Positions 1-64,000 of a stretch of DNA of 64,000 nucleotides are shown one piece after another. The notes beneath the pieces were generated by a model. That model made no database searches, was not told the origin of the DNA, and worked only from the letters and a program-made list of their open reading frames with translations. The stretch lies in NCBI GenBank assembly GCA_035937795.1, contig DASZHO010000149.1, forward strand, positions 5,185-69,184. The letters run 5' to 3'. Position 1 is the stretch's first letter, and every line of letters begins with the position of its first letter. The stretch comes from Vicinamibacterales bacterium (GTDB taxonomy: Bacteria > Acidobacteriota > Vicinamibacteria > Vicinamibacterales > JAMQPK01). The translations under genes were made by a program, and so were the position numbers.

Positions 1-220
1 CGGGATGTTCGGCGGCAAACCGGTACGTGGCGCGAATCACCTCGGGCGGGCGCGGCAGCAGCCGGGCGTCGATGTCCGGCAGATGCAGAGCCGGAAGATT
101 CGCCTGCGGATGCGGTGCCAGCTTGGCCGCACGCGGGGCCGCGGGAGCGGCCGACTGTGCGGCGAGGACGGCGGTCAAACCGGCAATCAGCATCGGTAGA
201 ATGATTCGCTTTTCGATCAT
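1..220 (-). CDS. Secreted hypothetical protein, N-terminal part only (gene runs off the left edge)
   Basis: Not in the ORF track because no stop lies in the window. The reverse strand from ATG 220..218 reads MIEKRIILPMLIAGLTAVLAAQSAAPAAPRAAKLAPHPQANLPALHLPDIDARLLPRPPEVIRATYRFAAEHP and stays open to position 1. The N-terminus is hydrophobic and signal-like. The PEVIRATYRFAAEHP stretch resembles the segment preceding the PCYCGC motif of that family, but the motif itself would lie outside the window. Confidence 0.4.
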   Translation of the reverse strand, partial: MIEKRIILPMLIAGLTAVLAAQSAAPAAPRAAKLAPHPQANLPALHLPDIDARLLPRPPEVIRATYRFAAEHP

Positions 221-255
221 GAGACTACAATATACGTCAGCCGAAGGTTTTGCGC

Positions 256-1545
256 ATGCGTCTCAGTGCGATGCTCACGGGTGGGCTGCTTGTCGTGGCC
301 GTCAGTGGTGCCGCCCTCATCGGGCAGCGTCTCGACGTGTTCGTCGCCTCGCGTGATCATCCCGCCATCGATTACAGCAGCGGACCCGTCCGGGATCCGG
401 TCTCGGCATTGAATCGGCGTATCGAGGATGGAGCCGGCCAGCTCGAGTTTGAAGCGACGAGCGGGTATTTGCGGTCCGTGCTCAAGGCGCTCGAGATACC
501 GATCGAATCGCAGGTCGTCGTCTTTTCTCAGACCAGTGAGCAGTCCTCGCAGATAAGCCTCCGCAATCCCCGCGCCATCTTTTTCAACGATAGCGTCATG
601 ATCGGGTGGGTCCGCGGTACCGACCACCTCGAGGTGGCTGCCGGAGACCCGCGGCAAGGTGTGATCTTCTATACGCTCGGCCAGTCGACTGCCGGCAAGC
701 CGGCGTTCAAACGCGACGACACGTGTCTGCAGTGCCACTTGACCTGGGACACCCTCGGTGTGCCGGGAGTCCAGGTCCTCAGCACCTTTCCGATGTCGGA
801 TGACCCGAACGCCTACGCCAGTGGCTTTGTCGCCGATCACCGCAGCCCGTTGGACCAGCGGTGGGGCGGCTGGTACGTGACGGGCAAGTCGGTGCCGATT
901 CGGCACATGGGGAATGTCCCGGTCATTCAGCCGGCGGCGATGTTGGCGAAGGGGCCCGCTCTTCCGCCCAAGCTGGAATCGCTGGCAGGGCAGTTCGATA
1001 CAAAGGCATTTCTCTCCCCTTACAGCGACATCGTCGCGCTGATGGTCCTGGAACACCAGACGCACATGACAAACCTGCTCACGCGCATTGGTTGGGAAAT
1101 GCGCCTCTCGTCTTACGAAGCGCAGAAGACACACGCGAGTGAGGTCACCGATCGCGTTCGCAGCGCGACGCGGGATCTGGTGGATTATCTGCTGTTTGTC
1201 GACGAAACTCCGGTGACGAGTCGCCTCCAGGGCTCCTCGGGTTTCGCCGAGAAATTTTCGGCCGAAGGACCGCGCGACAGCCTGGGGCGGTCCCTGCGCC
1301 AGCTCGATCTCGAGCGCCGGTTGATGCGGTATCCCTGCAGCTACATGATTTACAGCAGTGCTTTCGATGCGTTGCCGGACCTGGCAAAGGACCTCGTCTA
1401 CAAACGGATGTGGCAGATCCTGTCTGGAGAAGAAAAGGAAGCTCCGTATACTCGCCTGTCTCTTGCGGATCGCCAGGCCATCGTCCAGATCCTGCGGGAA
1501 ACCAAAAAAGGGCTGCCCGAGTATTTCCGGCCCCTCACCAGATGA
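256..1545 (+). CDS. Secreted protein with a single CxxCH haem-c attachment motif, function unknown
   Basis: ORF 250..1545 (TTG). The ATG at 256 lies 8 nt after GAAGG. Has a signal-like hydrophobic N-terminus (LTGGLLVVAVSGAALIG) and one CLQCH motif. No further family recognised. Confidence 0.75.
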   Translation: MRLSAMLTGGLLVVAVSGAALIGQRLDVFVASRDHPAIDYSSGPVRDPVSALNRRIEDGAGQLEFEATSGYLRSVLKALEIPIESQVVVFSQTSEQSSQISLRNPRAIFFNDSVMIGWVRGTDHLEVAAGDPRQGVIFYTLGQSTAGKPAFKRDDTCLQCHLTWDTLGVPGVQVLSTFPMSDDPNAYASGFVADHRSPLDQRWGGWYVTGKSVPIRHMGNVPVIQPAAMLAKGPALPPKLESLAGQFDTKAFLSPYSDIVALMVLEHQTHMTNLLTRIGWEMRLSSYEAQKTHASEVTDRVRSATRDLVDYLLFVDETPVTSRLQGSSGFAEKFSAEGPRDSLGRSLRQLDLERRLMRYPCSYMIYSSAFDALPDLAKDLVYKRMWQILSGEEKEAPYTRLSLADRQAIVQILRETKKGLPEYFRPLTR

Positions 1546-1549
1546 CCGC

Positions 1550-2392
1550 TTAGTAATTCGTCGTCCGATCGATCAGGCCGCGCTCGCGGGCACTGTGGTC
1601 GGCCACGCCGAAGACGAACACCGCAGCCACCCCCAGACCCAGCGTCGCGACGGCCAGTATTCCCAGTAACTGAAGATCGCTGAACGCGGAGAGCGTCGGA
1701 AATTCCTGCGCGACGTGACCCACCAGCGCGCGCCGGACGAGTTCCAGCCAGTACGTGATCGGCAAGGCCAGTCCGATCGGCCGCAAGTACCTCGGCAACA
1801 CCTCGAGCGGAAAGATCGCGCCGCTGAAGAGGTACAGGGCGCCGGCCACGGCGTCTCCAATCAGCCACGATTGATGCACGATCACCAGCACCACGCCGGC
1901 AAGCAGCAGTCCCAGCGTCGCAAGCATGACCATTCCGACCGCGAGCGTGGAGAAAAACAGCATCCACCTCACTTCAAGAACATGCACGGTGACATGCAGG
2001 AACAGCACGCCGAAGAGCACCGTGACCAGCACCGAGAGCGAGCCCGTGAGGAACCGCGCCACTCCGCGGCCCACGAGGTACATCCGGATGTCGATTGGCG
2101 CGACGTACACCGACCTCAGCGTTCGATAGCGCTCGCGGTCTTCAATGACGGCGAACGACATGCCCGTCATCACCGCGCCGACGTAGATGTAAAACGCATT
2201 GCCGAGATACATGTACGAAAACGCCGTCGACGCGAAGTCGCTTTTCGTCACCATCGCGTACATCACGACAAGGATCCCGGCCGAGGTCAGCGGCTTGATG
2301 ATCGAGTAGATCGCAAATAGAAACGGATCGGTCCAATTCGATTCGATCTGCCAGCCGAGCCACGCCGCGGTCCTCAGCGAACGCCAGATCAT
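1550..2392 (-). CDS. ABC-2 type transporter permease
   Basis: C-terminal 280 aa of ORF 1550..3127, from MIWRSLRTAAWLGWQIESNW. Multi-pass hydrophobic protein. ATG 2392 overlaps the upstream stop (ATGA at 2389..2392). The Arg-rich N-terminal extension in the track looks like a GC-rich artefact. Confidence 0.85.
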   Translation of the reverse strand: MIWRSLRTAAWLGWQIESNWTDPFLFAIYSIIKPLTSAGILVVMYAMVTKSDFASTAFSYMYLGNAFYIYVGAVMTGMSFAVIEDRERYRTLRSVYVAPIDIRMYLVGRGVARFLTGSLSVLVTVLFGVLFLHVTVHVLEVRWMLFFSTLAVGMVMLATLGLLLAGVVLVIVHQSWLIGDAVAGALYLFSGAIFPLEVLPRYLRPIGLALPITYWLELVRRALVGHVAQEFPTLSAFSDLQLLGILAVATLGLGVAAVFVFGVADHSARERGLIDRTTNY

Positions 2393-3205
2393 GCGCGGCT
2401 CTCCGTCAGCCGGCCTTCCAGGATGGCCAGCCGCTCCATGTGCGTCAACGACAGCCGCGCGGCCACGAGGAACATCACCGAGAGCGCGGCGAGTGCGCCG
2501 GCCTCGGTCCGCACGGGCAGAAATCCGAGGGCGGCGCCGGATGTAAATATGAGTTGCCGCATGGCATCGAGCGCCAGCGTCAGCGGAATCAGCGAGGCGC
2601 CGGCGGCCAGCCAGAAATTGAAGCCGCTGATGGGGAAGTAGGTTCCCGACAGCAGATACACCGGCTCCTGCACGAGGTTGACGATGTGCCAGCCCTCGCG
2701 TCCGAGCAGCAGAAAGAGCGAGGCGAACATCATTCCCATGCCGTAGAGCGCCACGAGCGCGAGCCCGAAGACAGCGAAGAGCAGCGGCAGGCTCGAAATC
2801 GCGTACTGCACGTGAAACAGCCAGCTGCCGATCGCGACGATGGCAAGCGCGCGCAGCGTGGTGCCGAACATGCCGCCGACGGCCATGCCCATCAGAATGG
2901 CCATCAGCGAATTCGGAGCGATGATGTAGAGCGCGAGATTGCCGGTCTCCTTCTCCCAGAACAGCTGGTTGCCCATCGACCACAGCACGTTCAGCCAGAA
3001 GGCGCTCATGGCCCCGCCCAGAATGACGAAGCCGACAAATTCCGGCGGCGCGTGGATCGCTCGGTATACGAACACGTACGCCGACAGCGCGACGAGCGGC
3101 AGCAGGACGTCGAACATGAGCCACCACCGCTCGCGCACGTTGAGAACGAATCGCGGATAGGCCCGCGCGGCGACGGTGCGGACGAACAATCGCCAGCCAG
3201 TGTCG

Positions 3206-3219
<14 letters not shown>
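2389..3219 (-). CDS. ABC-2 type transporter permease
   Basis: ORF 2389..3219, 276 aa, six hydrophobic segments. Overlaps the ATPase gene end by 14 nt and is coupled to the next permease by ATGA. Confidence 0.85.
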
Positions 3220-4222
<1,003 letters not shown>

Positions 4223-4226
4223 TTCG

Positions 4227-4264
4227 TCAGAACACCGCGACATCCTCAGAACACCGTGACATCC
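4227..4264. repeat. 19-bp tandem duplication (one mismatch) spanning the stop codon of the ABC exporter gene
   Basis: tcagaacaccgcgacatcc (4227..4245) is followed by tcagaacaccgtgacatcc (4246..4264). The second copy carries the real stop (tca = TGA on the minus strand at 4246..4248). Confidence 0.9.
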
Positions 4265-6075
4265 TCGACCTCGGATGTCGCGAGAAAGCCGCCGGACTGA
4301 TGCGCCCAGAGCGACGCGTAGAGACCGCCCCGGGTGAGCAGCGCGTCGTGAGAACCCTCCTCGATGATGCCGCCGCGCTCGAGCACGACCAGCCGATCCA
4401 TCCTTTTCACGGTCGAAAGGCGATGCGCGATCACGATCGCGGTGCGCCTCGCCATGAGCGTCCAGAGCGCCTCCTGAATGAGCCCCTCGCTCTCGGAATC
4501 CAGCGAGCTGGTGGCTTCGTCGAGGATCAGGATCGGCGCATCCTTCAAGATCGCGCGCGCGATCGCCACGCGTTGCCGCTGGCCGCCGGACAGTTTGATG
4601 CCCCGTTCGCCCACGAGCGTCTGGTAGCCGCCCGGCAGCGCCTCGATGAATTCGGCGGCATGCGCCAGACCAGCCGCGCGGCGCACCTCCGCGTCGGTTG
4701 CGCCCGGCCGCCCCACACGGATGTTGTCGGCGATCGTGCGGTGAAACATCGACGGATCCTGCGGCACGTATCCAATGGCGCGGCGCAGCGAGGCCTGCGG
4801 CACGCGGTCGATCGGTTGGCCGCCCACGAGGATCTCGCCGCGCTCGACGTCCACGAAACGCAGCAGGAGCCGCGTGAGCGTGGTCTTTCCGCCACCGGAC
4901 CGTCCGACAAGGCCCACCCTTGAATCGGTCTCGATCCGCAGCGAGAAGTTTTCGAAGAGCAGCGGCTGCGCGGGCGAGTAGCGGAAGCTGACGTTGCGCA
5001 GCTCCACCGCGAAGTCGCCGGGCGCGAATGGCTGGCTCTCGACCGGGTCGACGACCGACGGCGGGTCGAGCAGCAATTCGGCGAACTGCGCGGCGTCCGT
5101 CAGCGCCCCTTCGAGGGTGCGGTAGATGTGGTTGAACTCCCACATGACGCGGGTGATCGCCGCGAAGTAGCTGAACGTGATGAAGACCGTCTCGAGACTC
5201 GCTCCCGTGCCGCGGCTGGTCGCGAGTGCCACGACGAGTCCCAGCGTGTTCGTCAGCACGTACATCGGCGACGTCACCAGGTCCACGCGCAGATTCTGGT
5301 AGTCCCACGACCGGAGCGTCTTGGCGCCGTAATCGCCGACGTTTTGCGCGTGGATGCGCGCCTCTTCCGGCTCACGCGCGAATGCGCGCACCGTTTCGGC
5401 GTTGCCGATCGAGTCGGCCACGTGCCCGGCGAGCCTGTTCGACGACTCCTCGCGTATGTCGACCAGTCGCTGGCGGCGGCGGATGAACGGAAACACCATC
5501 GTGAATGTCAGCGAGAGCATCGCCGCCAGGCTCACGATGAGCAGCGGCGAATATCTCCAGAGCACGACCCCGACGAACAGGAGCGGGAGGGCATTCGCGA
5601 CGACCTGGAACGACATCACGTCGAACACGTCCTCGAACCGCCGCGCGTAGCCGAGCGCCCGCTTGGTGAGCGATCCGGCGTAGTTGTCGTGGAAGAACGA
5701 GAGGTCCTTCGCCAGGAGCTCATCCATCGCTTCGATGTAAAGCGCTTCCATCCCGTGGATCTCGGCGCGGGACATGAAGGCGATGGCGATCCGCCAGAGA
5801 ACCTCGCCTGCCAGCCACAGGCCTGAGAACGTGAGCACGTAGGGGGCGAGCTGGGTGGCCGAGAGCCGGTCGTTCCTGGCGAACGCGCCCAGCAGCCGCG
5901 CGATGACGAGCGGCGGCGCATAGAACACCAGCACGTTGCCGATGCCCGGCAACAGCAGCGCGGGCAGCGTGACGGCAGGCCGGCTGCGAATCTGCCGGGC
6001 GTAGCGGCGCACCACCAGCCGGAGCGCCTCGGCCAGGCGTCGAGAATCGCGGGCGTCGTGGGATGTAGCAGTCAT
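4246..6075 (-). CDS. ABC exporter, fused transmembrane and ATP-binding domains (MsbA-like type I exporter)
   Basis: ORF 4246..6075, 609 aa. N-terminal six-helix membrane domain, then Walker [10 protein letters not shown], signature LSGGQRQR and Walker [13 protein letters not shown]. Confidence 0.9.
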
Positions 6076-6086
6076 GAAGCGGTCCC

Positions 6087-6126
6087 AAAAAACAAAAGGG
6101 CCATCACCGCTGGTGGGTGATGGCCC
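6087..6126 (-). terminator. Intrinsic (rho-independent) terminator on the minus strand, 11 nt upstream of the ABC exporter start codon
   Basis: The minus strand reads GGGCCATCACC-CACCAGC-GGTGATGGCCC followed by TTTTGTTTTTT. That is a perfect 11-bp GC-rich stem (6126..6116 / 6108..6098), a 7-nt loop and a T-tract (6097..6087). No minus-strand gene lies upstream of it to terminate. Confidence 0.65.
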
Positions 6127-6174
6127 TTAAGAAGTCGGCTTCTTGTTTCTGGCTACATCACCTGGGGGCGGCCC

Positions 6175-6192
6175 TGTGAACGGTGTGAACGG
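6175..6192. repeat. 9-bp perfect tandem duplication (tgtgaacgg x2)
   Basis: Read directly: 6175..6183 and 6184..6192 are identical. Confidence 0.9.
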
Positions 6193-6306
6193 CGACGTCG
6201 GCGCTCGCGCCGTGGAAATACGGCTGAATCGAGCCAGAGCGCGCCCAGGTGATCATCATCATCAGAAGGTATTAGGAAACCACAGCGCAGCCGATCTGTC
6301 AACACC

Positions 6307-6330
6307 CGCGTGCTATTCCGCGTGCTATTC
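6307..6330. repeat. 12-bp perfect tandem duplication (cgcgtgctattc x2) just upstream of the 929-aa gene
   Basis: Read directly: 6307..6318 and 6319..6330 are identical. It ends 10 nt before the GGAGG Shine-Dalgarno of the gene starting at 6354. Confidence 0.9.
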
Positions 6331-6353
6331 TTCCCTCCACGGAGGCAATTGAA

Positions 6354-9143
6354 ATGGCAACGAGGACCCTGGTCGGCCTGGCGGCGATGGGCGTGGTCTG
6401 TTCGGTGATGGTGGGCCAAGCGCGGGTGACGCGCATCGAGATCGTGAAGGTTGAATCGCCGGCGCCTCCGCCCGCCAACGCGGGTTCCACCGTGTTGCCT
6501 CCCTACGAGCGCATCAGCGGCAAATTCTACGGCGAGCTCGATCCGAAAGACCCGAAAAACGCGCTCATCACCGACATTCAATTTGCCCCGCGTAACGCGC
6601 GCGGCAACGTCGAGTACGTCGGCACCTTTTCGCTGATGAAGCCCATCGACATGTCGAAGGCGAGCGGCGTGTTGATGTACTCGGTCGTGAATCGCGGCGG
6701 CGGCACGGCGGCAGCCAGCGCCGAAGGGCACGTCTCTCTCGTCAGCGGATGGCAGGGCGATGTCGTGCCGACCGCGGCGAATCAAACCATTCAGGTGCCC
6801 CGCGCAAAAAACCCCGACGGCAGCAGCATCACCGGTCCGCTCGTGATTCGCTGGATCGGGCAGAGCGGCAGCACCGCCGCGCTGATCATCCCTCGCGCCA
6901 CGCCGTCGCCTTATCCGCCGGCGACGCTGGACACGGCGAAGGCCACGCTCGTCTCCGCAACCTCTGAGAGCGGCACGGGAGTGAAGAGCGGGCAAGTGAA
7001 GATTGCGAGCAGCGACTGGGCCTTTGCCGACTGTTCGAAGACGCCATTTCCAGGCACGCCGGACCCGGCTCATGTCTGCTTGAAGAACGGATTCAACCCG
7101 GCGCTGCTCTACGAGCTGCAATACACGGTGAAGGATCCGCTCGTGCTTGGTATCGGTTTTGCGGCGACGCGGGACGTGAATGCCTTTTTCCGGTATGAGA
7201 AACAGGACGACGCGGGAACCCCGAACCCGGTGGCTGGAAACATTCGCTGGGCGGTGTCCGAAGGCAGCTCGCAATCGGGAACGTTTCTTCGCGCGTTCAT
7301 CCGCCTCGGCTTCAATCAGGACGAGCGCAACCGCATCGTCTGGGAGGGCAGCAACCCGCACATCGCCGCGCGCGTGCTGGACATGAACCGCCGGTTCGCC
7401 GAGCCTGGTGGAACCATCTCGCTGTACGAGCTCGGGCACGAAGCGCCGGTGTGGTGGGAAGACTGGGACGATACCGCGCGCGGAAGGGGAAAGGCCGGCC
7501 TGCTCGATCGCTGCCGCGCCACCAATACCTGCCCGAAGATCATGGAGACGTTCGGCAGCAGCGAGATCTACGGCCTCCGCGCCTCGTTCATGCTGGTAGG
7601 AACCACCGCGAAGGCCGACATCCCGCTGCCTGAAAATGTGCGCCGCTATTATTTTCCGGGCGTCACCCACGGCGGCGGCCCGGGCGGCTTCAACCAGACG
7701 ACGGCTGCAATCACCAGCGTGTTCGGCGGCTGCGACCTCACGATGAATCCCGCACCCTCGGCGCCGATGCGAACGGCGTTGATGAAGTCGCTCGTCGAGT
7801 GGGTGACCAGGGGTACGCCCATGCCGCCGAGTAAATATCCGACGATCGCCGACGGCACGCTGGTGCCGGACACGAGCGCGGCGATGGGCTTCCCGAATAT
7901 CCCGGGGCGGCCGTCTCCCGACGGGATCGTGTATCCGTTGCTCGACTACGAGCTGGGACCGCACTTCAACTACAAAGATGCGTCGGGTTTCCTCGTGAAA
8001 GTACCCACCATCAAGCAGGTGTTGCCGCAGCTGGTCGTGAAGGTCGACGCGGACGGCAACGAAGTGGCCGGGGTGAAATCACCGCTTCAGATGGCGCCGC
8101 TTGGGACCTACACGGGCTGGAACGTGGTGTCGTCTGGCCCGTTCAAGGGGCAGATGTGCCTCACGGCGTCGCCGGTCGGTGGCTTCATTCCGTTCGCGCG
8201 CTCCAGGGCGGAGCGCGTGGCCAGCGGCGATCCGCGCCTCTCGCTCGAGGAGCGGTACAAGACGCACGATGGATATGTGCAGGCGGTCAGCGCCGCGGCG
8301 AACAAGCTCGTGAAGGATGGCTATCTGCGCCAGTCGGATGCTGATGCCATGATTGCGCAGGCACAGGCAAGCAGCATTCTTCGGCAGGAGAGCCAGACAT
8401 CTGCATCCGCAAAAATGCCGGCGCAGGGTGTCGGCGTCGCGAACATGATCGATCACATTCATCTCGGAGCGCCCGATCCGGTCAAGGCCGTCGAGTGGTA
8501 TCAGAAATATTTCGGCGGCGAGAAGATGGCCGAGGCGACCGACCGGCTGCTGTACGGGCAGGTGCGCGTGATTTTTTCGAAGAACGCGGCGCCGAAGCCC
8601 AGCGAGGGTGGCGTACTCGATATCATCGGGTTCTCGGTGCCCGATCTCGATGCGGCGGTGAAGAAAATGCAGTCCGACGGGGTGACGGTTGTGATGCCGG
8701 TCATGACCATGGACGGCATGAAAGTAGCGCAGGTAACCGATCCGTGGGGAACCCTGATCGAGGTGGTCCAGGATCCGTCGAAGCTCGGCTTGCATCACCT
8801 CTGTCTGCTCTCGCCGGATCCGGCGGCGTCGCTCGCCTGGTTTGCCGATAAATTCGGCGGGAAAGTCGTGAAATACAAGGGCAAGGTCGACGCGATCAAC
8901 TACGGCGGCGTGTGGTTCCTGGGAAAGCAAGGCGACTCGGTGCCCAGCCAGGGGCACGCGATCGATCACATGGGTATGCGCCCGATCAATCTTGAAAACG
9001 TCGTCGCGGGGCTGAAGGCGAAGAACGTGAAGATGCTCACCGAGCCGCGGCCGTTGACCCTCTCGGACGGCACCACCGTGCATCTGGCGTTTGCCGAAGG
9101 GCCCGCCAGCGTCCGGATTGAGCTCGTCGAACGTCCGAATTGA
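6354..9143 (+). CDS. Secreted 929-aa fusion protein: large uncharacterised N-terminal domain (alpha/beta-hydrolase-domain-like family) plus two C-terminal VOC/glyoxalase-type domains
   Basis: ORF 6354..9143 with GGAGG 9 nt upstream and a signal-like N-terminus. The N-terminal ~670 aa (YERISGKFYGELDPKDPKNALITDIQFAP...) resemble proteins usually annotated as alpha/beta hydrolase domain-containing. The last ~250 aa carry two glyoxalase/bleomycin-resistance/dioxygenase-like repeats (IDHIHLGAPDPVKAVEWYQKYFGG and LHHLCLLSPDPAASLAWFADKFGG). Confidence 0.8.
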   Translation: MATRTLVGLAAMGVVCSVMVGQARVTRIEIVKVESPAPPPANAGSTVLPPYERISGKFYGELDPKDPKNALITDIQFAPRNARGNVEYVGTFSLMKPIDMSKASGVLMYSVVNRGGGTAAASAEGHVSLVSGWQGDVVPTAANQTIQVPRAKNPDGSSITGPLVIRWIGQSGSTAALIIPRATPSPYPPATLDTAKATLVSATSESGTGVKSGQVKIASSDWAFADCSKTPFPGTPDPAHVCLKNGFNPALLYELQYTVKDPLVLGIGFAATRDVNAFFRYEKQDDAGTPNPVAGNIRWAVSEGSSQSGTFLRAFIRLGFNQDERNRIVWEGSNPHIAARVLDMNRRFAEPGGTISLYELGHEAPVWWEDWDDTARGRGKAGLLDRCRATNTCPKIMETFGSSEIYGLRASFMLVGTTAKADIPLPENVRRYYFPGVTHGGGPGGFNQTTAAITSVFGGCDLTMNPAPSAPMRTALMKSLVEWVTRGTPMPPSKYPTIADGTLVPDTSAAMGFPNIPGRPSPDGIVYPLLDYELGPHFNYKDASGFLVKVPTIKQVLPQLVVKVDADGNEVAGVKSPLQMAPLGTYTGWNVVSSGPFKGQMCLTASPVGGFIPFARSRAERVASGDPRLSLEERYKTHDGYVQAVSAAANKLVKDGYLRQSDADAMIAQAQASSILRQESQTSASAKMPAQGVGVANMIDHIHLGAPDPVKAVEWYQKYFGGEKMAEATDRLLYGQVRVIFSKNAAPKPSEGGVLDIIGFSVPDLDAAVKKMQSDGVTVVMPVMTMDGMKVAQVTDPWGTLIEVVQDPSKLGLHHLCLLSPDPAASLAWFADKFGGKVVKYKGKVDAINYGGVWFLGKQGDSVPSQGHAIDHMGMRPINLENVVAGLKAKNVKMLTEPRPLTLSDGTTVHLAFAEGPASVRIELVERPN

Positions 9144-10129
9144 TGAACACGATCGAACGGCCGGCCGCCTCCGCGATTCCGCCGCTCAAGCCAGGCCGAA
9201 AAATCGAAGGGATTTCTGCCGTCCTCCTTCCGTACAAATCCGACGATCAGCCGGACTGGGAAGGTTTCCGCCGGCTGCTCGAACGGACGTGGAACGCGGG
9301 GCTCACGCCGGCCGTGAACATGGACACCGGCTACGTGAACCTGCTGACGCCGGCCGAGCGCGAGCGCGCGCTCGGCGAAACCGCAGAGGTGTCGCGGAGC
9401 CGGCGCTTTGTCGCGGGCGCGTTCATTGAAGGCGACGAGGGCGATCCCGCGGTCGCGTATCTCCGGGCCGTGAACGAGATTCGTGCGCGGGGCGGCATTC
9501 CCATTCTCTTCCAGTCGTCGGCGCTCGGCGAATGCAGCGAGCAGGAGGTGCTTGATGCCTACGCGCGTGTGGCCCGGAGCGGCGGCCCGCTGCTCGCCTT
9601 CGAGCTCGGCCGGATGTTCGCGCCGTTCGGGCGAATCTATTCCGACGACTTCTTTCGCCGGCTGCTCGATATCGAAGCCTTCACGGGCCTGAAACATTCG
9701 TCGCTCGATCGCGAGCTCGAATGGCGGCGCCTGCAGATGCGCGATCGTCATCGGCCGGGCTTCAAGGTGTACACCGGGAACGATCTCGCCATCGACATGG
9801 TGTTTTACGGCAGCGACTACCTCCTTGGGCTCTCCGCGTTTGCCGTCGACGCGTTTGCGCTCCGTGATCGGCTCTGGGCGGAAAACGATTCGTCCGCAGT
9901 GGCCCTGAACGATCTGCTGCAGTATCTCGGGCAGCTCGCGTTTCGATCGCCGGTGCCTGCCTACAAGCATTCCGCCGCGCAGTTTCTCAAGCTTCGCGGC
10001 TTCATTACGACCGACCGCCCGCATCCGCGAAGCCCCCGCCGGCCCGATTCGGATATTGCTCTGCTGCGGGACATTCGCGAGCGTCTTGATGCCGATCTCA
10101 CAGCCTTATCCGCGAATCGCATCGCTTAA
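9143..10129 (+). CDS. Dihydrodipicolinate synthase / N-acetylneuraminate lyase (DapA) family class I aldolase-like protein
   Basis: ORF 9140..10129 (TTG). The ATG at 9143 overlaps the upstream TGA by 1 nt. The overall pattern resembles the DapA family, with GLKHSS as a candidate Schiff-base lysine region. Confidence 0.6.
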   Translation: MNTIERPAASAIPPLKPGRKIEGISAVLLPYKSDDQPDWEGFRRLLERTWNAGLTPAVNMDTGYVNLLTPAERERALGETAEVSRSRRFVAGAFIEGDEGDPAVAYLRAVNEIRARGGIPILFQSSALGECSEQEVLDAYARVARSGGPLLAFELGRMFAPFGRIYSDDFFRRLLDIEAFTGLKHSSLDRELEWRRLQMRDRHRPGFKVYTGNDLAIDMVFYGSDYLLGLSAFAVDAFALRDRLWAENDSSAVALNDLLQYLGQLAFRSPVPAYKHSAAQFLKLRGFITTDRPHPRSPRRPDSDIALLRDIRERLDADLTALSANRIA

Positions 10130-11561
10130 GAACCCGAAGGCGTTGCGCGCGCACCTTCAGCGCAGCGGCATCGGTCTGCAGTTCGACGACGAGCGGTCGG
10201 CGCCGGACCGGTCTCCACTCGCCGAGCCTCTGGACGTGGATGGCATCCGCGTCGGCAATCGATTCTGCATTCTGCCGATGGAAGGCTGGGACGGGACGCG
10301 CGATGGCCAGCCAAGCGACCTGACGCGGCGGCGGTGGCGCAACTTCGGCACGAGCGGCGCCAAGCTGGTGTGGGGCGGAGAAGCCGTCGCGGTGCGCCAG
10401 GAAGGCCGCGCCAACCCCAACCAGCTGCTGATGAACGTGCGCACGCAGCCCGCCATCGCCGCTCTGCGCGGCGAGCTGGTGTCATCCCACACGTCGCGCT
10501 TCGGCGCCGGCGCCGACAGCGATCTGTTCATCGGCCTCCAGTTGACGCACTCGGGCAGGTTTGCACGGCCCGACGCGTGGGACCGTCCGGCGCCGCTCGT
10601 CGCCTACCACCATCCCATACTCGATCGGCGATTCGCCGGCGGCGTTCGCGTGCTCACAGACGATGAGCTCGACCACCTTGTCGACGACTTTGTTGACTCG
10701 GCGCGGCTTGCATATTCCGCCGGGTTTCAGTTCGTCGATATCAAGCAATGTCACGGCTATCTCGGCCACGAGCTGCTCGGCGCGCGCACCCGCGCCGGCC
10801 GCTACGGCGGCCCGCTCGAGAACCGCCTGCGGTTTCTTCGGCAGGTCATCGAAGGGATTCACGCCTCGGTGCCGGGATTGATCGTCGGGGTCCGGCTCTC
10901 GATGTTCGACACGGTGCCGTATTGCAAGGGCGAGGGCGGCATCGGCGTGCCCGATCCGTCGAGTGGAACCGAGTCAAGTGGAACCGGGCGGGCCGGCTTC
11001 GGCGTTCTCGATGCCGATGCCGGCCTCGACGAAGCGCTGACCGAGACCCGCGATGCGCTGGCGGTGCTCGAGCGCCTCGGTGTCCGATGGATTTGCACCA
11101 CGGCCGGCAGTCCGTATTACAACCCGCACGTCCAGCGGCCCGCGCTGTTCCCCCCCGTCGACGGCTACGAGCCCCCGGAGGATCCCCTGGCTGGCGTCGC
11201 CCGGCAGATTCAGGCCACAGCCAGGCTCAAGGCGGCATTTCCGAAGATGATATTTGTGGGCTCGGCTTACAGCTATCTGCAGGAATGGCTGCCGCACGTC
11301 GGGCAATACGCCGTGCGCGAAGGCCTCGCCGATTTTGTGGGCCTCGGCCGCCTGGCGCTGTCGTATCCTGGCCTGCCGGCGGATGTGCTGAGCGGCGTGC
11401 CGCTCCGCCGCCAGTCGCTCTGCCGGACGTTCAGTGATTGCACGACCGGCCCGCGCATGGGGCTCGTGTCGGGTTGTTACCCGCTGGATCCGTTTTACGC
11501 GGCGCGGCCCGAAGCCGCGACGGTGAGAAACGTCAGAACGCAGATGCTCGTCAGCGAGTAG
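10089..11561 (+). CDS. NADH:flavin oxidoreductase, Old Yellow Enzyme family
   Basis: ORF 10056..11561; the likely ATG is at 10089 (MPISQPYPRIASLKN). OYE-like motifs: RVGNRFCILPMEGW, GLQLTHSGR, FVDIKQCHGYLGHELL. Confidence 0.8.
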   Translation: MPISQPYPRIASLKNPKALRAHLQRSGIGLQFDDERSAPDRSPLAEPLDVDGIRVGNRFCILPMEGWDGTRDGQPSDLTRRRWRNFGTSGAKLVWGGEAVAVRQEGRANPNQLLMNVRTQPAIAALRGELVSSHTSRFGAGADSDLFIGLQLTHSGRFARPDAWDRPAPLVAYHHPILDRRFAGGVRVLTDDELDHLVDDFVDSARLAYSAGFQFVDIKQCHGYLGHELLGARTRAGRYGGPLENRLRFLRQVIEGIHASVPGLIVGVRLSMFDTVPYCKGEGGIGVPDPSSGTESSGTGRAGFGVLDADAGLDEALTETRDALAVLERLGVRWICTTAGSPYYNPHVQRPALFPPVDGYEPPEDPLAGVARQIQATARLKAAFPKMIFVGSAYSYLQEWLPHVGQYAVREGLADFVGLGRLALSYPGLPADVLSGVPLRRQSLCRTFSDCTTGPRMGLVSGCYPLDPFYAARPEAATVRNVRTQMLVSE

Positions 11562-11570
11562 GAGACGCGA

Positions 11571-12008
11571 ATGAAAAAGCAGATCGTCCTCGTCATATTC
11601 GCGCTGGTCCTTGGCGGCGGATTCGGCCGGATGATGGCCCGGCAGAAGCCCCTTCCCGGCGGCTTCATCGTCGAGCACGATGCCGGCATCGCGAGGGAGG
11701 AGCCGGGCACCCACAATGGCGGCGGCATGACGACGGGTTACTCGTTTTTCTCGAAGGTGCCCAGGCTGGGCCTCGTGTTTCGGAAGCGCGCGTTCCATCC
11801 CGGCTCCGGTATCGGCTACCACCTGCAGACCGAAGACGAGATCTATTACGTGCTGAGCGGAAAAGGCGAGATGACCGTTGACGAGAAGAAATTTGCGGTC
11901 AGCCCGGGAACCGCGATCCTCACGCGGCCCGGCAGCTCGCACGGCCTCAAACAGGTCGGCAGCGAAGATCTGGTGATTCTGATCAACTACGAACAAGCGG
12001 TGAAGTAG
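11571..12008 (+). CDS. Cupin domain protein with N-terminal membrane anchor or signal
   Basis: ORF 11571..12008 with GGAG 7 nt upstream. Cupin motifs: HPGSGIGYHLQTEDEIYYVLSGKGEM and SSHGL. Confidence 0.75.
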   Translation: MKKQIVLVIFALVLGGGFGRMMARQKPLPGGFIVEHDAGIAREEPGTHNGGGMTTGYSFFSKVPRLGLVFRKRAFHPGSGIGYHLQTEDEIYYVLSGKGEMTVDEKKFAVSPGTAILTRPGSSHGLKQVGSEDLVILINYEQAVK

Positions 12009-13267
12009 TGAGCTCGGACAGCACCGGGCGTGCTGGATCGGCTCAGGTAGCCATCACCGCGTTCTTCGCGCTGTTCTCGGTCGTCGGCCTTGCGCTGTAC
12101 GGCTTGCCGCTGTACTACGACTTCATGGTGCGCGAATTCGGCTGGTCGCGCACGATGGTGACCTCGGGCAACGCGGTGAGTAAGCTGGTCGTCGGCCCGC
12201 TCTTCGGCTTCGGCGCCGGCTGGATCGTCGACCGATTCGGCCCGCGGCGTTTGATGATGGCCGGCATCCTGATGGCGGGCATTGCGCTTGTGGGCCTGGG
12301 CGCGATTTCCTCGCTGTGGATGTTCTATCTGTTCTATCTGCTCAACGCGCTCGGCTACGTGAGCGGCGGGCCGCTGCCCAATCAAGTGCTGCTGTCGCGC
12401 TGGTTCGACCGCACGCGCGGAAAGGCAATGGGCTTCGCCTACCTCGGCATCGGCTTCGGCGGCGCGCTCGTGCCGATTCTCGCGAACTTCTTGACTGGGC
12501 GGTTCGGCTGGCGGGGCTCGCTGCAGACGCTGGGCGTACTGGTCGTGGTGATTGCGCTGCCGCTGGCGTATTTCGTGAAAGAGGGCCCCGCAGTCGGTCC
12601 AAAGGCCGAAGCACCTGCCGCTGACCCCGGCCGCGATCGCCGGTCGCTGCCCTCTGTGCGCGGCGTGCTGCGCTCGCCGGCGTTCTACCTGCTGGCGATC
12701 GGCAGCATGTGCTCGATTGCCGCCGTCGGTGGCACCAACCAGCACCTGAAGCTGTTTCTCAGTCTCGATCGCGCCTACTCGCAGGGTGACGCCGCGCGGG
12801 TGATTTCGCTCGTGCTCGCCTTCAGCATCGCCGGCCGGTTGCTGATGGGATGGCTGGCCGATCGGATGCCGAAGAAGTTCGTCATGCTGCTGATTTACCT
12901 GTTGGTGGCTTCATCCGTGCCGCTATTGCTCGTCGGCTCGTCCGAGGCGCCCGTGTATCTGTTTGCCGTGGTCTTCGGTATTGCGCTCGGCGGTGAATAC
13001 ATGATCATTCCGCTGATGGCGGGAGAACTGTTCGGCGTGAACGTGCTGGGGCGTGTGCTCGGCATCGTGTTGACCGCCGATGGCGTGGCGGAGGCCACCG
13101 CACCGATGCTGGTGGGGTTCTTGCGCGATCGCACCGGGGCCTACAACGCCGGGTTTTTCACGCTGATCGGCGCCGCGCTGGCCGGCGCTGTCGCCATTGG
13201 CCTGCTGCCGTCACGGCCGATTGCCGGATCGGACGTCACGCTCGCGCCCCGTCTCGCAACCGATTGA
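12008..13267 (+). CDS. MFS transporter
   Basis: ORF 12008..13267. The GTG start overlaps the upstream TAG by 1 nt. Has 12 hydrophobic segments and an MFS loop motif, GWIVDRFGPRRLMM. Confidence 0.85.
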   Translation: MSSDSTGRAGSAQVAITAFFALFSVVGLALYGLPLYYDFMVREFGWSRTMVTSGNAVSKLVVGPLFGFGAGWIVDRFGPRRLMMAGILMAGIALVGLGAISSLWMFYLFYLLNALGYVSGGPLPNQVLLSRWFDRTRGKAMGFAYLGIGFGGALVPILANFLTGRFGWRGSLQTLGVLVVVIALPLAYFVKEGPAVGPKAEAPAADPGRDRRSLPSVRGVLRSPAFYLLAIGSMCSIAAVGGTNQHLKLFLSLDRAYSQGDAARVISLVLAFSIAGRLLMGWLADRMPKKFVMLLIYLLVASSVPLLLVGSSEAPVYLFAVVFGIALGGEYMIIPLMAGELFGVNVLGRVLGIVLTADGVAEATAPMLVGFLRDRTGAYNAGFFTLIGAALAGAVAIGLLPSRPIAGSDVTLAPRLATD

Positions 13268-13291
13268 GGCGCTCACGTAAAATAGGCCGGG

Positions 13292-14071
13292 ATGGCGCTG
13301 CCGGAACGGCGATTGATGTGCGTGCTCGCCCACCCGGATGACGAGTCGCTGGGGACCGGCGGCACGCTGGCGAAATACGCCGCCGAAGGTGTTGCGACCT
13401 ATCTGGTCACGGCCACGCGCGGCGAGCGTGGCCGTTACTTCGATGGCAAGGAGTCGCCGGGGCCGCAAATCGTTGGAAAAACGCGCGAAGCCGAGCTGCG
13501 GGCCGCCGCGAAGGAGCTCGGCATCCGCGAGGTCTCGTTTCTCGATTACGAAGACGGCAGGCTCGATCGCGCGAATCCTGCCGAGGCCGTCCAGAAAATC
13601 TCGGGGCATCTGCAACGGATCCGGCCCAATATCGTCATCACGTTCGGGCCCGATGGCGCGTACGGTCACCCCGACCACATCGCCATCTCGCAATTTACGG
13701 CTGCCGCCATTGTCGCGGCGGCCCCGGTTCATCAGGTGTCGAAACTGTACGAGATTGCCTGGAGCGAAAAAAAGTGGGCCACTTATCAGAAGGCGCTCCG
13801 TAACCTGTCGACGACAATCGACGGCGTCGTTCGCCAGCCGTCGCCGTGGCCCGATTGGATGTTGACGACGTTCGTCGACACCAGCGCGGTCTGGCCGACC
13901 GTCTGGCGCGCCGTCGCCTGTCACGAGACGCAGATGAGTATCTACAAAAAGCTCGAAAATCTGCTGGATGACGACCATCGCGCGTTGTGGGGCACCCAGG
14001 AGTTCTATCGCGTCTTCAGCCTTGTTAATGGTGGCCGGGCGCGCGAAACGGATTTGTTCGAGGGATTCTGA
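13292..14071 (+). CDS. PIG-L (LmbE) family N-acetylglucosaminyl deacetylase
   Basis: Motifs VLAHPDDESLGTGGTLAKY and AYGHPDHIA are typical of the PIG-L/LmbE family. Confidence 0.85.
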   Translation: MALPERRLMCVLAHPDDESLGTGGTLAKYAAEGVATYLVTATRGERGRYFDGKESPGPQIVGKTREAELRAAAKELGIREVSFLDYEDGRLDRANPAEAVQKISGHLQRIRPNIVITFGPDGAYGHPDHIAISQFTAAAIVAAAPVHQVSKLYEIAWSEKKWATYQKALRNLSTTIDGVVRQPSPWPDWMLTTFVDTSAVWPTVWRAVACHETQMSIYKKLENLLDDDHRALWGTQEFYRVFSLVNGGRARETDLFEGF

Positions 14072-15546
14072 TGAGAGACGCTGCGCTGGCAATGACGGCC
14101 GACGAGTTCCGGGCGCTCGGTCATCGGCTCGTCGATCGCATCGCCGAACATCTCCGGGCACTGCCGCTGCGGCCCGTGGCGTGCGGCGAACCGCCATCCC
14201 ACGTGCGCAACGCGCTTGGAAGCGCTCGAAATCTTCCGAACGACGGCGTCGACGCCGCCCGTGCGCTGACCGAAGCCGCAGACCTGCTGTTCGACCACTC
14301 GACGTTCAACGGCCACCCGCGCTTTCTGGCCTACATCACGTCGAGTCCGGCCCCGATCGGCGTGCTTGGTGATTTTTTGGCGTCGGCCATCAACCAGAAC
14401 ATGGGTGCGTGGAAGCTGGCTCCCATGGCCACGGAAATTGAAGCGCAGACCGTGCGGTGGATTGCCGAGCTCGTTGGATTCCCGTCCGACTGCGGCGGAC
14501 TGCTCGTGAGCGGCGGCAACATGGCGAACTTCGTCTGCTTCCTCGCGGCTCGCGCCGCCAAGGCCGGCTGGGATGTGCGAAAGAGCGGGTTTGCCGGCGA
14601 GTCGCGCTCTCTGGCCGTCTATGCCTCGACCGAAACCCACACGTGGCTTCAGAAAGCCGCGGACCTCTTCGGGCTTGGAACCGACGCCATTCGCTGGATT
14701 GCCGTGGATGGCGGGCAGCGGATGGTGCCGTCGGCGCTTCGCGACAGGATCGCCGACGATCGGTCGCGAGGGATTCGTCCGTTCATGGTCGTCGGCACGG
14801 CCGGTTCGGTGAGCACCGGCGCGGTCGATCCCTTGCCCGAGCTGGCGGAGATTTGTCGTGAGTTCGATCTGTGGTTTCACGTGGATGGGGCGTATGGCGC
14901 CCTCGCGGCCCAGGTGCCGGGCGCCCCCGAGGCCCTCCGCGGCTTGAGCGAGGCGGATTCGGTCGCCGTCGATCCGCATAAATGGTTGTACGCGCCGCTC
15001 GAAGCAGGTTGCGTGCTCCTTCGCCACGCGAAGCATCTGCGGGATGCCTTCTCGTACCATCCTGCTTACTATCATTTTGACGATGACGTGCTGAACTATT
15101 TCGACTATGGGCCGCAGAATTCGCGCGGGTTTCGCGCGCTCAAGGTGTGGCTCGGCCTGCGACAGGCGGGACGTGCGGGATATCTGCAGATGATCGGCGA
15201 CGATATCTCGCTCGCCAGGCGCCTGCACAATCGCCTGCAGAACCGCGAGGATTTCGAAGCAACGTCCCAGAGCTTGAGCGTGACGACGTTTCGCTACGTT
15301 CCCTCCGACCTTCGAGCTCGGTTGGGCTCGCCGGAAGTCGAGCCGTACCTCAACACGCTCAATCAGGAGCTCCTGACGCGCGTGGAGAAAAGCGGCGAGC
15401 TGTTTCTCTCCAACGCGACGATCGGCCAGATGTTCACGCTGCGCGCGTGCATCGTGAACTTCAACACGTCGGCCGAAGACATCGATGCCCTCCCGGAGCT
15501 GCTGTCGCGGTTGGGCCGGCAAGCAGACAAAGCCTTGCGCGCGTAG
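14071..15546 (+). CDS. Pyridoxal-phosphate-dependent group II decarboxylase (aromatic amino acid/glutamate decarboxylase family)
   Basis: The ATG overlaps the upstream TGA by 1 nt. Motifs HPRFLAYITSSP and SVAVDPHKWLYAPLEAGCVL (PLP lysine in DPHKW). Confidence 0.9.
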   Translation: MRDAALAMTADEFRALGHRLVDRIAEHLRALPLRPVACGEPPSHVRNALGSARNLPNDGVDAARALTEAADLLFDHSTFNGHPRFLAYITSSPAPIGVLGDFLASAINQNMGAWKLAPMATEIEAQTVRWIAELVGFPSDCGGLLVSGGNMANFVCFLAARAAKAGWDVRKSGFAGESRSLAVYASTETHTWLQKAADLFGLGTDAIRWIAVDGGQRMVPSALRDRIADDRSRGIRPFMVVGTAGSVSTGAVDPLPELAEICREFDLWFHVDGAYGALAAQVPGAPEALRGLSEADSVAVDPHKWLYAPLEAGCVLLRHAKHLRDAFSYHPAYYHFDDDVLNYFDYGPQNSRGFRALKVWLGLRQAGRAGYLQMIGDDISLARRLHNRLQNREDFEATSQSLSVTTFRYVPSDLRARLGSPEVEPYLNTLNQELLTRVEKSGELFLSNATIGQMFTLRACIVNFNTSAEDIDALPELLSRLGRQADKALRA

Positions 15547-15549
15547 CAG

Positions 15550-17118
15550 CTATTTCGCGGAGACGATGCTCCGGACGACGCCGTCGGTTTTGGTGTAGAC
15601 GTAGAGCTCGCCCGCGGCGTCGATCGACATGCGCGCGTCCGCGCGGCCCGATCCCGAGACGGTTGCGCGGCCCGGGAGATTCGGATCTGTGCCCCCTCTG
15701 GCGTGATAGGCCGCTTCGGCGATAGGAAACATCGAGTCGTAGACCCGCCCGTTCCACAAAATTCTCACTGCGTGAATCGGCGCCATCGTGTTCGGATCGC
15801 CATCGTCGGCGGCGAGCATATCTTTGTAGTCCGCGTACCACACGCGGCCGGTCGAGAGGTCCGTGAAGATGTATTTGCCGCCGAGCGCGGGAACCGCCTT
15901 GCCGCTGTAAAGGTATCCGCTGCCGATCGCGTCGCCGCCGCTCGCGTTGTGGCCGTACTCGATCACCGGATAGGTGGGCACGACAACCTGATCCGTCACC
16001 GTGCTGCCGATCTGTACGGGAATCTTGTCGACTGCCGGCAGCGGGCCGGTGCTGTTATCGAGCTTCAGCGTTTCGTTGCCTTCACGCTGCGAGTACCCGT
16101 AGTTGGCGCCCCTGTGGACGATGTTGACCGTCTCCCAGGTGTGCAGCCCGATCGATGTCGCAATCAGCCGGTTGTTCGCTGGATGTGCGGGATCGATCGC
16201 CCAGCTCAGGCGATGCGGATTCCGGAATCCATACGCCCAGATCTCCTTGTGGGCGCCGGGGGTCGCCATGAACGGATTGTCGTTCGGAATACGGTAGCGG
16301 CCGTTGTCGCTCGCCGTGCTTGTCGCGACATGTTCGGTGAGGTCGGGAATGATGCGCAGAATCTTGCCCACCAGCGTGTCGAGCCGCTGCGGGTTCTGCC
16401 GGATTTCGCCTGTGGCTTCCCCCGAACCGCTGTCGCCGCAGCCGATATACGCGATTCGCCACTCGGGATCGCCGCGCCTGGCCGCCGGATTGAACGCGAT
16501 CTCGCCCATCGGGTGAATTCGGGTATTCAACTGCACGCGCATGAGTTCGCGAGCCGTGCCTTCGAAGACGGAATTCGACGTGTTCGTGTCCGTCCATTCA
16601 ATCAGCACCGCTTCGTGCAACACCGGCCCCGGCGTAACGATTGGCGCAGTCGTCGCATAGCCGTTGAGGTTGAGTCCTGGGAAGTGCGTGTTGTCCGGGA
16701 AGTTGGATGCCGCGATCGCCGGATTTTCGATGTGGACCGTGTAGAACTTCCCGTTGCGCGCGTAGTCGGGATCGAACTGAAAGTGGGCGAAGCCGTTTCC
16801 GTAGCCGGTTTCGAAGATCAGTCGATGGAAAATGCCCGGTCTGTTGTCGCGGCCGTTGAAGTCGAGATAGGTGGACAGCCGCTTCGTCTCCTTGTCGACG
16901 ATGTACAGCGGCCCGTTCATGTCGTTGACGAAGAGACGCTTGGCGCCGCCGGGCTCTTCGCGGACGGTGTTCACGCGCGACAACATCCCGTCGATCTGTC
17001 CCACGCCATCGAGCTTGCCGGTGATCGGCAGCGCGACGTAGTCTTTCAGTTCGATGGTGAGCTGCGCCGACGCCGGGGCAGGCCACAGGACGGCGGCCAG
17101 CACGATCGCCCGGATCAT
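15550..17118 (-). CDS. PQQ-dependent sugar dehydrogenase family (soluble glucose/sorbosone dehydrogenase-like beta-propeller), secreted
   Basis: Signal peptide present. Family-like motifs: GNGFAHFQFDPDYARNGKFYT, LVGKILRI, YRIPNDNPF, EIWAYGFRNPHRLSW, GANYGYSQREG. Confidence 0.85.
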   Translation of the reverse strand: MIRAIVLAAVLWPAPASAQLTIELKDYVALPITGKLDGVGQIDGMLSRVNTVREEPGGAKRLFVNDMNGPLYIVDKETKRLSTYLDFNGRDNRPGIFHRLIFETGYGNGFAHFQFDPDYARNGKFYTVHIENPAIAASNFPDNTHFPGLNLNGYATTAPIVTPGPVLHEAVLIEWTDTNTSNSVFEGTARELMRVQLNTRIHPMGEIAFNPAARRGDPEWRIAYIGCGDSGSGEATGEIRQNPQRLDTLVGKILRIIPDLTEHVATSTASDNGRYRIPNDNPFMATPGAHKEIWAYGFRNPHRLSWAIDPAHPANNRLIATSIGLHTWETVNIVHRGANYGYSQREGNETLKLDNSTGPLPAVDKIPVQIGSTVTDQVVVPTYPVIEYGHNASGGDAIGSGYLYSGKAVPALGGKYIFTDLSTGRVWYADYKDMLAADDGDPNTMAPIHAVRILWNGRVYDSMFPIAEAAYHARGGTDPNLPGRATVSGSGRADARMSIDAAGELYVYTKTDGVVRSIVSAK

Positions 17119-17128
17119 TATCTGAGCG

Positions 17129-18745
17129 TCATTTGAGCGTCGCGCCTACCACCTGCCGGATCACCCCGTCGCTCTTGCTGTAGATGTAGAGCTCGCCGCT
17201 CCCATCGACGGCAAGCCGGTCGTCGCCGCGGCCTTGGTTCGCAACCGTTTGCCGGCTGGCCAGGTGCTCTTCCTTGCCGCCTCGCTCGTGGTAGGTCATC
17301 TCGTTGATTGGCCACATCGTGTCGTACACCTTGCCATTCCACAGCACTTTCACCTCGCGCGGCTTCGCCATCGTATCCGGATTGCCATCGTCGGCGGCCA
17401 GCATGTCTTTGTAGTCGACAGCCCAGATGTGGCCGGTGGTGATATCTGTAAAGAGGTACTTCCCGCGGAGCGGGGCAATCTTGCCGTTGTACACGAATCC
17501 GCTGCCGATGGCGTCGCCGCCGCCCTGGAGATGCGGGTATTCGATGACCGGGTAGGTCGGCGTCACCGCCTCATCGGTCACCTGGTCGGTAATCATCACC
17601 GGAAGCTTGTCCAGCTGCGGGCGTGGGCCCGTCGTGTTGTCGGGCTTGAGCAGCTCGTGCCCTTCGCGCTGCGAGTAGCCATAGTTGGCGCCCTTGTGAA
17701 CGATGTCGACGGTCTCCCAGGTGTGGAGGCCGACGACGTTCACGAGCAGGCGGTTGTTTGCGGGATTTGCAGGATCGATGGCCCAGCTCAGTCTGTGGGG
17801 GTTGCGGAGCCCGTAGGCCCAGATTTCCTTGCGCGCGCCCGGTTTGGACACAAACGGATTGTCGTTGGGAATTCTGTAGCGGCCGTTCTCGCTGACCGTG
17901 CTCGTCGCGACGCGCTCGTTGAGGTCGGGAATGATGCGGATAATCTTCCCGACCAGGTTGTCGAGCCGCTGCGGGTTGTTGCGGATAGCGGCCATTCGCG
18001 ATTCACCGGCCGCGCCGTCGCCCACTTCGGCATACAGCACGCGCCAGTCGGGATCGCCAGGTTTGGCTGTGGGGTTGAAGATCAGGTCGCCCATCGGGTG
18101 ACTGGTGGTGTTGAGCTGCACCCGCATCAGCTCGCGGGCCGTGCCTTCGAAGGTGGCGTTCGACGTGTTCGTGTCGGTCCACTCAATCAACACGCCGACA
18201 TTCACATTCGGTCCGGGCGTCGGAATCAGCGGCGTGGTCGTGTACCCCGAGAGGTTCAATCCGGGAAAGTGGGTGTTGTCCGGCATGATGGAGGTGGTGA
18301 GCGCCGGATCCTCCATGTGTACCGTGTAGAACTTGCCGTTGCGTTTGTAGTCAGGGTCGAAATAGAAGCCATTCAGGCCGTTGCCGTAGCCGCGTTCCCA
18401 GCTGAGGTTGTGGAAAATGCCGGGGTGGCCCTCACGTCCGTTGAAGTCGAGGTAGGTTGTGAGCTTCTTCGTCTGTTTGTCGACGATATAGAGAGGTCCG
18501 TTCAGGTCGGCGACGAAGAGTCGCGACGCGCCACCCGGCTCTTCGCGCAACGCGTTCACCCGGGACAGCAGCATTTCGTTCGTGCCTTTGCCCTGCGTGA
18601 CGCCGGTCATCGGCATCGTGAGGTAGTCTTTGATTTCGATCGTGAGCTGCGGGTCGGTGGCCGCCCGAGGCCGAAGGCTGATGAGCACCAGCGCGAGGCA
18701 CACAATCTCGATGTTCCTGTAACGCCTGCAAGCCCTGTAAATCAT
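17129..18745 (-). CDS. PQQ-dependent sugar dehydrogenase family, paralog of the downstream gene
   Basis: Colinear with 15550..17118 and shares long identical blocks (RELMRVQLNT, YRIPNDNPF, EIWAYG.RNPHRLSWAIDPA.PANNRL). GGAGG lies 8 nt upstream of ATG 18745. Confidence 0.85.
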   Translation of the reverse strand: MIYRACRRYRNIEIVCLALVLISLRPRAATDPQLTIEIKDYLTMPMTGVTQGKGTNEMLLSRVNALREEPGGASRLFVADLNGPLYIVDKQTKKLTTYLDFNGREGHPGIFHNLSWERGYGNGLNGFYFDPDYKRNGKFYTVHMEDPALTTSIMPDNTHFPGLNLSGYTTTPLIPTPGPNVNVGVLIEWTDTNTSNATFEGTARELMRVQLNTTSHPMGDLIFNPTAKPGDPDWRVLYAEVGDGAAGESRMAAIRNNPQRLDNLVGKIIRIIPDLNERVATSTVSENGRYRIPNDNPFVSKPGARKEIWAYGLRNPHRLSWAIDPANPANNRLLVNVVGLHTWETVDIVHKGANYGYSQREGHELLKPDNTTGPRPQLDKLPVMITDQVTDEAVTPTYPVIEYPHLQGGGDAIGSGFVYNGKIAPLRGKYLFTDITTGHIWAVDYKDMLAADDGNPDTMAKPREVKVLWNGKVYDTMWPINEMTYHERGGKEEHLASRQTVANQGRGDDRLAVDGSGELYIYSKSDGVIRQVVGATLK

Positions 18746-18764
18746 GATGATGACCTCCGGAACC

Positions 18765-19139
18765 CTACGTTGAGCCTTGCAGCCGCTCCGAGGCTCGCAG
18801 CAAGGCCTGCCTGAGCATTTCGCGGCCGAACGGCTTGGTGACGTAATCCACGGCGCCCTGCTTGCGCATGCGCATCACCGTTTCCATGTCCTGCGCGCTG
18901 CTGGCCATGATCACGGCCGTTCCCGGCCAGCGCTCCCGCACCTGCTCGGCCAGCCAGATGCCGTCGTGGATCGGCATCATCACATCGCACAGAATGATCG
19001 CGGCCGGCTCGACCGCCATCTGCGCGATCGCGTCGTCGGCGTTGCTGGCGTCCTTCGATTGATATCCCCAACCGGCCAGCCAGCGCATCAGCAGCTTTCT
19101 GATCGACTCTTCATCGTCGACGACGAGAACGTAGGGCAT
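18765..19139 (-). CDS. Stand-alone response regulator receiver domain (CheY-like)
   Basis: 124 aa: VVDDEESIRKLL, phospho-acceptor context ILCDVMMP, and KPF near the C-terminus. No output domain. Confidence 0.9.
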   Translation of the reverse strand: MPYVLVVDDEESIRKLLMRWLAGWGYQSKDASNADDAIAQMAVEPAAIILCDVMMPIHDGIWLAEQVRERWPGTAVIMASSAQDMETVMRMRKQGAVDYVTKPFGREMLRQALLRASERLQGST

Positions 19140-19226
19140 AGGCTAAGACCTGGAGTATTCTACCGCTTCAGGCGCATCCTGATTTTTGAGGTCAGTTAAA
19201 TCAGAAGTTCCGCCCGCACCCCAGTC

Positions 19227-22196
19227 ATGTCTGTGTCGACCCTGAAGTTCCACCTGGCGCCGAGTTCTCACGCGCACGCCCGGGAGCGGTTTGGTCCGAG
19301 CGACGAGCTCGAGCGCCAACTGAGACAAGCCATTCGCGGAGAAGTCCGATTCGACCGCGGCGCCCGCGCCCTCTACGCCACCGACTCGTCGAACTATCGG
19401 CAGATTCCCATCGGGCTCGTCGTCCCTCGAGACGAAGCGGATGTCGAAGCGACCATCCACGCGTGCCGCGCGCTCGGCGCACCTGTCCTGCCCCGCGGCG
19501 GCGGAACGAGCCTCGCCGGCCAATGCTGCAACGTGGCCGTCGTCATCGATTTTTCGAAGTACATGACGCGTCTCCTCCACCTCGATCCCCAGGCGATGAC
19601 CGCGCGCGTCCAGCCGGGCGTCGTGCTCGACCGGCTGCGCGACGCCGCTGAAGAGCATCATCTGACCTTCGCCCCCGATCCGGCGACGCACAGCCGGTGC
19701 ACCCTTGGCGGCATGATCGGCAACAATTCCTGCGGCGTGCACGCGCTCATGGGAGGGAAAACCGTAGACAACGTGCACGCGCTGACCGTCATGTTGTACG
19801 ACGGCACGAAGATGACGGTGGGGAAGACCTCGGACGCCGATCTGGAACGGATCATCGCGAGCGGGGGGCGGCAGGGAGAGATTTACGCCGGCCTCAGGCA
19901 GATTCGCGACCAGTACGCAGCGCTGATCCGGAGGAAATTTCCGCGGATTCCGCGCCGCGTGTCCGGCTACAACCTCGACGAGCTGCTGCCGGAAAACGGA
20001 TTCCACGTCGCGCGCGCTCTGGTGGGCAGCGAGGGTACGTGCGTAACCATTCTGGAGGCCGACCTCCGTCTCACCGCAAGCCCGCCGTTCAGGCGCCTGG
20101 TCGCCATCGGCTTTCCCGACGCCTTTGTCGCCGCCGACGCCGTGCCCGGCATCCTCGCGCACAAGCCGATCGGTCTTGAAGGGTTCGACGGGCAGGTGGT
20201 CGATTCGCTCCGCGTGAAGGGCATGCGGCTCGATGAATTGAAGCTCCTGCCTGCCGGCCGGGGAACGCTGCTCGTCGAGTTCGGCGCGTGGACGAACGAG
20301 GACGCCGACACGCAGGCGCGACAATTCGGACGGTGGCTCGAGAGCCTGAATCCGCGTCCCGCCCATCGCATCTGTACCTCGGGCGAGGCAGCTCAGGTCT
20401 GGATGGTGCGCGAGTCGGCGCTGGGCGCCGTGGCGATTCGGCCTGGGAAGAAGCACGGCTGGGAGGGCTGGGAAGACGCCGCGGTCCCGCCCGAGCGGCT
20501 CGGGTCCTATTTGCGCGCGCTGTTCGCGCTGATGCGCGAATACGGCTACGACAGCCCGCTGTACGGTCACTACGGCGACGGCTGCGTGCACATGCGGATC
20601 GATTTCGATCTGGAGAACGAGCCGGGGATTCTGAAGTTCCGGGAGTTCATCGATCGCGCGGCCGATCTCGTCGTCGGCCACGGCGGATCGCTTTCAGGGG
20701 AGCACGGCGACGGCCAGTCGCGCGGCGCGCTGCTGCCGAAGATGTTCGGGCCCGAGCTGATGGAGGCGTTCCGGCAGTTCAAGCGGTTGTGGGACCCCGA
20801 CAACAGGATGAATCCCGGCAAGCTGATCGACCCGCGTCAACCGCATCAGGACTTGCGCCTCGGCGCCGATTACCGGCCCGAGCGGCCGGCAACGCATTTT
20901 CGATTTCCCGACGACGAAGGATCGCTCGCCAACGCGACGCTTCGCTGCGTGGGTGTGGGAGCGTGCCGCAAGACCGAAGGGGGCGTGATGTGCCCGAGCT
21001 ACATGGCCACGCGCGAGGAAAAGCATTCGACGCGCGGCCGGGCGCATCTGCTGTGGGAACTGCTCCAGGGTGAAGTGCTGGAGAACGGCTGGAAAAACGA
21101 AGAGGTCAAGGAGGCGCTCGATTTGTGCCTCTCGTGCAAGGCGTGCAAGACCGAGTGTCCGACCAACGTCGACCTCGCGACGTACAAGGCCGAATTTCTT
21201 TCGCATTATTACGAGGGCCGCGTGCGGCCGCTGCAGGCATACGCCTTTGGCATGATCGATCGCTGGGCGCGCATGGCGTCGCATGCGCCGCGGCTGGCCA
21301 ACGCGCTCGGCCGCTTGCCGTTGACCCGCAGCATGGCCAATGCGCTGCTGCACCTGGCGCCCGAACGCAAGCTCCCCGAGTTTGCCTCGGCAACTTTCCG
21401 GTCGCGCCTGCAGGGCCTGCGAGGCCTGCAGGGCCTGCAAGAAATGACGGCGCAATCCGGCGGAACCGCCGCCGGTGCCGCCGCCGCGAAGGGCGATGTT
21501 CTCCTTTGGGCGGACACGTTCACCAACTACTTCCAGCCCCACATCGCCGCAGCTGCCTTCGACGTGCTGGCCGGCGCCGGCTTCCGCGTGCGTGTGCTCG
21601 ATCGGCATGTCTGCTGCGGACGGCCGCTGTACGACTTCGGCATGCTCGACATGGCGAAGCGCTATCTCAACGATTCGATGGACGCGCTGGCGGGGGAGCT
21701 CGCCGCCGGCACTCCCATCGTCGTCCTCGAGCCGAGCTGCGCCAGCGTTTTCAGAGACGAGGCGTCGAATTTGCTGCCGGACGACCCGCGATCGGCCAAG
21801 CTCAAGCGGCAGGTACTGCTGCTCGGCGAGTTTCTCGTCAGGCACGCGCCCGGCTATAAGCCGGCGCATACCCAGCGGAAGATGCTCGTACACATGCACT
21901 GCCATCAGCGCGCGATCTTCAATGTGAAAGACGAGGTCGCCGCATTGGCGGCCGCCGGCGGCAACGTGAAGCTCCTCGACGCGGGCTGCTGCGGCATGGC
22001 GGGCCCCTTCGGGTTCGAACGGCGCAGCTTCGAGGTGTCGCAGACGCTCGGCGAGCGCGTGCTCCTCCCGGCGGTTCGCGAGGCCGATGGCGACACGGTG
22101 ATCGTGGCCGACGGCTTCAGTTGCCGCGAGCAGATCGCCCAGAATACCGACCGGCGGGCTGTGCATCTGGCGGAAGTATTGGCGGGTCTGATGTAA
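19227..22196 (+). CDS. FAD-binding and Fe-S-binding oxidoreductase (YdiJ / GlcD-GlcF fusion-like 2-hydroxyacid dehydrogenase)
   Basis: 989 aa. N-terminal FAD_binding_4-type domain (PRGGGTSLAGQ), a central ferredoxin-type cluster (CLSCKACKTECPTNVD) and C-terminal CCG-type cysteine repeats. Confidence 0.9.
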   Translation: MSVSTLKFHLAPSSHAHARERFGPSDELERQLRQAIRGEVRFDRGARALYATDSSNYRQIPIGLVVPRDEADVEATIHACRALGAPVLPRGGGTSLAGQCCNVAVVIDFSKYMTRLLHLDPQAMTARVQPGVVLDRLRDAAEEHHLTFAPDPATHSRCTLGGMIGNNSCGVHALMGGKTVDNVHALTVMLYDGTKMTVGKTSDADLERIIASGGRQGEIYAGLRQIRDQYAALIRRKFPRIPRRVSGYNLDELLPENGFHVARALVGSEGTCVTILEADLRLTASPPFRRLVAIGFPDAFVAADAVPGILAHKPIGLEGFDGQVVDSLRVKGMRLDELKLLPAGRGTLLVEFGAWTNEDADTQARQFGRWLESLNPRPAHRICTSGEAAQVWMVRESALGAVAIRPGKKHGWEGWEDAAVPPERLGSYLRALFALMREYGYDSPLYGHYGDGCVHMRIDFDLENEPGILKFREFIDRAADLVVGHGGSLSGEHGDGQSRGALLPKMFGPELMEAFRQFKRLWDPDNRMNPGKLIDPRQPHQDLRLGADYRPERPATHFRFPDDEGSLANATLRCVGVGACRKTEGGVMCPSYMATREEKHSTRGRAHLLWELLQGEVLENGWKNEEVKEALDLCLSCKACKTECPTNVDLATYKAEFLSHYYEGRVRPLQAYAFGMIDRWARMASHAPRLANALGRLPLTRSMANALLHLAPERKLPEFASATFRSRLQGLRGLQGLQEMTAQSGGTAAGAAAAKGDVLLWADTFTNYFQPHIAAAAFDVLAGAGFRVRVLDRHVCCGRPLYDFGMLDMAKRYLNDSMDALAGELAAGTPIVVLEPSCASVFRDEASNLLPDDPRSAKLKRQVLLLGEFLVRHAPGYKPAHTQRKMLVHMHCHQRAIFNVKDEVAALAAAGGNVKLLDAGCCGMAGPFGFERRSFEVSQTLGERVLLPAVREADGDTVIVADGFSCREQIAQNTDRRAVHLAEVLAGLM
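21408..21443. repeat. 9-bp x4 in-frame tandem repeat inside the oxidoreductase gene
   Basis: ctgcagggc ctgcgaggc ctgcagggc ctgcaagaa, encoding LQG LRG LQG LQE in an inter-domain linker. Confidence 0.85.
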
Positions 22197-22264
22197 TATT
22201 CCACTACTCCCGGTCGTAAAGACTATTACCGACAGCAGGCATTGCAGCGGGGATCTGCGACACG

Positions 22265-24736
22265 ATGGCCGAAGCCCAATCAGTCGACGCGGCGGACTCA
22301 CAATCACCCGATGTATGGCTGCCCGTCCTGCTGCTGCTGTTTGTCGGCAGCGGGGCTGCAGCGCTGATCTACGAAATCGTCTGGTTCCAGATGCTGGAGC
22401 TCTACGTGGGCTCTTCGGCTGTGTCGGTGGGCGTGCTGCTCGGCACCTTCATGGGCGGCATGTGCCTGGGCAGCCTGCTTCTGCCGCGCGTGATTTCTCG
22501 CCGCCAGCATCCGCTGCGCGTGTACGCGCTGCTCGAGCTCGGCATCGGCGCCATCGGGCTGCTGCTGCTGGTCGTGATGCCGCTCGTCGGTCGCGTCTAC
22601 ATCAGCTGGGGCGGCTACGGTATCGCGGGGTTTCTGCTTCGCGGTTTCGTGGCGAGTATCTGCCTGCTGCCGCCGACGTTGTTGATGGGCGCCACGCTGC
22701 CGGCCGTGTCTCGATGGATTGAGACTTCGCCGACCGGCGTGGCATGGCTCGGATTCTTCTACGCCGGCAACATCGCGGGCGCGGTGTTCGGCTCGCTGCT
22801 GGCTGGTTTCTATCTGCTTCGCGTCTTCGACATGACGGCGGCCACGTTCGTGGCGGTTGGATTCAACGCGGTGGTCGGCGCGCTCGGGTTGCTGGTGGCG
22901 TCGATGTCGCCGCGCACGGCGGCGCACACACCAGAGACCGAGTGGCTGCCTGTGGCCGAACCGAAGCCGGAAGTGGCGACGGTGTACATCGCAATCGCCC
23001 TGTCCGGGTTCTGCGCGCTCGCCGCCGAAGTCATCTGGACGCGGATCCTGAGCCTGCTGTTCGGCGCCAGCACGTACACCTTCTCGATCATTCTGGCCGT
23101 GTTCCTGATCGGGCTCGGTATCGGCAGCAGCATCGGCGCGCTGATCGCAAAAAACATCGAGCGCCCCCGCGTGGCCCTCGGCTGGTGTCAGTTGTTGAAT
23201 GTCGGCGCGATTGCGTGGACCGCCTCCATGCTGCTGCGGTCGTTGCCGTACTGGCCCATCAACGCGTCGATCTCTGTCGACATCTGGTACAACTTCCAGC
23301 TCGATTTTGTGCGCGGCCTTTGGGCCGTGCTGCCTGGACCGATTTTGTGGGGTGCGAGTTTTCCGCTGGCTCTCGCGGCGGTGGCGCGCAAGGGACAGGA
23401 CCCCGGCCGGCTGGTCGGCGGAGTTTACGCGGCGAACACCGTGGGTGCCATCGTCGGCTCGCTGGCTGCCAGCCTGATGCTGGTGTACTGGTTCGGTTCG
23501 CAGCACGCGCAACAGGCGATGATGATCGTTTCCGGTCTTTCGGGCCTGCTGTTGCTCGCGCCGATTGAATTCAGCTCGACCCCCGGCAGGAAAGCCCTTC
23601 GCTGGGCGGCGCCCACCGCGCTGCTCGTCGCGCTGTTCTGCGCGGCCTATCTCGTCAGAACGGTGCCGACGATTCCCGGCATCCTCGTGGCGTACGGACG
23701 GTACGCCGCGACCTGGATCGGGCAGACCGGCGATATTTTCTACGTCGGTGAAGGACTGAACTCGTCGGTCGCGGTTTCGCGCCTGTCGAGCGGCGTCCTG
23801 AATTACCACAACGCCGGCAAGGTGCAGGCGTCCAGCCAGCCGCAGGATATGCGCCTGCAGCGGATGCTCGGCCATTTCACCACGCTCACGCCGAAGGACC
23901 CGAAGAAAGTGCTCGTGATCGGCTGCGGCGCGGGCGTGACCGCGGGGGCGGTGAGCGTCGATAGTCATGTCCAGAGCCTGACCATCGCTGAAATCGAGCC
24001 GCTGGTTCCTCGCGTCGTTTCCGCCTATTTCGGCGAGCACAACTTCAACGTCGTCCAGAATCCGAAAACGCACGTCACGATCGATGACGCGCGCCACTAC
24101 CTCTTGACGACGAAGGAGACGTTCGATGCGATCACCTCGGACCCGCTCGATCCGTGGGTGAAGGGCGCCGCCACGCTGTACACCCGTGAGTTCTTCGAGC
24201 TTGCCAAGCGGCATCTGAACCCGGGCGGCGCCGTCACGCTGTTCGTCCAGCTCTACGAGAGCAGCCCGGCGGCGGTGAAGAGCGAGATCGGCACCTTCTT
24301 CCAGACCTTCCCGAACGGCATCATCTGGGGCAACACCCACCAGGGCAAAGGCTACGACACGGTACTGCTCGGCCAGGTCGAGCCGACGCACTTCGACGTC
24401 GACGAGATGCAGGCGCGGCTCAACAAACCGGAATATTCGGCGGTGAAGGATTCGCTGCACGAAATCGGCATCAACTCCGCAATCGAGCTCTTCGCCAACT
24501 ATGCCGGCCAGGCCTCGGACATGAAGGAATATCTGGCCGACGCGCCGATCAATCACGACCGCGACCTGCGGCTGCAGTACCTGGCAGGGCTGGGCTTGAA
24601 TCTGTATCAAAGCGACGCGATTTATTCGGACATCTTGCGGTATAAACGATTCCCGGAAGGACTCTTCAGCGGCTCGGAGGCCACCATGCGCCAGCTGCGC
24701 GACGCCATTGCGAGCGCGCCAGGGAGTGAGCCGTGA
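22265..24736 (+). CDS. Membrane-fused spermidine synthase-like (polyamine aminopropyltransferase family) protein
   Basis: 823 aa. The first ~480 aa are polytopic membrane helices. The C-terminal part has a class I Rossmann motif (VLVIGCGAGVTAGAV) and a spermidine-synthase-like ITSDPLDPW. Confidence 0.8.
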   Translation: MAEAQSVDAADSQSPDVWLPVLLLLFVGSGAAALIYEIVWFQMLELYVGSSAVSVGVLLGTFMGGMCLGSLLLPRVISRRQHPLRVYALLELGIGAIGLLLLVVMPLVGRVYISWGGYGIAGFLLRGFVASICLLPPTLLMGATLPAVSRWIETSPTGVAWLGFFYAGNIAGAVFGSLLAGFYLLRVFDMTAATFVAVGFNAVVGALGLLVASMSPRTAAHTPETEWLPVAEPKPEVATVYIAIALSGFCALAAEVIWTRILSLLFGASTYTFSIILAVFLIGLGIGSSIGALIAKNIERPRVALGWCQLLNVGAIAWTASMLLRSLPYWPINASISVDIWYNFQLDFVRGLWAVLPGPILWGASFPLALAAVARKGQDPGRLVGGVYAANTVGAIVGSLAASLMLVYWFGSQHAQQAMMIVSGLSGLLLLAPIEFSSTPGRKALRWAAPTALLVALFCAAYLVRTVPTIPGILVAYGRYAATWIGQTGDIFYVGEGLNSSVAVSRLSSGVLNYHNAGKVQASSQPQDMRLQRMLGHFTTLTPKDPKKVLVIGCGAGVTAGAVSVDSHVQSLTIAEIEPLVPRVVSAYFGEHNFNVVQNPKTHVTIDDARHYLLTTKETFDAITSDPLDPWVKGAATLYTREFFELAKRHLNPGGAVTLFVQLYESSPAAVKSEIGTFFQTFPNGIIWGNTHQGKGYDTVLLGQVEPTHFDVDEMQARLNKPEYSAVKDSLHEIGINSAIELFANYAGQASDMKEYLADAPINHDRDLRLQYLAGLGLNLYQSDAIYSDILRYKRFPEGLFSGSEATMRQLRDAIASAPGSEP

Positions 24737-25812
24737 AAAAACCGCGCGTAGTCCTCGTCGCCGCCCTGCTCTTCGCCTCGTCTCTGGCAGCGCCTCCGGT
24801 CATCTCCCGGCTGCGCGGCGCCGAGTCGCTGCCTGATTCGATTTCGGATCAGGAATTCTGGAAGATGACGGCAGACTTCTCCGAGCCAGGCGGCTTTTTC
24901 CGGTCCGAAAACCTGCTATCCAACGAGGCCGGCTTTCCGTACATCCTGACGGATCTCGCCAAGGCCGCTTCGCCCGCGCGCGTCTACATGGGCGTGGGAC
25001 CCGAGCAGAATTTCGAGTACATCGCCGTGCTCAAGCCGAAAATGGCGTTTATCGTCGACATCCGGCGCGGCAATCTCAATCTCCAGCTGATGTACAAGGC
25101 GCTGTTTGATCTGTCATCCGATCGCGCCGAGTTTGTGTCCAGGCTCTTCTCGATACGGCGCCCGGCCACACTGAACGCCCTGTCGACGCCCGAGCAGATG
25201 TTCACGGCGTTCTCGAACATACAGAAAAGCGAGACGCTCTATAACGCCAACCTCAAAGCCATCGACGCCGACCTCATCGAGAAGCACCATTTCGCGGTCA
25301 CCCCCGAAGACCTCGACGCGATTGCCGGAGTGTACGAAGCGTTCTATACATTCGGACCCGACATTCGCTATTCATCGGGTCAGGGCGGAGGGTTCGGCGG
25401 CGGATTCAATCAGCCGAGCTACGCCGAACTGATGACGGCCGTCGACCTCGATGGAAAATTCCGGAGCTATCTGGCCAGCGAGCAGAATTTTCAGGTCCTC
25501 AAAGTTCTGGAAGCGAAGAATCTGCTCGTGCCGGTCGTGGGAAATTTCGGAGGGCCGAAAGCCATTCGTGCCGTCGGCAAATATGTGAAGGACCACGGCA
25601 CCGTCGTTTCGGCGTTTTATCTGTCGAACGTCGAGATGTATCTGTATCAGCAGGATTTGTGGACCGCATTCTGCCGGAACGTCGCCGCGCTTCCCCTCGA
25701 CGATACGAGCAGGTTCATCCGTTCCTCTCGAGGCGGCACCTCCTATGGCCGCGGGTTTGGCTTGAACCTTTCGCTCGGCGAAATGGCCACAGAGGTCAAA
25801 GACTGCCGCTGA
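24733..25812 (+). CDS. Secreted hypothetical protein, GTGA-coupled to the spermidine-synthase-like gene
   Basis: ORF 24733..25812. The GTG overlaps the upstream TGA. Signal peptide present. The segment VYMGVGPEQNFEYIAVLKPKMAFIVDI looks Rossmann-like. Family not recognised. Confidence 0.7.
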   Translation: MKKPRVVLVAALLFASSLAAPPVISRLRGAESLPDSISDQEFWKMTADFSEPGGFFRSENLLSNEAGFPYILTDLAKAASPARVYMGVGPEQNFEYIAVLKPKMAFIVDIRRGNLNLQLMYKALFDLSSDRAEFVSRLFSIRRPATLNALSTPEQMFTAFSNIQKSETLYNANLKAIDADLIEKHHFAVTPEDLDAIAGVYEAFYTFGPDIRYSSGQGGGFGGGFNQPSYAELMTAVDLDGKFRSYLASEQNFQVLKVLEAKNLLVPVVGNFGGPKAIRAVGKYVKDHGTVVSAFYLSNVEMYLYQQDLWTAFCRNVAALPLDDTSRFIRSSRGGTSYGRGFGLNLSLGEMATEVKDCR

Positions 25813-25910
25813 GGCCGTCGGCCGTCCCCGGCACCCGCCCAGGCGCACGCATCCGCCCAGGCGTATTTGTTGCTTGGAATCTCCTCTAAGTGCCCCCCAG
25901 ATGGGGTTTT

Positions 25911-25934
25911 AGACCGCAGGAGAGACCGCAGGAG
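25911..25934. repeat. 12-bp perfect tandem duplication that doubles a Shine-Dalgarno sequence
   Basis: agaccgcaggag (25911..25922) and agaccgcaggag (25923..25934), followed by atacac and then ATG 25941. Confidence 0.9.
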
Positions 25935-25940
25935 ATACAC

Positions 25941-26523
25941 ATGGCCACGATTGCGATATCGAAATGGACCAGAATCCCGACCCAGTCCCCCCAGGCAAGA
26001 GACGGCCAGGCCCGCGACGACCGCCAGTCTGTTGTTGTGCGGAGGCCGGGCGAAATGGGGTATCCCGACAACCCCTATTCCCGCGAGTTTTGTCGACGGG
26101 TCGAGCGTGAAGCGTCGCTCGGTGAGCGCGCCAGCACCGCCGCCCTGCTGCTGGGGCTGGCCGCCGTTGGCGGGTTCTTCCTCTACAACAGCCTGAACCA
26201 CCTCAAAACGCCGAGATGATGAGCGGCTATGCGGCCGGAAAAGGGGTGCCGGTCCCCAAGGCCGCCGTTTTGGGGTCTGGAGCCCTCATGGTCTTGGGAG
26301 GCCTGAGCCTGCTGCTGGGCGCCAAACCCAGGTCGGGACGGCCCTGATTGCCGGGTTTTTGGCGGCCGTAAGCCCAAAAATGCACGATTTTTGGAATCAA
26401 ACCGACCCGCAGGCGAAAATGACCGAACAGGTTAACTTCCTGAAGAAGATGGCGCTGATCGGCGGGGCCGCGCTGGCCGCCGCCGTCCCCGAGCCCTGGC
26501 CTCTTAGCGTGGGAAACCGATAA
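25941..26523 (+). pseudogene. DoxX-family membrane protein gene interrupted by two single-base frameshifts
   Basis: Three successive frames together give a DoxX-like protein. Frame 0 runs to the TGA at 26217..26219 (...TAALLLGLAAVGGFFLYNSLNHLKTP). Frame 2 covers 26216..26347 (MMSGYAAGKGVPVPKAAVLGSGALMVLGGLSLLLGAKPR). Frame 1 runs to the TAA at 26521..26523 (GTALIAGFLAAVSPKMHDFWNQTDPQAKMTEQVNFLKKMALIGGAALAAAV). Each junction (near 26213 and 26332) behaves as a 1-nt deletion. Confidence 0.5.
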
Positions 26524-26541
26524 TACCTGTAGGACGTCTAA
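26513..26541 (+). promoter_or_regulatory. ECF-type promoter copy 3: GAAACCG-N16-GTCTAA upstream of the zinc-ribbon ORF
   Basis: gGAAACCG ATAATACCTGTAGGAC GTCTAAGG. Architecture identical to the two copies at the sigma locus. The ATG lies 16 nt after GTCTAA, with AGGAG in between. Confidence 0.55.
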
Positions 26542-26557
26542 GGGAATAGGAGCATTC

Positions 26558-26716
26558 ATGCCAAGACGAACCAGCGCAGCTGTCGGGGTGGTCTGTCCCA
26601 GGTGCGGAATGCTCGCCGCGCGCATAATCGGCCGATCCGAGAGTCTGCCCATCATTTACCTTCAGTGCGAGGACTGCGGCAGAACCTCCGTGGCGCCGAG
26701 CGGCGAGCAGGCCTAA
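26558..26716 (+). CDS. 52-aa zinc-ribbon protein (CxxC-N25-CxxC), absent from the ORF track
   Basis: ATG 26558 lies 5 nt after AGGAG (26548..26552). Translation: MPRRTSAAVGVVCPRCGMLAARIIGRSESLPIIYLQCEDCGRTSVAPSGEQA. Stop TAA at 26714..26716. It has its own ECF-type promoter. Confidence 0.6.
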   Translation: MPRRTSAAVGVVCPRCGMLAARIIGRSESLPIIYLQCEDCGRTSVAPSGEQA

Positions 26717-27090
26717 TCGAGCAGTTCCGTCCGAGTCGATACCAGAACCCAACCCAGCCAACCCGCCAGCGCCGCGAGCACCAGCGGCGCCGGCGGAATC
26801 GCCCCGGCAATCGACCCCAACGCCCCTCCGGCACGTCGAAGTGTGTCGATGCCGGCTTCTAACCAGTCGCCCAGACGCGCCGCGTTCCACAGCAGCGCCA
26901 GGCCCAGAACGATAAGCACCGTTGCAGCGTCGTCCAGTTCGGCCAGCCACTTGGTACGGCCGTCCGCGGGAGACGCCTGGCCTTCCATCGCGCGGCGCAT
27001 GACGCGCGACGTGAAGTCGGGTGGCGCCCGCAACGCCGTGCGGCGCTTCAGCGCGTCTTCAAGCCGCTCATCCCAACCGGCAGGATTCAC
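26713..27090 (-). CDS. Putative membrane-anchored anti-sigma factor
   Basis: Lies immediately downstream of the ECF sigma gene. 125 aa with a cytoplasmic N-terminus (APPDFTSRVMRRAM, a motif common in anti-sigma factors) and two hydrophobic helices. GTG start at 27090. Confidence 0.6.
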   Translation of the reverse strand: MNPAGWDERLEDALKRRTALRAPPDFTSRVMRRAMEGQASPADGRTKWLAELDDAATVLIVLGLALLWNAARLGDWLEAGIDTLRRAGGALGSIAGAIPPAPLVLAALAGWLGWVLVSTRTELLD

Positions 27091-27124
27091 CGCGCCTCCA
27101 TGATATTCACCGCGCCTCCATGAT
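27085..27124. repeat. 20-bp perfect tandem duplication at the sigma / anti-sigma junction
   Basis: attcaccgcgcctccatgat (27085..27104) is repeated exactly at 27105..27124. Each copy contains the GTGA start/stop overlap and a GGAGG on the minus strand. Confidence 0.95.
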
Positions 27125-27655
27125 GAATGTTCGAAGTTTTTGCTTGGCGCGGCGAAGGTGCGTTTTCACCGTGCCGATCGGCATCTCGAAGATTTCCGCG
27201 AGCTCCTCGTAGCGCCTGTCGCCGAAATAATGGGCCGAGATGAGCAGGCGCCATCGATCCGGCAGCTGGGCGATGGCCTTTTCCAGCTCATCGCGCAACT
27301 CCAAATCGGTGAACGCCCGATCGACGACGGCGGGCTGATAGAGAGGCCGGTCGTCGGCGTCGCGCTCGTCAAGTGACCTCGCCTGCGGGTCCCTCGATCG
27401 CTCCTCGCAGCAGGCGTTCCTGACGATGCGATAAATCCACGTCGATAGCTTTGCGTCGCCCCGAAACGAAGGAAGGCCGCGATGGATCTTCAGGAAGACT
27501 TCCTGAGCCAGGTCGTCCACCCGCGAGCGATCCAGTACGACCTGCGAAATTACGCCGAAGACCAGGTTCTTGTAGCAGTCGACGAGCGTCTCGAAGGCCC
27601 TCTGGTCGCCAGCCCGGCACCGGGCGATGAGCTCCGTTTCCGAGGCATACTCCAT
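27107..27655 (-). CDS. ECF (sigma-70 family, group IV) RNA polymerase sigma factor
   Basis: ORF 27107..27709; the likely ATG is at 27655 (MEYASETELIARCRAGDQRAFETLV). Region 2 (DDLAQEVFLKIHRGLPSF) and region 4 (YEELAEIFEMPIGTVKTHLRRAKQKL) are recognisable. Confidence 0.9.
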   Translation of the reverse strand: MEYASETELIARCRAGDQRAFETLVDCYKNLVFGVISQVVLDRSRVDDLAQEVFLKIHRGLPSFRGDAKLSTWIYRIVRNACCEERSRDPQARSLDERDADDRPLYQPAVVDRAFTDLELRDELEKAIAQLPDRWRLLISAHYFGDRRYEELAEIFEMPIGTVKTHLRRAKQKLRTFIMEAR

Positions 27656-27666
27656 CCGGCACCTGA

Positions 27667-27695
27667 TTAGACAGGAGACTTCATGCCTTTGTTTC
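27667..27695 (-). promoter_or_regulatory. ECF-type promoter copy 1: GAAACAA-N16-GTCTAA upstream of the sigma gene (probable autoregulation)
   Basis: The minus strand reads cGAAACAA AGGCATGAAGTCTCCT GTCTAATC, then AGGTGCCGG and ATG 27655. Only 11 nt separate GTCTAA from the start codon. Confidence 0.6.
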
Positions 27696-27697
27696 GT

Positions 27698-27735
27698 CCC
27701 AAAGCCCAAAGCCCAAGCCGAGAGCCCAGAGCCCC
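27698..27735. repeat. Heptanucleotide tandem array (AAAGCCC/AGAGCCC, about 5 units) between the two divergent ECF promoters
   Basis: ccc aaagccc aaagccc aagccg agagccc agagccc c, read directly. Confidence 0.85.
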
Positions 27736-27736
27736 T

Positions 27737-27765
27737 GAAACAATCCTGTCTCGGGCGCAGTCTAA
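27737..27765 (+). promoter_or_regulatory. ECF-type promoter copy 2: GAAACAA-N16-GTCTAA upstream of the DUF6249-like gene
   Basis: tGAAACAA TCCTGTCTCGGGCGCA GTCTAATC. Same 7-mer, same spacing and same 8-mer as copy 1. The ATG lies 76 nt downstream. Confidence 0.6.
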
Positions 27766-27791
27766 TCTCTCCATGACGCTATTCTTGGGGT

Positions 27792-27840
27792 GCAGCTAAC
27801 TTGGGCAACTAACTTGGGCAACTAACTTGGGGAGCAGCTA
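27792..27840. repeat. 13-nt x3 tandem repeat (gcaRctaacttgg) in the predicted 5' leader of the DUF6249-like gene
   Basis: gcagctaacttgg gcaactaacttgg gcaactaacttgg, then ggagcagcta. The array ends 1 nt before ATG 27842 and supplies its GGGGAG Shine-Dalgarno. Confidence 0.85.
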
Positions 27841-27841
27841 C

Positions 27842-28243
27842 ATGGATGGCCTCGCGGAAATACTCGTCCCAATCGCCGCGATTCTCGGAGGACTCGGGTT
27901 TGCGGGCTACGCCATGAGCATCAAAGTGCGCATGCGCGAGATGCATCATCGCGAGCGCTTGGCCATGATCGAAAAGGGGATGACGCCGCCCCCCCTCCCG
28001 ACGCGGTCCGACCGCGATTTTGGTAGCCGCCACCGGCGCGGATCCGGGATCATCTGCATCTTTGCCGGCTTGGGGCTCGCCTTTCTGCTCGGCTATGGGA
28101 ACAACCAGGGGATGCAGGGGTATGCCATCGGCGCCTTTGTGGCGCTGATTGGCGTCGCGATACTCATCAACAGCATCCTGGACAGTCGTCCGCTCAGGGA
28201 CTCCAACCCCCCACGCTCCGATTCCAGCCCGCACCCGATGTAA
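27842..28243 (+). CDS. Small membrane protein, DUF6249-like (typical ECF-sigma neighbour)
   Basis: ORF 27827..28243; ATG at 27842 (MDGLAEILVPIAAILGGLGFAGYAM). Has a TM helix, a charged REMHHRERLAMIEKG segment and two more TM helices. Confidence 0.75.
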   Translation: MDGLAEILVPIAAILGGLGFAGYAMSIKVRMREMHHRERLAMIEKGMTPPPLPTRSDRDFGSRHRRGSGIICIFAGLGLAFLLGYGNNQGMQGYAIGAFVALIGVAILINSILDSRPLRDSNPPRSDSSPHPM

Positions 28244-28250
28244 AGCCTTT

Positions 28251-28256
28251 TATAAT
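28251..28256 (+). promoter_or_regulatory. Perfect TATAAT hexamer 13 nt upstream of the hydrolase-PDZ start codon (candidate -10 box)
   Basis: ccttttTATAATcggccagagtggtATG. No convincing -35 element. Confidence 0.3.
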
Positions 28257-28269
28257 CGGCCAGAGTGGT

Positions 28270-29862
28270 ATGAAACGGATTCCCCTGGCCGGCGTCGCGC
28301 TGGCGTGTTTGGCCGCAGCCCGGATGGGCGCCTCTCCCGCGCCCGATGCCTCGGCAATCGATCGCGCCTTCCAGGAGTTCCTGGGCGCGCCGGACCAGGC
28401 GGCGGCAGCCAGGCGCGCCGACGCCGTCGTGAAAAGCGGCGTGCCGTTCGACGAAGCTGTCGCCCGGCTGCGGCGCGGCCGTGACTACTCGACGAGCGTG
28501 GCACGCGGCACCGAGCACGGCCGTCATCGCACATTCGACGGCGTCGAACACGACTACACGTTCGTTGTCCCCGCCAACTACGATCCGTCGCGGCAATACC
28601 GGCTCCGCGTGCAGCTGCACGGCGGCGTGAGCAGACCGGAGCAGCCCGACCCCAACCGCCTGGGCATTGGCCGTCTTCCCGGCACGGTCGAAGAGATCTC
28701 CGTATTTCCTTCGGCGTGGGCTGATTCGCTGTGGTGGCAGGCATCGCAGGTCGACAACCTCGCGAAGATCCTCGACAAGCTGAAACGTACGTACAACGTC
28801 GATGAGAACCGCGTGTACCTCACCGGCATATCCGATGGCGGCACGGGCGCCTATTTCATGGCCTTCCGCGACACGACGCCGTGGGCGAGCTTTCTGCCGC
28901 TCAACGGCAACATGCTGGTGCTGGCGTCGCCCGAGGTGGGGGCCGACGGCGAGATGTTTCCGGGGAACGCCGTCAACAAGCCATTTTTCGTCGTGAACGG
29001 AGGGCTCGATCGGCTCTATCCGGCGCATATCGTGCAGCCCTACGTTGAGCACCTCGAGAAACTCGGCGCCGACGTGGTGTTTCACGTGCAGCCGGACGCC
29101 GATCACAACACCGACTGGTGGCCCGAAGAGCGCGCCGCGTATGAGGCATTTGTCGACGGCCATCCGCGCGATCCGTTGCCGGACAAACTGTCGTGGGAGA
29201 CCGAGCGCACCGATCGCTACAACCGTGCCCATTGGCTCGTGATCGATCGGCTTGGCGACGTCGCCGGCCAGGCGAAGCTTGCCGACAGCAATCTGCTCCT
29301 CGGGCGCGTCGAATATGACTTCGGGTTGCGGATCAGCTCGAACATAGACGGCGGGCGGCGCGTGCTCGACGTGGCGCCGAACTCGAACGCATATCGGATC
29401 GGCCTGCGCCCCGGTGATCTGATTCTCGACGTGGAAGGGCGGACGGTGCAGACTGCCCGCGATATTGTTGAACCGATGCAGCAATGGGCCATCGGCCGAA
29501 CGGTGCGGGTGACCGTCGAGCGTGCTGGCCGGAGCGTGTCGCTGGAAGGGCCGTTTCAGCCGGATCAGTTCGAGGCGCCGGGAGGTCCCATCTTCCCCCG
29601 CGGGAAACCGTCGGGGCGTATCGACCTGGCGCGCCACGCGAACGTGGTCGAAGCATCGACGCGCGGCGTCCGCGCGTTCACGCTTCTGCTGTCGCCATCG
29701 AAATTCGATTTGACCAAGCCTGTTCGCGTCGTCGCCAACGGGCGAACCGTGTTTGAGGGCCCGGTCGCGCCGAGCGTGGCGACGCTTCTGAAATGGGCCG
29801 CGCGCGATAACGATCGAACGATGCTGTTCGGCGCCGAATTGACGGTAGACCTGACAAAATAG
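28270..29862 (+). CDS. Secreted alpha/beta-hydrolase (esterase/peptidase-like) with C-terminal PDZ domain
   Basis: Signal peptide present. Nucleophile elbow GISDGG and catalytic-type DADH are present. PDZ-like segment: YRIGLRPGDLILDVEGRTVQTARDIV. Confidence 0.8.
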   Translation: MKRIPLAGVALACLAAARMGASPAPDASAIDRAFQEFLGAPDQAAAARRADAVVKSGVPFDEAVARLRRGRDYSTSVARGTEHGRHRTFDGVEHDYTFVVPANYDPSRQYRLRVQLHGGVSRPEQPDPNRLGIGRLPGTVEEISVFPSAWADSLWWQASQVDNLAKILDKLKRTYNVDENRVYLTGISDGGTGAYFMAFRDTTPWASFLPLNGNMLVLASPEVGADGEMFPGNAVNKPFFVVNGGLDRLYPAHIVQPYVEHLEKLGADVVFHVQPDADHNTDWWPEERAAYEAFVDGHPRDPLPDKLSWETERTDRYNRAHWLVIDRLGDVAGQAKLADSNLLLGRVEYDFGLRISSNIDGGRRVLDVAPNSNAYRIGLRPGDLILDVEGRTVQTARDIVEPMQQWAIGRTVRVTVERAGRSVSLEGPFQPDQFEAPGGPIFPRGKPSGRIDLARHANVVEASTRGVRAFTLLLSPSKFDLTKPVRVVANGRTVFEGPVAPSVATLLKWAARDNDRTMLFGAELTVDLTK

Positions 29863-29887
29863 GAACGTGGGACCGGGTCATTAAGTG

Positions 29888-30481
29888 ATGGAATATCGGA
29901 TCACGCAATATCCGCTCGAACAGGGCGCGCTCGAGATTCAGTACATCGAGGAATTCTTCGGCGAGTATCAGCGGCGCAAGACCGTTGCGGAGATTGTGGG
30001 CCGCCTCGAGCACCGCGATCATCTGATTCTGATGGCGACGGCGCCGCTCCCAGACGATCCCGGCAGCGTCGTGCCGGTGTCCTATAAGGTGGCGCACGAG
30101 ATCCGTCTGCACGAGGACAACCCGAAGCTGCAAGACCTGGTGGCGCGGCTGCGCGAGCACGTCAAGTTCGAAGGAAGACGGATCCTCTATACCTGGATTG
30201 GCGGCACGCGGCGTGATTGGCGCGGCCAGGGGCACTTTCGCGCGTTGACCGAACAGCAGGAAGCATGGGCGCTGGAACAGGGCTTCGACGAGATCATCGT
30301 CAAAACCAAGAACAAGTTCTACGAGATGCGCGGCACGCTCGACCATCTCCGCTTCGACGTCGTGAAATACGAGCCGCACGCCGACAACCGCGAGTCGAAA
30401 GTCTATCTGAGCAAGAAATTGAATCCGGACGTGCTGGACACGCACCGGATGATGCGTACCGTCGTGACCATGGAATCGTAA
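29888..30481 (+). CDS. GNAT family N-acetyltransferase
   Basis: ORF 29885..30481 (GTG); ATG at 29888. Acetyl-CoA-binding-type motif RRDWRGQGHFRAL. Confidence 0.7.
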   Translation: MEYRITQYPLEQGALEIQYIEEFFGEYQRRKTVAEIVGRLEHRDHLILMATAPLPDDPGSVVPVSYKVAHEIRLHEDNPKLQDLVARLREHVKFEGRRILYTWIGGTRRDWRGQGHFRALTEQQEAWALEQGFDEIIVKTKNKFYEMRGTLDHLRFDVVKYEPHADNRESKVYLSKKLNPDVLDTHRMMRTVVTMES

Positions 30482-30491
30482 CAGGCTGCGA

Positions 30492-30878
30492 TCATGGGCG
30501 GGAATTGAGCGTAATGATGAGTTTCTGCAGTCCCGCCACCACTTGGCTGTACTTCTGCTCGAAATCCCGGTACACTTCGGGGCGTAGCAAACCCAATCTG
30601 CTGGAGAGACCCAGCAGGTAAAGCACCTCCGCAGCAGAGCCTGCTGCGACGTTCACGAAATGAAGATAGTCGCGCATTGTTCGACGAATACAGCCTTCGA
30701 CGAGGTTGGTCGGTACCGAGATGGCGGCTCGCCGGATCTGATCGCACAATCCGAAACGTTCTTCCGAAGGAAACGCGGACGTTTTTGCGTACACCTCAAT
30801 GACAAGTTCATCGGCCAGCCACCTTCCGGAGGCAAAAACCAATCCGTACCGTGACACCGTCTCTGGCCCAGAGCCCAA
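30492..30878 (-). CDS. Four-helix-bundle protein (23S rRNA intervening-sequence protein family)
   Basis: Family hallmarks: FPSEERFGLCDQIRRAAISVPTNLVEG and AAGSAAEVLYLLGLSSRLGLL. The listed start is a TTG inside the heptamer array; GTG 30857 or TTG 30842 are alternatives. Confidence 0.8.
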   Translation of the reverse strand: MGSGPETVSRYGLVFASGRWLADELVIEVYAKTSAFPSEERFGLCDQIRRAAISVPTNLVEGCIRRTMRDYLHFVNVAAGSAAEVLYLLGLSSRLGLLRPEVYRDFEQKYSQVVAGLQKLIITLNSRP

Positions 30879-30913
30879 ACCCCAGAGCCCAAAGCCCGAA
30901 GCCCAGAGCCCAT
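30865..30913. repeat. Heptanucleotide tandem array, 7 units of AGCCCAR, between the four-helix-bundle gene and parC
   Basis: ggcccag agcccaa accccag agcccaa agcccga agcccag agcccat. It ends 5 nt before the parC ATG (30919). Confidence 0.9.
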
Positions 30914-30918
30914 TTTAG

Positions 30919-33324
30919 ATGTCCAAACGGCGAAAACCCGCAGACGTGAAGCTCGACTTCGATTCGCCGGTCGAACCGGGATCGGCCGAGGGCGGCAACG
31001 GCAGCGGTGGCGGCCAGGCCGCCGTTTCTCTACACGAGGCGGCGCAGTCGCGCTACCTGAATTACGCGCTGTCGGTGATCACGTCGCGCGCGTTGCCGGA
31101 TGTGCGCGATGGGCTCAAGCCGGTTCAGCGCCGCATCCTTTATACGATGTGGCAGCAGGGGCTGACCGCCGACACGAAGTTCCGCAAGTGCGCGAAGGTC
31201 GTTGGCGACGTGATGGGAAGCTTTCATCCCCACGGCGACGCCGCCATCTACGAGACGCTCGTGCGTATGGCGCAGTCGTTTTCGCTGCGATATCCGCTGA
31301 TCGACGGCTCGGGGAACTTCGGATCGCTCGACGGCGACAACGCCGCGGCGATGCGCTACACGGAGTGCCGCCTGACGAGACTCAGCGACGAGCTGCTCGC
31401 GGAAATCGAGCAGGACACCGTGCCCTATCGGCCGAACTACGACGGCACCAAGACCGAGCCGGTCGTGCTGCCCGCGCGGCTGCCGAATCTGTTGATCAAC
31501 GGCGCCACCGGCATTGCCGTCGGCATGGCCACCAACATCCCGCCGCACAATCTCGGGGAGGTCTGCACCGCGCTCGTCCGCCTGCTCGACAATGACGAGC
31601 TCGGCAACGCCCAGTTGTGCAAATACATCAAAGGGCCGGATTTTCCAACGGGCGGGCAGATTCTGAACTCGCCAGAAGAGATCAAGGCCTTGTATCGCAC
31701 CGGCAGCGGCTCGATCAGGCTGCGCGGCACGTGGGATATCGGCGAGGAGACCCGGACGACCAAGACCGTCCACATCGACAGCGTGCCCTACACGGTGAAC
31801 AAGGCTCAGCTGGTCGAGCGCATCGCCGAGGTGGTGCTCAGCAGGAAGCTTCCGCAGCTTCTCGATGTGAAGGACGTGTCGACCGAGGACGTGCGCATTG
31901 CCCTCGAGCTGAAAAAGGACGCCGACGAGAAGATGGTGATGGCCTACCTCTACAAGCACACGCCGCTGCAGACGACGTTCCCGGTCAATCTGACGTGCCT
32001 GATTCCAACGGAGAATCCCGAGGTCGGTCGCCCGGAGCGGCTGGACCTGAAATCGATTCTCTGGCACTTCCTCCACTTCCGCCTCGAAGTGGTGACCAAC
32101 CGGCTCGAGCACGAGCTCGAGGCGCTGAAGAAGCGCATCCATATTCTCGAAGGCTTCGAGCAGGTGTTTGCCGTGCTCGACGAGGTCCTGCGGATCGTCC
32201 GCAAGTCGGACGGCAAGCAGGACGCCGCCGAAAAAATCATGAAGCGCTTCGGGCTCGATGCCGAGCAGACCGACGCGATTCTCGAGCTGAAGATTTACCG
32301 CCTCGCGCGGCTCGAGATACTGGTCATCCAGCAGGAGCTGGACGAGAGACGGAAGCGCGCGAAGCAAATCAGCGGTCTGTTGAAGAACGAGGAGAGCCGC
32401 TGGAAGCTGGTGCGCGAAGAGCTCGAGGACATCCAGAGAACGTACGCGGACGCCAAGACCGACAAGCGGCGCACGAAGATCGAGGCCGAGGAAACCGTCG
32501 AGTACTCGGTCGACGACTTCATCGTAGAGGAAGACAACGTCGTGATCGTGTCGCAGGACGGGTGGGTGAAGCGGCAGAAGGAAGTGAAGGACCTGTCGAC
32601 CACGCGGCTTCGTGAAGGTGATGCGGTGCTCGCCGTGCTCGTCGGCAGCACGCGAGCGACGGTTGTGTTCTTCACGAATTTCGGCAGCGCGTATACGTGC
32701 CGCGTGATCGACGTGCCGGCTTCCACTGGTTACGGAGAGCCGGTGCAGAGCCTGTTCAAGCTCAAGGACGGCGAGCGCGTGATTGCGGCAGCCAGCCTCG
32801 ATCCGCGCCTGGCGGCCGGGATCAAACCGAAGAAAGAAGGCGACATCCCACCCACGCACGCGGTGGCGGTGACAAGCGACGGCTACAGCTTGCGCTTCGG
32901 TCTCGAGCCGTTTGTCGAAGCGAGCACCCGCGCCGGCCGGAGATTTGCGCGCGTCGGCCAGGACGCCGAAGTGGTGGGCGTGTCGGTGGTGCGCGGCGGC
33001 GAGATCCTGATTGCCGCCACGCGGCAGGCGCGTGCGCTGCTGTGCAAGGTGGACGAAGTGAACTTTCTGTCCGGCCCGGGCCGCGGTGTGATTTTGATCA
33101 AGCTCGGAAAAAAAGACGACGACCGCGTGCTGGGATTTGTCGCCTCGACGGGCGATCGCGATCTCCTGACGGTGGAGACCACGCGCGGTGCGACGCAGAC
33201 AATCAGCACCGGGAAATACAGCGTAACGGGTCGCGGCGGCCGCGGCCGCGAGCTCCTTCAGCGCGGTGAGTTTACGCGCGTTGTGCCTGCGATTCCCGAG
33301 CTTCCCCAGATTTCCGGTGCCTGA
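30919..33324 (+). CDS. parC: Type IIA topoisomerase subunit A, ParC-like (topoisomerase IV A)
   Basis: [19 protein letters not shown] (Gln, as in ParC, where GyrA has His), [12 protein letters not shown], catalytic Tyr in [10 protein letters not shown]. No GyrA-box seen at the start of the C-terminal domain. Followed by a 635-aa B subunit. Confidence 0.8.
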
Positions 33325-33585
33325 CACGATCTCCATCCGCAAGTTCAGAGCAGGCGACGTCGCGCACGTGCCGCTGCTCGTACTTTTCACGCCGGTTTGG
33401 TACACTGGGGCATCGAGGAATGACTCGAAGTGGTTTGATGACCTCGTACGCGGGTGGCGCCGATTTTTTCTTGCCCGCCGCGCAGGGCCGTCTCACGTGA
33501 CAGGTGGTTGTCGGCCCGAGGACGGGCGAGGAAAAATCGGCGACAGGACCCGCTTAGTGAGGTTATCGAAACCGTCTCTAATTTA

Positions 33586-35493
33586 ATGGCCTACACCGCC
33601 AAAGACATCACCGTCCTGGAAGGCCTCGAGCCGGTTCGCCGCCGCCCCGGCATGTACATCGGCGGCGTCGGATCCTCCGGGCTCCATCACCTCGTCTGGG
33701 AGATTCTCGACAATTCGATCGACGAGGCCATGAACGGCCACGCCTCGAACATCTGGGTCACCCTGCACAAAGACGGTTCCTCGATCACCGTCGAAGATGA
33801 CGGGCGCGGGATCCCGATCGATAAGCATCCGACCAGCAAGAAGAGCGCGTTGGAAGTGATTTTCACGATGCTGCACGCCGGCGGAAAATTCGATCACGGC
33901 AGCTACAAAACGGCGGGCGGCCTTCACGGGGTGGGCGCGAGCGTCGTGAATGCGCTCTCGAAGGAACTGGTGGCGACCGTTCGCCGCGATGGTGCCGAAT
34001 GGGAGCAGCGGTTCAAGCAGGGCCAGCCTCTGGGACCGCCGAGAAAAGTTGGTCCCGCGCGCGGCAGCGGCACGAAGATTTTTTTCCGTCCGGACCCGGC
34101 GATCTTTCCGAAAGTGGAGCTCGACGCCGTCGTCATCGCCGAGCGCCTCGATGTAGCCAGCTATCTGCACAAGGGGCTCAAGATCACATTCGAGAGCGAG
34201 GCCGAGAAGACCAGGGCCACCTTCGAGCACAGCGATGGGCTCGTTGCCTACTTGAAGAAGATTGTGGCCGAGCGCGGCGCCAAACCGATTCACGATGCCG
34301 CGTTCACGCTGGAAAAGCAGAACGGCTTGCGCCTCGATCTCGTGTTGCAATGGACCGAGTCGACCGAAGAGCACATCCGGAGCTACGTGAACGGCATTCC
34401 CACGGGATCCGGCGGCACGCACGAGAACGGACTGCGCGCTGGCCTGGGCAAGGCGATGCGGAATTTCATCGACACGCATAACCTGTCGCCCAAAGGCGTG
34501 ACGATTGCCGCCGAAGACATCCGCGAGGGCCTTACCGGCGTGTTGAGCATCTTCATGCAGGAGCCCCAATTTCAAGGGCAAACCAAAGATCGGTTGAACA
34601 ACCCCGAAGCGATGTCGGCCGTCGATTCGCTGGTCCGCCCCGGCCTCGAGCACTGGCTGAATCACAACAGCAGCGTGGCCGAAGCGATTGTGGCGCGGAT
34701 CATTCTCGCGGCTCGGGCGCGTGAAGCCAGCCGCGCGGCGTCGCAGGAAGTGACGCGGAAGAGTGCGACGTCGGGCCGGCTGAATCTTCCCGGCAAGCTG
34801 AGCGATTGCAGCGGCTCGGGCCGCTCCGATTCCGAGCTCTTCATCGTCGAAGGCGACTCGGCCGGCGGATCGGCCAAGCAAGGCCGCGACCGGACGCGCC
34901 AGGCGATCCTTCCGCTGCGCGGCAAAGTGCTGAATACCGAGAGCGCGTCGCTGGCCAAGGTGCTCGAGAACAAGGAATTGTCCGATCTGGTGACGGCCAT
35001 CGGCACCGGACTGGGGAAGAACTTCGATCTGGCGCGCCTGCGCTACGGCAAGCTGATCATCCTGGCCGACGCAGATTCGGACGGGAATCACATTGCCACT
35101 CTGCTCCTGACGTTTCTCTATCGGCATATTCCGCAACTGATCAAGGAAGGCAAGGTCTTTCTCGCGCAGCCGCCGCTCTATCGCATCGACATCGGCAAAG
35201 AGACATTCTGGGCGCTCGACGATGCGCACCGGGATGCGATTGTGAAGAAGCACAAGAGTAGCAACGGCCGCGGGAACCCCGAGATCACGCGATTCAAGGG
35301 CCTTGGCGAGATGATGCCGAAAGTGCTGTGGGAAACGACACTCAACCCGAAGACCCGCCGCCTCCTGCGCGTCGACATTTCAGACCAGATCGTGACCGAC
35401 CGCGTGATCAACGAACTGATGGGCAAAGACGCCAGCGCCCGCTTCCGCTTCATCATGGAGCGCGCCGAGGAAGCCGAGGAGCTCGACGTCTAG
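33586..35493 (+). CDS. parE: Type IIA topoisomerase subunit B, ParE-like (topoisomerase IV B)
   Basis: ORF 33454..35493; ATG at 33586 (MAYTAKDITVLEGLEPVRRRPGMYIGG). GHKL ATPase motifs (GGLHGVGASVVNALS), Toprim EGDSAGGSAKQGRDR and the PLRGKVLN motif. Confidence 0.85.
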   Translation: MAYTAKDITVLEGLEPVRRRPGMYIGGVGSSGLHHLVWEILDNSIDEAMNGHASNIWVTLHKDGSSITVEDDGRGIPIDKHPTSKKSALEVIFTMLHAGGKFDHGSYKTAGGLHGVGASVVNALSKELVATVRRDGAEWEQRFKQGQPLGPPRKVGPARGSGTKIFFRPDPAIFPKVELDAVVIAERLDVASYLHKGLKITFESEAEKTRATFEHSDGLVAYLKKIVAERGAKPIHDAAFTLEKQNGLRLDLVLQWTESTEEHIRSYVNGIPTGSGGTHENGLRAGLGKAMRNFIDTHNLSPKGVTIAAEDIREGLTGVLSIFMQEPQFQGQTKDRLNNPEAMSAVDSLVRPGLEHWLNHNSSVAEAIVARIILAARAREASRAASQEVTRKSATSGRLNLPGKLSDCSGSGRSDSELFIVEGDSAGGSAKQGRDRTRQAILPLRGKVLNTESASLAKVLENKELSDLVTAIGTGLGKNFDLARLRYGKLIILADADSDGNHIATLLLTFLYRHIPQLIKEGKVFLAQPPLYRIDIGKETFWALDDAHRDAIVKKHKSSNGRGNPEITRFKGLGEMMPKVLWETTLNPKTRRLLRVDISDQIVTDRVINELMGKDASARFRFIMERAEEAEELDV

Positions 35494-35583
35494 CGGCGAC
35501 ACGCGGGTCACATCCCTCCCATTGATCTAGAATCAGTCATCACGTCAACAAAAGACGCCTATCGGCACACGCAGATCGGGTGG

Positions 35584-36465
35584 GTGATCATCGTGACGTC
35601 ATTGCTGGTGTTGCTGGTGATGACGATTCCACTAATGACGATTCCTCCAATGACGATCCCACCAATGACGATGCCAATTCGTCTGTTGCCGGTTGCCGTC
35701 ATCTTCCTTGCCCTTCTTTTGTTCGGCACGTTGGCCGTGGCGGTCGACGAGAGGCAGCTCTCGCTGCGATTCGGTATTGGCCTGATTCGAAGGAATATCC
35801 CGCTGGCCGACATCCGGTCGTTCAAGGCCGTGCGCAATCCCTGGTATTACGGGTGGGGCATCCGGATCAATCAGGCTGGCAGGCTGTATAACGTGTCGGG
35901 CCTCTCCGCAGTCGATCTCCTTCTCAACGACGGCAAACACGTGAGGGTAGGCACCGATGAGCCGGAGGCGCTCGTGGGCGCGCTCCGTCGCGCGATCGGC
36001 GAACCCCGGCCGCTCACACCTGAAGAGCAGCGCGCGGCCGTCACGGCCGGCCGCAGGTCGGCCGCGCTCGTCGCCTTTGCGAGCGTGGCGATCGCGATGA
36101 TGGTGCTGGGGGTGTTATATGCCGGGATGCAGCCGCCAAGCGTCAACATCTCGGCGTCCGGGCTCGCGATTCGCGGCGGCGCGTTTTACGCCGTGGACAT
36201 GCCGATGACCGACATCGTGGAGCTGTCGCTGCAGGATACAATTCCAGGCGTGACTCGAAAGATCAATGGATTCAACGCAGGCAATACCCTGCGCGGCCAC
36301 TTTCAACTCCAGGTGCTTGGCGACGGGCAACTCTTCATCAACCGCGGCGTTGCGCCCTACCTCGTGGTGAAAACGCGCGACAGCTTTGTGATCGTCAACT
36401 TCAAAGATCCGCAACGCACGCGCGATCTATACGCATCGCTGAAACAGCGGCTGCAGGCACGATGA
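35584..36465 (+). CDS. Membrane protein of unknown function (two N-terminal TM helices, soluble PH-like repeats)
   Basis: ORF 35584..36465 (GTG). The N-terminus contains 9-bp x2 and 15-bp x4 repeats. ATGA-coupled to the next gene. Confidence 0.6.
   Translation: MIIVTSLLVLLVMTIPLMTIPPMTIPPMTMPIRLLPVAVIFLALLLFGTLAVAVDERQLSLRFGIGLIRRNIPLADIRSFKAVRNPWYYGWGIRINQAGRLYNVSGLSAVDLLLNDGKHVRVGTDEPEALVGALRRAIGEPRPLTPEEQRAAVTAGRRSAALVAFASVAIAMMVLGVLYAGMQPPSVNISASGLAIRGGAFYAVDMPMTDIVELSLQDTIPGVTRKINGFNAGNTLRGHFQLQVLGDGQLFINRGVAPYLVVKTRDSFVIVNFKDPQRTRDLYASLKQRLQAR
35602..35679. repeat. In-frame tandem repeats at the 5' end of the membrane protein gene: ttgctggtg x2, then a 15-bp unit x4, each unit starting with ATG
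   Basis: atgacgattccacta atgacgattcctcca atgacgatcccacca atgacgatgccaatt (35620..35679), encoding MTIPL MTIPP MTIPP MTMPI. Confidence 0.9.
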
Positions 36466-36872
36466 AACCCGCTGGCTACTCAGGCACGCCGCTGGCGCAG
36501 AAGCTCGGAATCAAGCCAGGCGCGCGCGTATTTGTCGCGTCGGCGCCCGTCGACTACCGTGTGCTCGTGGCACCGTGGCCTGGCGGGGCAGCCCTGGCAC
36601 GTCAACTGGACCGCACCATCGATGTCGCACACGTATTTGCAACCAGGAAAAATACGCTCTCGAAGTTCTTGCGGCGCGCGACGAAAAAGATGCGAGCCGA
36701 TGCGGCGATTTGGATATCGTGGCCCAAGAAGGCGGCGAACGTGTCGACCGATATTTCCGAAGACACGATTCGGGCCGTCGCGCTGCCGCTGGGTCTCCTT
36801 GACATCAAGGTCTGTGCCGTCGACGAGGTGTGGTCTGGCCTGAAGCTCGTGGTGAGGAAGGAGCTTCGATGA
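36462..36872 (+). CDS. DUF3052 domain protein
   Basis: GYSGTPLAQKLGIKPG ... WISWPKKAANVSTDISEDTIRAVALPLGLLDIKVCAVDEVWSGLKLVVRKELR matches the DUF3052 pattern as I remember it. ATGA overlaps on both sides. Confidence 0.8.
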   Translation: MKPAGYSGTPLAQKLGIKPGARVFVASAPVDYRVLVAPWPGGAALARQLDRTIDVAHVFATRKNTLSKFLRRATKKMRADAAIWISWPKKAANVSTDISEDTIRAVALPLGLLDIKVCAVDEVWSGLKLVVRKELR

Positions 36873-38071
36873 AGATCCCGTGGAGAGGATCGCTGGCCGC
36901 CGTGCTTGGCTTCTACTTGGTCTCTGCGGCTCCCCGCGCGCAATCCACCAATGTGGTCAATCTTCGCGTGGCGGAGACATCCGGAATTCGCAGGAACACG
37001 TACCCGGCGACGGCGCGCGTTCATCTGCAGAGCGGCGTCCTCAGTGACCCGGCGCATGCGCGACTGCTGGCGGATGGAAGGGAAGTGCCGGCGCAGTTCG
37101 GCGTCGAGTCCTCGTATCCGGACGGATCCGTTCAGTGGCTCACGGCCGACTTCAACGTGAGCATCGGCCCGCGGGAAACGCTGCCGTTCACCCTCGAGTA
37201 CGGCGACAGCATCAAATCAGCCGTTGTTCCAAGAGGATTGACAGTCTCGCAGGACTCCAGCGGCATCCAGGTCGGTAACGTCCGGTTCAGTATCAGCGGC
37301 GCGCCGCTGGTGCTGTCGGTGAAGTACCGGCAGGAAGACATCGGCCAGGGCATGAACGGCTTCGCCATGGTCGATACCGCAGGTGTGTCGCACGACGCCA
37401 CGAGCTCACCTCAGACGAAGGCCGAAATCGTCAAGCGTGGGCCCCTGCTCGTCGTCATTCGTTATTCCGGGCAGATTCCGCTGGCGAGTAATTATGCCGC
37501 GGGCTACCTCACGACCGTCGAGATGCCGAACAGCAAATCATGGATGAAGGTGACGACGACGATCGCGGACCCTGAGAAGCGGCTGCGCGAGCTGTCGTTC
37601 CACACGCCGTTGTCGCTCGGCGCACAACCCTGGACGTGGGATTTCGGGACCGGAAGCTGGTCGTACGGGTTGCTGCGAGCGCCTTCGGAGTCGGTCACGC
37701 TGTCGCAGGTCGTCGGTACCCAACAATCGACGAAGTGGCAGATCAAATCAGGCCCCAAAGGACAGGAGCAGATCTACGAGATGACCGGAGGCCACCGTCC
37801 GAACCTTGCCGAAGGGTGGGGACACATTCAGGATCAGAAGGAGGCCATCGCCTTTGCCGTCCCTGATTTCGGTGCCGAGGCCGGGACTTACACCGCCACC
37901 CTTGATGGAAACGGGCAGATGTCGTTCCGTTGGGATCCCGCTCGTCCGCTGCCTCACCTCCAACTGACCGTCTACGAGCACTTCGTCGCGACGCCCGTTC
38001 AGGTGGGCGCCGTGACCAGCCCGGTGTCGATGTTGAACCCCCTCGTGGTGTCGGCCTCCATTCCAAAATGA
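36869..38071 (+). CDS. Secreted hypothetical protein (beta-rich), function unknown
   Basis: ORF 36830..38071; ATG at 36869 (MKIPWRGSLAAVLGFYLVSAAPRAQS) overlaps the upstream TGA. Signal peptide present. No family recognised. Confidence 0.7.
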   Translation: MKIPWRGSLAAVLGFYLVSAAPRAQSTNVVNLRVAETSGIRRNTYPATARVHLQSGVLSDPAHARLLADGREVPAQFGVESSYPDGSVQWLTADFNVSIGPRETLPFTLEYGDSIKSAVVPRGLTVSQDSSGIQVGNVRFSISGAPLVLSVKYRQEDIGQGMNGFAMVDTAGVSHDATSSPQTKAEIVKRGPLLVVIRYSGQIPLASNYAAGYLTTVEMPNSKSWMKVTTTIADPEKRLRELSFHTPLSLGAQPWTWDFGTGSWSYGLLRAPSESVTLSQVVGTQQSTKWQIKSGPKGQEQIYEMTGGHRPNLAEGWGHIQDQKEAIAFAVPDFGAEAGTYTATLDGNGQMSFRWDPARPLPHLQLTVYEHFVATPVQVGAVTSPVSMLNPLVVSASIPK

Positions 38072-38952
38072 CTCGACACGAGGTCGAGGCGGTGGACATA
38101 GACGCCGGCAATCTCGCCGAAGCGAAGGCGTTTCTCGAGAGCCACTCCGAGACGTCGCTGTTCATGCTGTCGAACATTCGAGCGTTCGGTACTCGGCTCG
38201 GCGAAAGCCTGTATTCGGGAAATTTGCGGGGCTTGCGGCAAGAGGATGAATTGCGCGCCGTGTTCTGTTTGACGCGCAACGGCAGCTTGCTGGCGCAGAC
38301 GGCCGGGTCCGCCGAATTTGCGCCGGACATCTTGCGGGCCTGTGCGGCGGAGCCGATAGCGATCCGCGGAGTGCTGGGAGAATGGCGCATCTGCAAGGCC
38401 ATCTGGGATCTCCTCGTCGGAGCACGGACCCTGCGGCCGACGTTTGTGTCGAAAGAGGTCTCCTATCGGCTCGACCTGACGAAGAATCTGCCGCCGGCCG
38501 GAACGGGGCGGGAGAGCGTCGCGACCGGCGTCGTACGGATGCTGGCCGAAGGCGATCACGAACAATGGGACGAGCTGGCGCTCGCGTTCCAGCACGAGAG
38601 CGGGCTGCCGTCGCCGGGTACGCGCGAACAGCGCAAAACCGCGTTCATCAGGTCGATTGGGCTTGGGCACTGGTGGGGTGCGTTCCAGCAGACCCGGCTC
38701 GTGTCGCTCGCCGCCATCATTGCCATGCACGAGACGATGGCGCAGGTCGGTTCGGTGTTCACCGTACCGGATCATCGGCGGCGCGGCCTGGGCCGCGCCG
38801 TGATGACGAAGCTCATCCGCGACTCACGGCTCGAGCATCGGCTGGACAGATTGTTTCTGTTCACCGGCGAAGAGAACGCGGCCGCCAGACAGCTCTACGA
38901 ATCGCTTGGCTTCGAGAGCTTCGGCCATTTCGGATTGTTCTTCGGTGAATAG
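38068..38952 (+). CDS. GNAT family N-acetyltransferase (two-domain type)
   Basis: ORF 37930..38952; ATG at 38068 (MTRHEVEAVDIDAG) overlaps the upstream TGA. C-terminal GNAT core: VFTVPDHRRRGLGRAVM ... AARQLYESLGF. Confidence 0.75.
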   Translation: MTRHEVEAVDIDAGNLAEAKAFLESHSETSLFMLSNIRAFGTRLGESLYSGNLRGLRQEDELRAVFCLTRNGSLLAQTAGSAEFAPDILRACAAEPIAIRGVLGEWRICKAIWDLLVGARTLRPTFVSKEVSYRLDLTKNLPPAGTGRESVATGVVRMLAEGDHEQWDELALAFQHESGLPSPGTREQRKTAFIRSIGLGHWWGAFQQTRLVSLAAIIAMHETMAQVGSVFTVPDHRRRGLGRAVMTKLIRDSRLEHRLDRLFLFTGEENAAARQLYESLGFESFGHFGLFFGE

Positions 38953-38964
38953 CGCACGGCAACG

Positions 38965-39408
38965 ATGACCACCGCCTTCGTCATTCGACAAATGATGCCG
39001 GGAGACGCCGCCGCGGTTGCCGACCTCACCTGTCAGCTCGGTTATCCGGCGACGGAAGCGGAAATCAAACGGCGTTTCGATTTCATCAAGGACCGCTGGG
39101 ACGCGCGTCTGTTCGTCGCCAAGCAGCCGGAGCTTCCAATTGTGGGATGGGTCCACGTGCAGGCCACCTATTCGCTCGAGGCGGACCCGCGCGCCGAGAT
39201 CTGGGGTCTCGTGGTGGCGGAAAGCGCCCGGGGATTAGGGGTGGGGCGGGCGCTGGTGGAGGCGGCCGAGGAGTGGGCGGTCCGGCTGAACCTTGACGTG
39301 GTGGTCGTCCGATCGAATCAGCTTCGCGTCCAGGCGCGCGGCTTCTATGAGCACCTCGGTTACGCGGTCACCAAGACACAGAACGCCTTCCGCAAGACGC
39401 TGTCCTAG
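38965..39408 (+). CDS. GNAT family N-acetyltransferase
   Basis: 147 aa: LVVAESARGLGVGRALVEAAEEWA and ARGFYEHLGY. Confidence 0.85.
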   Translation: MTTAFVIRQMMPGDAAAVADLTCQLGYPATEAEIKRRFDFIKDRWDARLFVAKQPELPIVGWVHVQATYSLEADPRAEIWGLVVAESARGLGVGRALVEAAEEWAVRLNLDVVVVRSNQLRVQARGFYEHLGYAVTKTQNAFRKTLS

Positions 39409-39419
39409 CGTTGGACCAC

Positions 39420-40352
39420 ATGGATCCCGCCATCTCGCTCCAGGGCGTGACGAAATCGTTTGGACCGACGAGTGCGGTCCGGGATCTGGATCTGTCGATC
39501 CCGAAGGGCGCCCTTTACGGATTCATCGGTCCGAACGGCGCCGGCAAGACCACGTCGCTCAGGATGATCATGTCGATCCTGTTCCCCGATCGCGGCTCGA
39601 TTGCCGTGCTTGGCTGTCCATCGGCGTGGGAAGCCAAAGATCGCATCGGCTATCTCCCGGAAGAGCGCGGCGTCTATCGAAAGATGAAGGTCGGAGCGTT
39701 TTTGACCTACATCGCCCGCTTGAAGGGCGTGAACGATGCCGACCCTTCCGGGCGGATCAAAAGCTGGCTCGATCGCGTGGAGCTCCAGAATGTCTACGAC
39801 AAGAAGTGCGAGGAGCTTTCGAAGGGCATGCTCCAGAAAGTCCAGCTGGTGGCGGCCGTACTGCACCAGCCCGAGTTGCTGATCCTGGACGAACCGTTCA
39901 GCGGGCTCGACCCGGTGAGCATGCGGCTGCTGCGCGAGCTGGTTCTCGCGGAGCATCGCCGCGGGGCAACGATTCTCTTCTCGACGCACATCATGCTGCA
40001 GGCCGAGGAGCTCTGCGAGCACATCGTGATGCTCCACCGCGGCCGCAAAGTGCTGGATGAGAGCCTCGACTCGATTCGCCGCAGCCACGTCCCTCGCGCA
40101 GTGCTTTTCGAGCCGTTTGACCCGGCCGCCGACGTCGTGCCGCTCGGCGGCGTCGAGGGTGTGGCGTCCGTGATCAGGAACGGCGGCGGATACCGGCTCG
40201 ATCTCACGCCGGCCGCGGATCCGGTCCGCACGATCCGTGCAATCGCGCTCGCCGTCGCCCCGTCGCGGATTGAGCTTCAGCGGCCGTCGCTCGAGGATAT
40301 TTTCGTCGATCTCGTCACCGACGAGGCTGAGCCGGCAGGCATCTCGGCATGA
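39420..40352 (+). CDS. ABC transporter ATP-binding protein (NatA/ABC-2 type)
   Basis: ORF 39411..40352 (TTG); ATG at 39420. Walker A GPNGAGKTT, signature LSKGMLQK, Walker B LILDEPFSGLD. Confidence 0.9.
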   Translation: MDPAISLQGVTKSFGPTSAVRDLDLSIPKGALYGFIGPNGAGKTTSLRMIMSILFPDRGSIAVLGCPSAWEAKDRIGYLPEERGVYRKMKVGAFLTYIARLKGVNDADPSGRIKSWLDRVELQNVYDKKCEELSKGMLQKVQLVAAVLHQPELLILDEPFSGLDPVSMRLLRELVLAEHRRGATILFSTHIMLQAEELCEHIVMLHRGRKVLDESLDSIRRSHVPRAVLFEPFDPAADVVPLGGVEGVASVIRNGGGYRLDLTPAADPVRTIRAIALAVAPSRIELQRPSLEDIFVDLVTDEAEPAGISA

Positions 40353-41716
40353 GGAAAATTCTTCACGTCGCGGCGCGGGACTTTCTCGCCACGGTCACGA
40401 CGAAGGGATTCATTATCGCGCTCCTGCTGCCGCCAATCTTCCTCGCGGCCGTGGGTGTCGTCTTTCCGCGGGTGATGAACGACCGGGCGCCGCGCCAGAG
40501 CGGCCAGATTGCCATCGTCGATCCCACAGGGCAGGTTGCCGCCGGTCTGAGAACGTACTTGAGCCCCGAGGCCATCGCCGGACGTCGTGCTGGCTCGCTG
40601 AATCGCGCCCGTGAAGCGCTGGGTGGAGTCGCAAGAGCGTTGCCGCCGGCGCCTGCCATGCAAGCGATAGACGCCGCGACGGGCGTTCCCCCTCTTGACG
40701 TTGTTGAGTTGCCGGCCGATGCGGACCTGCCCCGGGAAAAGCAGCTGCTGCGAAGCCGCGACGCGCCGGCCCGGCGCCTGTCGCTGATCGTCGTGCACCC
40801 TGATGCGGTCGTTCCGGCGGCGAACAATGCCTTCGGCACCTTCGATTTGTTTGTGAGGGCCGGCCTCGACGATCGCATCGAGCGCGAAATCCTGAACGGC
40901 ATGGACGATGCCATCGTCGATGCGCGGGTGCGTCACGAAGGCCTCGACCGGCAACATGTGGACGCGCTCACCACCGTGGAGCGGCCGAAGTCGATTACCG
41001 TGACCGACACCGAGCGGAACGAAGGAGCCTCGACGCTGACACGAATCCTGCCGTTTGCCTTTACGTTGCTCCTGATGATGTCGGTCATGAGCAGCGGCCA
41101 GTACTTGATGACCACGACGATCGAGGAGAAATCAAGCCGGACGATGGAGGTGCTCTTGTCCGCGGTGTCTCCAATGCAGTTGATGGCGGGCAAGATTCTC
41201 GGCCAGCTCGGCGTCGGGCTGGTGGTGCTCGTACTCTATGCGTCTGTGGGGCTTCTGGCGCTGTTCTCGATGGCGCTGATTGGCTTGCTGGATATGTCGC
41301 TGCTGATCTATCTGCTGATTTTCTTTCTAATCACGTATCTGATCATGGGCTCGGCGATGGCGGCGGTGGGGTCGGCAGTGAACGAGCTCCGCGAGGCTCA
41401 GGCGCTCGTCATGCCCATCACGATGATGATGATGACGCCGTGGCTGTTCTGGTATCCAATCGTCAGGGATCCCAATTCGGCATTCAGCACCGTGCTGAGC
41501 TTCATTCCGCCGATGAATACGCTGGTCATGATGCTTCGGCTCGCGTCGACCGCGCCGCCCCCGCTCTGGCAGGTCTGGTTGTCGATCGGCATCGGCGCCG
41601 GTGCGGCGGGCCTGATGCTGTGGTTCGCCTCTCGCGTGTTCAGAATCGGCCTGCTGATGTATGGCCGCCCGCCAGATTTTGCGACGCTGATTCGCTGGGC
41701 GCGACAAGCGCAGTAA
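40349..41716 (+). CDS. ABC-2 type transporter permease (NatB-like, large extracytoplasmic loop)
   Basis: ATGA overlap with the ATPase gene. One N-terminal TM, a ~200-aa loop, then five or six C-terminal TM helices. Confidence 0.85.
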   Translation: MRKILHVAARDFLATVTTKGFIIALLLPPIFLAAVGVVFPRVMNDRAPRQSGQIAIVDPTGQVAAGLRTYLSPEAIAGRRAGSLNRAREALGGVARALPPAPAMQAIDAATGVPPLDVVELPADADLPREKQLLRSRDAPARRLSLIVVHPDAVVPAANNAFGTFDLFVRAGLDDRIEREILNGMDDAIVDARVRHEGLDRQHVDALTTVERPKSITVTDTERNEGASTLTRILPFAFTLLLMMSVMSSGQYLMTTTIEEKSSRTMEVLLSAVSPMQLMAGKILGQLGVGLVVLVLYASVGLLALFSMALIGLLDMSLLIYLLIFFLITYLIMGSAMAAVGSAVNELREAQALVMPITMMMMTPWLFWYPIVRDPNSAFSTVLSFIPPMNTLVMMLRLASTAPPPLWQVWLSIGIGAGAAGLMLWFASRVFRIGLLMYGRPPDFATLIRWARQAQ

Positions 41717-41793
41717 CCCACCTTCTACCTTCTGCTTTCTACTTTCTACTTTCCACTTTCCACTTTCCACCTTCTACCTTTCAGTTTCCCCAT
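41717..41793. repeat. Heptanucleotide tandem array, about 10-11 units of TCYACYT, filling the spacer between two convergent genes
   Basis: cccacct tctacct tctgctt tctactt tctactt tccactt tccactt tccacct tctacct ttcagtt tcccc, read directly. Confidence 0.9.
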
Positions 41794-41975
41794 CACTCAT
41801 CCAGCCGGCTGACCGACACCGAACAATCGTCTTCGTCTTCCACGGTCACGAAGACTTGCATCGGCTGACAGCAGACCTGGCAGTCTTCGACATATTTCTG
41901 GGAGTGGCCCCCCGTTTCATCCACCCACAGATCGAGCGGTTCGCCGCAGTATGGGCACTGAATAGATACGTCCAA
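41793..41975 (-). CDS. CPXCG-motif cysteine-rich small protein
   Basis: 60 aa: IQCPYCGE ... EDCQVCCQPM. TTG start with AAGGTGG upstream. Last gene of the metH operon. Confidence 0.75.
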   Translation of the reverse strand: MDVSIQCPYCGEPLDLWVDETGGHSQKYVEDCQVCCQPMQVFVTVEDEDDCSVSVSRLDE

Positions 41976-41986
41976 ATCGCCACCTT

Positions 41987-42007
41987 GAGCCCAGAGCCCA
42001 GAGCCTT
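41987..42007. repeat. Heptamer array GAGCCCA x3 between metH and the CPXCG gene
   Basis: gagccca gagccca gagcctt, read directly. Confidence 0.8.
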
Positions 42008-42019
42008 GCGCCCCTTCTC

Positions 42020-45742
<3,723 letters not shown>

Positions 45743-45743
45743 G

Positions 45744-46697
45744 TCAGTGTGTCTGCTCAGCGCGCTTGACGCCGCCCGCAACAAGGACTGTGAATGGATC
45801 GCCGGGCAGCCGCGCGCCGATGCGCACCGTCACCTCCTGCAGCCCGGCATTTCTCAGAAAGCCCGCGATGTCTTCGTCCTTGAACCCCAGCCACCGGTCG
45901 CCGACGCGATCCCGCACCCACGCTTGATCGTGCTCGCGAAGATCCAGCACCAGGATGTGACCGGCGGGGCGGAGCACCCTCGTGGCCTCGATGACCGCGT
46001 GCGACGGATCCGCCGCATGATGCAGCGCCTGCGAGAGCAGCGCAATGTCGACGCTGGCATCAGCGAGCGGCAGCTTCTCGAGTTCACCGCGCTTCCAGGT
46101 GATGTTCGACACGCCGCGCCGCTCGGCGAGTTCGCGAGCCCGGCGGAGCACTTCAGCGGAGCGGTCGATGCCGATCACGCGTGTGGCCCAACGCGCCGCC
46201 TCGACCGACAGATAGCCTTCGCCGCACGCGATGTCCGCGACGTCGACAGGCGGCAGCAACAGGCCAAGCGCGCGCGACCACGCCGCCCAGCTCCGGCCGG
46301 GCACGAACTGCGCGCGGTCGGTGCCGTGCACGTCGAAATTTTCCTTGCGCAGGCGAATCACTTCATGGAGACGCGCTTCGTCGCCGCGCACCGCTCCCGT
46401 ATCGGCAGCCGCGGCGAATTGCGTCTGGAGCGCCGGCCATACGCCGCCGAAGCCGCCGTCCAGCAGCGCAGGGGAGAGGCGGTAGAACGAGAAGGCGCCG
46501 CCCCGCTCTTCGACAACCAACCCCGCCTCTTTCAACAGCTTCAGGTGCCGGGAGACGCCTGATTGCGCCAGCCCGAGAACGGCGGTCAGCTCGGTCACAT
46601 TCAACCGACCGTGCTTCCCGGCGAGCACGCGAAGGAGCCGCAAGCGGGTTTCGTCGCCCAGAAGCCGGAAGAGGTCTCCAGCCTGACGCATATACAT
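45744..46697 (-). CDS. ArsR-family HTH regulator fused to a class I SAM-dependent methyltransferase domain
   Basis: Inside ORF 45744..47201, starting at [25 protein letters not shown] (ATG 46697). ArsR wHTH: [28 protein letters not shown]. Methyltransferase motif I: [11 protein letters not shown]. Its stop lies 1 nt from the metH start. Confidence 0.85.
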
Positions 46698-46704
46698 GAA
46701 TGTA

Positions 46705-46721
46705 TATCTAGTGATTAGATA
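46705..46721. promoter_or_regulatory. Inverted repeat TATCTA-N5-TAGATA, 8 nt upstream of the arsR-methyltransferase start (candidate operator)
   Basis: TATCTAgtgatTAGATA lies in an AT-rich patch of the divergent spacer. Confidence 0.3.
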
Positions 46722-46742
46722 AAGCAACTGCCCGGCTCGGGC

Positions 46743-46757
46743 GCGCGGATTCCGCGC
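46743..46757. promoter_or_regulatory. 15-bp perfect palindrome GCGCGGA-T-TCCGCGC in the divergent spacer
   Basis: Read directly. The 1-nt centre is too short for a hairpin loop, so a dimeric protein-binding site is more plausible than an RNA structure. Confidence 0.25.
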
Positions 46758-46760
46758 CCC

Positions 46761-46801
46761 AGTCCCCGGTCCCGGTCCTCGGTCCCCGGTCCGCGATCCC
46801 G
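46761..46801. repeat. Heptamer-type tandem array (GGTCCYC, about 6 units)
   Basis: agtcccc ggtccc ggtcctc ggtcccc ggtccgc gatcccg, read directly. Confidence 0.8.
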
Positions 46802-46807
46802 ACCAGC

Positions 46808-46813
46808 TATAAT
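46808..46813 (+). promoter_or_regulatory. Perfect TATAAT hexamer 7 nt upstream of the GTG start of the NiCoT-like gene (candidate -10 of a leaderless mRNA)
   Basis: cagcTATAATcgctcccGTG. No Shine-Dalgarno fits in the 7 nt. No clear -35 element. Confidence 0.35.
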
Positions 46814-46820
46814 CGCTCCC

Positions 46821-47507
46821 GTGCTCGGTGGATCCATGCTCGCCCTCGGTTTCGTTCACGGACTCGGCGCAGATCATCTGATGGCGATCGCGGCGCTCTC
46901 CCTGGCCACTCCGCTCGGTCCGGCCCGATATGGCCGCGCGTTCTGGCTGGCGCTGCGGTTTGCCGTCGGCCACGCGCTTCTGCTGTCGATAGGCGCGGCG
47001 GCGGTGCTGTTTTTCGGCTGGCAAATCCCGGTGCGGTTCGAGCACGCGGGAGAGATGGCCGGCGGGTTCCTGCTGATCGTGCTGGGCCTCGTCGGCGGGT
47101 GGCTGGCGCTGACCGGCAGGTTCTACGTTCATGCCCACGCCCACGAACACGCGCATCACGGGCTGCACAGCCACTGGCACCTTCATGTCGGCCGTCAACA
47201 TTCACATCGCCCCGCCGTTCACACGGCACTGCCAGGCGTGATGGGGGCCGTGTTCGCCGTCAGCGGCCTCCGCGCGCTGATTCTGTCGTTGCCCCTCTGG
47301 AGCACGCCGGGCGCGCCGCATGCGTTCGGGACGCTGTTCTTTCTGGTGACGCTGTTCGCGCTGGGTATTCTGACGTCGATGTCGCTGTTCGGCATTGCCC
47401 TGGCACACACGCTGAACGCGAAGCGCATGACCGGCCACGTGGCGCGTTTCGCCGCCGCGGCCACCGCCCTCGGATCGCTGGTGCTGGGCCTGTACTGGAT
47501 TCGCTGA
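46821..47507 (+). CDS. NiCoT/NicO-like nickel/cobalt transporter with His-rich loop
   Basis: HX4DH signature in the first helix (VHGLGADH), a central HAHAHEHAHHGLHSHWHLHVGRQHSH loop and six hydrophobic helices. Confidence 0.65.
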   Translation: MLGGSMLALGFVHGLGADHLMAIAALSLATPLGPARYGRAFWLALRFAVGHALLLSIGAAAVLFFGWQIPVRFEHAGEMAGGFLLIVLGLVGGWLALTGRFYVHAHAHEHAHHGLHSHWHLHVGRQHSHRPAVHTALPGVMGAVFAVSGLRALILSLPLWSTPGAPHAFGTLFFLVTLFALGILTSMSLFGIALAHTLNAKRMTGHVARFAAAATALGSLVLGLYWIR

Positions 47508-47537
47508 AAACGAGAAAACGAGCAAACGAGAAAACCA
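47506..47537. repeat. Octanucleotide tandem array (GAAAACGA-like x4) between convergent genes
   Basis: gaaaacga gaaaacga gcaaacga gaaaacca, starting inside the TGA of the NiCoT-like gene. Confidence 0.85.
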
Positions 47538-47548
47538 GAGGAAGTCGT

Positions 47549-48841
47549 TTAGAGCGCCCTGATTTCTTTGCTCTTCAGCAGGAAGTAAATACTCACAATC
47601 ATCATCATGACGCCGTTCACGGTGAACACCGTGGAGGCGGAGGTGCGGCTGGCGAAAAACCCGCTGACCAGGCTGCCAAGCGGCATGCCGCCCCGGAACG
47701 CCACGAGGTAGATGCTCATGACGCGCCCGCGCATGTCGTTCGGCGCAGTCAGCTGCACGAGCGACATGATGGTCGACACGGCAATCATCAAGGCCACGCC
47801 GGTGATGAAGAGCAGCAGATACGTCGCATGCAGCGATCGCGTGACCGCCACCGCCGTGAGCAGCAGGCCAAGTCCCGCCTCCACCAGCAGCGTCGTCAAA
47901 CCCATGCGCGGGAATTGTCCCAGCCACGCCACCACCATCGAGCCGACGACGGCGCCGGCGCCCGAAAACGCGAGCAGCTTGCTGTAGCCTTCGACGTCGG
48001 AGCCGAAGACTTCTTTGGCGAAGACCGGTAGCAACGTCATCATCGGAATCGCAAAAAACGTCGTGGCGGCGCCCAGTACCATCAGCGCCCTGATGCTGGG
48101 CTGTTTCCGCACGTACGACAGCCCGTGCCGCATCTCCTGCATCATGTTCTCCGTGTGCGTCGCGGGCAGATGTTTGATGTGGAGCGACATCAGCGCCACG
48201 ATCACCACCAGAAACGAGAGCGCATTGAGGCTGAAGCATGCGGAAAACGCCGTCATGTCGGGGACGCCCCAGTGCTTGAACGCCGCCAGGGTGGCGCCCG
48301 CCAGCAGCGGACCGATCATGCGCGCCACGTTGAATTGAATCGAGTTCAGCGCAATGGCATTGGTCAGATCCTTTTTACCCACAAGCGAAGGAATCAACGA
48401 TTGATAGGCCGGGCCGCCGAAGGCCTGCGCGCATCCAGTCAGAAACGAGAGCGCCAGGATGTGCCAGATATGGACGACGCCGGAATACACCAGCAACGCC
48501 AGCGTTGCGGCCGAAGCCAGCTGAACCCACTGCGAGGCCATCAAGGTTTGCCGCCGATCGTGGCGATCGGCGATCACCCCGCCAATCAGCGTGAACAGCA
48601 TGATCGGCAGTTGCTGAAGGAAGGCGTCGAGGCCGAGGTAGAACGCCGACGCCGTCAGTGAGAGCACCAGCCAGTTTTCGGCCAGGCTCTGCATCCAGGT
48701 GCCGATGCTCGAGGTGCACGCGCCGAACCAGAGCACCCGGAAATCACGGTGCTGTAGCGCCGCGGCGATGCGGCGGATGGCCCTGCCTGGGAGCGTACCG
48801 GCGAGGTCAGCGGTTTGGGTGCTGGGATGCGACTCGGCCAA
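47549..48841 (-). CDS. MFS transporter (EntS/MFS_3-like)
   Basis: ORF 47549..49102. There is no ATG between 49102 and the first TM helix. A TTG at 48841 gives LAESHPS...ALQHRDFRVLWFGACTSSIGTWMQ, a typical N-terminus for this family. The start is uncertain. Confidence 0.8.
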   Translation of the reverse strand: MAESHPSTQTADLAGTLPGRAIRRIAAALQHRDFRVLWFGACTSSIGTWMQSLAENWLVLSLTASAFYLGLDAFLQQLPIMLFTLIGGVIADRHDRRQTLMASQWVQLASAATLALLVYSGVVHIWHILALSFLTGCAQAFGGPAYQSLIPSLVGKKDLTNAIALNSIQFNVARMIGPLLAGATLAAFKHWGVPDMTAFSACFSLNALSFLVVIVALMSLHIKHLPATHTENMMQEMRHGLSYVRKQPSIRALMVLGAATTFFAIPMMTLLPVFAKEVFGSDVEGYSKLLAFSGAGAVVGSMVVAWLGQFPRMGLTTLLVEAGLGLLLTAVAVTRSLHATYLLLFITGVALMIAVSTIMSLVQLTAPNDMRGRVMSIYLVAFRGGMPLGSLVSGFFASRTSASTVFTVNGVMMMIVSIYFLLKSKEIRAL

Positions 48842-48931
48842 CGAAATGTCCGGAGGTCGTATCGTAGCGCGAATCCTCCACTTGCATTGTGCGATGGTTC
48901 GATCTAGGATGGCGAAAGAAAGGCGAAACTT

Positions 48932-49645
48932 ATGTCTGTTGCCGCCCGCGCGGACCTTGAATCGCTGCTCCGGCTGAAAAAACTCGATCACACCCTTATC
49001 AGCACGCAGCCTCCGGCTGATGCGGCCGATGCACGGTGGGTCGTGCCCACCGGCGTTGCCGAGCTGGATGCGCGCCTCCAGGGCGGCATCCCGCGCGGCC
49101 ATCTGTCGGAATTGGTGGGCCGTCGCTCGTCGGGCCGGCTGGCCGTGGCGCTGTCGGCACTGGCGGGGGCGACCTCACGCGGTGAAGCGGTGGCGCTGGT
49201 CGACCCCCTCGACACGTTTGATCCGGTATCGGCCGAGGCCAGCGGCATCGATTTCACCCGGATGTTGTGGATTCGCGGCCAGGCGTCGAGCTCCGCGCGC
49301 GTAAGCCTGTTCTCCGAATTCGGGACCTTGCAGAGAAGCCTCGATTCGGCGGTGAAGGCGCTGAATCTGGTGCTGCAAGCCGGCGGCTTCGGGTTGGTCG
49401 CACTCGATCTGGCGGAAGTCGCTCCTCAAGTGTTGCGCCGGCTTCCATTCACGACATGGCTTCGGTTGCATCGTGTGATTGAAGGGAGTGAGACCGCGTG
49501 CGTGTTGATTGGATCGGAGCCGCTGGCCCGCAGCGCCGGTGGCGTCACCGTGCAATTGGAGTCGGGCAAAGCACGTGTGATTGGCTCGCGCGCCTTGGAG
49601 ATTGAAAAAGATGTTTGCGTGTCTCTATCTGCCGCCGTCTGCTAG
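48932..49645 (+). CDS. imuA: ImuA, RecA/SulA-fold component of the imuA-imuB-dnaE2 mutagenesis cassette
   Basis: 237 aa. TGVAELDARLQGGIPRGHLSELVG is RecA-like. Position directly upstream of imuB and dnaE2. Confidence 0.8.
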   Translation: MSVAARADLESLLRLKKLDHTLISTQPPADAADARWVVPTGVAELDARLQGGIPRGHLSELVGRRSSGRLAVALSALAGATSRGEAVALVDPLDTFDPVSAEASGIDFTRMLWIRGQASSSARVSLFSEFGTLQRSLDSAVKALNLVLQAGGFGLVALDLAEVAPQVLRRLPFTTWLRLHRVIEGSETACVLIGSEPLARSAGGVTVQLESGKARVIGSRALEIEKDVCVSLSAAVC

Positions 49646-51221
49646 GCCAGAACCACGAACGGGTCAGGGCTCAGAGGGCTCAGGGCTCAACGCTCAGGAG
49701 CGCCGGCGGCCGGGGCGAGACGCCGGAACCGAAAGCGAACGGAGGCGGGGCCCCGCAAGCACGGGACCTGCAAGCAAGGGACCTGCAAGCACTGGAATTG
49801 TCCAGCTGGCGCGCGATTTTTCGCCGCGCGTCGAGAGGCACGACGATCGCACGGTCACGCTCGATATCAGCGGACTCGGCAGTCTGCTCGGCGAGGCGCG
49901 GGTCATTGGCGAAGAGTTGCGCCGTACGGCCGCCGACCGCGCGCTGCGCGTGCATGTTGCGCTCGCCTCTACAGCCACAGCCGCCATCCTGCTTGCGCAG
50001 TCGCGTGCGGGGTTGGTCGTCATTCCCCCCGGCGGAGAGGCGGCAGCCCTGGCGCCGCTGCCGCTGTCGGCGCTCGAGGCGCTGATTGCGATGCGGGAAA
50101 CGGCCGTTGATTTCGACAAAGGCTTGCGCCGATGGGGGCTTCGGACGCTGGGCGATCTGGCCGCTATTGGGTCTGCCGATCTTTCCGAGCGGCTCGGGCA
50201 GGCCGGCCCGTTATGGCAGCGCTGGGCGCGCGGTGAAGATGCGCGCCCGCTCGTGCCTGCGGGTGTGGAAGAGCAATTCGAAGAATCGCTCGACCTGGAG
50301 TGGCCCATCGACGATCTGGAGCCGTTGTCGTTTGTGTTGGCGCGGCTGTGCGAGCCACTGTGCGAGCGGCTCGAGCGCCGCGATCGCGGCGCCGTGGCGC
50401 TGCACGTGAAGCTGGCGCTGGTGAACAAAACGGTGCACGAGCGATCGCTGCAATTGCCCGCGCCGATGCGCGACGCGCGCGTGCTGCGCACGCTCGTGTT
50501 GCTCGATCTGGAATCGCATCCGCCGCCCGCGGCCATCGATCGCGTCACGATTGGCGTGGAGGTCACCGAAGGGCGCGTGCTGCAGTTCGGGCTATTGGCC
50601 CGCGCGCTGCCAACCGAGCGCCTGACCACGCTGCTGGCGCGTCTCGGAGCGCTGATGGGCAGCAATCGCGTGGGCGCTCCGGCGCTGGTGGATTCCTACC
50701 GCCCCGGCGCCTTTGCGATGGCGAAGTTCGAGCCGTCGGCAGAAACGAAGGGCGGATCCGGCCCATCCGGCCGCGGGAGTCTCGGCTCGAGCGGCCGGCT
50801 GAATAACGTCATCCGGCGCTTTCGTTCGCCGATTCCGGCGCGCGTCACGCTCGACCGAAGACGCCCCGTGCGCGTGGTCACCGACCGCCGAGGCGTCAGC
50901 GGCGGAAAAGTGGAGCGCTGCGACGGTCCGTGGCGTTCCTCCGGTGAATGGTGGGCCCCCTTTGCAGAATGTCCGGCTGCACATGGGACCCACTGGTGGA
51001 AGCCGCATGCACCCTGGAACTGCGACGAGTGGGACGTGATGCTGAGCGATGGCGCGTGGTATCGAATCTCTCGCTGCATCGCCGAGCGCCCGGGGCCCCC
51101 AACGCGGGCCCCATGCGCGGCAGACGCGCATGGGACCCGAACGCGGCAGCCGCGTGGGGGTGGAAGCGAGCCGGCAGACGAGGATCGTGGTCAATGGTTT
51201 GTGGATGGCATGCTCGATTGA
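49611..51221 (+). CDS. imuB: ImuB, Y-family polymerase-like protein of the mutagenesis cassette
   Basis: ORF 49581..51221; ATG at 49611 (MFACLYLPP). ARDFSPRVE and downstream Y-family-like blocks. Contains low-complexity insertions near both termini. Confidence 0.8.
   Translation: MFACLYLPPSARPEPRTGQGSEGSGLNAQERRRPGRDAGTESERRRGPASTGPASKGPASTGIVQLARDFSPRVERHDDRTVTLDISGLGSLLGEARVIGEELRRTAADRALRVHVALASTATAAILLAQSRAGLVVIPPGGEAAALAPLPLSALEALIAMRETAVDFDKGLRRWGLRTLGDLAAIGSADLSERLGQAGPLWQRWARGEDARPLVPAGVEEQFEESLDLEWPIDDLEPLSFVLARLCEPLCERLERRDRGAVALHVKLALVNKTVHERSLQLPAPMRDARVLRTLVLLDLESHPPPAAIDRVTIGVEVTEGRVLQFGLLARALPTERLTTLLARLGALMGSNRVGAPALVDSYRPGAFAMAKFEPSAETKGGSGPSGRGSLGSSGRLNNVIRRFRSPIPARVTLDRRRPVRVVTDRRGVSGGKVERCDGPWRSSGEWWAPFAECPAAHGTHWWKPHAPWNCDEWDVMLSDGAWYRISRCIAERPGPPTRAPCAADAHGTRTRQPRGGGSEPADEDRGQWFVDGMLD
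49661..49698. repeat. Heptamer-type repeats (GGGCTCA, complement of TGAGCCC) inside the imuB 5' region
   Basis: gggtca gggctca gagggctca gggctca acgctca gg, encoding GQGSEGSGLNAQ. Confidence 0.75.
49755..49799. repeat. 15-bp x3 in-frame tandem repeat inside imuB
   Basis: gcaagcacgggacct gcaagcaagggacct gcaagcactggaatt, encoding ASTGP ASKGP ASTGI. Confidence 0.9.
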
Positions 51222-51257
51222 CGGTCAATCGTTTCATCGTCAATCGCCTGATCTCCA

Positions 51258-54200
51258 ATGTACGTCGAGCTTCACACCTCCTCTGCCTTCAGCTTCCTTG
51301 AAGCGGCCTCCCTGCCCGAAGCGCTCGTCGATCGAGCGGCCCACTACGGCTACCGGGCGCTGGCGCTCGTCGATCGCGACGGCGTGTACGGCGCGCCTCG
51401 GTTTCATCGCGCCGCGCTGGCGGCCGGCATTCGCCCCATTATCGGGAGCGAGCTGACGTTTTCACCATCGCTCCGGATCCCTGTTCTCGTCGAATCGCAA
51501 GAGGGATACCAGAACCTGTGCCGGCTGGTCACGCGCATGAAGATGCGCGCGCCGAAAGGCGAGGGCGCGCTCGGGCTCGACGATCTCGAGGGGCACACCG
51601 GCGGCCTGGTGGCGCTGGCCGGCCGCGAGCTGCTTTCGGCGGCGCGCTACGGCGTCGGCGGCCTGATCGATCCGCTCATCGGGCTGTTCGGGCGATCGAA
51701 TGTGTACATCGAGCTGCAGCGGCATCTGCTGCGCGATGAAGAGGTCGATAATCGCACGCTGGCCGACCTGGCCGCGGCGTTTCATGTGCCGATCGTGGCG
51801 ACCAACGGTGTGCGCTTCGCCGGCCCGGCCGAGCGGCCGCTGTTCGACGTGCTGACGTGCATCCGCCACAAAACCGATCTGGCGCGCGCCGGCAGGATGC
51901 TGGCGCGCAATGCCGAGCGCTATTTGAAGCCGCCGCAGGACATGGCGCAGCTGTTTCACGATCTGCCTGGCGCGCTGGCGGCCACCGAGGCGCTTGCCGA
52001 GCGGCTGCAGTACACCATGGCCGACCTCGGCTATCGCTTTCCGGAATATCCGGTCCCTCCGGGTGAAACAGCCATTTCATTTCTGCGCCAGCTCGCCGGC
52101 CTGGGGGCGCGCGATCGCTACCGGCCGTATCACGAACGCGCGCAGGCGCAAGTGGAACGCGAGCTGGATCTCATCGAGCGGCTCAACCTCGCCGGCTACT
52201 TCCTCATCGTCTGGGACATCGTGAATTTCTGCCGCCAGCACGACATTCTCGTCCAGGGGCGCGGGTCGGCGGCCAACAGCGCCGTGTGCTACAGCCTCGG
52301 CATCACGGCGGTCGATCCGGTGGGGATGGATTTGCTGTTCGAGCGGTTTCTTTCAGAGGAACGCGGCGAGTGGCCCGATATCGATCTGGATTTGCCGAGC
52401 GGCGATCGGCGCGAGCAGGTCATTCAGCACGTCTACGAAAAGTATGGTCAGCTCGGCGCGGCCATGACGGCAAATGTGATCACCTATCGCGGCCGCAGCG
52501 CCGCGCGCGAGGTGGGCAAAACGCTCGGCATCGATCCGGACCAGGTGGATCGGCTGGCGAAGGTGATGAACCAGTTCGAGTTCGTCGATCCGGCCGACAC
52601 CCTCGGCCGCCGCATGGCGGATGCCGGGTGCGATCTGGCCCATCCCACGTTTCGATTGTTTGCCGATTTGTGGCAGCGCATCCAGGATTTGCCGCGGCAT
52701 CTCGGGCAGCATTCCGGCGGCATGGTGATCTGCCAGGGGCGTCTCGACAGCGTTGTCCCGCTCGAAAACGCAAGCATGCCCAATCGTGTCGTCATTCAGT
52801 GGGACAAAGACGACTGCGCCGACATGGGCATCGTGAAAGTGGATCTGCTCGGCCTAGGCATGATGGCGGTCCTGCAGGATGCGATGGAGCTCGTGAACGG
52901 ATCGGGGCAGATTCTCGATCTCGCGCACCTGCCGCCGGACGATCCGGACGTCTATCGCCTGATGCAGGACGCCGACACCATCGGCGTGTTTCAGGTGGAG
53001 TCGCGCGCCCAGATGGCGACGTTGCCGCGGCTGCATCCCGAACGTTTTTACGATCTCGTCGTCGAGGTCGCCATCATCCGTCCCGGGCCGATTGTGGGCC
53101 AGATGGTGCATCCATTTTTAAACCGCCGCGCGGGGAGAGAGCCGGTGACGTACTCGCACCCGCTGCTCGAGCCGATTCTCGCGCGCACGCTCGGCGTGCC
53201 GCTGTTTCAGGAGCAGCTGCTGCGCATGGCAATGGTCACCGCCGGCTTCAGCGGCGGCCAGGCGGAAGAATTGCGCCGGGCGTTTGGCTTCAAGCGCTCG
53301 GAGCGGCGGATGAAACAGGTGGAAGTGCAGCTGCGCGAGGGAATGGCAAAGCAGGGCATCGCAGGCGAAGCGGCCGAGCAGATTATCTCGTCCATCACGG
53401 CGTTTGCGCTGTACGGATTTCCCGAATCGCATGCGGCCAGCTTCGCGCTGCTCGCGTATGCCAGCGCGTATTTGAAGGTGCATTTCCCGTCGGCGTTTTA
53501 CACGGCCATGCTCAACAACCAGCCGATGGGGTTTTATGCGCCGGCGACGCTCGTCAAAGACGCGCAGCGCCGCGGCGTGCGTTTCACCGGCATCGACGTC
53601 CAGCATTCCGGCTGGCTGTGCAAAGTAGAACCCGACGGCGCCATCCGGCTCGGGCTGCGGTACGTCAGCGGGCTGCGCGAAGAAGCCGGAAAGGCGATTG
53701 AAAGATCGGGATCCGGGATTCGGCTCCCGCGCGCGGCTGCCGCGCGCGAGGCCCCGGCGATCTGTCCGAAGTGCGGATGCGACGATCGCACGATGCTCGA
53801 GGTGGTTCGGCCTGGCGCATTTTTCTGTAACACCTGTGCTCACGACTGGACGTGCCCGTCGCACTCCCGGCCCGACTCGCATCGATTCAGTTCCGTTGAC
53901 GATCTCGTGAACCGCACCGGCCTTCGCCGCGAAGAGCTGCAGACCCTGGCCGATATCGGGGCCTTTGCCTCGTTCGGCTTTGAGCGCCGCGAAGCGTTAT
54001 GGCAGGTGGAAAAGGCCGTTCGGCCTGCCGGGGAACTGTTCGGGCCTGCGGTCGAGAGCCCAGAGTCTGCGGTCGAGAGCCCGGATCCCGGAGCCCAAAG
54101 CCCAGAGCGGGAAGTCTGTCCTCTGCCGGCAATGTCGGTCGAAGAGAGGCTCGTGGCTGATTATGCAGGAATGCATTTGACGATTGGCCCGCATCCCATG

Positions 54201-54548
54201 GCCATGCGCCGGACGGAGCTGGCGATGCGCGGCGTGCTGCGCGCCTCCGACCTCCCGCGCGCGCCGAACGGCCGCCGCATTCGCGTGGCCGGCACCGTGA
54301 TTACGCGGCAGCGGCCGGGCACGGCGAAAGGCTTTGTGTTTCTCACGCTCGAAGATGAAACCGGCATAGCCAACATCATCATCCGTCCAGATTTGTTTGC
54401 GCGCGAGCGGTTCAAGATTCTCGAAGAACCGATGCTGCTCATCGACGGCGTGCTGCAGAACCAGGATGGCGTTACGTCGGTGAAGGCCGAACGTTTACAC
54501 GGCCTCGGCGGGGCAGCCATCGAGGTCGACTCGCACGATTTTCATTAG
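51258..54548 (+). CDS. dnaE2: Error-prone DNA polymerase III alpha-like subunit DnaE2
   Basis: 1096 aa. PHP domain start MYVELHTSSAFSFLEAAS, with polymerase core and OB-fold colinear with DnaE2. Cassette position after imuA-imuB. Confidence 0.9.
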   Translation: MYVELHTSSAFSFLEAASLPEALVDRAAHYGYRALALVDRDGVYGAPRFHRAALAAGIRPIIGSELTFSPSLRIPVLVESQEGYQNLCRLVTRMKMRAPKGEGALGLDDLEGHTGGLVALAGRELLSAARYGVGGLIDPLIGLFGRSNVYIELQRHLLRDEEVDNRTLADLAAAFHVPIVATNGVRFAGPAERPLFDVLTCIRHKTDLARAGRMLARNAERYLKPPQDMAQLFHDLPGALAATEALAERLQYTMADLGYRFPEYPVPPGETAISFLRQLAGLGARDRYRPYHERAQAQVERELDLIERLNLAGYFLIVWDIVNFCRQHDILVQGRGSAANSAVCYSLGITAVDPVGMDLLFERFLSEERGEWPDIDLDLPSGDRREQVIQHVYEKYGQLGAAMTANVITYRGRSAAREVGKTLGIDPDQVDRLAKVMNQFEFVDPADTLGRRMADAGCDLAHPTFRLFADLWQRIQDLPRHLGQHSGGMVICQGRLDSVVPLENASMPNRVVIQWDKDDCADMGIVKVDLLGLGMMAVLQDAMELVNGSGQILDLAHLPPDDPDVYRLMQDADTIGVFQVESRAQMATLPRLHPERFYDLVVEVAIIRPGPIVGQMVHPFLNRRAGREPVTYSHPLLEPILARTLGVPLFQEQLLRMAMVTAGFSGGQAEELRRAFGFKRSERRMKQVEVQLREGMAKQGIAGEAAEQIISSITAFALYGFPESHAASFALLAYASAYLKVHFPSAFYTAMLNNQPMGFYAPATLVKDAQRRGVRFTGIDVQHSGWLCKVEPDGAIRLGLRYVSGLREEAGKAIERSGSGIRLPRAAAAREAPAICPKCGCDDRTMLEVVRPGAFFCNTCAHDWTCPSHSRPDSHRFSSVDDLVNRTGLRREELQTLADIGAFASFGFERREALWQVEKAVRPAGELFGPAVESPESAVESPDPGAQSPEREVCPLPAMSVEERLVADYAGMHLTIGPHPMAMRRTELAMRGVLRASDLPRAPNGRRIRVAGTVITRQRPGTAKGFVFLTLEDETGIANIIIRPDLFARERFKILEEPMLLIDGVLQNQDGVTSVKAERLHGLGGAAIEVDSHDFH
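54046..54110. repeat. 21-bp x2 repeat followed by AGCCCAR heptamers, in frame inside dnaE2
   Basis: ctgcggtcgagagcccagagt ctgcggtcgagagcccggatc ccggagcccaaagcccagagcgg, encoding AVESPES AVESPDP GAQSPER. Confidence 0.85.
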
Positions 54549-54618
54549 GGCTGTGCTAATCTAGCCTCGTTTCACACGTCATTTTTTCCTTCAGCCACTG
54601 CGTTCCGGGAGCTTGTGT

Positions 54619-57021
54619 ATGCGCGCGACCGTAGTCCTCGCCATGGTCTCTTTCGGCGTCCTTCTCCGGCCGGCAGCGGCGCAGACGCCAGCTCCGCCAA
54701 TTCAGGCGCGTTACGTCGACGGCACGGTCCTCGACTCACAGGGGTTGCCCATCGTCGGCGCGCAGATCGCGCTCGTCGAGTCGCAGAAGCACATGACCAG
54801 GTCGGCCACCAGCTCCACCGATCGCTTCCGCATCGACGGTCTTGCGCCCGGTCTCTACACGCTGCGCGTGACGGCGACCGGGTTCCAGATGCAGGAAATG
54901 TCGATTGATTTGCGCTCCGACGCGACGCGGAGCGTCGAGCTGCGGTTGCAGCCGGCGGGCATCACCGAGCAGATGGTGGTGACCCCCACACGCTCGGAAC
55001 AGCGCCTCGCCGACGTGCCTGCTAGCATGGACGTCGTCACGAGCGAGCAGATTCAACACTCTCCAGCCGTCGTTGCCGATGACGTGCTGCGGCAGATTCC
55101 GACATTCAGTCTGTTCACTCGCGCGAGCAGCCTGTCGTCGCATCCGACGTCCCAGGGCGTGTCGCTTCGCGGAATCGGTCCGAGCGGCGTCAGCCGGACG
55201 CTGGTGATGTCCGACGGCATTCCGCAGAACGACCCGTTTGGCGGGTGGGTGTACTGGACGCGCATCCCGCTGGAGAGCGTCAACAGGATCGAAGTCGTCG
55301 ACGGGCCGAGCTCGAGCTTGTACGGCAACTACGCGATGGGCGGCGTCATCAACATCATGACCTCGGGTGCGGTGAAACAAGCGCTCGAGTTGAAACCGCA
55401 GTACGGCAATCACAACAGCCCGAAGTTGGATGTCTTGGCGAGCGATGTCTGGGGCAAGCTGGGGGCCATCGTGGAAGGCAGCGTGTTCGATACGGACGGC
55501 TTTCCCATTGTGGCCGCCGCCGAACGGGGGTCGATTGATAACAACGCCAAGGTGAATTTCCGCAACGTGAACCTCAAGCTCGACTACACGCCGACAGGTC
55601 GCGTGAACACGTTTCTCCGTACCGGATACTTTCACGAGAATCGAAACAACGCCAAGATCAGCACGTTCGTTCCAGTCGTCGAGGAAGGGAACGACACGAC
55701 TTGGAAATTCGTGAATGGCGGCACACGGATCGCGCTGCCGGATTCGAGCGACCTTCAGGCGAACCTGTTCTCGGACTTCGAGACGTTTCACAGCAACTTT
55801 CTCGCCGTTCCCGCGACGACGCCACAGCGAAGCATTGCCCGCGCCACGCTCAATCAGACGGTGCCGGCCAAGGATGTCGGTGGGATGGTGCAATGGTCGA
55901 GGGCGCTCGGCAGCATGAATCTCGTGACAGCCGGAACCGATTGGCACTGGGTCAAGGGTGAGAGCCAGGAGGACGGCCTCGACGCTCAAACTGGGACGAG
56001 CGTCGTGCTCCATCGTGTTTCGGGCGGAGCCCAACGAAGCGCCGGCGCGTTCGTCCAGGACGTCATCACACCGCTGTCGAAGCTGACGATCACCCTGGCG
56101 GTGCGCCTCGATCACTGGCGTAACTACAACGCTCATAACCTCGAGAACACGGTATCCGGCGGCGAACTCGGCGCGCCGACCGTGAACAACAACCCCGGCC
56201 TTCCCGGACAGACCCAGACCGTCGACACTCCGCGAGCGGCAGCGATCTATCACGTGACCGATCGCGTCAACATCTGGGGCGACGTCAACTCTGGATTTCG
56301 TGCGCCGACGCTCAACGAGCTGTATCGGCAGTTCAAGAAGGGCACCACCACGACGCTTGCGAACTACACGCTTGTGCCGGAGCGGCTCGTTGGAGGAGAA
56401 GGCGGCCTAAACATCACGGTCGCGCACAATATGACCGTCCGGGCGACGGTGTTTGACAACCACGTGCGGAATCCCGTGACGAACGTCACGATTACAACGC
56501 CCGTCACGCCGGTGACGCTGCCTACCGCTACGGCAACGTGCATTCCATCCGCGAGCCAGATCTGTGTGCAGCGGCAGAATGTCGGCCGGACCGAAATTCC
56601 GGGCGTCCAGCTCGACGTGGAATACCGCTTCGGCGGTTGGCGAGTCACGGCTGGTTATGTGCACGAACACGCGACCGTGAAGGAGAACAATGCCAACACC
56701 GCGATTGTCGGCAATTTTTTGCCGGAGGTGCCGAAGAATCGCGGTTCGGTGCAAATTGCCTACGTGAATCCGAAATTCGCGAGCGTGGCGTTTGACGTTC
56801 AAGGTGTTGGCGCGCAATTCGACGATGATCTGAACACGCGCGTCTTGCCCAGTTACGGCGTGGCGAATCTCAGCGTATCGCGGACGATCGTGAAGGATGC
56901 GGACGTGTTCTTCGGCATTCAGAACATGTTCAACAAGGTGTACGACGTTGCGACATTGCCGACGACGATCGGATCGCCGCGTCTGGTGAATGCGGGAATT
57001 CGGCTCCGCGTTGGACGGTAG
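54619..57021 (+). CDS. TonB-dependent receptor with N-terminal carboxypeptidase-regulatory-like domain
   Basis: ORF 54613..57021; ATG at 54619, 7 nt after GGGAG. Signal peptide, CarboxypepD_reg-like YVDGTVLDSQGLPIVGAQIAL, plug (VSLRGIGPSGVSRTLVMSDGIPQNDPFGG) and beta-barrel with a C-terminal aromatic-rich end. Confidence 0.9.
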   Translation: MRATVVLAMVSFGVLLRPAAAQTPAPPIQARYVDGTVLDSQGLPIVGAQIALVESQKHMTRSATSSTDRFRIDGLAPGLYTLRVTATGFQMQEMSIDLRSDATRSVELRLQPAGITEQMVVTPTRSEQRLADVPASMDVVTSEQIQHSPAVVADDVLRQIPTFSLFTRASSLSSHPTSQGVSLRGIGPSGVSRTLVMSDGIPQNDPFGGWVYWTRIPLESVNRIEVVDGPSSSLYGNYAMGGVINIMTSGAVKQALELKPQYGNHNSPKLDVLASDVWGKLGAIVEGSVFDTDGFPIVAAAERGSIDNNAKVNFRNVNLKLDYTPTGRVNTFLRTGYFHENRNNAKISTFVPVVEEGNDTTWKFVNGGTRIALPDSSDLQANLFSDFETFHSNFLAVPATTPQRSIARATLNQTVPAKDVGGMVQWSRALGSMNLVTAGTDWHWVKGESQEDGLDAQTGTSVVLHRVSGGAQRSAGAFVQDVITPLSKLTITLAVRLDHWRNYNAHNLENTVSGGELGAPTVNNNPGLPGQTQTVDTPRAAAIYHVTDRVNIWGDVNSGFRAPTLNELYRQFKKGTTTTLANYTLVPERLVGGEGGLNITVAHNMTVRATVFDNHVRNPVTNVTITTPVTPVTLPTATATCIPSASQICVQRQNVGRTEIPGVQLDVEYRFGGWRVTAGYVHEHATVKENNANTAIVGNFLPEVPKNRGSVQIAYVNPKFASVAFDVQGVGAQFDDDLNTRVLPSYGVANLSVSRTIVKDADVFFGIQNMFNKVYDVATLPTTIGSPRLVNAGIRLRVGR

Positions 57022-57055
57022 GTAGGCGGCGGAGACTGGCAGCGGTGTCCAGCGG

Positions 57056-58045
57056 CTAGGAAGCTCCTGCCGCGGCGACCGCCTCGCGGATGCCTTTCAC
57101 CTTCTTGCCGATCCGGAGCGATGCGTCCAGGATGGCGCCGATCCGGATGCCGCCGGGCAGCTTGTGGCGGCTGACCGCGGCCAGCCCGGCTGATGCGATG
57201 CACCCGCAGTTGGCGCAATCGGGGTTGCCGCCGAACTGGCACGGCGTGATCGGCTTCTCGAAATTCGATGACACACACACGGTGGTCTTCGCGAACGTGC
57301 ACTCGCTCGGCGAATGCGGCGGCATCGTATAAGACTCAATCATTTCCTTCGGCATCCGTAGCTTCGGGTATCTGCTGCGGAGCACCATCAAATCGTCGAT
57401 CACGCGCTGGCGGTCGCTTTTGGTGAGCCGCTCGGCCGACAACTCGCCCACCTGGGGCGTATAGAGGCTGAACCAGATCTGCCAGATGTTCGGATTCGGC
57501 GACCAGAATTTCACAAATTCTTCAAGGTAACCCTCGCGACGCACCTGCTGGCGCGTCACCGTGCAATGCACGGCGACGTGATGTCCGTCGATGTGCTTCA
57601 GGATGCGATCGTAGGTTGCCGGCTTGCGACGCTCGTCGTGTTCGGGCTGCAGTCCGTCGATCGACACCACGATCCGGAGCCGGCGCAGCCCGTGCCATTC
57701 GAGTGGGATCGGGCGTACTGCGCTGGTGACGAGCTGCGTGTAGATGCCCATGGCCGCCATGCGCGGGAGAATCTCGTTCAGCTCGCGATATCGCACAAGC
57801 GGCTCGCCGCCGACAATCGACACATGGAGCGGTCGATGTTTCGCGAGCAGCGCGAACATCGCCTCGACGAGCTCCTGGCCCTTGAAGTCCTGCAGCTCGC
57901 GAAGCGTGATGTCGCCGCCGAGATGGTCGCTCCCGTAGGCGTAGCACCCCGGGCAGGTGAGCGGGCACTCCCGCGTGATCTCGATCGAGAGATTTGGTTG
58001 ATAGCCGACCAGGATCCTGCCCCAGGCCTTGAAGATCGCTTCCAT
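57056..58045 (-). CDS. Radical SAM protein, subfamily not recognised
   Basis: ORF 57056..58138; ATG at 58045 lies 4 nt after AAGGAG. CxxxCxxC in ITRECPLTCPGCY. C-terminal extra cysteines: PCQFGGNPDCANCGC. Confidence 0.85.
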   Translation of the reverse strand: MEAIFKAWGRILVGYQPNLSIEITRECPLTCPGCYAYGSDHLGGDITLRELQDFKGQELVEAMFALLAKHRPLHVSIVGGEPLVRYRELNEILPRMAAMGIYTQLVTSAVRPIPLEWHGLRRLRIVVSIDGLQPEHDERRKPATYDRILKHIDGHHVAVHCTVTRQQVRREGYLEEFVKFWSPNPNIWQIWFSLYTPQVGELSAERLTKSDRQRVIDDLMVLRSRYPKLRMPKEMIESYTMPPHSPSECTFAKTTVCVSSNFEKPITPCQFGGNPDCANCGCIASAGLAAVSRHKLPGGIRIGAILDASLRIGKKVKGIREAVAAAGAS

Positions 58046-58146
58046 ACGTCTCCTTGCCGCTCCGGTCGTGGCAACGGGAATCAAGACACTGTACCAGAAA
58101 CGGCGCAATTTGTGCGATTTCGTACAGAAATCAGCCACCTGCCATA

Positions 58147-58554
58147 ATGTGCAATCTGCGTATGGTCAAACGGCGGCGGTCAAAAGTACACGGATGGGGA
58201 GTCTTCGCCAGTGAACCCATCAACAAGAACAAACGGATTATCGATTATGCCGGTGAGAAGATCTCACAGCAGGAGAGCCTGAAGCGTGAGCGACGATACA
58301 TCAGGAAAGGTTTGATCTGGTGCTTTCAGATCAACCGGCGGTGGGTGCGCGACGCGGCCGTGGGCGGCAACATCGCCCGCTTCATCAACCACTCCTGCCA
58401 TCCCAACTGCTACATCCACATCGTCGGCCACACGATCTGGATCCGCGCGGCCCGGAGCATCCGGAAGGGCGAAGAGCTGACCTACGACTACATGACCGAC
58501 GGCGAAGGGCACATCAGGTGCCGGTGCACCAGGACGTGTCAGAGGCTCTTGTAG
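58147..58554 (+). CDS. SET-domain protein (putative protein-lysine methyltransferase)
   Basis: ORF 58054..58554; ATG at 58147 or 58162. SET hallmarks: SKVHGWGVFA, ARFINHSCHPNC, ELTYDY, and a post-SET-like CRCTRTC. Confidence 0.8.
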   Translation: MCNLRMVKRRRSKVHGWGVFASEPINKNKRIIDYAGEKISQQESLKRERRYIRKGLIWCFQINRRWVRDAAVGGNIARFINHSCHPNCYIHIVGHTIWIRAARSIRKGEELTYDYMTDGEGHIRCRCTRTCQRLL

Positions 58555-58558
58555 CCCG

Positions 58559-59245
58559 ATGCATGTCTTCTATCTTCACGGCTTCGCCTCCTCGCCTCAG
58601 TCGACCAAGGCGCAGTTTTTCGGCGAGCGTCTCGCCGCGCGCGGCGTGAAGCTTCACTGTCCGGACTTCAACCAGCCTGACTTTTCCACCCTGACCGTTT
58701 CGCGAATGCTGGAGCAGATGGAGAGGTGTATCGAGGCCCTGCCCCCGGGCGACGTCATCCTGATTGGATCCAGCCTCGGCGGCTTTGTCGCCGTCGAAGC
58801 TGCGGCGGCTGGCGTCAATCAGGCGCGGCATCCTGTGACGCAGTTGGTGCTGCTGGCGCCGGCGGTCGAGCTCGAATGGGAGCAATGGCCGGAAATCGGG
58901 CCGGGCGGCATCGAGAGCTGGCGGAGGAACGGGAGCATCGAGGTGTTCCACTACGCTTATAACGCCCCGCAGCCGCTCGGGTTTTCGTTCTACGAAGACG
59001 CCATCCGGTACTCACCGGCGTCCAGGCGCCTCGAAGCGCCGATGCTGATCTTTCAAGGCCGCCGCGACGAATCGGTCCAGCCTGCGACCGTCGAGCGATT
59101 CGCGCATGCGCAGCCGCACGCAACGCTGCACCTTCTGGACGACGATCATCAGCTGAAGGGAAGCCTGGGCTTTATCTGGCGCGCAATCGAGTTCCGAATC
59201 CCATCACTTGGCGTTCGGGAATATCCTGGGCCAGAAGTCCTATAA
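58559..59245 (+). CDS. YqiA/YcfP-type alpha/beta-fold esterase
   Basis: MHVFYLHGFASSPQSTKA and nucleophile elbow GSSLGG, with a C-terminal DDDHQL catalytic-type His. Confidence 0.75.
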   Translation: MHVFYLHGFASSPQSTKAQFFGERLAARGVKLHCPDFNQPDFSTLTVSRMLEQMERCIEALPPGDVILIGSSLGGFVAVEAAAAGVNQARHPVTQLVLLAPAVELEWEQWPEIGPGGIESWRRNGSIEVFHYAYNAPQPLGFSFYEDAIRYSPASRRLEAPMLIFQGRRDESVQPATVERFAHAQPHATLHLLDDDHQLKGSLGFIWRAIEFRIPSLGVREYPGPEVL

Positions 59246-59246
59246 T
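59241..59246 (+). promoter_or_regulatory. Perfect TATAAT hexamer 18 nt upstream of msrP, overlapping the stop codon of the esterase gene (candidate -10 box)
   Basis: agtccTATAATcaaggataGGAGAGtcccATG. Confidence 0.3.
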
Positions 59247-59264
59247 CAAGGATAGGAGAGTCCC

Positions 59265-60227
59265 ATGCTTGTGAAGAAGGCACCAGACATCCGGTCGTCG
59301 GAGATTACCGATAAGAGACTGTATTTGCGCCGCCGCGAGTTCATCCAGGGCGCCGCCGTTGCCGCCGTCGGAGCCGCTGCCGGTGGACTGGTGCCCGCCG
59401 CCGAGGCTGCCCCGAGCTGGCCGCGCGTGAAAATTCCGAACGTGCAGCAAGCCCAGCCGGCATTCACAACCACCGAAAAGCCCAACAGCTATCAGGACAT
59501 CACCACTTACAACAATTTCTACGAGTTCGGCACCGAGAAAGAGGATCCCTCGAACAACGCCGGGCCGCTGAAAACCAAACCCTGGACCGTAAAGGTAGAT
59601 GGCCTCGTGAACAAGCCGGCCGACTACCAGCTCGAAGACCTCATCAAGCCGTACGCGCTTGAAGAGCGCGTCTACCGGCATCGCTGCGTCGAAGCATGGT
59701 CGCTGGTGATTCCGTGGGTGGGCTTTCCGCTCGCGAGCCTCTTGAAGACCGCCGATCCCAAGTCGACGGCGAAGTTCGTGGAACTTACGACGCTTTACAA
59801 TCCGCAGCAGATGCCCGGGCAGCGCACGAGCGTCCTGCGCTGGCCTTATGTGGAAGGGCTGCGGCTGGACGAGGCGATGCACCCGCTGACAATTCTGGCC
59901 GTCGGGCTCTACGGCGAATATCTGCCGAATCAGGACGGCGCGCCGCTGCGGCTGGTGGTGCCCTGGAAGTATGGATTCAAGGGCGCGAAATCGATCGTTC
60001 GCATTCGCCTGACAGATCGCCAGCCGCTGAACACATGGCAGCTGAGCGCGCCGAGCGAATACGGCTTCTACTCGAACGTGAACCCGTCGGTCGATCACCC
60101 TCGCTGGTCGCAAGCCAGAGAGCGGCGCATCGGCGAGTTCTTCAAGCGGCCGACGCTGATGTTCAATGGCTACGGCGACCAGGTGGCGTCGCTTTACACC
60201 GGCTTGGACTTGAAGAAAAACTACTAG
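59265..60227 (+). CDS. msrP: Protein-methionine-sulfoxide reductase catalytic subunit MsrP (YedY), Tat-exported molybdoenzyme
   Basis: Tat signal [19 protein letters not shown]. YedY-like blocks: [36 protein letters not shown]. Confidence 0.9.
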
Positions 60228-60905
60228 ATGTCGCGCGACCGTCTCATCCGCTGGGTTGCCAAGCCCATCGTGTGGGGGGTCGCGCTGCTTCCAGCCGCGT
60301 TCATGGCCTGGGCGGCGCTGAACGGGCGGCTGGGCGCCGACCCGCTCAAGGAGATCACGCACGAAACGGGCGACTGGACCCTCCGCTTCATCGTCATCAC
60401 GATTGCGATCTCACCCGTGCGCCGCCTCAGCGGCTGGAACAGCCTCATCAAGTTTCGGCGTCTGTGCGGGCTGTTCGCGTTCTTCTACGGAACGCTGCAT
60501 TTCCTCATTTACGTGATCGCGGATCGATTCGCCGGCCTCGAATTCCGTGACGGGATCTGGGCGTTGAGCACCGCGCGTGAGCTGGCGCGATCGATCTGGG
60601 ACGATATCTACAAGCGGCCCTACATCACGGTTGGGTTCACCGGCTTCGCGGCGATGATTCCGCTGGCCGTCACGTCGACCGCGGAGTGGATTCGCCGCCT
60701 CGGCGGGCGCAACTGGAACCGGCTTCACCGGCTGGTCTATCTCACGGCGGTGGCTGGGGTCGTTCATTACTGGTGGCTTGTGAAAGCGGACATTCGGCAC
60801 CCGGCCGTTTACGCGGCGCTCGTCGCTCTGCTGTTGGGCTTCCGGCTCGTGCAGTCGGTGAAGCGAGCGCGGGTTCAGCGTCAGCTCTTGCAGGCGCGGG
60901 CGTGA
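60228..60905 (+). CDS. msrQ: MsrQ (YedZ) haem-b membrane subunit
   Basis: Starts 1 nt after the msrP stop. Ferric-reductase-like six-TM protein with conserved His residues (TLHFLIY, VVHYWW). Confidence 0.85.
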   Translation: MSRDRLIRWVAKPIVWGVALLPAAFMAWAALNGRLGADPLKEITHETGDWTLRFIVITIAISPVRRLSGWNSLIKFRRLCGLFAFFYGTLHFLIYVIADRFAGLEFRDGIWALSTARELARSIWDDIYKRPYITVGFTGFAAMIPLAVTSTAEWIRRLGGRNWNRLHRLVYLTAVAGVVHYWWLVKADIRHPAVYAALVALLLGFRLVQSVKRARVQRQLLQARA

Positions 60906-62608
60906 GGGCGACGAGCGATCTTGCCTGGGCGCTTTCTCCCGACCTTCAGGCCAAGGTCGACGCCCGCCTCGCGCAGATGCGCCAGCAGGATGTGGTTCGA
61001 CGCATCTGGGCGGCGGACCCATTCGTATGGACCGGCGCCGACGAAGATCGGTGGCTCGGCTGGCTGAATCTTCCCCTCGAAGAGCGCGCCGCGCTGCCTC
61101 GAGTCATCCCGTTCGCCGAACAGCTGTCGCGCGAGCGGATTACGGATGTCGTGCTGCTTGGCATGGGGGGTTCGAGTCTCGCACCCGAAGTGATCCAATC
61201 GATCCTGGGAGTGCGTGAAGGCCGGCCGGCGCTTCATGTTCTCGATTCCACCGATCCCGTCCAGATTCTGGGTCTCGCGCGCCGGATCAGCTTCCGCCAA
61301 TCGCTCTTTCTGGTGGCGTCAAAATCGGGCAGCACCCTCGAAGTGAACATCCTGAAGCAATACTTCTACTCGCTGGCGGTGCAGCAGCTCGGCGAGACGG
61401 AGGCGGGACGTCATTTCGTGCTGACGACTGACCCGGGGTCGAGATTGCGTCAAATGGCGGCGCAAGAGCACTTCAGAGAGATCTTTGACGGCGTTCCCAG
61501 CGTGGGCGGACGCTACTCGGCGCTGTCGAATTTCGGCGTCGTCCCGGCGGCGGCGATTGGCGCAGATGTGACGCTGCTGCTCGACCGCGCGGAAGCCATG
61601 GCCCGCCGCTCGGCAAAAGACGATGACCAGAATTCCCCGTTGCAGCTTGGCGTCATACTCGGCATGCTGGCGCTGGACGGCCGTGACAAGCCAACGCTGA
61701 TTGCCCCGCCGGCCCTCGCCAGCTTCGGCACGTGGCTCGAACAGCTGATGGCCGAATCGCTGGGCAAACAAGGAAAGGGAATCATTCCGATTAGCGGCGA
61801 GATGCCGGGGTCGCCCGACGTTTATGGCAAGGATCGCGTCTTCGTTCAGTTGCGCTCGCCGGGTGCGCCGGACGCCGAAGCCGACGCGCAGGTCGATCGG
61901 CTCGAGCGCGGCGGCCAGCCGGTGGTGCGCATCACGTGGGCCGATCGCTACGCCCTTGGCGCCGAGTTCTACCGCTGGGAATTTGCGACGGCGATCATGG
62001 GCGCCGTGATCGGTGTGAACCCGTTCGATCAGCCCGATGTGGAGGAAAGCAAGATCGTGACCCGCCGCATTGCGGCGGAGTTCGAAAGGACAGGCAAGCT
62101 GCCCGACGATACGCCGCTCCTGCAGCAGCAGGGTCTTACGTTGTTCGCCGGTGCGCGCCAGCAGAAGATCATGGGCGACCATTCCTCTGTGGTCTCGTAC
62201 CTGAAGGCATTTCTGGCGCAACTGGGTGGCGGCGACTACTTCGCGCTGGTCGCGTTCATCGAACGCAATGACGCCCACGAGCGCGCCCTGCAAGGCATCC
62301 GCGACCTGGTGCGCGATCGCGTCAAGGTGGCGACGACCGTCGGCTTTGGCCCGCGCTTTTTGCATTCCACGGGCCAGGCGCACAAAGGCGGGCCCAATTC
62401 CGGCGTGTTCCTGCAAATCACGGCCGACGCAGCGGAGGACGCGCCGGTGCCGGGCCAGCGTTACAGTTTTGGTACGATCGAGCTCGCGCAGGCGCGCGGC
62501 GACTTCGAGGTCCTGGCTTCCCGCGGCCGTCGGTTGCTGCGCGTGCATTTGAAAGACTTGAAGACCGGACTGCAAACCCTCCACGCCGCCGTCCAGCAAG
62601 CGCTCTGA
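60902..62608 (+). CDS. pgi: Glucose-6-phosphate isomerase (PGI domain of the transaldolase/PGI type)
   Basis: ORF 60686..62608. GTG 60902 overlaps the msrQ TGA (GTGA). SIS motifs: VVLLGMGGSSLAPEV, ASKSGSTLE, and the PGI signature SVGGRYSALSNFG. Confidence 0.8.
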   Translation: MRATSDLAWALSPDLQAKVDARLAQMRQQDVVRRIWAADPFVWTGADEDRWLGWLNLPLEERAALPRVIPFAEQLSRERITDVVLLGMGGSSLAPEVIQSILGVREGRPALHVLDSTDPVQILGLARRISFRQSLFLVASKSGSTLEVNILKQYFYSLAVQQLGETEAGRHFVLTTDPGSRLRQMAAQEHFREIFDGVPSVGGRYSALSNFGVVPAAAIGADVTLLLDRAEAMARRSAKDDDQNSPLQLGVILGMLALDGRDKPTLIAPPALASFGTWLEQLMAESLGKQGKGIIPISGEMPGSPDVYGKDRVFVQLRSPGAPDAEADAQVDRLERGGQPVVRITWADRYALGAEFYRWEFATAIMGAVIGVNPFDQPDVEESKIVTRRIAAEFERTGKLPDDTPLLQQQGLTLFAGARQQKIMGDHSSVVSYLKAFLAQLGGGDYFALVAFIERNDAHERALQGIRDLVRDRVKVATTVGFGPRFLHSTGQAHKGGPNSGVFLQITADAAEDAPVPGQRYSFGTIELAQARGDFEVLASRGRRLLRVHLKDLKTGLQTLHAAVQQAL

Positions 62609-62721
62609 CAAGAGAGCCGCCTGCCCTGTCGAAAGTTAAAAACCATCACAGCTGTACTACAATGATTGAGATCCCGGCTAAACACGCGGGAATCAAGGCG
62701 GAAACCAAAAAAGGAAGAGTT

Positions 62722-63303
62722 ATGCGCCTCACGCCAATCAGGGCGACATCGTTTGTGCTCTTGCTCGGCCTCACGCAGATGGTCGCCGCACAGGGTCAGC
62801 AAGGCCAGCAGGGACTCCGACAGCCAGATGTCATTTACGTGCCAACGCGGCAGACCGTTGTCGACGCAATGCTGAACGTTGCCAAGGTGAAAGCCGGCGA
62901 CGTGGTGTACGACCTCGGCTGCGGCGATGGCCGGATCGTGGTGACCGCGGCCAAGCTTGGCGCGCGCGGGATCGGCATCGATATCGACCCGCAACGCGTT
63001 GCGGAAGCGAACCAGAACGTTCAGCGAAACGGCGTCGGCGATCGCGTGAAGATCCTCAATCAGGATCTTTTCACCACCGACTTCAGCGACGCGTCGGTCG
63101 TTGCATTGTATCTGCTGCCGTCATTGAATTTGCGGCTTCGCCCGATTCTGTGGAAAACGCTGAAGCCCGGCACGCGCGTTGTCTCCCACGAGTTCGACAT
63201 GGGCGACTGGAAGCCAGAGCAGACGCTGAATGTGGATGGCGCGACCATCTACTACTGGACGATTACTCCCGATCTCGCCAAACGCGCGGCGGCTGAGCGG
63301 TAG
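62722..63303 (+). CDS. Class I SAM-dependent methyltransferase carrying an N-terminal signal peptide
   Basis: ORF 62662..63303. ATG 62722 follows AAGGAAG. MRLTPIRATSFVLLLGLTQMVAAQ is signal-like. Motif I: VVYDLGCGDGRIV. Confidence 0.8.
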   Translation: MRLTPIRATSFVLLLGLTQMVAAQGQQGQQGLRQPDVIYVPTRQTVVDAMLNVAKVKAGDVVYDLGCGDGRIVVTAAKLGARGIGIDIDPQRVAEANQNVQRNGVGDRVKILNQDLFTTDFSDASVVALYLLPSLNLRLRPILWKTLKPGTRVVSHEFDMGDWKPEQTLNVDGATIYYWTITPDLAKRAAAER

Positions 63304-63311
63304 TCCTTTTT

Positions 63312-64000
63312 TCAGCCAGCCTTTCCGATCGAGACGCCGCTCTTGAACAAGAGAGCGAGGCCGACCGCGGCCCAGCAGAGGTTGCGCGCGGTTCGGACGG
63401 TGGCGATGGTCACACCCGTGGGCGTTCCGATTCCGATCATGCCCGCGACCAGACCCGATCCAGCCTGGTCGACACCCATCCGGAGCGGTACGAACTTGAA
63501 CGCAATCGTGATCACGCGCTCCACCGTCTCCAGAATCAGCGCCAGCAGCAGCGTGCGGCCAGAATGGCCGAGGAGCATCCAGAGGAGAATGTAAATCTCC
63601 AGGACGGCAGCCGCATGAAACGCAAATTCAAGCACCAGAATGCGCCCGAGCCGGTCGCGATGCGCTGACGCAAACCGAAAAATCGTCTTTTCTGCGTTTC
63701 TCACGACATCGTGCTGGAGAAACCGGCTCAGCACCTTGGGCTGGCTCCGGAGCAGCCACCACACTGTGACGATGGCGATCAGAGCGACAAGGCTGACGCC
63801 GATCGTCACAAACAGGGGCCCCTCGGTTGGCCTGAAGCCGAGGAGAAACGCGAGCGTGCCCACGCCCACCATTACTGCCACGCTGATGCTGTAGAAAATA
63901 TTTTCGAGCACCACCGACGAGACGGCGTCGGCGGCGGGAAGCTTGCGGCGGCTCAAAATCGCCTTGATACTCTCGCTGGCGACCGGTCCGAGAGGCGTCA
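63312..64000 (-). CDS. Flippase-like / lysylphosphatidylglycerol-synthase-TM-domain family membrane protein, C-terminal part (5' end beyond the right edge)
   Basis: ORF 63312..63956 is listed from a TTG, but the frame stays open to position 64000 (..TPLGPVASESIKAILSRRKLP..). Polytopic membrane protein. The family call is tentative. Confidence 0.5.
   Translation of the reverse strand, partial: TPLGPVASESIKAILSRRKLPAADAVSSVVLENIFYSISVAVMVGVGTLAFLLGFRPTEGPLFVTIGVSLVALIAIVTVWWLLRSQPKVLSRFLQHDVVRNAEKTIFRFASAHRDRLGRILVLEFAFHAAAVLEIYILLWMLLGHSGRTLLLALILETVERVITIAFKFVPLRMGVDQAGSGLVAGMIGIGTPTGVTIATVRTARNLCWAAVGLALLFKSGVSIGKAG

Follow-up and report, generated by a model that had tools for sequence, protein, structure and literature searches.

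On the minus strand of the window (the whole 64-kb stretch of acidobacterial DNA that was analysed), a four-gene ABC export operon occupies positions 1550..6075, its genes abutting or overlapping. The first gene encodes an ABCB-type exporter (6075..4246), in which Pfam recognises ABC_membrane and ABC_tran domains only, and it is followed by genes for a DrrA-like ATPase (4243..3206) and two ABC-2 (DrrB-like) permeases (3219..2389 and 2392..1550). Searches of NCBIfam and the PDB pointed to no substrate for the exporter, which is weakly similar to bacteriocin and type I secretion ABC families, in every case below the cut-offs; Pfam found no peptidase domain on it, and no modification enzymes are encoded nearby. 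Direct reading of the exporter start (6073..6086) revealed a weak Shine-Dalgarno-like GGGA (6086..6083) 7 nt upstream of the ATG (6075..6073), where an earlier note on this DNA had seen no obvious one, and relatives carry GGGA, AGGA or GAGGA at the equivalent position.

The spacer upstream of this operon ends in an intrinsic terminator, which lies on the minus strand at 6128..6096 and consists of AAGGGCCATCACC (6128..6116), the loop CACCAGC (6115..6109) and GGTGATGGCCCTT (6108..6096). The stem has 13 pairs, 8 of them G-C, and the U-tract, TTTTGTTTTTT (6097..6087), is followed by GGGACCGCTTC and then by the exporter ATG at 6075, 11 nt past the T-tract. In a scan of both strands of the 64 kb for hairpins with T-tracts, this structure ranked top at −24.4 kcal/mol, the runners-up being long irregular folds of −19.8 kcal/mol or weaker, and a search for its core, GGCCATCACC-N-GGTGATGGCC, gave one match in the window and none in 100 shuffles. 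It is the sole compact, strong intrinsic terminator of the window. Across relatives, 96.2% of cells in the stem are paired, with compensatory changes at 5 pairs and 0 of 500 shuffles as high, and T-runs occupy the equivalent position in these G+C-rich genomes. The earlier note had located the strongest terminator-like structure of the window here, on the minus strand 11 nt before the exporter ATG, and had argued that it does not end a protein-coding transcript; all of this holds, with the stem extended to 13 bp, since the right-hand neighbour (6354..9143) is a plus-strand gene and no annotated-size gene therefore terminates at the hairpin. With only 11 nt between T-tract and ATG, the operon would be transcribed by read-through.

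A putative promoter and a conserved leader reading frame

Comparison with relatives, the sole means by which the promoter box was recognised, places a −35 hexamer TTGACA at 6297..6302 and, at 6274..6284, a TGTGG (TRTG-type extended −10) with a weak −10-like TTTCCT (6279..6274), all on the minus strand. The −35 hexamer is an exact match that is conserved in related loci, and the combined pattern TTGACA-N12-TGTGGTTTCCT is matched exactly at 6274..6302 (chance expectation 0.05); the earlier note had put this TTGACA at 6296..6291, which we correct to 6302..6297. In other leaders of the family, TGTGG is followed by CATAAT, GATAAT or TATCCT. The window hexamer TTTCCT is a poor match, which counts against a promoter, and hence an attenuator, at this site, and a scan with the sigma-70 consensus found no promoter. 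From the position of the box, transcription would start at about 6268..6264.

Immediately downstream, an ORF of 34 codons plus TGA (MMMITWARSGSIQPYFHGASADVAVHTVHRAAPR*) extends over 6158..6262 on the minus strand, and its start position, frame and stop are conserved in relatives. In 33 of 37 related leaders, the first ATG or GTG downstream of the promoter box opens a frame that runs to the TGA of the GGTGA box, and 3 more leaders stop at a TAG two codons later. The start codon follows the −35 box by 35–41 nt, once by 53 nt, and the ORFs comprise 23, 24, 25, 26, 27, 28, 30 or 34 whole codons, so that their length differences are multiples of 3; the extra length of the window leader is an in-frame 9-nt duplication. 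Frame-shifted variants that reach the second stop also occur (leaders L051 and L065). The earlier note had described the 34-codon ORF as weak and as lacking a Shine-Dalgarno sequence; its existence and the missing Shine-Dalgarno stand, whereas the conserved frame speaks against calling it weak, and comparison shows what is apparently the key element of the spacer, a short ORF at the predicted 5′ end of the transcript that relatives have kept as a reading frame. Stop-free length, considered as coding evidence, was rejected: DNA as G+C-rich as this leaves further frames open too, and stop-free frames of 25 codons are common in it, so that openness alone is little proof.

The 5′ UTR would measure about 0–6 nt, and a start codon at or within a few nucleotides of the predicted transcription start would account for the missing Shine-Dalgarno. 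We infer that the ORF is translated from a leaderless or near-leaderless RNA; as the leader start has no Shine-Dalgarno, its translation would depend on this mode of initiation. Among related leaders, no purifying selection on the peptide sequence was detected (56 synonymous versus 231 non-synonymous codon differences), and the conserved residues coincide with paired RNA segments, which in our reading argues against a function of the peptide but says nothing against translation. Exporter-type leaders showed neither a regulatory codon run nor an amino-acid-specific enrichment; the only enriched residues, His, Cys, Thr and Arg, are those that any G+C-rich frame would favour. Codon runs for a regulating amino acid define the amino-acid subclass of attenuators, not drug-type attenuators such as bmrB.

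Alternative pairings around a two-frame stop box

Four segments of the leader can pair in competing ways. Segment 1 (ATCACCTGGGCGCG, codons 4–8, 6240..6253) is the candidate anti-antiterminator and pairs with segment 2, the antiterminator strand, which is the stop box CCCAGGTGATGTAGCC (6151..6166, with an exact GGTGATGTAGCC at 6151..6162); segments 3 and 4 are the arms of the terminator (6096..6128), and all lie on the minus strand. Within the stop box lie two stop codons, the TGA that ends the leader ORF (6160..6158) and, in another frame, a TAG (6155..6153). The middle of the ORF (6171..6239), between segments 1 and 2, is variable and structured, forming GC-rich hairpins that match a conserved central hairpin of relatives, possibly an RNA polymerase pause hairpin. 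Between segments 2 and 3, a small hairpin, AAGAAG-CCGA-CTTCTT (6129..6144), folds inside the loop that the antiterminator closes; its sequence is not conserved among relatives. The spacer also contains a semi-conserved GAUUCRAC-AAGGGCC stretch.

The long-range helix described in the earlier note is real, joining 6157..6170 to 6240..6253 over 14 nt with 93% complementarity, so that an upstream segment of the ORF pairs with the antiterminator strand as in an attenuator; the folded leader ORF of the window reaches −47.0 kcal/mol. The register of the segment 1:2 helix varies between subgroups, and it was therefore assessed by comparing cognate with non-cognate duplexes in 36 leaders, which gave −20.6 and −17.5 kcal/mol, respectively (permutation p < 1e-4).

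Formation of the antiterminator would preclude the terminator; its strand reaches into the 3′ end of the ORF and contains the TGA, so that a terminating ribosome would mask it. In 34 of the 36 leaders, the stop box is the top upstream partner of the terminator 5′ arm, at about −17 kcal/mol compared with about −7 kcal/mol for other upstream stretches, and in a fixed register the antiterminator is 82% paired, as against 24–44% when it is slid. The two positions flanking its core pair in 74 and 57 of 87 distinct platforms (expected 59.8 and 41.1), more with segment 2 than with segment 4, and a double change from C-G to U-A occurs in 2 sequences at a position that is unpaired in the terminator. 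Covariation of the antiterminator in its fixed register is otherwise almost absent because the columns are nearly invariant, and about half of the relatives lose two core pairs in this register. In the window, the antiterminator (2:3) folds at −17.9 kcal/mol versus −24.9 kcal/mol for the terminator, and an attenuator model therefore needs kinetic competition between the two.

In 72 of 80 platforms, the GTG of the box is followed at a distance of exactly two codons by a second stop (TAG in 53, TAA in 15 and TGA in 4), so that two frames are closed inside segment 2. A start-stop (AUG-UAG) stalling element in the box was considered and dropped, since only 58 of the 72 have AUG as middle codon whereas all keep the stop; the remaining boxes have AGA, AGC, AGG, AUC or AUU at this position.

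The element recurs upstream of exporter and amino-acid genes

Homologous upstream regions, whose comparison the earlier note had suggested, carry the same layout in 33 of 80 exporter-homologue loci, where stop box, spacer and terminator directly precede the exporter gene; the other 47 loci have no element. Almost all of the 33 are labelled Vicinamibacterales or other Acidobacteriota, and their organisation comprises a TTGACA-N12-TGTGG-TYTCCT box, an ATG or GTG 35–41 nt on, an ORF of 23–34 codons and the stop box GGTGATGTAGCC, with covariation of the terminator at the 5 compensatory pairs given above. A covariance model built on stop box and terminator confirmed the 33 loci and scored the single window copy at 65.9 bits; it found no further copies in the 64-kb window or in the 3-kb flanks of the 80 loci. 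The element recurs in at least 120 metagenome contigs and 33 species-level genomes, and the gap between it and the downstream gene, 11 nt in the window, is 0–60 nt in most relatives, too short a distance to accommodate a separate operon promoter.

In metagenomes, the same stop-box and hairpin module also precedes a prephenate dehydratase gene (pheA) with a Phe-rich leader (..FFRFRFPMIGF..), a class I aminoacyl-tRNA synthetase gene with an Ile-rich leader (..ISLISIISAGI..) and a homoserine dehydrogenase gene (hom) with a Thr-rich leader (..TATQPTATTTS..). Such leaders, judged by their predicted peptides, are the classical signature of attenuation. Upstream of DrrA-type ABC and MFS transporter genes, the module is present as well, with leaders of the exporter type.

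A probable ribosome-dependent attenuator and its alternatives

Taken as a whole, the conserved anatomy, frame and pairings indicate that the spacer most likely works by ribosome-dependent (leader-peptide) attenuation of transcription and so controls entry into the ABC export operon. They support the conditional termination that the earlier note had placed between promoter and first gene, and of the versions it proposed, peptide-mediated attenuation is the only one that fits. According to our model, transcription from TTGACA / TGTGG-TTTCCT would begin a few nucleotides before the ATG at 6262, and the leader ORF would be translated in a leaderless or near-leaderless manner, while four segments compete, namely codons 4–8 (1), the stop box CCCAGGUGAUGUAGCC with its UGA (2) and the terminator arms (3 and 4). 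When no ribosome is present, 1:2 would pair and then 3:4, and transcription would stop at 6087; a fast first ribosome arriving at the UGA would cover segment 2, again allowing 3:4 to form and terminate transcription. If a ribosome has started, melting 1:2, and is slowed within the ORF, segment 2 would be free to pair with segment 3 (GGUGAUG:CAUCACC and GCC:GGC) before segment 4 is made, which would block the terminator and let RNA polymerase read into the exporter genes. Transcription of the operon would thus probably require slowed ribosomes, and the direction of the switch, from slowed ribosome to read-through, is the one that these pairings suggest. As exporter leaders have no codon run and their peptide drifts freely, we tentatively propose that the signal is a general slowing of elongation, caused by ribosome-targeting antibiotics or starvation by analogy with known systems, not the shortage of one amino acid, although we would not yet put this at even chances.

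The long-range helix could instead enclose the aptamer of a metabolite-binding riboswitch, or belong to a T-box, with a ligand-stabilised closing stem (6253..6157) that sequesters the antiterminator strand. The 3′ strand of this helix can indeed also pair with the terminator 5′ arm, as in a riboswitch platform, and folding is modestly better than that of shuffles, both for the whole spacer (minus strand z = −2.25, plus strand z = −1.99) and in relatives (mean z = −1.86). The enclosed region, however, has no conserved unpaired nucleotides and measures 23–34 codons, always in 3-nt steps; a conserved core with invariant unpaired nucleotides and a fixed architecture was not found, the interval between segments 1 and 2 being variable. 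RNAalifold recovered the terminator alone from a MAFFT alignment of whole leaders, and from 17 gap-free 25-codon leaders the central hairpin alone, a single short hairpin in the enclosed region. Rfam release 15 yielded no family for the window or for 20 related loci, even with E-value limits as loose as 10 or 1, and the check that the earlier note had suggested returned only noise at permissive thresholds (best match DapZ at 20.1 bits against a gathering threshold of 56 for the window spacer, and Thr_leader at 26.2 bits against 55 for the related loci); a tRNA/tmRNA scan found none. A riboswitch also gives no role to the fixed start codon, the in-frame TGA and the second-frame stop in 72 of 80 platforms, while all conserved features are explained by the ORF and the alternative pairings, and a riboswitch sits badly with family members before pheA, the synthetase gene and hom that encode cognate-rich leaders, so that we regard the riboswitch or T-box of the earlier note as highly improbable. 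Slightly less so, though still very unlikely, is antitermination by a trans-acting RNA-binding protein that recognises the GGUGAUGUAGCC box or the hairpin, the ORF being incidental. Near-identical boxes and hairpins before unrelated operons exceed what base pairing needs, and the GAUUCRAC-AAGGGCC stretch of the spacer could be counted in favour of such a protein, but no candidate RNA-binding regulator is encoded beside the element. Second-frame stops are moreover conserved as stops, with TAG, TAA and TGA interchangeable, and leaders within the family are amino-acid-specific, both of which point to the ribosome as the sensor rather than to an RNA-binding protein.

Bacteriocin and lantibiotic clusters commonly have a short ORF followed by a hairpin and an ABC exporter, and the ORF might accordingly encode a small protein, for example a membrane peptide or the precursor of a bacteriocin or RiPP, that is exported by the ABC system, with a leaky terminator setting the ratio of peptide to transporter transcripts. 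The gene order and the sub-threshold similarity of the exporter to bacteriocin and type I secretion families agree with this, yet the peptide is unconserved, its 56 synonymous and 231 non-synonymous differences leaving only those residues conserved that are paired in the RNA. Neither a double-glycine leader, nor a peptidase domain on the exporter, nor nearby modification enzymes were found, the same module precedes pheA, hom and the synthetase gene, and frame-shifted variants running to the second stop are tolerated (L051 and L065), which together make a small-protein gene extremely improbable. An independent sRNA gene of about 175–180 nt, with its own promoter and terminator, or a terminated leader with a second job in trans, is also improbable, if not to the same degree. 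A promoter-like box and a strong terminator are present, a shared trans partner could explain the conservation of stop box and hairpin across many unrelated operons, and Sinorhizobium offers precedents for trans action by leader peptides and by RNAs derived from attenuators (PMC6614838, PMC7298713). Against the separate small RNA gene that the earlier note had considered, the element always lies in the same orientation immediately upstream of a gene (11 nt here, mostly 0–60 nt in relatives), a distance from T-tract to ATG that requires read-through; a pure sRNA would give no reason for the conservation of reading frame and stops, and the element is single-copy in the 64 kb, with none elsewhere in the 3-kb flanks of the 80 loci. 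Beside attenuation, the terminated leader RNA may still have a role in trans. The attenuator model does not fully explain why stop box and hairpin are so nearly identical across unrelated operons; this identity might reflect a shared trans partner or a cassette that spread by duplication.

More speculatively, and with considerable doubt, the window element could represent a single instance of a modular attenuator cassette that is shared, with conserved sequence, throughout the phylum Acidobacteriota and whose efflux copies sense ribosome-targeting antibiotics. Its parts may be a leaderless leader ORF, a two-frame stop box in the antiterminator strand and a near-invariant GGCCAUCACC hairpin, and it may be placed before amino-acid genes with cognate codons and before at least three kinds of efflux pump (ABCB-type, DrrAB-type and MFS) without them. 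On this cassette reading, efflux copies would link soil pumps to translation stress, and should ribosome-targeting antibiotics prove to induce them, these copies would provide ready-made markers of inducible resistance in the soil resistome.

Relation to known attenuators

The mechanism proposed for this spacer is a textbook one, and what sets it apart is a conserved form, in soil Acidobacteriota, for which Rfam holds no model. Acidobacteriota are among the most abundant soil bacteria and their genetics is difficult. Predicted attenuators in this phylum are almost all without an assigned function (Naville and Gautheret, PMC2965389). The value of the module lies in annotation and regulon discovery, not in a new principle: with its defined promoter, leader ORF, stop box and terminator it is a concrete, testable regulatory unit, it lets unannotated leader ORFs be annotated, and it flags operons under control by translation status.

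Classical leader-peptide attenuators (E. coli trp, pheA, thr, leu and his; in Rfam, for example, Thr_leader RF00506) share with the window element a promoter-proximal short ORF, four segments with mutually exclusive 1:2, 2:3 and 3:4 pairings, a stop codon at the start of segment 2 and a terminator just before the first structural gene, and relatives of the window element with Phe-, Ile- and Thr-rich leaders resemble them further. There is no similarity in sequence or model, as the Thr_leader score of 26.2 against 55 bits indicates. Unlike the classical cases, the window leader has no codon run, an apparently leaderless ORF and a two-frame stop box, its host is an acidobacterium, and the stop box and hairpin of its family are nearly identical across many operons.

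A closer functional parallel is bmrB-bmrCD of B. subtilis, described as ribosome-mediated attenuation of a multidrug ABC exporter, with induction that depends on leader translation and on ribosome-targeting antibiotics (PMC4191407). Here too, a short ORF and alternative stem-loops precede an ABCB-type exporter and there is no amino-acid-specific codon run. The bmrB terminator is reported to lie within the coding region (PMC4191407), whereas that of the window lies 30 nt or more past the stop codon; the two systems have no sequence relationship, one is from a Firmicute and the other from an acidobacterium, and the window operon adds a DrrAB-type ABC-2 system. It is bmrB-type logic that we propose for the window element, where a response to antibiotics is suggested by this analogy.

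Leaderless short ORFs acting as attenuators have been described in mycobacteria (bioRxiv 10.1101/834739; PMC4633059), where, according to these accounts, they are likewise the first cistron of an operon, start at the 5′ end of the RNA or right beside it, and have no Shine-Dalgarno. The mycobacterial ORFs are presented as polycysteine-encoding and cysteine-sensing, whereas the window element uses an intrinsic terminator and a clear antiterminator. Finally, Term-seq and related work has uncovered antibiotic-responsive attenuators before resistance genes (vmlR, PMC9226507; review PMC5418344), in which ribosomes that stall on a small upstream ORF relieve premature termination at an intrinsic terminator, located in the 5′ leader of a gene for efflux or resistance, a layout like that of the window. 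The hosts of the known examples are Firmicutes and a few Actinobacteria, and the sequence differs from one example to the next, whereas the family of the window element is conserved in sequence and is found on amino-acid genes as well.

Organisation of the spacer

The minus-strand spacer upstream of the four-gene export operon is probably a ribosome-dependent (leader-peptide) attenuator. Read directly, it carries a -35 hexamer TTGACA at 6302..6297 (placed at 6296..6291 in the earlier note), followed after 12 nt by TGTGG-TTTCCT (6284..6274), AATACCTTCTG and, from 6262, a leader ORF that begins ATG ATG ATG ATC ACC TGG and ends CCC AGG TGA (TGA 6160..6158), then TGTAGCC. A 22-nt A-rich spacer (6150..6129) with a small hairpin inside (6144..6129) leads to the terminator hairpin (6128..6096; AAGGGCCATCACC, loop CACCAGC, GGTGATGGCCCTT) and a tail, TTTTGTTTTTT, that runs to 6087 and is followed by GGGACCGCTTC and the exporter ATG at 6075, leaving an 11-nt gap between terminator and ATG. 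A weak GGGA lies 7 nt upstream of this start codon, which the earlier note had described as having no obvious Shine-Dalgarno sequence.

In a terminator scan, the hairpin showed 13 pairs, 8 of them G-C, and a loop of 7; its core has a single match in the window and none in 100 shuffles. It ranked first in a scan of both strands of the 64 kb (-24.4 kcal/mol), the runners-up being long irregular folds, which bears out its earlier description as the strongest terminator-like structure of the window. The operon consists of abutting or overlapping minus-strand genes for an ABCB-type half-transporter (6075..4246; the exporter), a DrrA-like ATPase (4243..3206) and two DrrB-like ABC-2 permeases (3219..2389 and 2392..1550), and the neighbour on the other side, encoding an Abhydrolase_10/glyoxalase protein (6354..9143, plus strand), is divergent, so the terminator ends no ordinary gene, as had been argued. 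The Rfam comparison proposed in the earlier note matched no family on either strand of the spacer, even at E <= 10, and no tRNA or tmRNA was found.

Elsewhere in the window (1..64000, either strand), no compact strong hairpin with a T-tract was found outside 6128..6087. Canonical intrinsic terminators at gene ends thus seem rare in this genome, which argues that the single clear example is regulatory.

Conservation among exporter loci

A search with the exporter protein, taking one genome per species, gave 80 loci (L-numbers below denote related loci or contigs), the majority in MAGs with Vicinamibacterales or other Acidobacteriota labels. Conservation in relatives, which the earlier note had suggested examining, was evident: 33 of the 80 carry a clearly homologous element directly upstream of the exporter gene, with the common layout (A/C)GGTGA(T/G)xTAGCC, 32-42 nt, AAGGGCCATCACCTG-loop-CAGGTGATGGCCC and a T-run. 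When these 33 elements were used to build a covariance model, the model gave the window a score of 65.9 bits (E about 3e-14), matched precisely the same 33 among the 80 loci and found no second copy in the 64-kb window.

Exporter homologues labelled Blastocatellia (L004, L007, L008, L010, L013, L019, L055) have another conserved upstream region, AACTGGGCATCCGTYGAGCRTTGTGATAAC ... ACCTCAACCTTTTTGCGGCC-ATG, without stop box or hairpin; the same exporter is evidently regulated differently among acidobacterial classes. In seven relatives (L017, L020, L025, L026, L028, L050, L063) the T-tract passes directly into the exporter ATG (..GGCCTTTTTGCTTTTATGACG..), without spacer or Shine-Dalgarno sequence, and the exporter start may be mis-set there, or initiation unusual.

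Predicted alternative RNA pairings

The element can be divided into early leader-ORF codons (segment 1), the stop box (2) and the terminator 5' and 3' arms (3 and 4). For the terminator (3:4), 96.2% of cells pair in alignment A1 (34 sequences), with double changes at five pairs, including U-A to G-C in L021, L023 and L070 and G-C to A-U in L024; the observed values were reached by 0 of 500 shuffles. For the antiterminator (2:3), the stop-box window is the best 20-nt partner of the terminator 5' arm in 34 of 36 leaders (~ -17 kcal/mol over the stop box vs ~ -7 for other windows), and 82% of cells pair in the fixed register compared with 24-44% when the partner is slid. Covariation in this register is almost absent because the columns are nearly invariant, the lone exception being found in L001 and L040, where both partners change together (C-G to U-A) at a position that the terminator leaves unpaired. 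Across 87 distinct platforms (stop box plus terminator hairpin), 59.8 and 41.1 pairs would be expected at the two core-flanking positions and 74 and 57 are observed; these positions partner segment 2 more often than segment 4. The anti-antiterminator (1:2), formed by the first 11 codons and the last part of the ORF, is more stable when the two parts are cognate (-20.6 vs -17.5 kcal/mol for non-cognate combinations; permutation p < 1e-4), and in the window it is the 14-bp long-range helix that the earlier note had seen, recovered as 6157..6170 with 6240..6253.

In the window, the folded ORF has an energy of -47.0, the 2:3 pairing -17.9 and the terminator -24.9 kcal/mol. On this folding model, the choice between antiterminator and terminator would have to be kinetic, as is usual for attenuators.

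Probable translation of the leader

Of the 37 leaders that have a promoter box, 33 share an open frame running from the first start codon to the TGA of the GGTGA box; of the other four, three stop at a TAG two codons further on and the fourth reads through. Leader ORFs have 23, 24, 25 (commonest), 26, 27, 28, 30 or 34 codons, and with ends fixed at the TGA across these classes, all length differences are multiples of three. The window leader is lengthened, to 34 codons against the usual 25-27, by a 9-nt tandem duplication (6175..6192, minus strand; GTTCACACC / GTTCACAGG), an in-frame insertion of three codons. Because the DNA is G+C-rich and a second frame is often open too, openness alone is weak evidence. 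The ORF might be read as a bacteriocin or small-protein gene, which is argued against by a product that is not conserved: codon differences between close relatives are 56 synonymous vs 231 non-synonymous, with 164/79/125 substitutions at codon positions 1/2/3, and the few conserved residues map onto paired RNA (Thr4 as ACC, Met14 and Ile17 as AUG/AUC, Arg-Arg as CGC AGG). This pattern indicates that it is the act of translating, rather than the peptide, that is conserved.

Upstream, the exporter loci share the consensus TTGACA-N12-(T/C)(G/A)TG(G/T)-TYTCCT. Since an identical TGTGG is followed by CATAAT, GATAAT or TATCCT elsewhere in the wider family, the box reads as a putative -35 element, a 17-nt spacer with a terminal TRTG-type extension and a weak -10. 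Counted from the first base of TTGACA, an ATG or GTG follows at 35-41 nt, which places it 6-12 nt past the -10-like hexamer, and we infer that the leader start codon is at or within a few nucleotides of the expected transcription start, a leaderless start that would account for the missing Shine-Dalgarno sequence. Mycobacteria provide known cases of regulatory short ORFs with leaderless starts (10.1101/834739; PMC4633059).

Next to the window's -35 box, on its upstream side and ~25 nt from the divergent ATG (6354), a 12-nt unit is perfectly repeated in tandem (two copies; 6306..6329, minus strand GAATAGCACGCG GAATAGCACGCG). This repeat, missing in the closest relative, L001, could be an operator common to both divergent promoters. 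Several MAGs (L020, L050, L063, L100, L025, L028) also have short tandem-repeat runs (CCCTAAT/CCCCAAT or CAGCCCT/TAAGCCC) a little upstream of their attenuated promoters, 100-200 nt ahead of the -35 box.

The ribosome as probable sensor

The ribosome is the likely sensor in the light of two independent observations. The first concerns the stop box, where two reading frames are closed: a second stop codon (TAG 53, TAA 15, TGA 4) lies precisely two codons past the GTG in 72 of the 80 GGTGA-containing platforms, the codon in between being variable. One stop codon replaces another without loss of the stop, including cases in which the G to A change makes GCC:GGC pairing weaker, and the frame-shifted leaders L051, L065 and L181 terminate at the second stop. 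The constraint thus appears to be for ribosomes to halt inside segment 2 and not enter the hairpin.

The other observation comes from a metagenome scan for the exact hairpin pattern GGCCATCACC-N3-16-GGTGATGGCC, with the stop box outside the query. The pattern occurs in at least 120 contigs; among the matches listed, 62 have a T-rich tail, nearly all of these being preceded at a distance of 33-45 nt by the same stop box, and most hairpins have no exporter downstream. Leaders rich in the cognate amino acid, a hallmark of classical attenuation, reveal the function of this expression platform: VCASTGFFRFRFPMIGF... precedes a prephenate dehydratase gene (L133), ...ISLISIISAGI... a class I aminoacyl-tRNA synthetase gene (L181) and ...TATQPTATTTS... 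a homoserine dehydrogenase gene (L123), several matches upstream of homoserine dehydrogenase genes having Thr-, Ile- and Leu-rich leaders. Other matches, with the exporter-type promoter box and leader, lie upstream of DrrA-type ABC ATPase and MFS transporter genes.

Signal and relation to known systems

Exporter-type leaders contain no codon run; they are enriched only for His, Cys, Thr and Arg, as in any translated G+C-rich structure, and one leader type stands upstream of three different efflux families. A ribosome starting the leader ORF would melt 1:2 and, if it then lagged, segment 2 would be free to capture segment 3. The most economical reading, which we offer tentatively, is that the exporter copies may sense a general slowing of elongation. 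The same logic was demonstrated by experiment for bmrB-bmrCD of B. subtilis, where the leader must be translated for ribosome-targeting antibiotics to induce (PMC4191407).

Leader-peptide attenuation as a mechanism class is textbook knowledge. What is new is the attenuator family itself, which has no Rfam model, the stop box closing two frames, and the fact that unrelated operons have nearly identical stop boxes and hairpins, for which the attenuator model accounts only partly. Predicted attenuators in Acidobacteriota had been essentially without assigned function (PMC2965389). Roles in trans are known for terminated attenuator RNAs and for leader peptides (PMC6614838, PMC7298713), and by analogy the leader RNA or peptide may have one here.

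Small ORFs in the wider family

A second leader type is conserved down to its hydrophobic peptide, MFRGL(A/V)(L/I)(T/R)LVL(T/I)SVGISLPTRTG*, and starts about 9 nt past a TGTGGCATAAT promoter (L092, L100, L109, L116, L157, L160, L168, L173, L186, L200); in contrast to the exporter leaders, its product might also function as a small peptide in addition to the leader role. Acidic small ORFs of 49-63 aa with a common C-terminus, E(E/P)(A/P)GYG(Y/H)GV*, lie downstream of the hairpin in eleven loci (L098, L114, L136, L152, L194, L100, L168, L092, L162, L164, L200), either separating the attenuator from a homoserine dehydrogenase gene or preceding a 312-aa protein plus an alpha/beta-hydrolase-like pair. 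The two members compared with Pfam gave no match, and these ORFs look like a conserved unannotated small-protein family.

Follow-up and report, generated by a model that had tools for sequence, protein, structure and literature searches.

A thrice-occurring ECF-type promoter motif around a predicted autoregulated sigma factor gene in a soil Vicinamibacterales bacterium

Genes and promoter motifs at the locus

The window, a 64-kb stretch of DNA from a Vicinamibacterales bacterium (Acidobacteriota), harbors an ECF sigma factor gene that can be described as part of a cassette of three genes. A DUF6249 membrane protein gene lies on one strand, and the sigma gene followed by a gene for a short anti-sigma-like membrane protein lies on the other. 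This cassette lies between the gene of a 52-aa zinc-ribbon protein and a hydrolase-PDZ gene. The individual features are:

26513..26541, plus strand: putative ECF-type promoter of the zinc-ribbon gene, GAAACCG-N16-GTCTAA, exact match, 21 bits
26558..26716, plus strand: 52-aa Cys4 zinc-ribbon gene (CPRC...CEDC), AGGAG Shine-Dalgarno ahead
26713..27090, minus strand: gene of a 125-aa anti-sigma-like membrane protein without HxxxCxxC segment, co-transcribed with the sigma gene
27085..27124, no strand: perfect 20-bp tandem duplication (Tandem Repeats Finder: 2.0 copies, 100% match)
27107..27655, minus strand: ECF sigma gene, 182 aa, RpoE/AlgU/SigW-like (Pfam, TIGR02937 and PDB matches)
27667..27695, minus strand: putative autoregulatory ECF-type promoter of the sigma operon, GAAACAA-N16-GTCTAA, exact match, 25.5 bits
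27698..27734, no strand: simple repeats (7/13 bp) that take up the interval between the two -35 elements, which stand back to back
27737..27765, plus strand: putative ECF-type promoter of the DUF6249 gene, GAAACAA-N16-GTCTAA, exact match, 30 bits
27792..27831, plus strand: 13-bp tandem repeat in three copies (GCAACTAACTTGG) within the 76-nt DUF6249 leader
27842..28243, plus strand: DUF6249 membrane protein gene (Pfam PF19762, 43.7 bits; cut-off 33)
28251..28256, plus strand: TATAAT box, 13 nt ahead of the hydrolase-PDZ start
28270..29862, plus strand: gene of an alpha/beta-hydrolase (S9/DLH-like) and PDZ protein (Pfam PDZ_2, PDZ_6, Peptidase_S9)

The bipartite motif GAAAC-N18-GTCTAA has three exact matches in the whole window, where about none are expected, and a search allowing one mismatch yielded no extra site in the 64 kb (0.26 expected). 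None of 100 dinucleotide-preserving shuffles contained a match. All 11 specified bases are the same in the three sites, and the gaps between GTCTAA and the start codon amount to 11 nt for sigma (ATG at 27655), 76 nt for DUF6249 (27842) and 16 nt for the zinc-ribbon gene (26558). An earlier note on this DNA had claimed one motif in three copies with the same spacing and correct orientation, which the exact matches at the three coordinates bear out, and its start-codon distances were reproduced on re-reading the sequence. Its judgment that three copies are unlikely by chance agrees with the shuffles. GTCTAA is rare, as the note had held, but its guess of about a dozen copies was too high: both strands together hold 4 (7.1 +/- 2.4 expected), three of which have a GAAAC partner. 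The lower-case g written in front of the zinc-ribbon site belongs to position 26512, not 26513.

With a weight matrix derived from 20 orthologous sites, the window's three copies reach 21-30 bits, and no other position in the 64 kb exceeds 10.7 bits. When the matrix was run over 337 kb of related DNA, 64 positions scored at least 12 bits; 61 of them belong to the three gene classes, some 38 of these being sites that had not entered the matrix. Motif and specificity are in this way established by computation. Both a matrix scan of related loci and the conservation of the sites in relatives had been proposed as checks, and both came out in favor of the motif, all three classes being kept in position, orientation and spacing.

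Conservation and form of the motif

The divergent pair of sites between the sigma and DUF6249 genes is present in 17 of 17 other contigs holding that intergenic region (named are L001-L005, L097-L103, L107, L110, L111 and L113), and the zinc-ribbon site in all 23 other contigs encoding the 52-aa protein (L001, L081-L086, L097-L101, L103 and L105-L114). Across orthologous sites, information content is restricted to the -35 and -10 blocks; the spacers of all three site classes are invariant in length and variable in sequence. The flanks differ systematically, with tGAAACAA...nnTCTAAt on the one side and gGAAACC[G/A]...CGTCTAA in the zinc-ribbon class (consensus gGAAACC[G/A]-N15-CGTCTAA) on the other. 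The two site classes could be tuned for different paralogues.

Nearby intergenic DNA is full of simple tandem repeats, which would suit an origin of the three copies by coincidence or as fragments of a dispersed repeat element. Virtually no credence can be given to this explanation, because it is refuted by the shuffle statistics in combination with the block-limited conservation: the sites have two short blocks in common but neither spacer nor flanks, and they are kept in over 20 contigs despite diverged surroundings.

E. coli sigma-E promoters are composed of a -35 element GGAACTTTT and a -10 element (T/C)GGTCAAAA, with a spacer of 15-19 nt and a 5/6-nt discriminator (PMC1312014). If counted as in Rhodius et al., the motif of the window reads GAAACAA-N17-TCTAA and combines a GGAAC-like -35 with a TC(A/T)AA-like -10 at the 15-19 nt distance of RpoE-like promoters; it is a close match to the experimentally defined sigma-E consensus.

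In other sigma/DUF6249 loci the back-to-back -35 elements are often only about 5-20 bp apart. Inverted sites at such short distance could also be taken for an operator, the pair forming an inverted repeat for a dimeric DNA-binding regulator with no promoter involved. This is highly improbable, as the zinc-ribbon site is single and has one orientation, and every copy aims at a gene with a promoter-like distance to the start codon or Shine-Dalgarno sequence. Moreover, about 5 to 50 bp separate the copies of the pair, depending on the locus, whereas the spacing within the sites is fixed, and the blocks fit the sigma-E -35 and -10 consensus. The three sites are real promoter-like elements, conserved in related soil Acidobacteria.

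The sigma factor and its neighbors

Matches of the sigma protein to Sigma70_r2 (55 bits) and Sigma70_r4_2 (50 bits) both exceed the Pfam cut-offs, and 98.4 bits are reached against TIGR02937 (sigma70-ECF; cut-off 42.9). It consists only of regions 2 and 4 and falls into the size range of group IV ECF factors (about 180-200 aa); its nature is shown by computation. In the PDB, AlgU, SigW and RpoE match it best, and 1699 homologues are found at E<=1e-30. For the NCBIfam equivalog models tested (TIGR02939, TIGR02948 and PRK09641), scores stay below the cut-offs: 101 vs 236 for RpoE_Sigma70, 100.6 vs 243 for SigW_bacill and 112 vs 209 for PRK09641. The protein is kin of both RpoE and SigW and the equivalog of neither. 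A second sigma factor (paralogue) is absent from the 64-kb window.

ECF sigma factors commonly autoregulate, and their regulators and targets are encoded alongside (PMC7826278). The target motif lies 5' of the sigma gene in the window and in 17 of the 17 other contigs with that region, which at the level of sequence argues for the autoregulation claimed earlier. In every window-type locus, the -10 element (GTCTAA) is separated from the sigma ATG by 11-13 nt; a near-leaderless sigma mRNA is therefore plausible, with a leader of ~5 nt if the discriminator measures 5/6 nt, and the earlier proposal of a very short leader gains support from this conserved gap. No conserved Shine-Dalgarno sequence was found ahead of the sigma ATG in window-type loci, and 'GCCGG' directly before the ATG is recurrent in many loci.

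The membrane ORF downstream of the sigma gene is conserved among relatives. Partner proteins of the L002/L102 type carry HxxxCxxC and show a weak zf-HC2 match (E 0.005-0.01, under the Pfam cut-off). Over their C-terminal two thirds these proteins can be aligned to the 125-aa protein of the window, which to this extent resembles ZAS-type (zf-HC2) anti-sigma factors. However, window-type proteins are without the entire zinc-binding segment of about 25 aa and are therefore not ZAS proteins. A Pfam search of the 125-aa protein gave no match and no recognizable anti-sigma domain; one anti-sigma-like protein matched DUF5056 at E 0.2, which is weak and non-significant. Of the label 'anti-sigma' used earlier, the conserved membrane partner downstream of sigma stands, whereas the zinc-finger segment of the relatives is missing. 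The 20-bp duplication, also detected by a second repeat search (family D2), spans the sigma stop and the start of the anti-sigma-like gene, the stop of which overlaps that of the zinc-ribbon gene.

Wherever a cassette locus extends to the DUF6249 gene, sigma and this gene are arranged divergently, and a DUF6249-like ORF also adjoins distant ECF sigma genes in L014 and L020. In orthologous DUF6249 loci the Shine-Dalgarno sequence is nearer to the -10 element than in the window. One of the three TATAAT hexamers of the window is located between the DUF6249 and hydrolase-PDZ genes; of 10 loci, 9 keep this box, 5-13 nt ahead of the start codon, and it is likely a promoter of the housekeeping type that does not belong to the ECF units. 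TATAAT boxes this close to start codons show that in this lineage it is normal for leaders to be short or absent. Given the conserved box, a required membership of the hydrolase-PDZ gene in an ECF unit is unsupported, and it would be at most a neighbor and read-through target. Consequently, of the unit proposed earlier (the membrane protein, perhaps with hydrolase-PDZ), the part with the conserved site is the DUF6249 gene, and the hydrolase-PDZ gene has a TATAAT box of its own. A generic scan of positions 25800-30600 found no sigma-70-type promoter there and terminator-like sites at a frequency no higher than in shuffles. Among known RNAs, Rfam models matched nothing in 25500-28500 except for flpD, which stayed below threshold (21.6 vs 40 bits).

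The zinc-ribbon gene with and without the cassette

Identity of the 52-aa protein among relatives is 88-98%, compared with 57-80% for sigma. Relative to L081, 31 codon changes are synonymous-only and 1 is non-synonymous; this strong purifying selection establishes that the gene is real. The gene is sometimes overlooked by gene callers. An AlphaFold model displays a three-stranded zinc ribbon (pLDDT 76), for which Foldseek retrieved PDB matches no better than E 0.1, led by the zinc ribbons of Elf1, eIF2-beta and Rpp21. Pfam and NCBIfam searches gave only sub-threshold generic zinc-ribbon matches and no specific family. Distant 46-aa homologues (L088-L096) have the upstream element AGACC-N17/18-ATC[T/A/C]AA, in which the -35 is AGACC, not GAAAC, and only the -10-like part and AGGAG are clearly retained; no related sigma gene adjoins them.

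The zinc-ribbon promoter is fully kept in loci without cassette (L081, L083, L084, L105, L106, L109 and L114), where the hydrolase-PDZ gene directly follows the zinc-ribbon gene. In L106 and L109 the sigma cassette is gone by a clean 1193-bp deletion that leaves the promoter intact. The alternative of an inserted cassette between the two genes was reversed to a deletion for these two loci because remnants of both cassette ends are present; no such remnants were found in L081, L083, L084, L105 and L114. Since the promoter is kept without the cassette, a neighboring sigma is unnecessary for its maintenance, and some other sigma with this specificity, whose gene lies at another site, must be capable of reading it. 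The 'local mini-regulon' of the earlier note holds with respect to three conserved ECF-type sites, but locality is inessential for the zinc-ribbon gene, whose promoter outlives the cassette.

The idea that the zinc-ribbon protein makes up for the zinc-binding half that the anti-sigma-like protein lacks was rejected, as the zinc-ribbon protein also occurs without the cassette and forms a beta ribbon, not a helical HxxxCxxC domain. In the window, L097 and L098, the stop codons of the zinc-ribbon and anti-sigma-like genes overlap with no terminator in between; the terminator 3' of the zinc-ribbon gene is lost in this subclade. Due to this arrangement, sigma-dependent transcription of the zinc-ribbon gene might run antisense into the sigma operon and so give rise to a self-limiting loop. 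It may be speculated, with considerable doubt, that the 52-aa protein is an effector or feedback regulator of the sigma subfamily, for instance a small zinc-binding protein that partners sigma or RNA polymerase, to which the antisense loop would be added. Compatible with this idea are a conservation far higher than that of sigma, a promoter that outlasts the cassette and the terminator-less convergent overlap. CsfB/Gin, a 48-aa anti-sigma factor of B. subtilis, provides an analogy in kind only, and the Gin family is not among the Pfam matches of the 52-aa protein up to E 1.

Proposed regulation and comparison with known systems

Taken together, the three sites probably represent one ECF-type promoter that is read by the autoregulated RpoE/AlgU/SigW-like sigma factor, the zinc-ribbon copy being servable also in trans. 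The sigma holoenzyme would recognize the -35 GAAAC(A/C) and -10 (G)TCTAA blocks across a fixed spacer. At the sigma operon this would result in positive autoregulation, with an mRNA start ~5 nt before the ATG according to the sigma-E rule (5-6 nt discriminator) and a near-leaderless transcript. The divergent DUF6249 gene would form the second unit and the zinc-ribbon gene the third, its mRNA starting about at the AGGAG ribosome-binding site. Promoter activity, the reader and the transcription starts are inferred for all three sites. Because the zinc-ribbon promoter persists without the cassette, it may be regarded as a trans-served member of the sigma regulon that is not dependent on the neighboring gene.

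Alternatively, the zinc-ribbon promoter might be read mainly by an unlinked sigma of the same subfamily, so that only the divergent pair belongs to the local sigma and the adjacency of the zinc-ribbon gene is incidental. A candidate is the sigma of the L002-type cassette with zinc-finger anti-sigma at the BrkB/M48-ABC locus. The motif also recurs in the promoters of the L002-type sigma genes themselves, regions 2 and 4.2 are nearly identical in L002-type and window-type proteins, and both the different flanks of the site classes and the promoters kept in cassette-less loci, including the deletion variant L106/L109, are in line with such a reader. However, recognition regions so similar imply that the local sigma should also read the zinc-ribbon site, and 11 of 11 specified bases are identical in the window's three sites. 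Furthermore, in a weak count among the matches listed, none of 5 species-representative MAGs contains both cassette types. This alternative is unlikely, and reading by the local sigma, with possible service in trans, is preferred.

If the promoters are confirmed, the poorly studied uncultured soil Vicinamibacterales would gain a defined ECF sigma factor with its recognition motif and a small core regulon composed of sigma, the DUF6249 membrane protein and the highly conserved 52-aa zinc-ribbon protein. Two proteins of obscure function would thereby be tied to an envelope-stress-type regulator, and the weight matrix can be used for scanning complete genomes. The wiring seen here is an ordinary ECF sigma arrangement; since an autoregulated ECF promoter plus targets close by is what textbooks describe, the understanding of ECF regulation is unchanged.

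With E. coli RpoE (rpoE-rseABC) the locus shares an ECF sigma whose promoter is apparently autoregulatory and a membrane partner transcribed together with it. The -35 element is GGAACTT in E. coli and GAAACAA here, the -10 element GGTCAAA and (C/G)GTCTAA, respectively; the spacer lies in the 15-19 nt range but is, by the E. coli convention, with 17 nt one longer than the preferred 16. In contrast to RpoE, to which it scores only about 83-101 bits (equivalog cut-off 236), the sigma has a partner that is not RseA-like (no Pfam match), an ATG 11-13 nt past the -10 element with a near-leaderless mRNA predicted, and DUF6249 as conserved divergent partner.

Sigma-W of B. subtilis (sigW-rsiW; 5wuq, E 1e-23) is, after AlgU, the second-best named relative of solved structure and also the second-best NCBIfam match. 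Its operon is autoregulated and its consensus is TGAAAC-N16-CGTA, the TGAAAC -35 block being common to the window motif. However, the -10 element here is (G)TCTAA instead of CGTA, the SigW equivalog cut-off is missed (100.6 vs 243) and the regulon content is unrelated. Of the solved structures, AlgU of P. aeruginosa (AlgU-MucA) matches best (6in7_B, E 4e-25), and its promoters are of the GAACTT-N16/17-TCtgA type. The locus differs in the absence of a MucA/RseA-type anti-sigma domain, in its neighbors and in the phylum. By neighborhood alone, it can finally be compared with ECF loci containing DUF6249 in another phylum, the Bacteroidota, namely the Bacteroides clsB locus and that of P. gingivalis PG1662, itself a DUF6249 protein (PMC12094164).

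The GAAAC-N18-GTCTAA motif in the window and in related loci

The window holds three exact copies of GAAAC-N18-GTCTAA, as the earlier note had reported, compared with 0 matches in 100 dinucleotide-preserving shuffles. The sites and the genes around them are as follows.

Features of the window and of the related loci
26513-26541, plus strand: zinc-ribbon site, exact match to the motif
27695-27667, minus strand: sigma site, exact match
27737-27765, plus strand: DUF6249 site, exact match
26558..26716, plus strand: 52-aa Cys4 zinc-ribbon protein gene (purifying selection, conserved protein)
27090..26713, minus strand: anti-sigma-like membrane protein gene, 125 aa (no Pfam match)
27655..27107, minus strand: ECF sigma factor gene, 182 aa (Pfam regions 2 and 4)
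27842..28243, plus strand: DUF6249 membrane protein gene (Pfam)
28270..29862, plus strand: alpha/beta-hydrolase gene with PDZ domain, hydrolase-PDZ (Pfam)
27085-27124: 20-bp perfect tandem duplication, ATTCACCGCGCCTCCATGAT x2, spanning the stop codon of sigma and the start of the anti-sigma-like gene
L106 1818-2060 and L109 484-725 versus L107 948-2360: natural 1193-bp deletion region (comparison of loci)

Allowing one mismatch yields no further site in the 64-kb window, and GTCTAA itself is present in only four copies on both strands, three of them with a GAAAC partner. Reading the sequence confirmed that GTCTAA lies 11, 76 and 16 nt before the start codons of the sigma, DUF6249 and zinc-ribbon genes, as noted earlier. 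Scored with a weight matrix derived from 20 orthologous sites, the three window sites reach 21-30 bits and the runner-up position in 64 kb 10.7.

Related contigs (L-handles, with local coordinates) were gathered by scanning a genome collection with the sigma protein and metagenomes with the zinc-ribbon protein, and from protein searches and eleven contig look-ups. The divergent promoter pair is kept in every contig holding the sigma-DUF6249 intergenic region (L001-L005, L097-L103, L107, L110, L111, L113), and wherever the 52-aa gene occurs (L001, L081-L086, L097-L101, L103, L105-L114) the motif stands upstream of it. Across 337 kb of related GC-rich DNA (40 loci), 61 of the 64 matrix matches of at least 12 bits belong to one or other of the three gene classes; some 38 of the 61 lie outside the training set. 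Among aligned orthologous sites, column-wise information content is high in the -35 and -10 blocks only, and the spacers vary in sequence while their length is constant. The consensus differs slightly between the sigma and DUF6249 sites (tGAAACAA-N15-n[G/T/C]TCTAAt) and the zinc-ribbon sites ([G/A/C][A/G]AACC[G/A]-N15-CGTCTAA).

Simple tandem repeats with 7-13-bp units occupy intergenic DNA of the window, one set between the back-to-back promoters (27698-27734) and one within the DUF6249 leader (27792-27831). Repeats are found in comparable places in L083 (4030-4150) and L001 (7780-7890 and 6880-6990). In the window the repeats push the two -35 elements 41 bp apart; elsewhere the distance is about 5-20 bp.

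The sigma cassette and its neighbours

In all loci with a cassette (sigma, anti-sigma-like and DUF6249 genes) of the window type, the sigma ATG lies 11-13 nt 3' of GTCTAA. Given a 5/6-nt discriminator, the predicted leader of the sigma mRNA would be about 5 nt, in keeping with the very short leader proposed earlier. These loci share no conserved Shine-Dalgarno sequence ahead of the ATG, and GCCGG directly before it recurs in many of them. L002-type loci, the second cassette type, carry [T/C]TCTAA, and in L002 and L003 the sigma start is located about 55-60 nt downstream of it.

The 64-kb window has only three copies of TATAAT (28251, 46808, 59241), and all of them closely precede a start codon. 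The copy ahead of the hydrolase-PDZ gene is conserved in nine of ten loci, 5-13 nt from the start and mostly as TATAAT-5/6 nt-GTG (window, L001, L081, L083, L084, L098, L099, L101, L103). With TATAAT so close to start codons, leaders that are short or missing seem to be the norm in this lineage, and the pattern points to frequent leaderless mRNAs made from housekeeping-type promoters. The conserved box also speaks against the proposal that the hydrolase-PDZ gene belongs to the DUF6249 unit; it would be at most a read-through target of the ECF promoter.

In cassette loci, this sigma is consistently paired with a divergent DUF6249 gene. In other Acidobacteriota, an orthologue profile detects DUF6249-like ORFs (L014 5606-5986, L020 5602-5985) that immediately precede, in the same orientation, ECF sigmas sharing only 33-34% identity with that of the window, and in Bacteroides a DUF6249 protein adjoins a sigma factor along with a DUF5056 protein. 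One ECF clade may have DUF6249 as a general partner.

The anti-sigma-like protein of the window aligns to the C-terminal two thirds of the L002/L102 proteins and lacks their HxxxCxxC (zf-HC2) segment; judged by this alignment, it is incomplete relative to these relatives. This qualifies the earlier idea that the sigma drives itself and its anti-sigma; autoregulation agrees with the conserved motif upstream of the sigma gene.

In L097 the stop of the sigma gene overlaps the start of the anti-sigma-like gene by 4 nt; in the window the 20-bp duplication separates the two genes and yields a 7-codon mini-ORF in between. In L001 (6001-6852), where the junction has two extra bases relative to the window, the sigma ORF is in frame with the anti-sigma-like membrane segment; the resulting 283-aa ORF could be either an assembly error or a genuine sigma/anti-sigma fusion.

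Where the zinc-ribbon and anti-sigma-like genes converge, their stop codons share 4 nt in the window (26713-26716), L097 (1040-1043) and L098 (1918-1921), all three without a terminator after the zinc-ribbon gene. In syntenic loci that are more distant, the two genes stand 73-139 bp apart, with a strong hairpin and T-run terminator in the gap; such a strong intrinsic terminator ends the zinc-ribbon gene in L001, L099-L101 and L103. If the same sigma drives both units, zinc-ribbon transcription might, speculatively, run antisense into the sigma operon.

The zinc-ribbon gene and its independence from the cassette

The 52-aa protein is 88-98% identical among relatives, and nucleotide differences are nearly all synonymous (31 synonymous-only codons versus 1 non-synonymous codon in comparison with L081), a pattern that marks the small ORF as a real gene. 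Its AlphaFold model is a three-stranded zinc ribbon (pLDDT 76); Foldseek and Pfam matches are to generic zinc ribbons, all non-significant.

In L081, L083, L084, L105, L106, L109 and L114 the hydrolase-PDZ gene directly follows the zinc-ribbon gene. Comparison of L106 and L109 with L107, which stems from the same metagenome as L106, reveals a clean 1193-bp deletion that took the 5' part of the anti-sigma-like gene, the sigma gene, the divergent promoter pair and most of DUF6249. Each cassette end has left a short remnant in L106 and L109, and the zinc-ribbon promoter is identical in all three loci. Its retention without an adjacent sigma argues that a sigma of the same specificity must be encoded elsewhere in such cassette-less genomes. 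The L002-type cassette at a BrkB/M48-ABC locus is one candidate; its own promoters carry the same motif, and its sigma is almost identical to window-type sigmas in regions 2 and 4.2. Of the local mini-regulon originally proposed, the three conserved sites stand; the dependence of the zinc-ribbon promoter on the adjacent sigma does not.

Immediately 5' of the zinc-ribbon promoter lies a gene broken up over three reading frames (25890-26219, 26216-26347, 26359-26523), the end of its last fragment overlapping the -35 box. The homologous pieces form a single frame in L083 (3194-3751), so the window copy has two frameshifts, reflecting either a pseudogene or sequence errors. Pfam returned nothing for the two fragments that were scanned. 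The frameshifted gene occupies the place of an opposite-strand ORF in L001 (7480-7788, plus strand; core sequence MSPNISLLNRVRSEFIEMPGLRLRIDQAQRLW...) upstream of the zinc-ribbon gene. L084 has similar DNA ahead of that gene (about 4330-4520, minus strand), and opposite-strand genes of 63-67 aa, matched by position only, are called in L100, L101, L103, L105, L106, L108, L112 and L114.

Comparison with known ECF sigma factors

The sigma factor scores 98 bits against TIGR02937 (cut-off 43) and falls below the RpoE and SigW equivalog cut-offs; its nearest solved structures are AlgU, SigW and RpoE. No other sigma gene is found within the 64-kb window. Overall, the initial observation is confirmed and its interpretation supported, with corrections on zinc-ribbon independence, hydrolase-PDZ and the anti-sigma-like protein. 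The main use of the finding is to provide a motif and two proteins of so far no assigned function for an uncultured acidobacterial lineage.

Mapped E. coli sigma-E promoters have the -35 element GGAACTTTT and the -10 element (T/C)GGTCAAAA; experimentally, spacers of 15-19 nt, preferably 16, and a discriminator of 5/6 nt were found (PMC1312014). By the same convention the present motif reads GAAACAA-N17-TCTAA, and is therefore, as far as sequence can tell, a sigma-E-type promoter, in support of the ECF-type reading. ECF sigmas are usually autoregulated and encoded next to their own regulators and targets, features from which ECF promoters are predicted in the field (PMC7826278). Given the sigma-E match and this usual autoregulation and proximity, the locus adds a well-supported, putative case to a known arrangement, in which an RpoE-like ECF sigma controls itself and a small conserved regulon.
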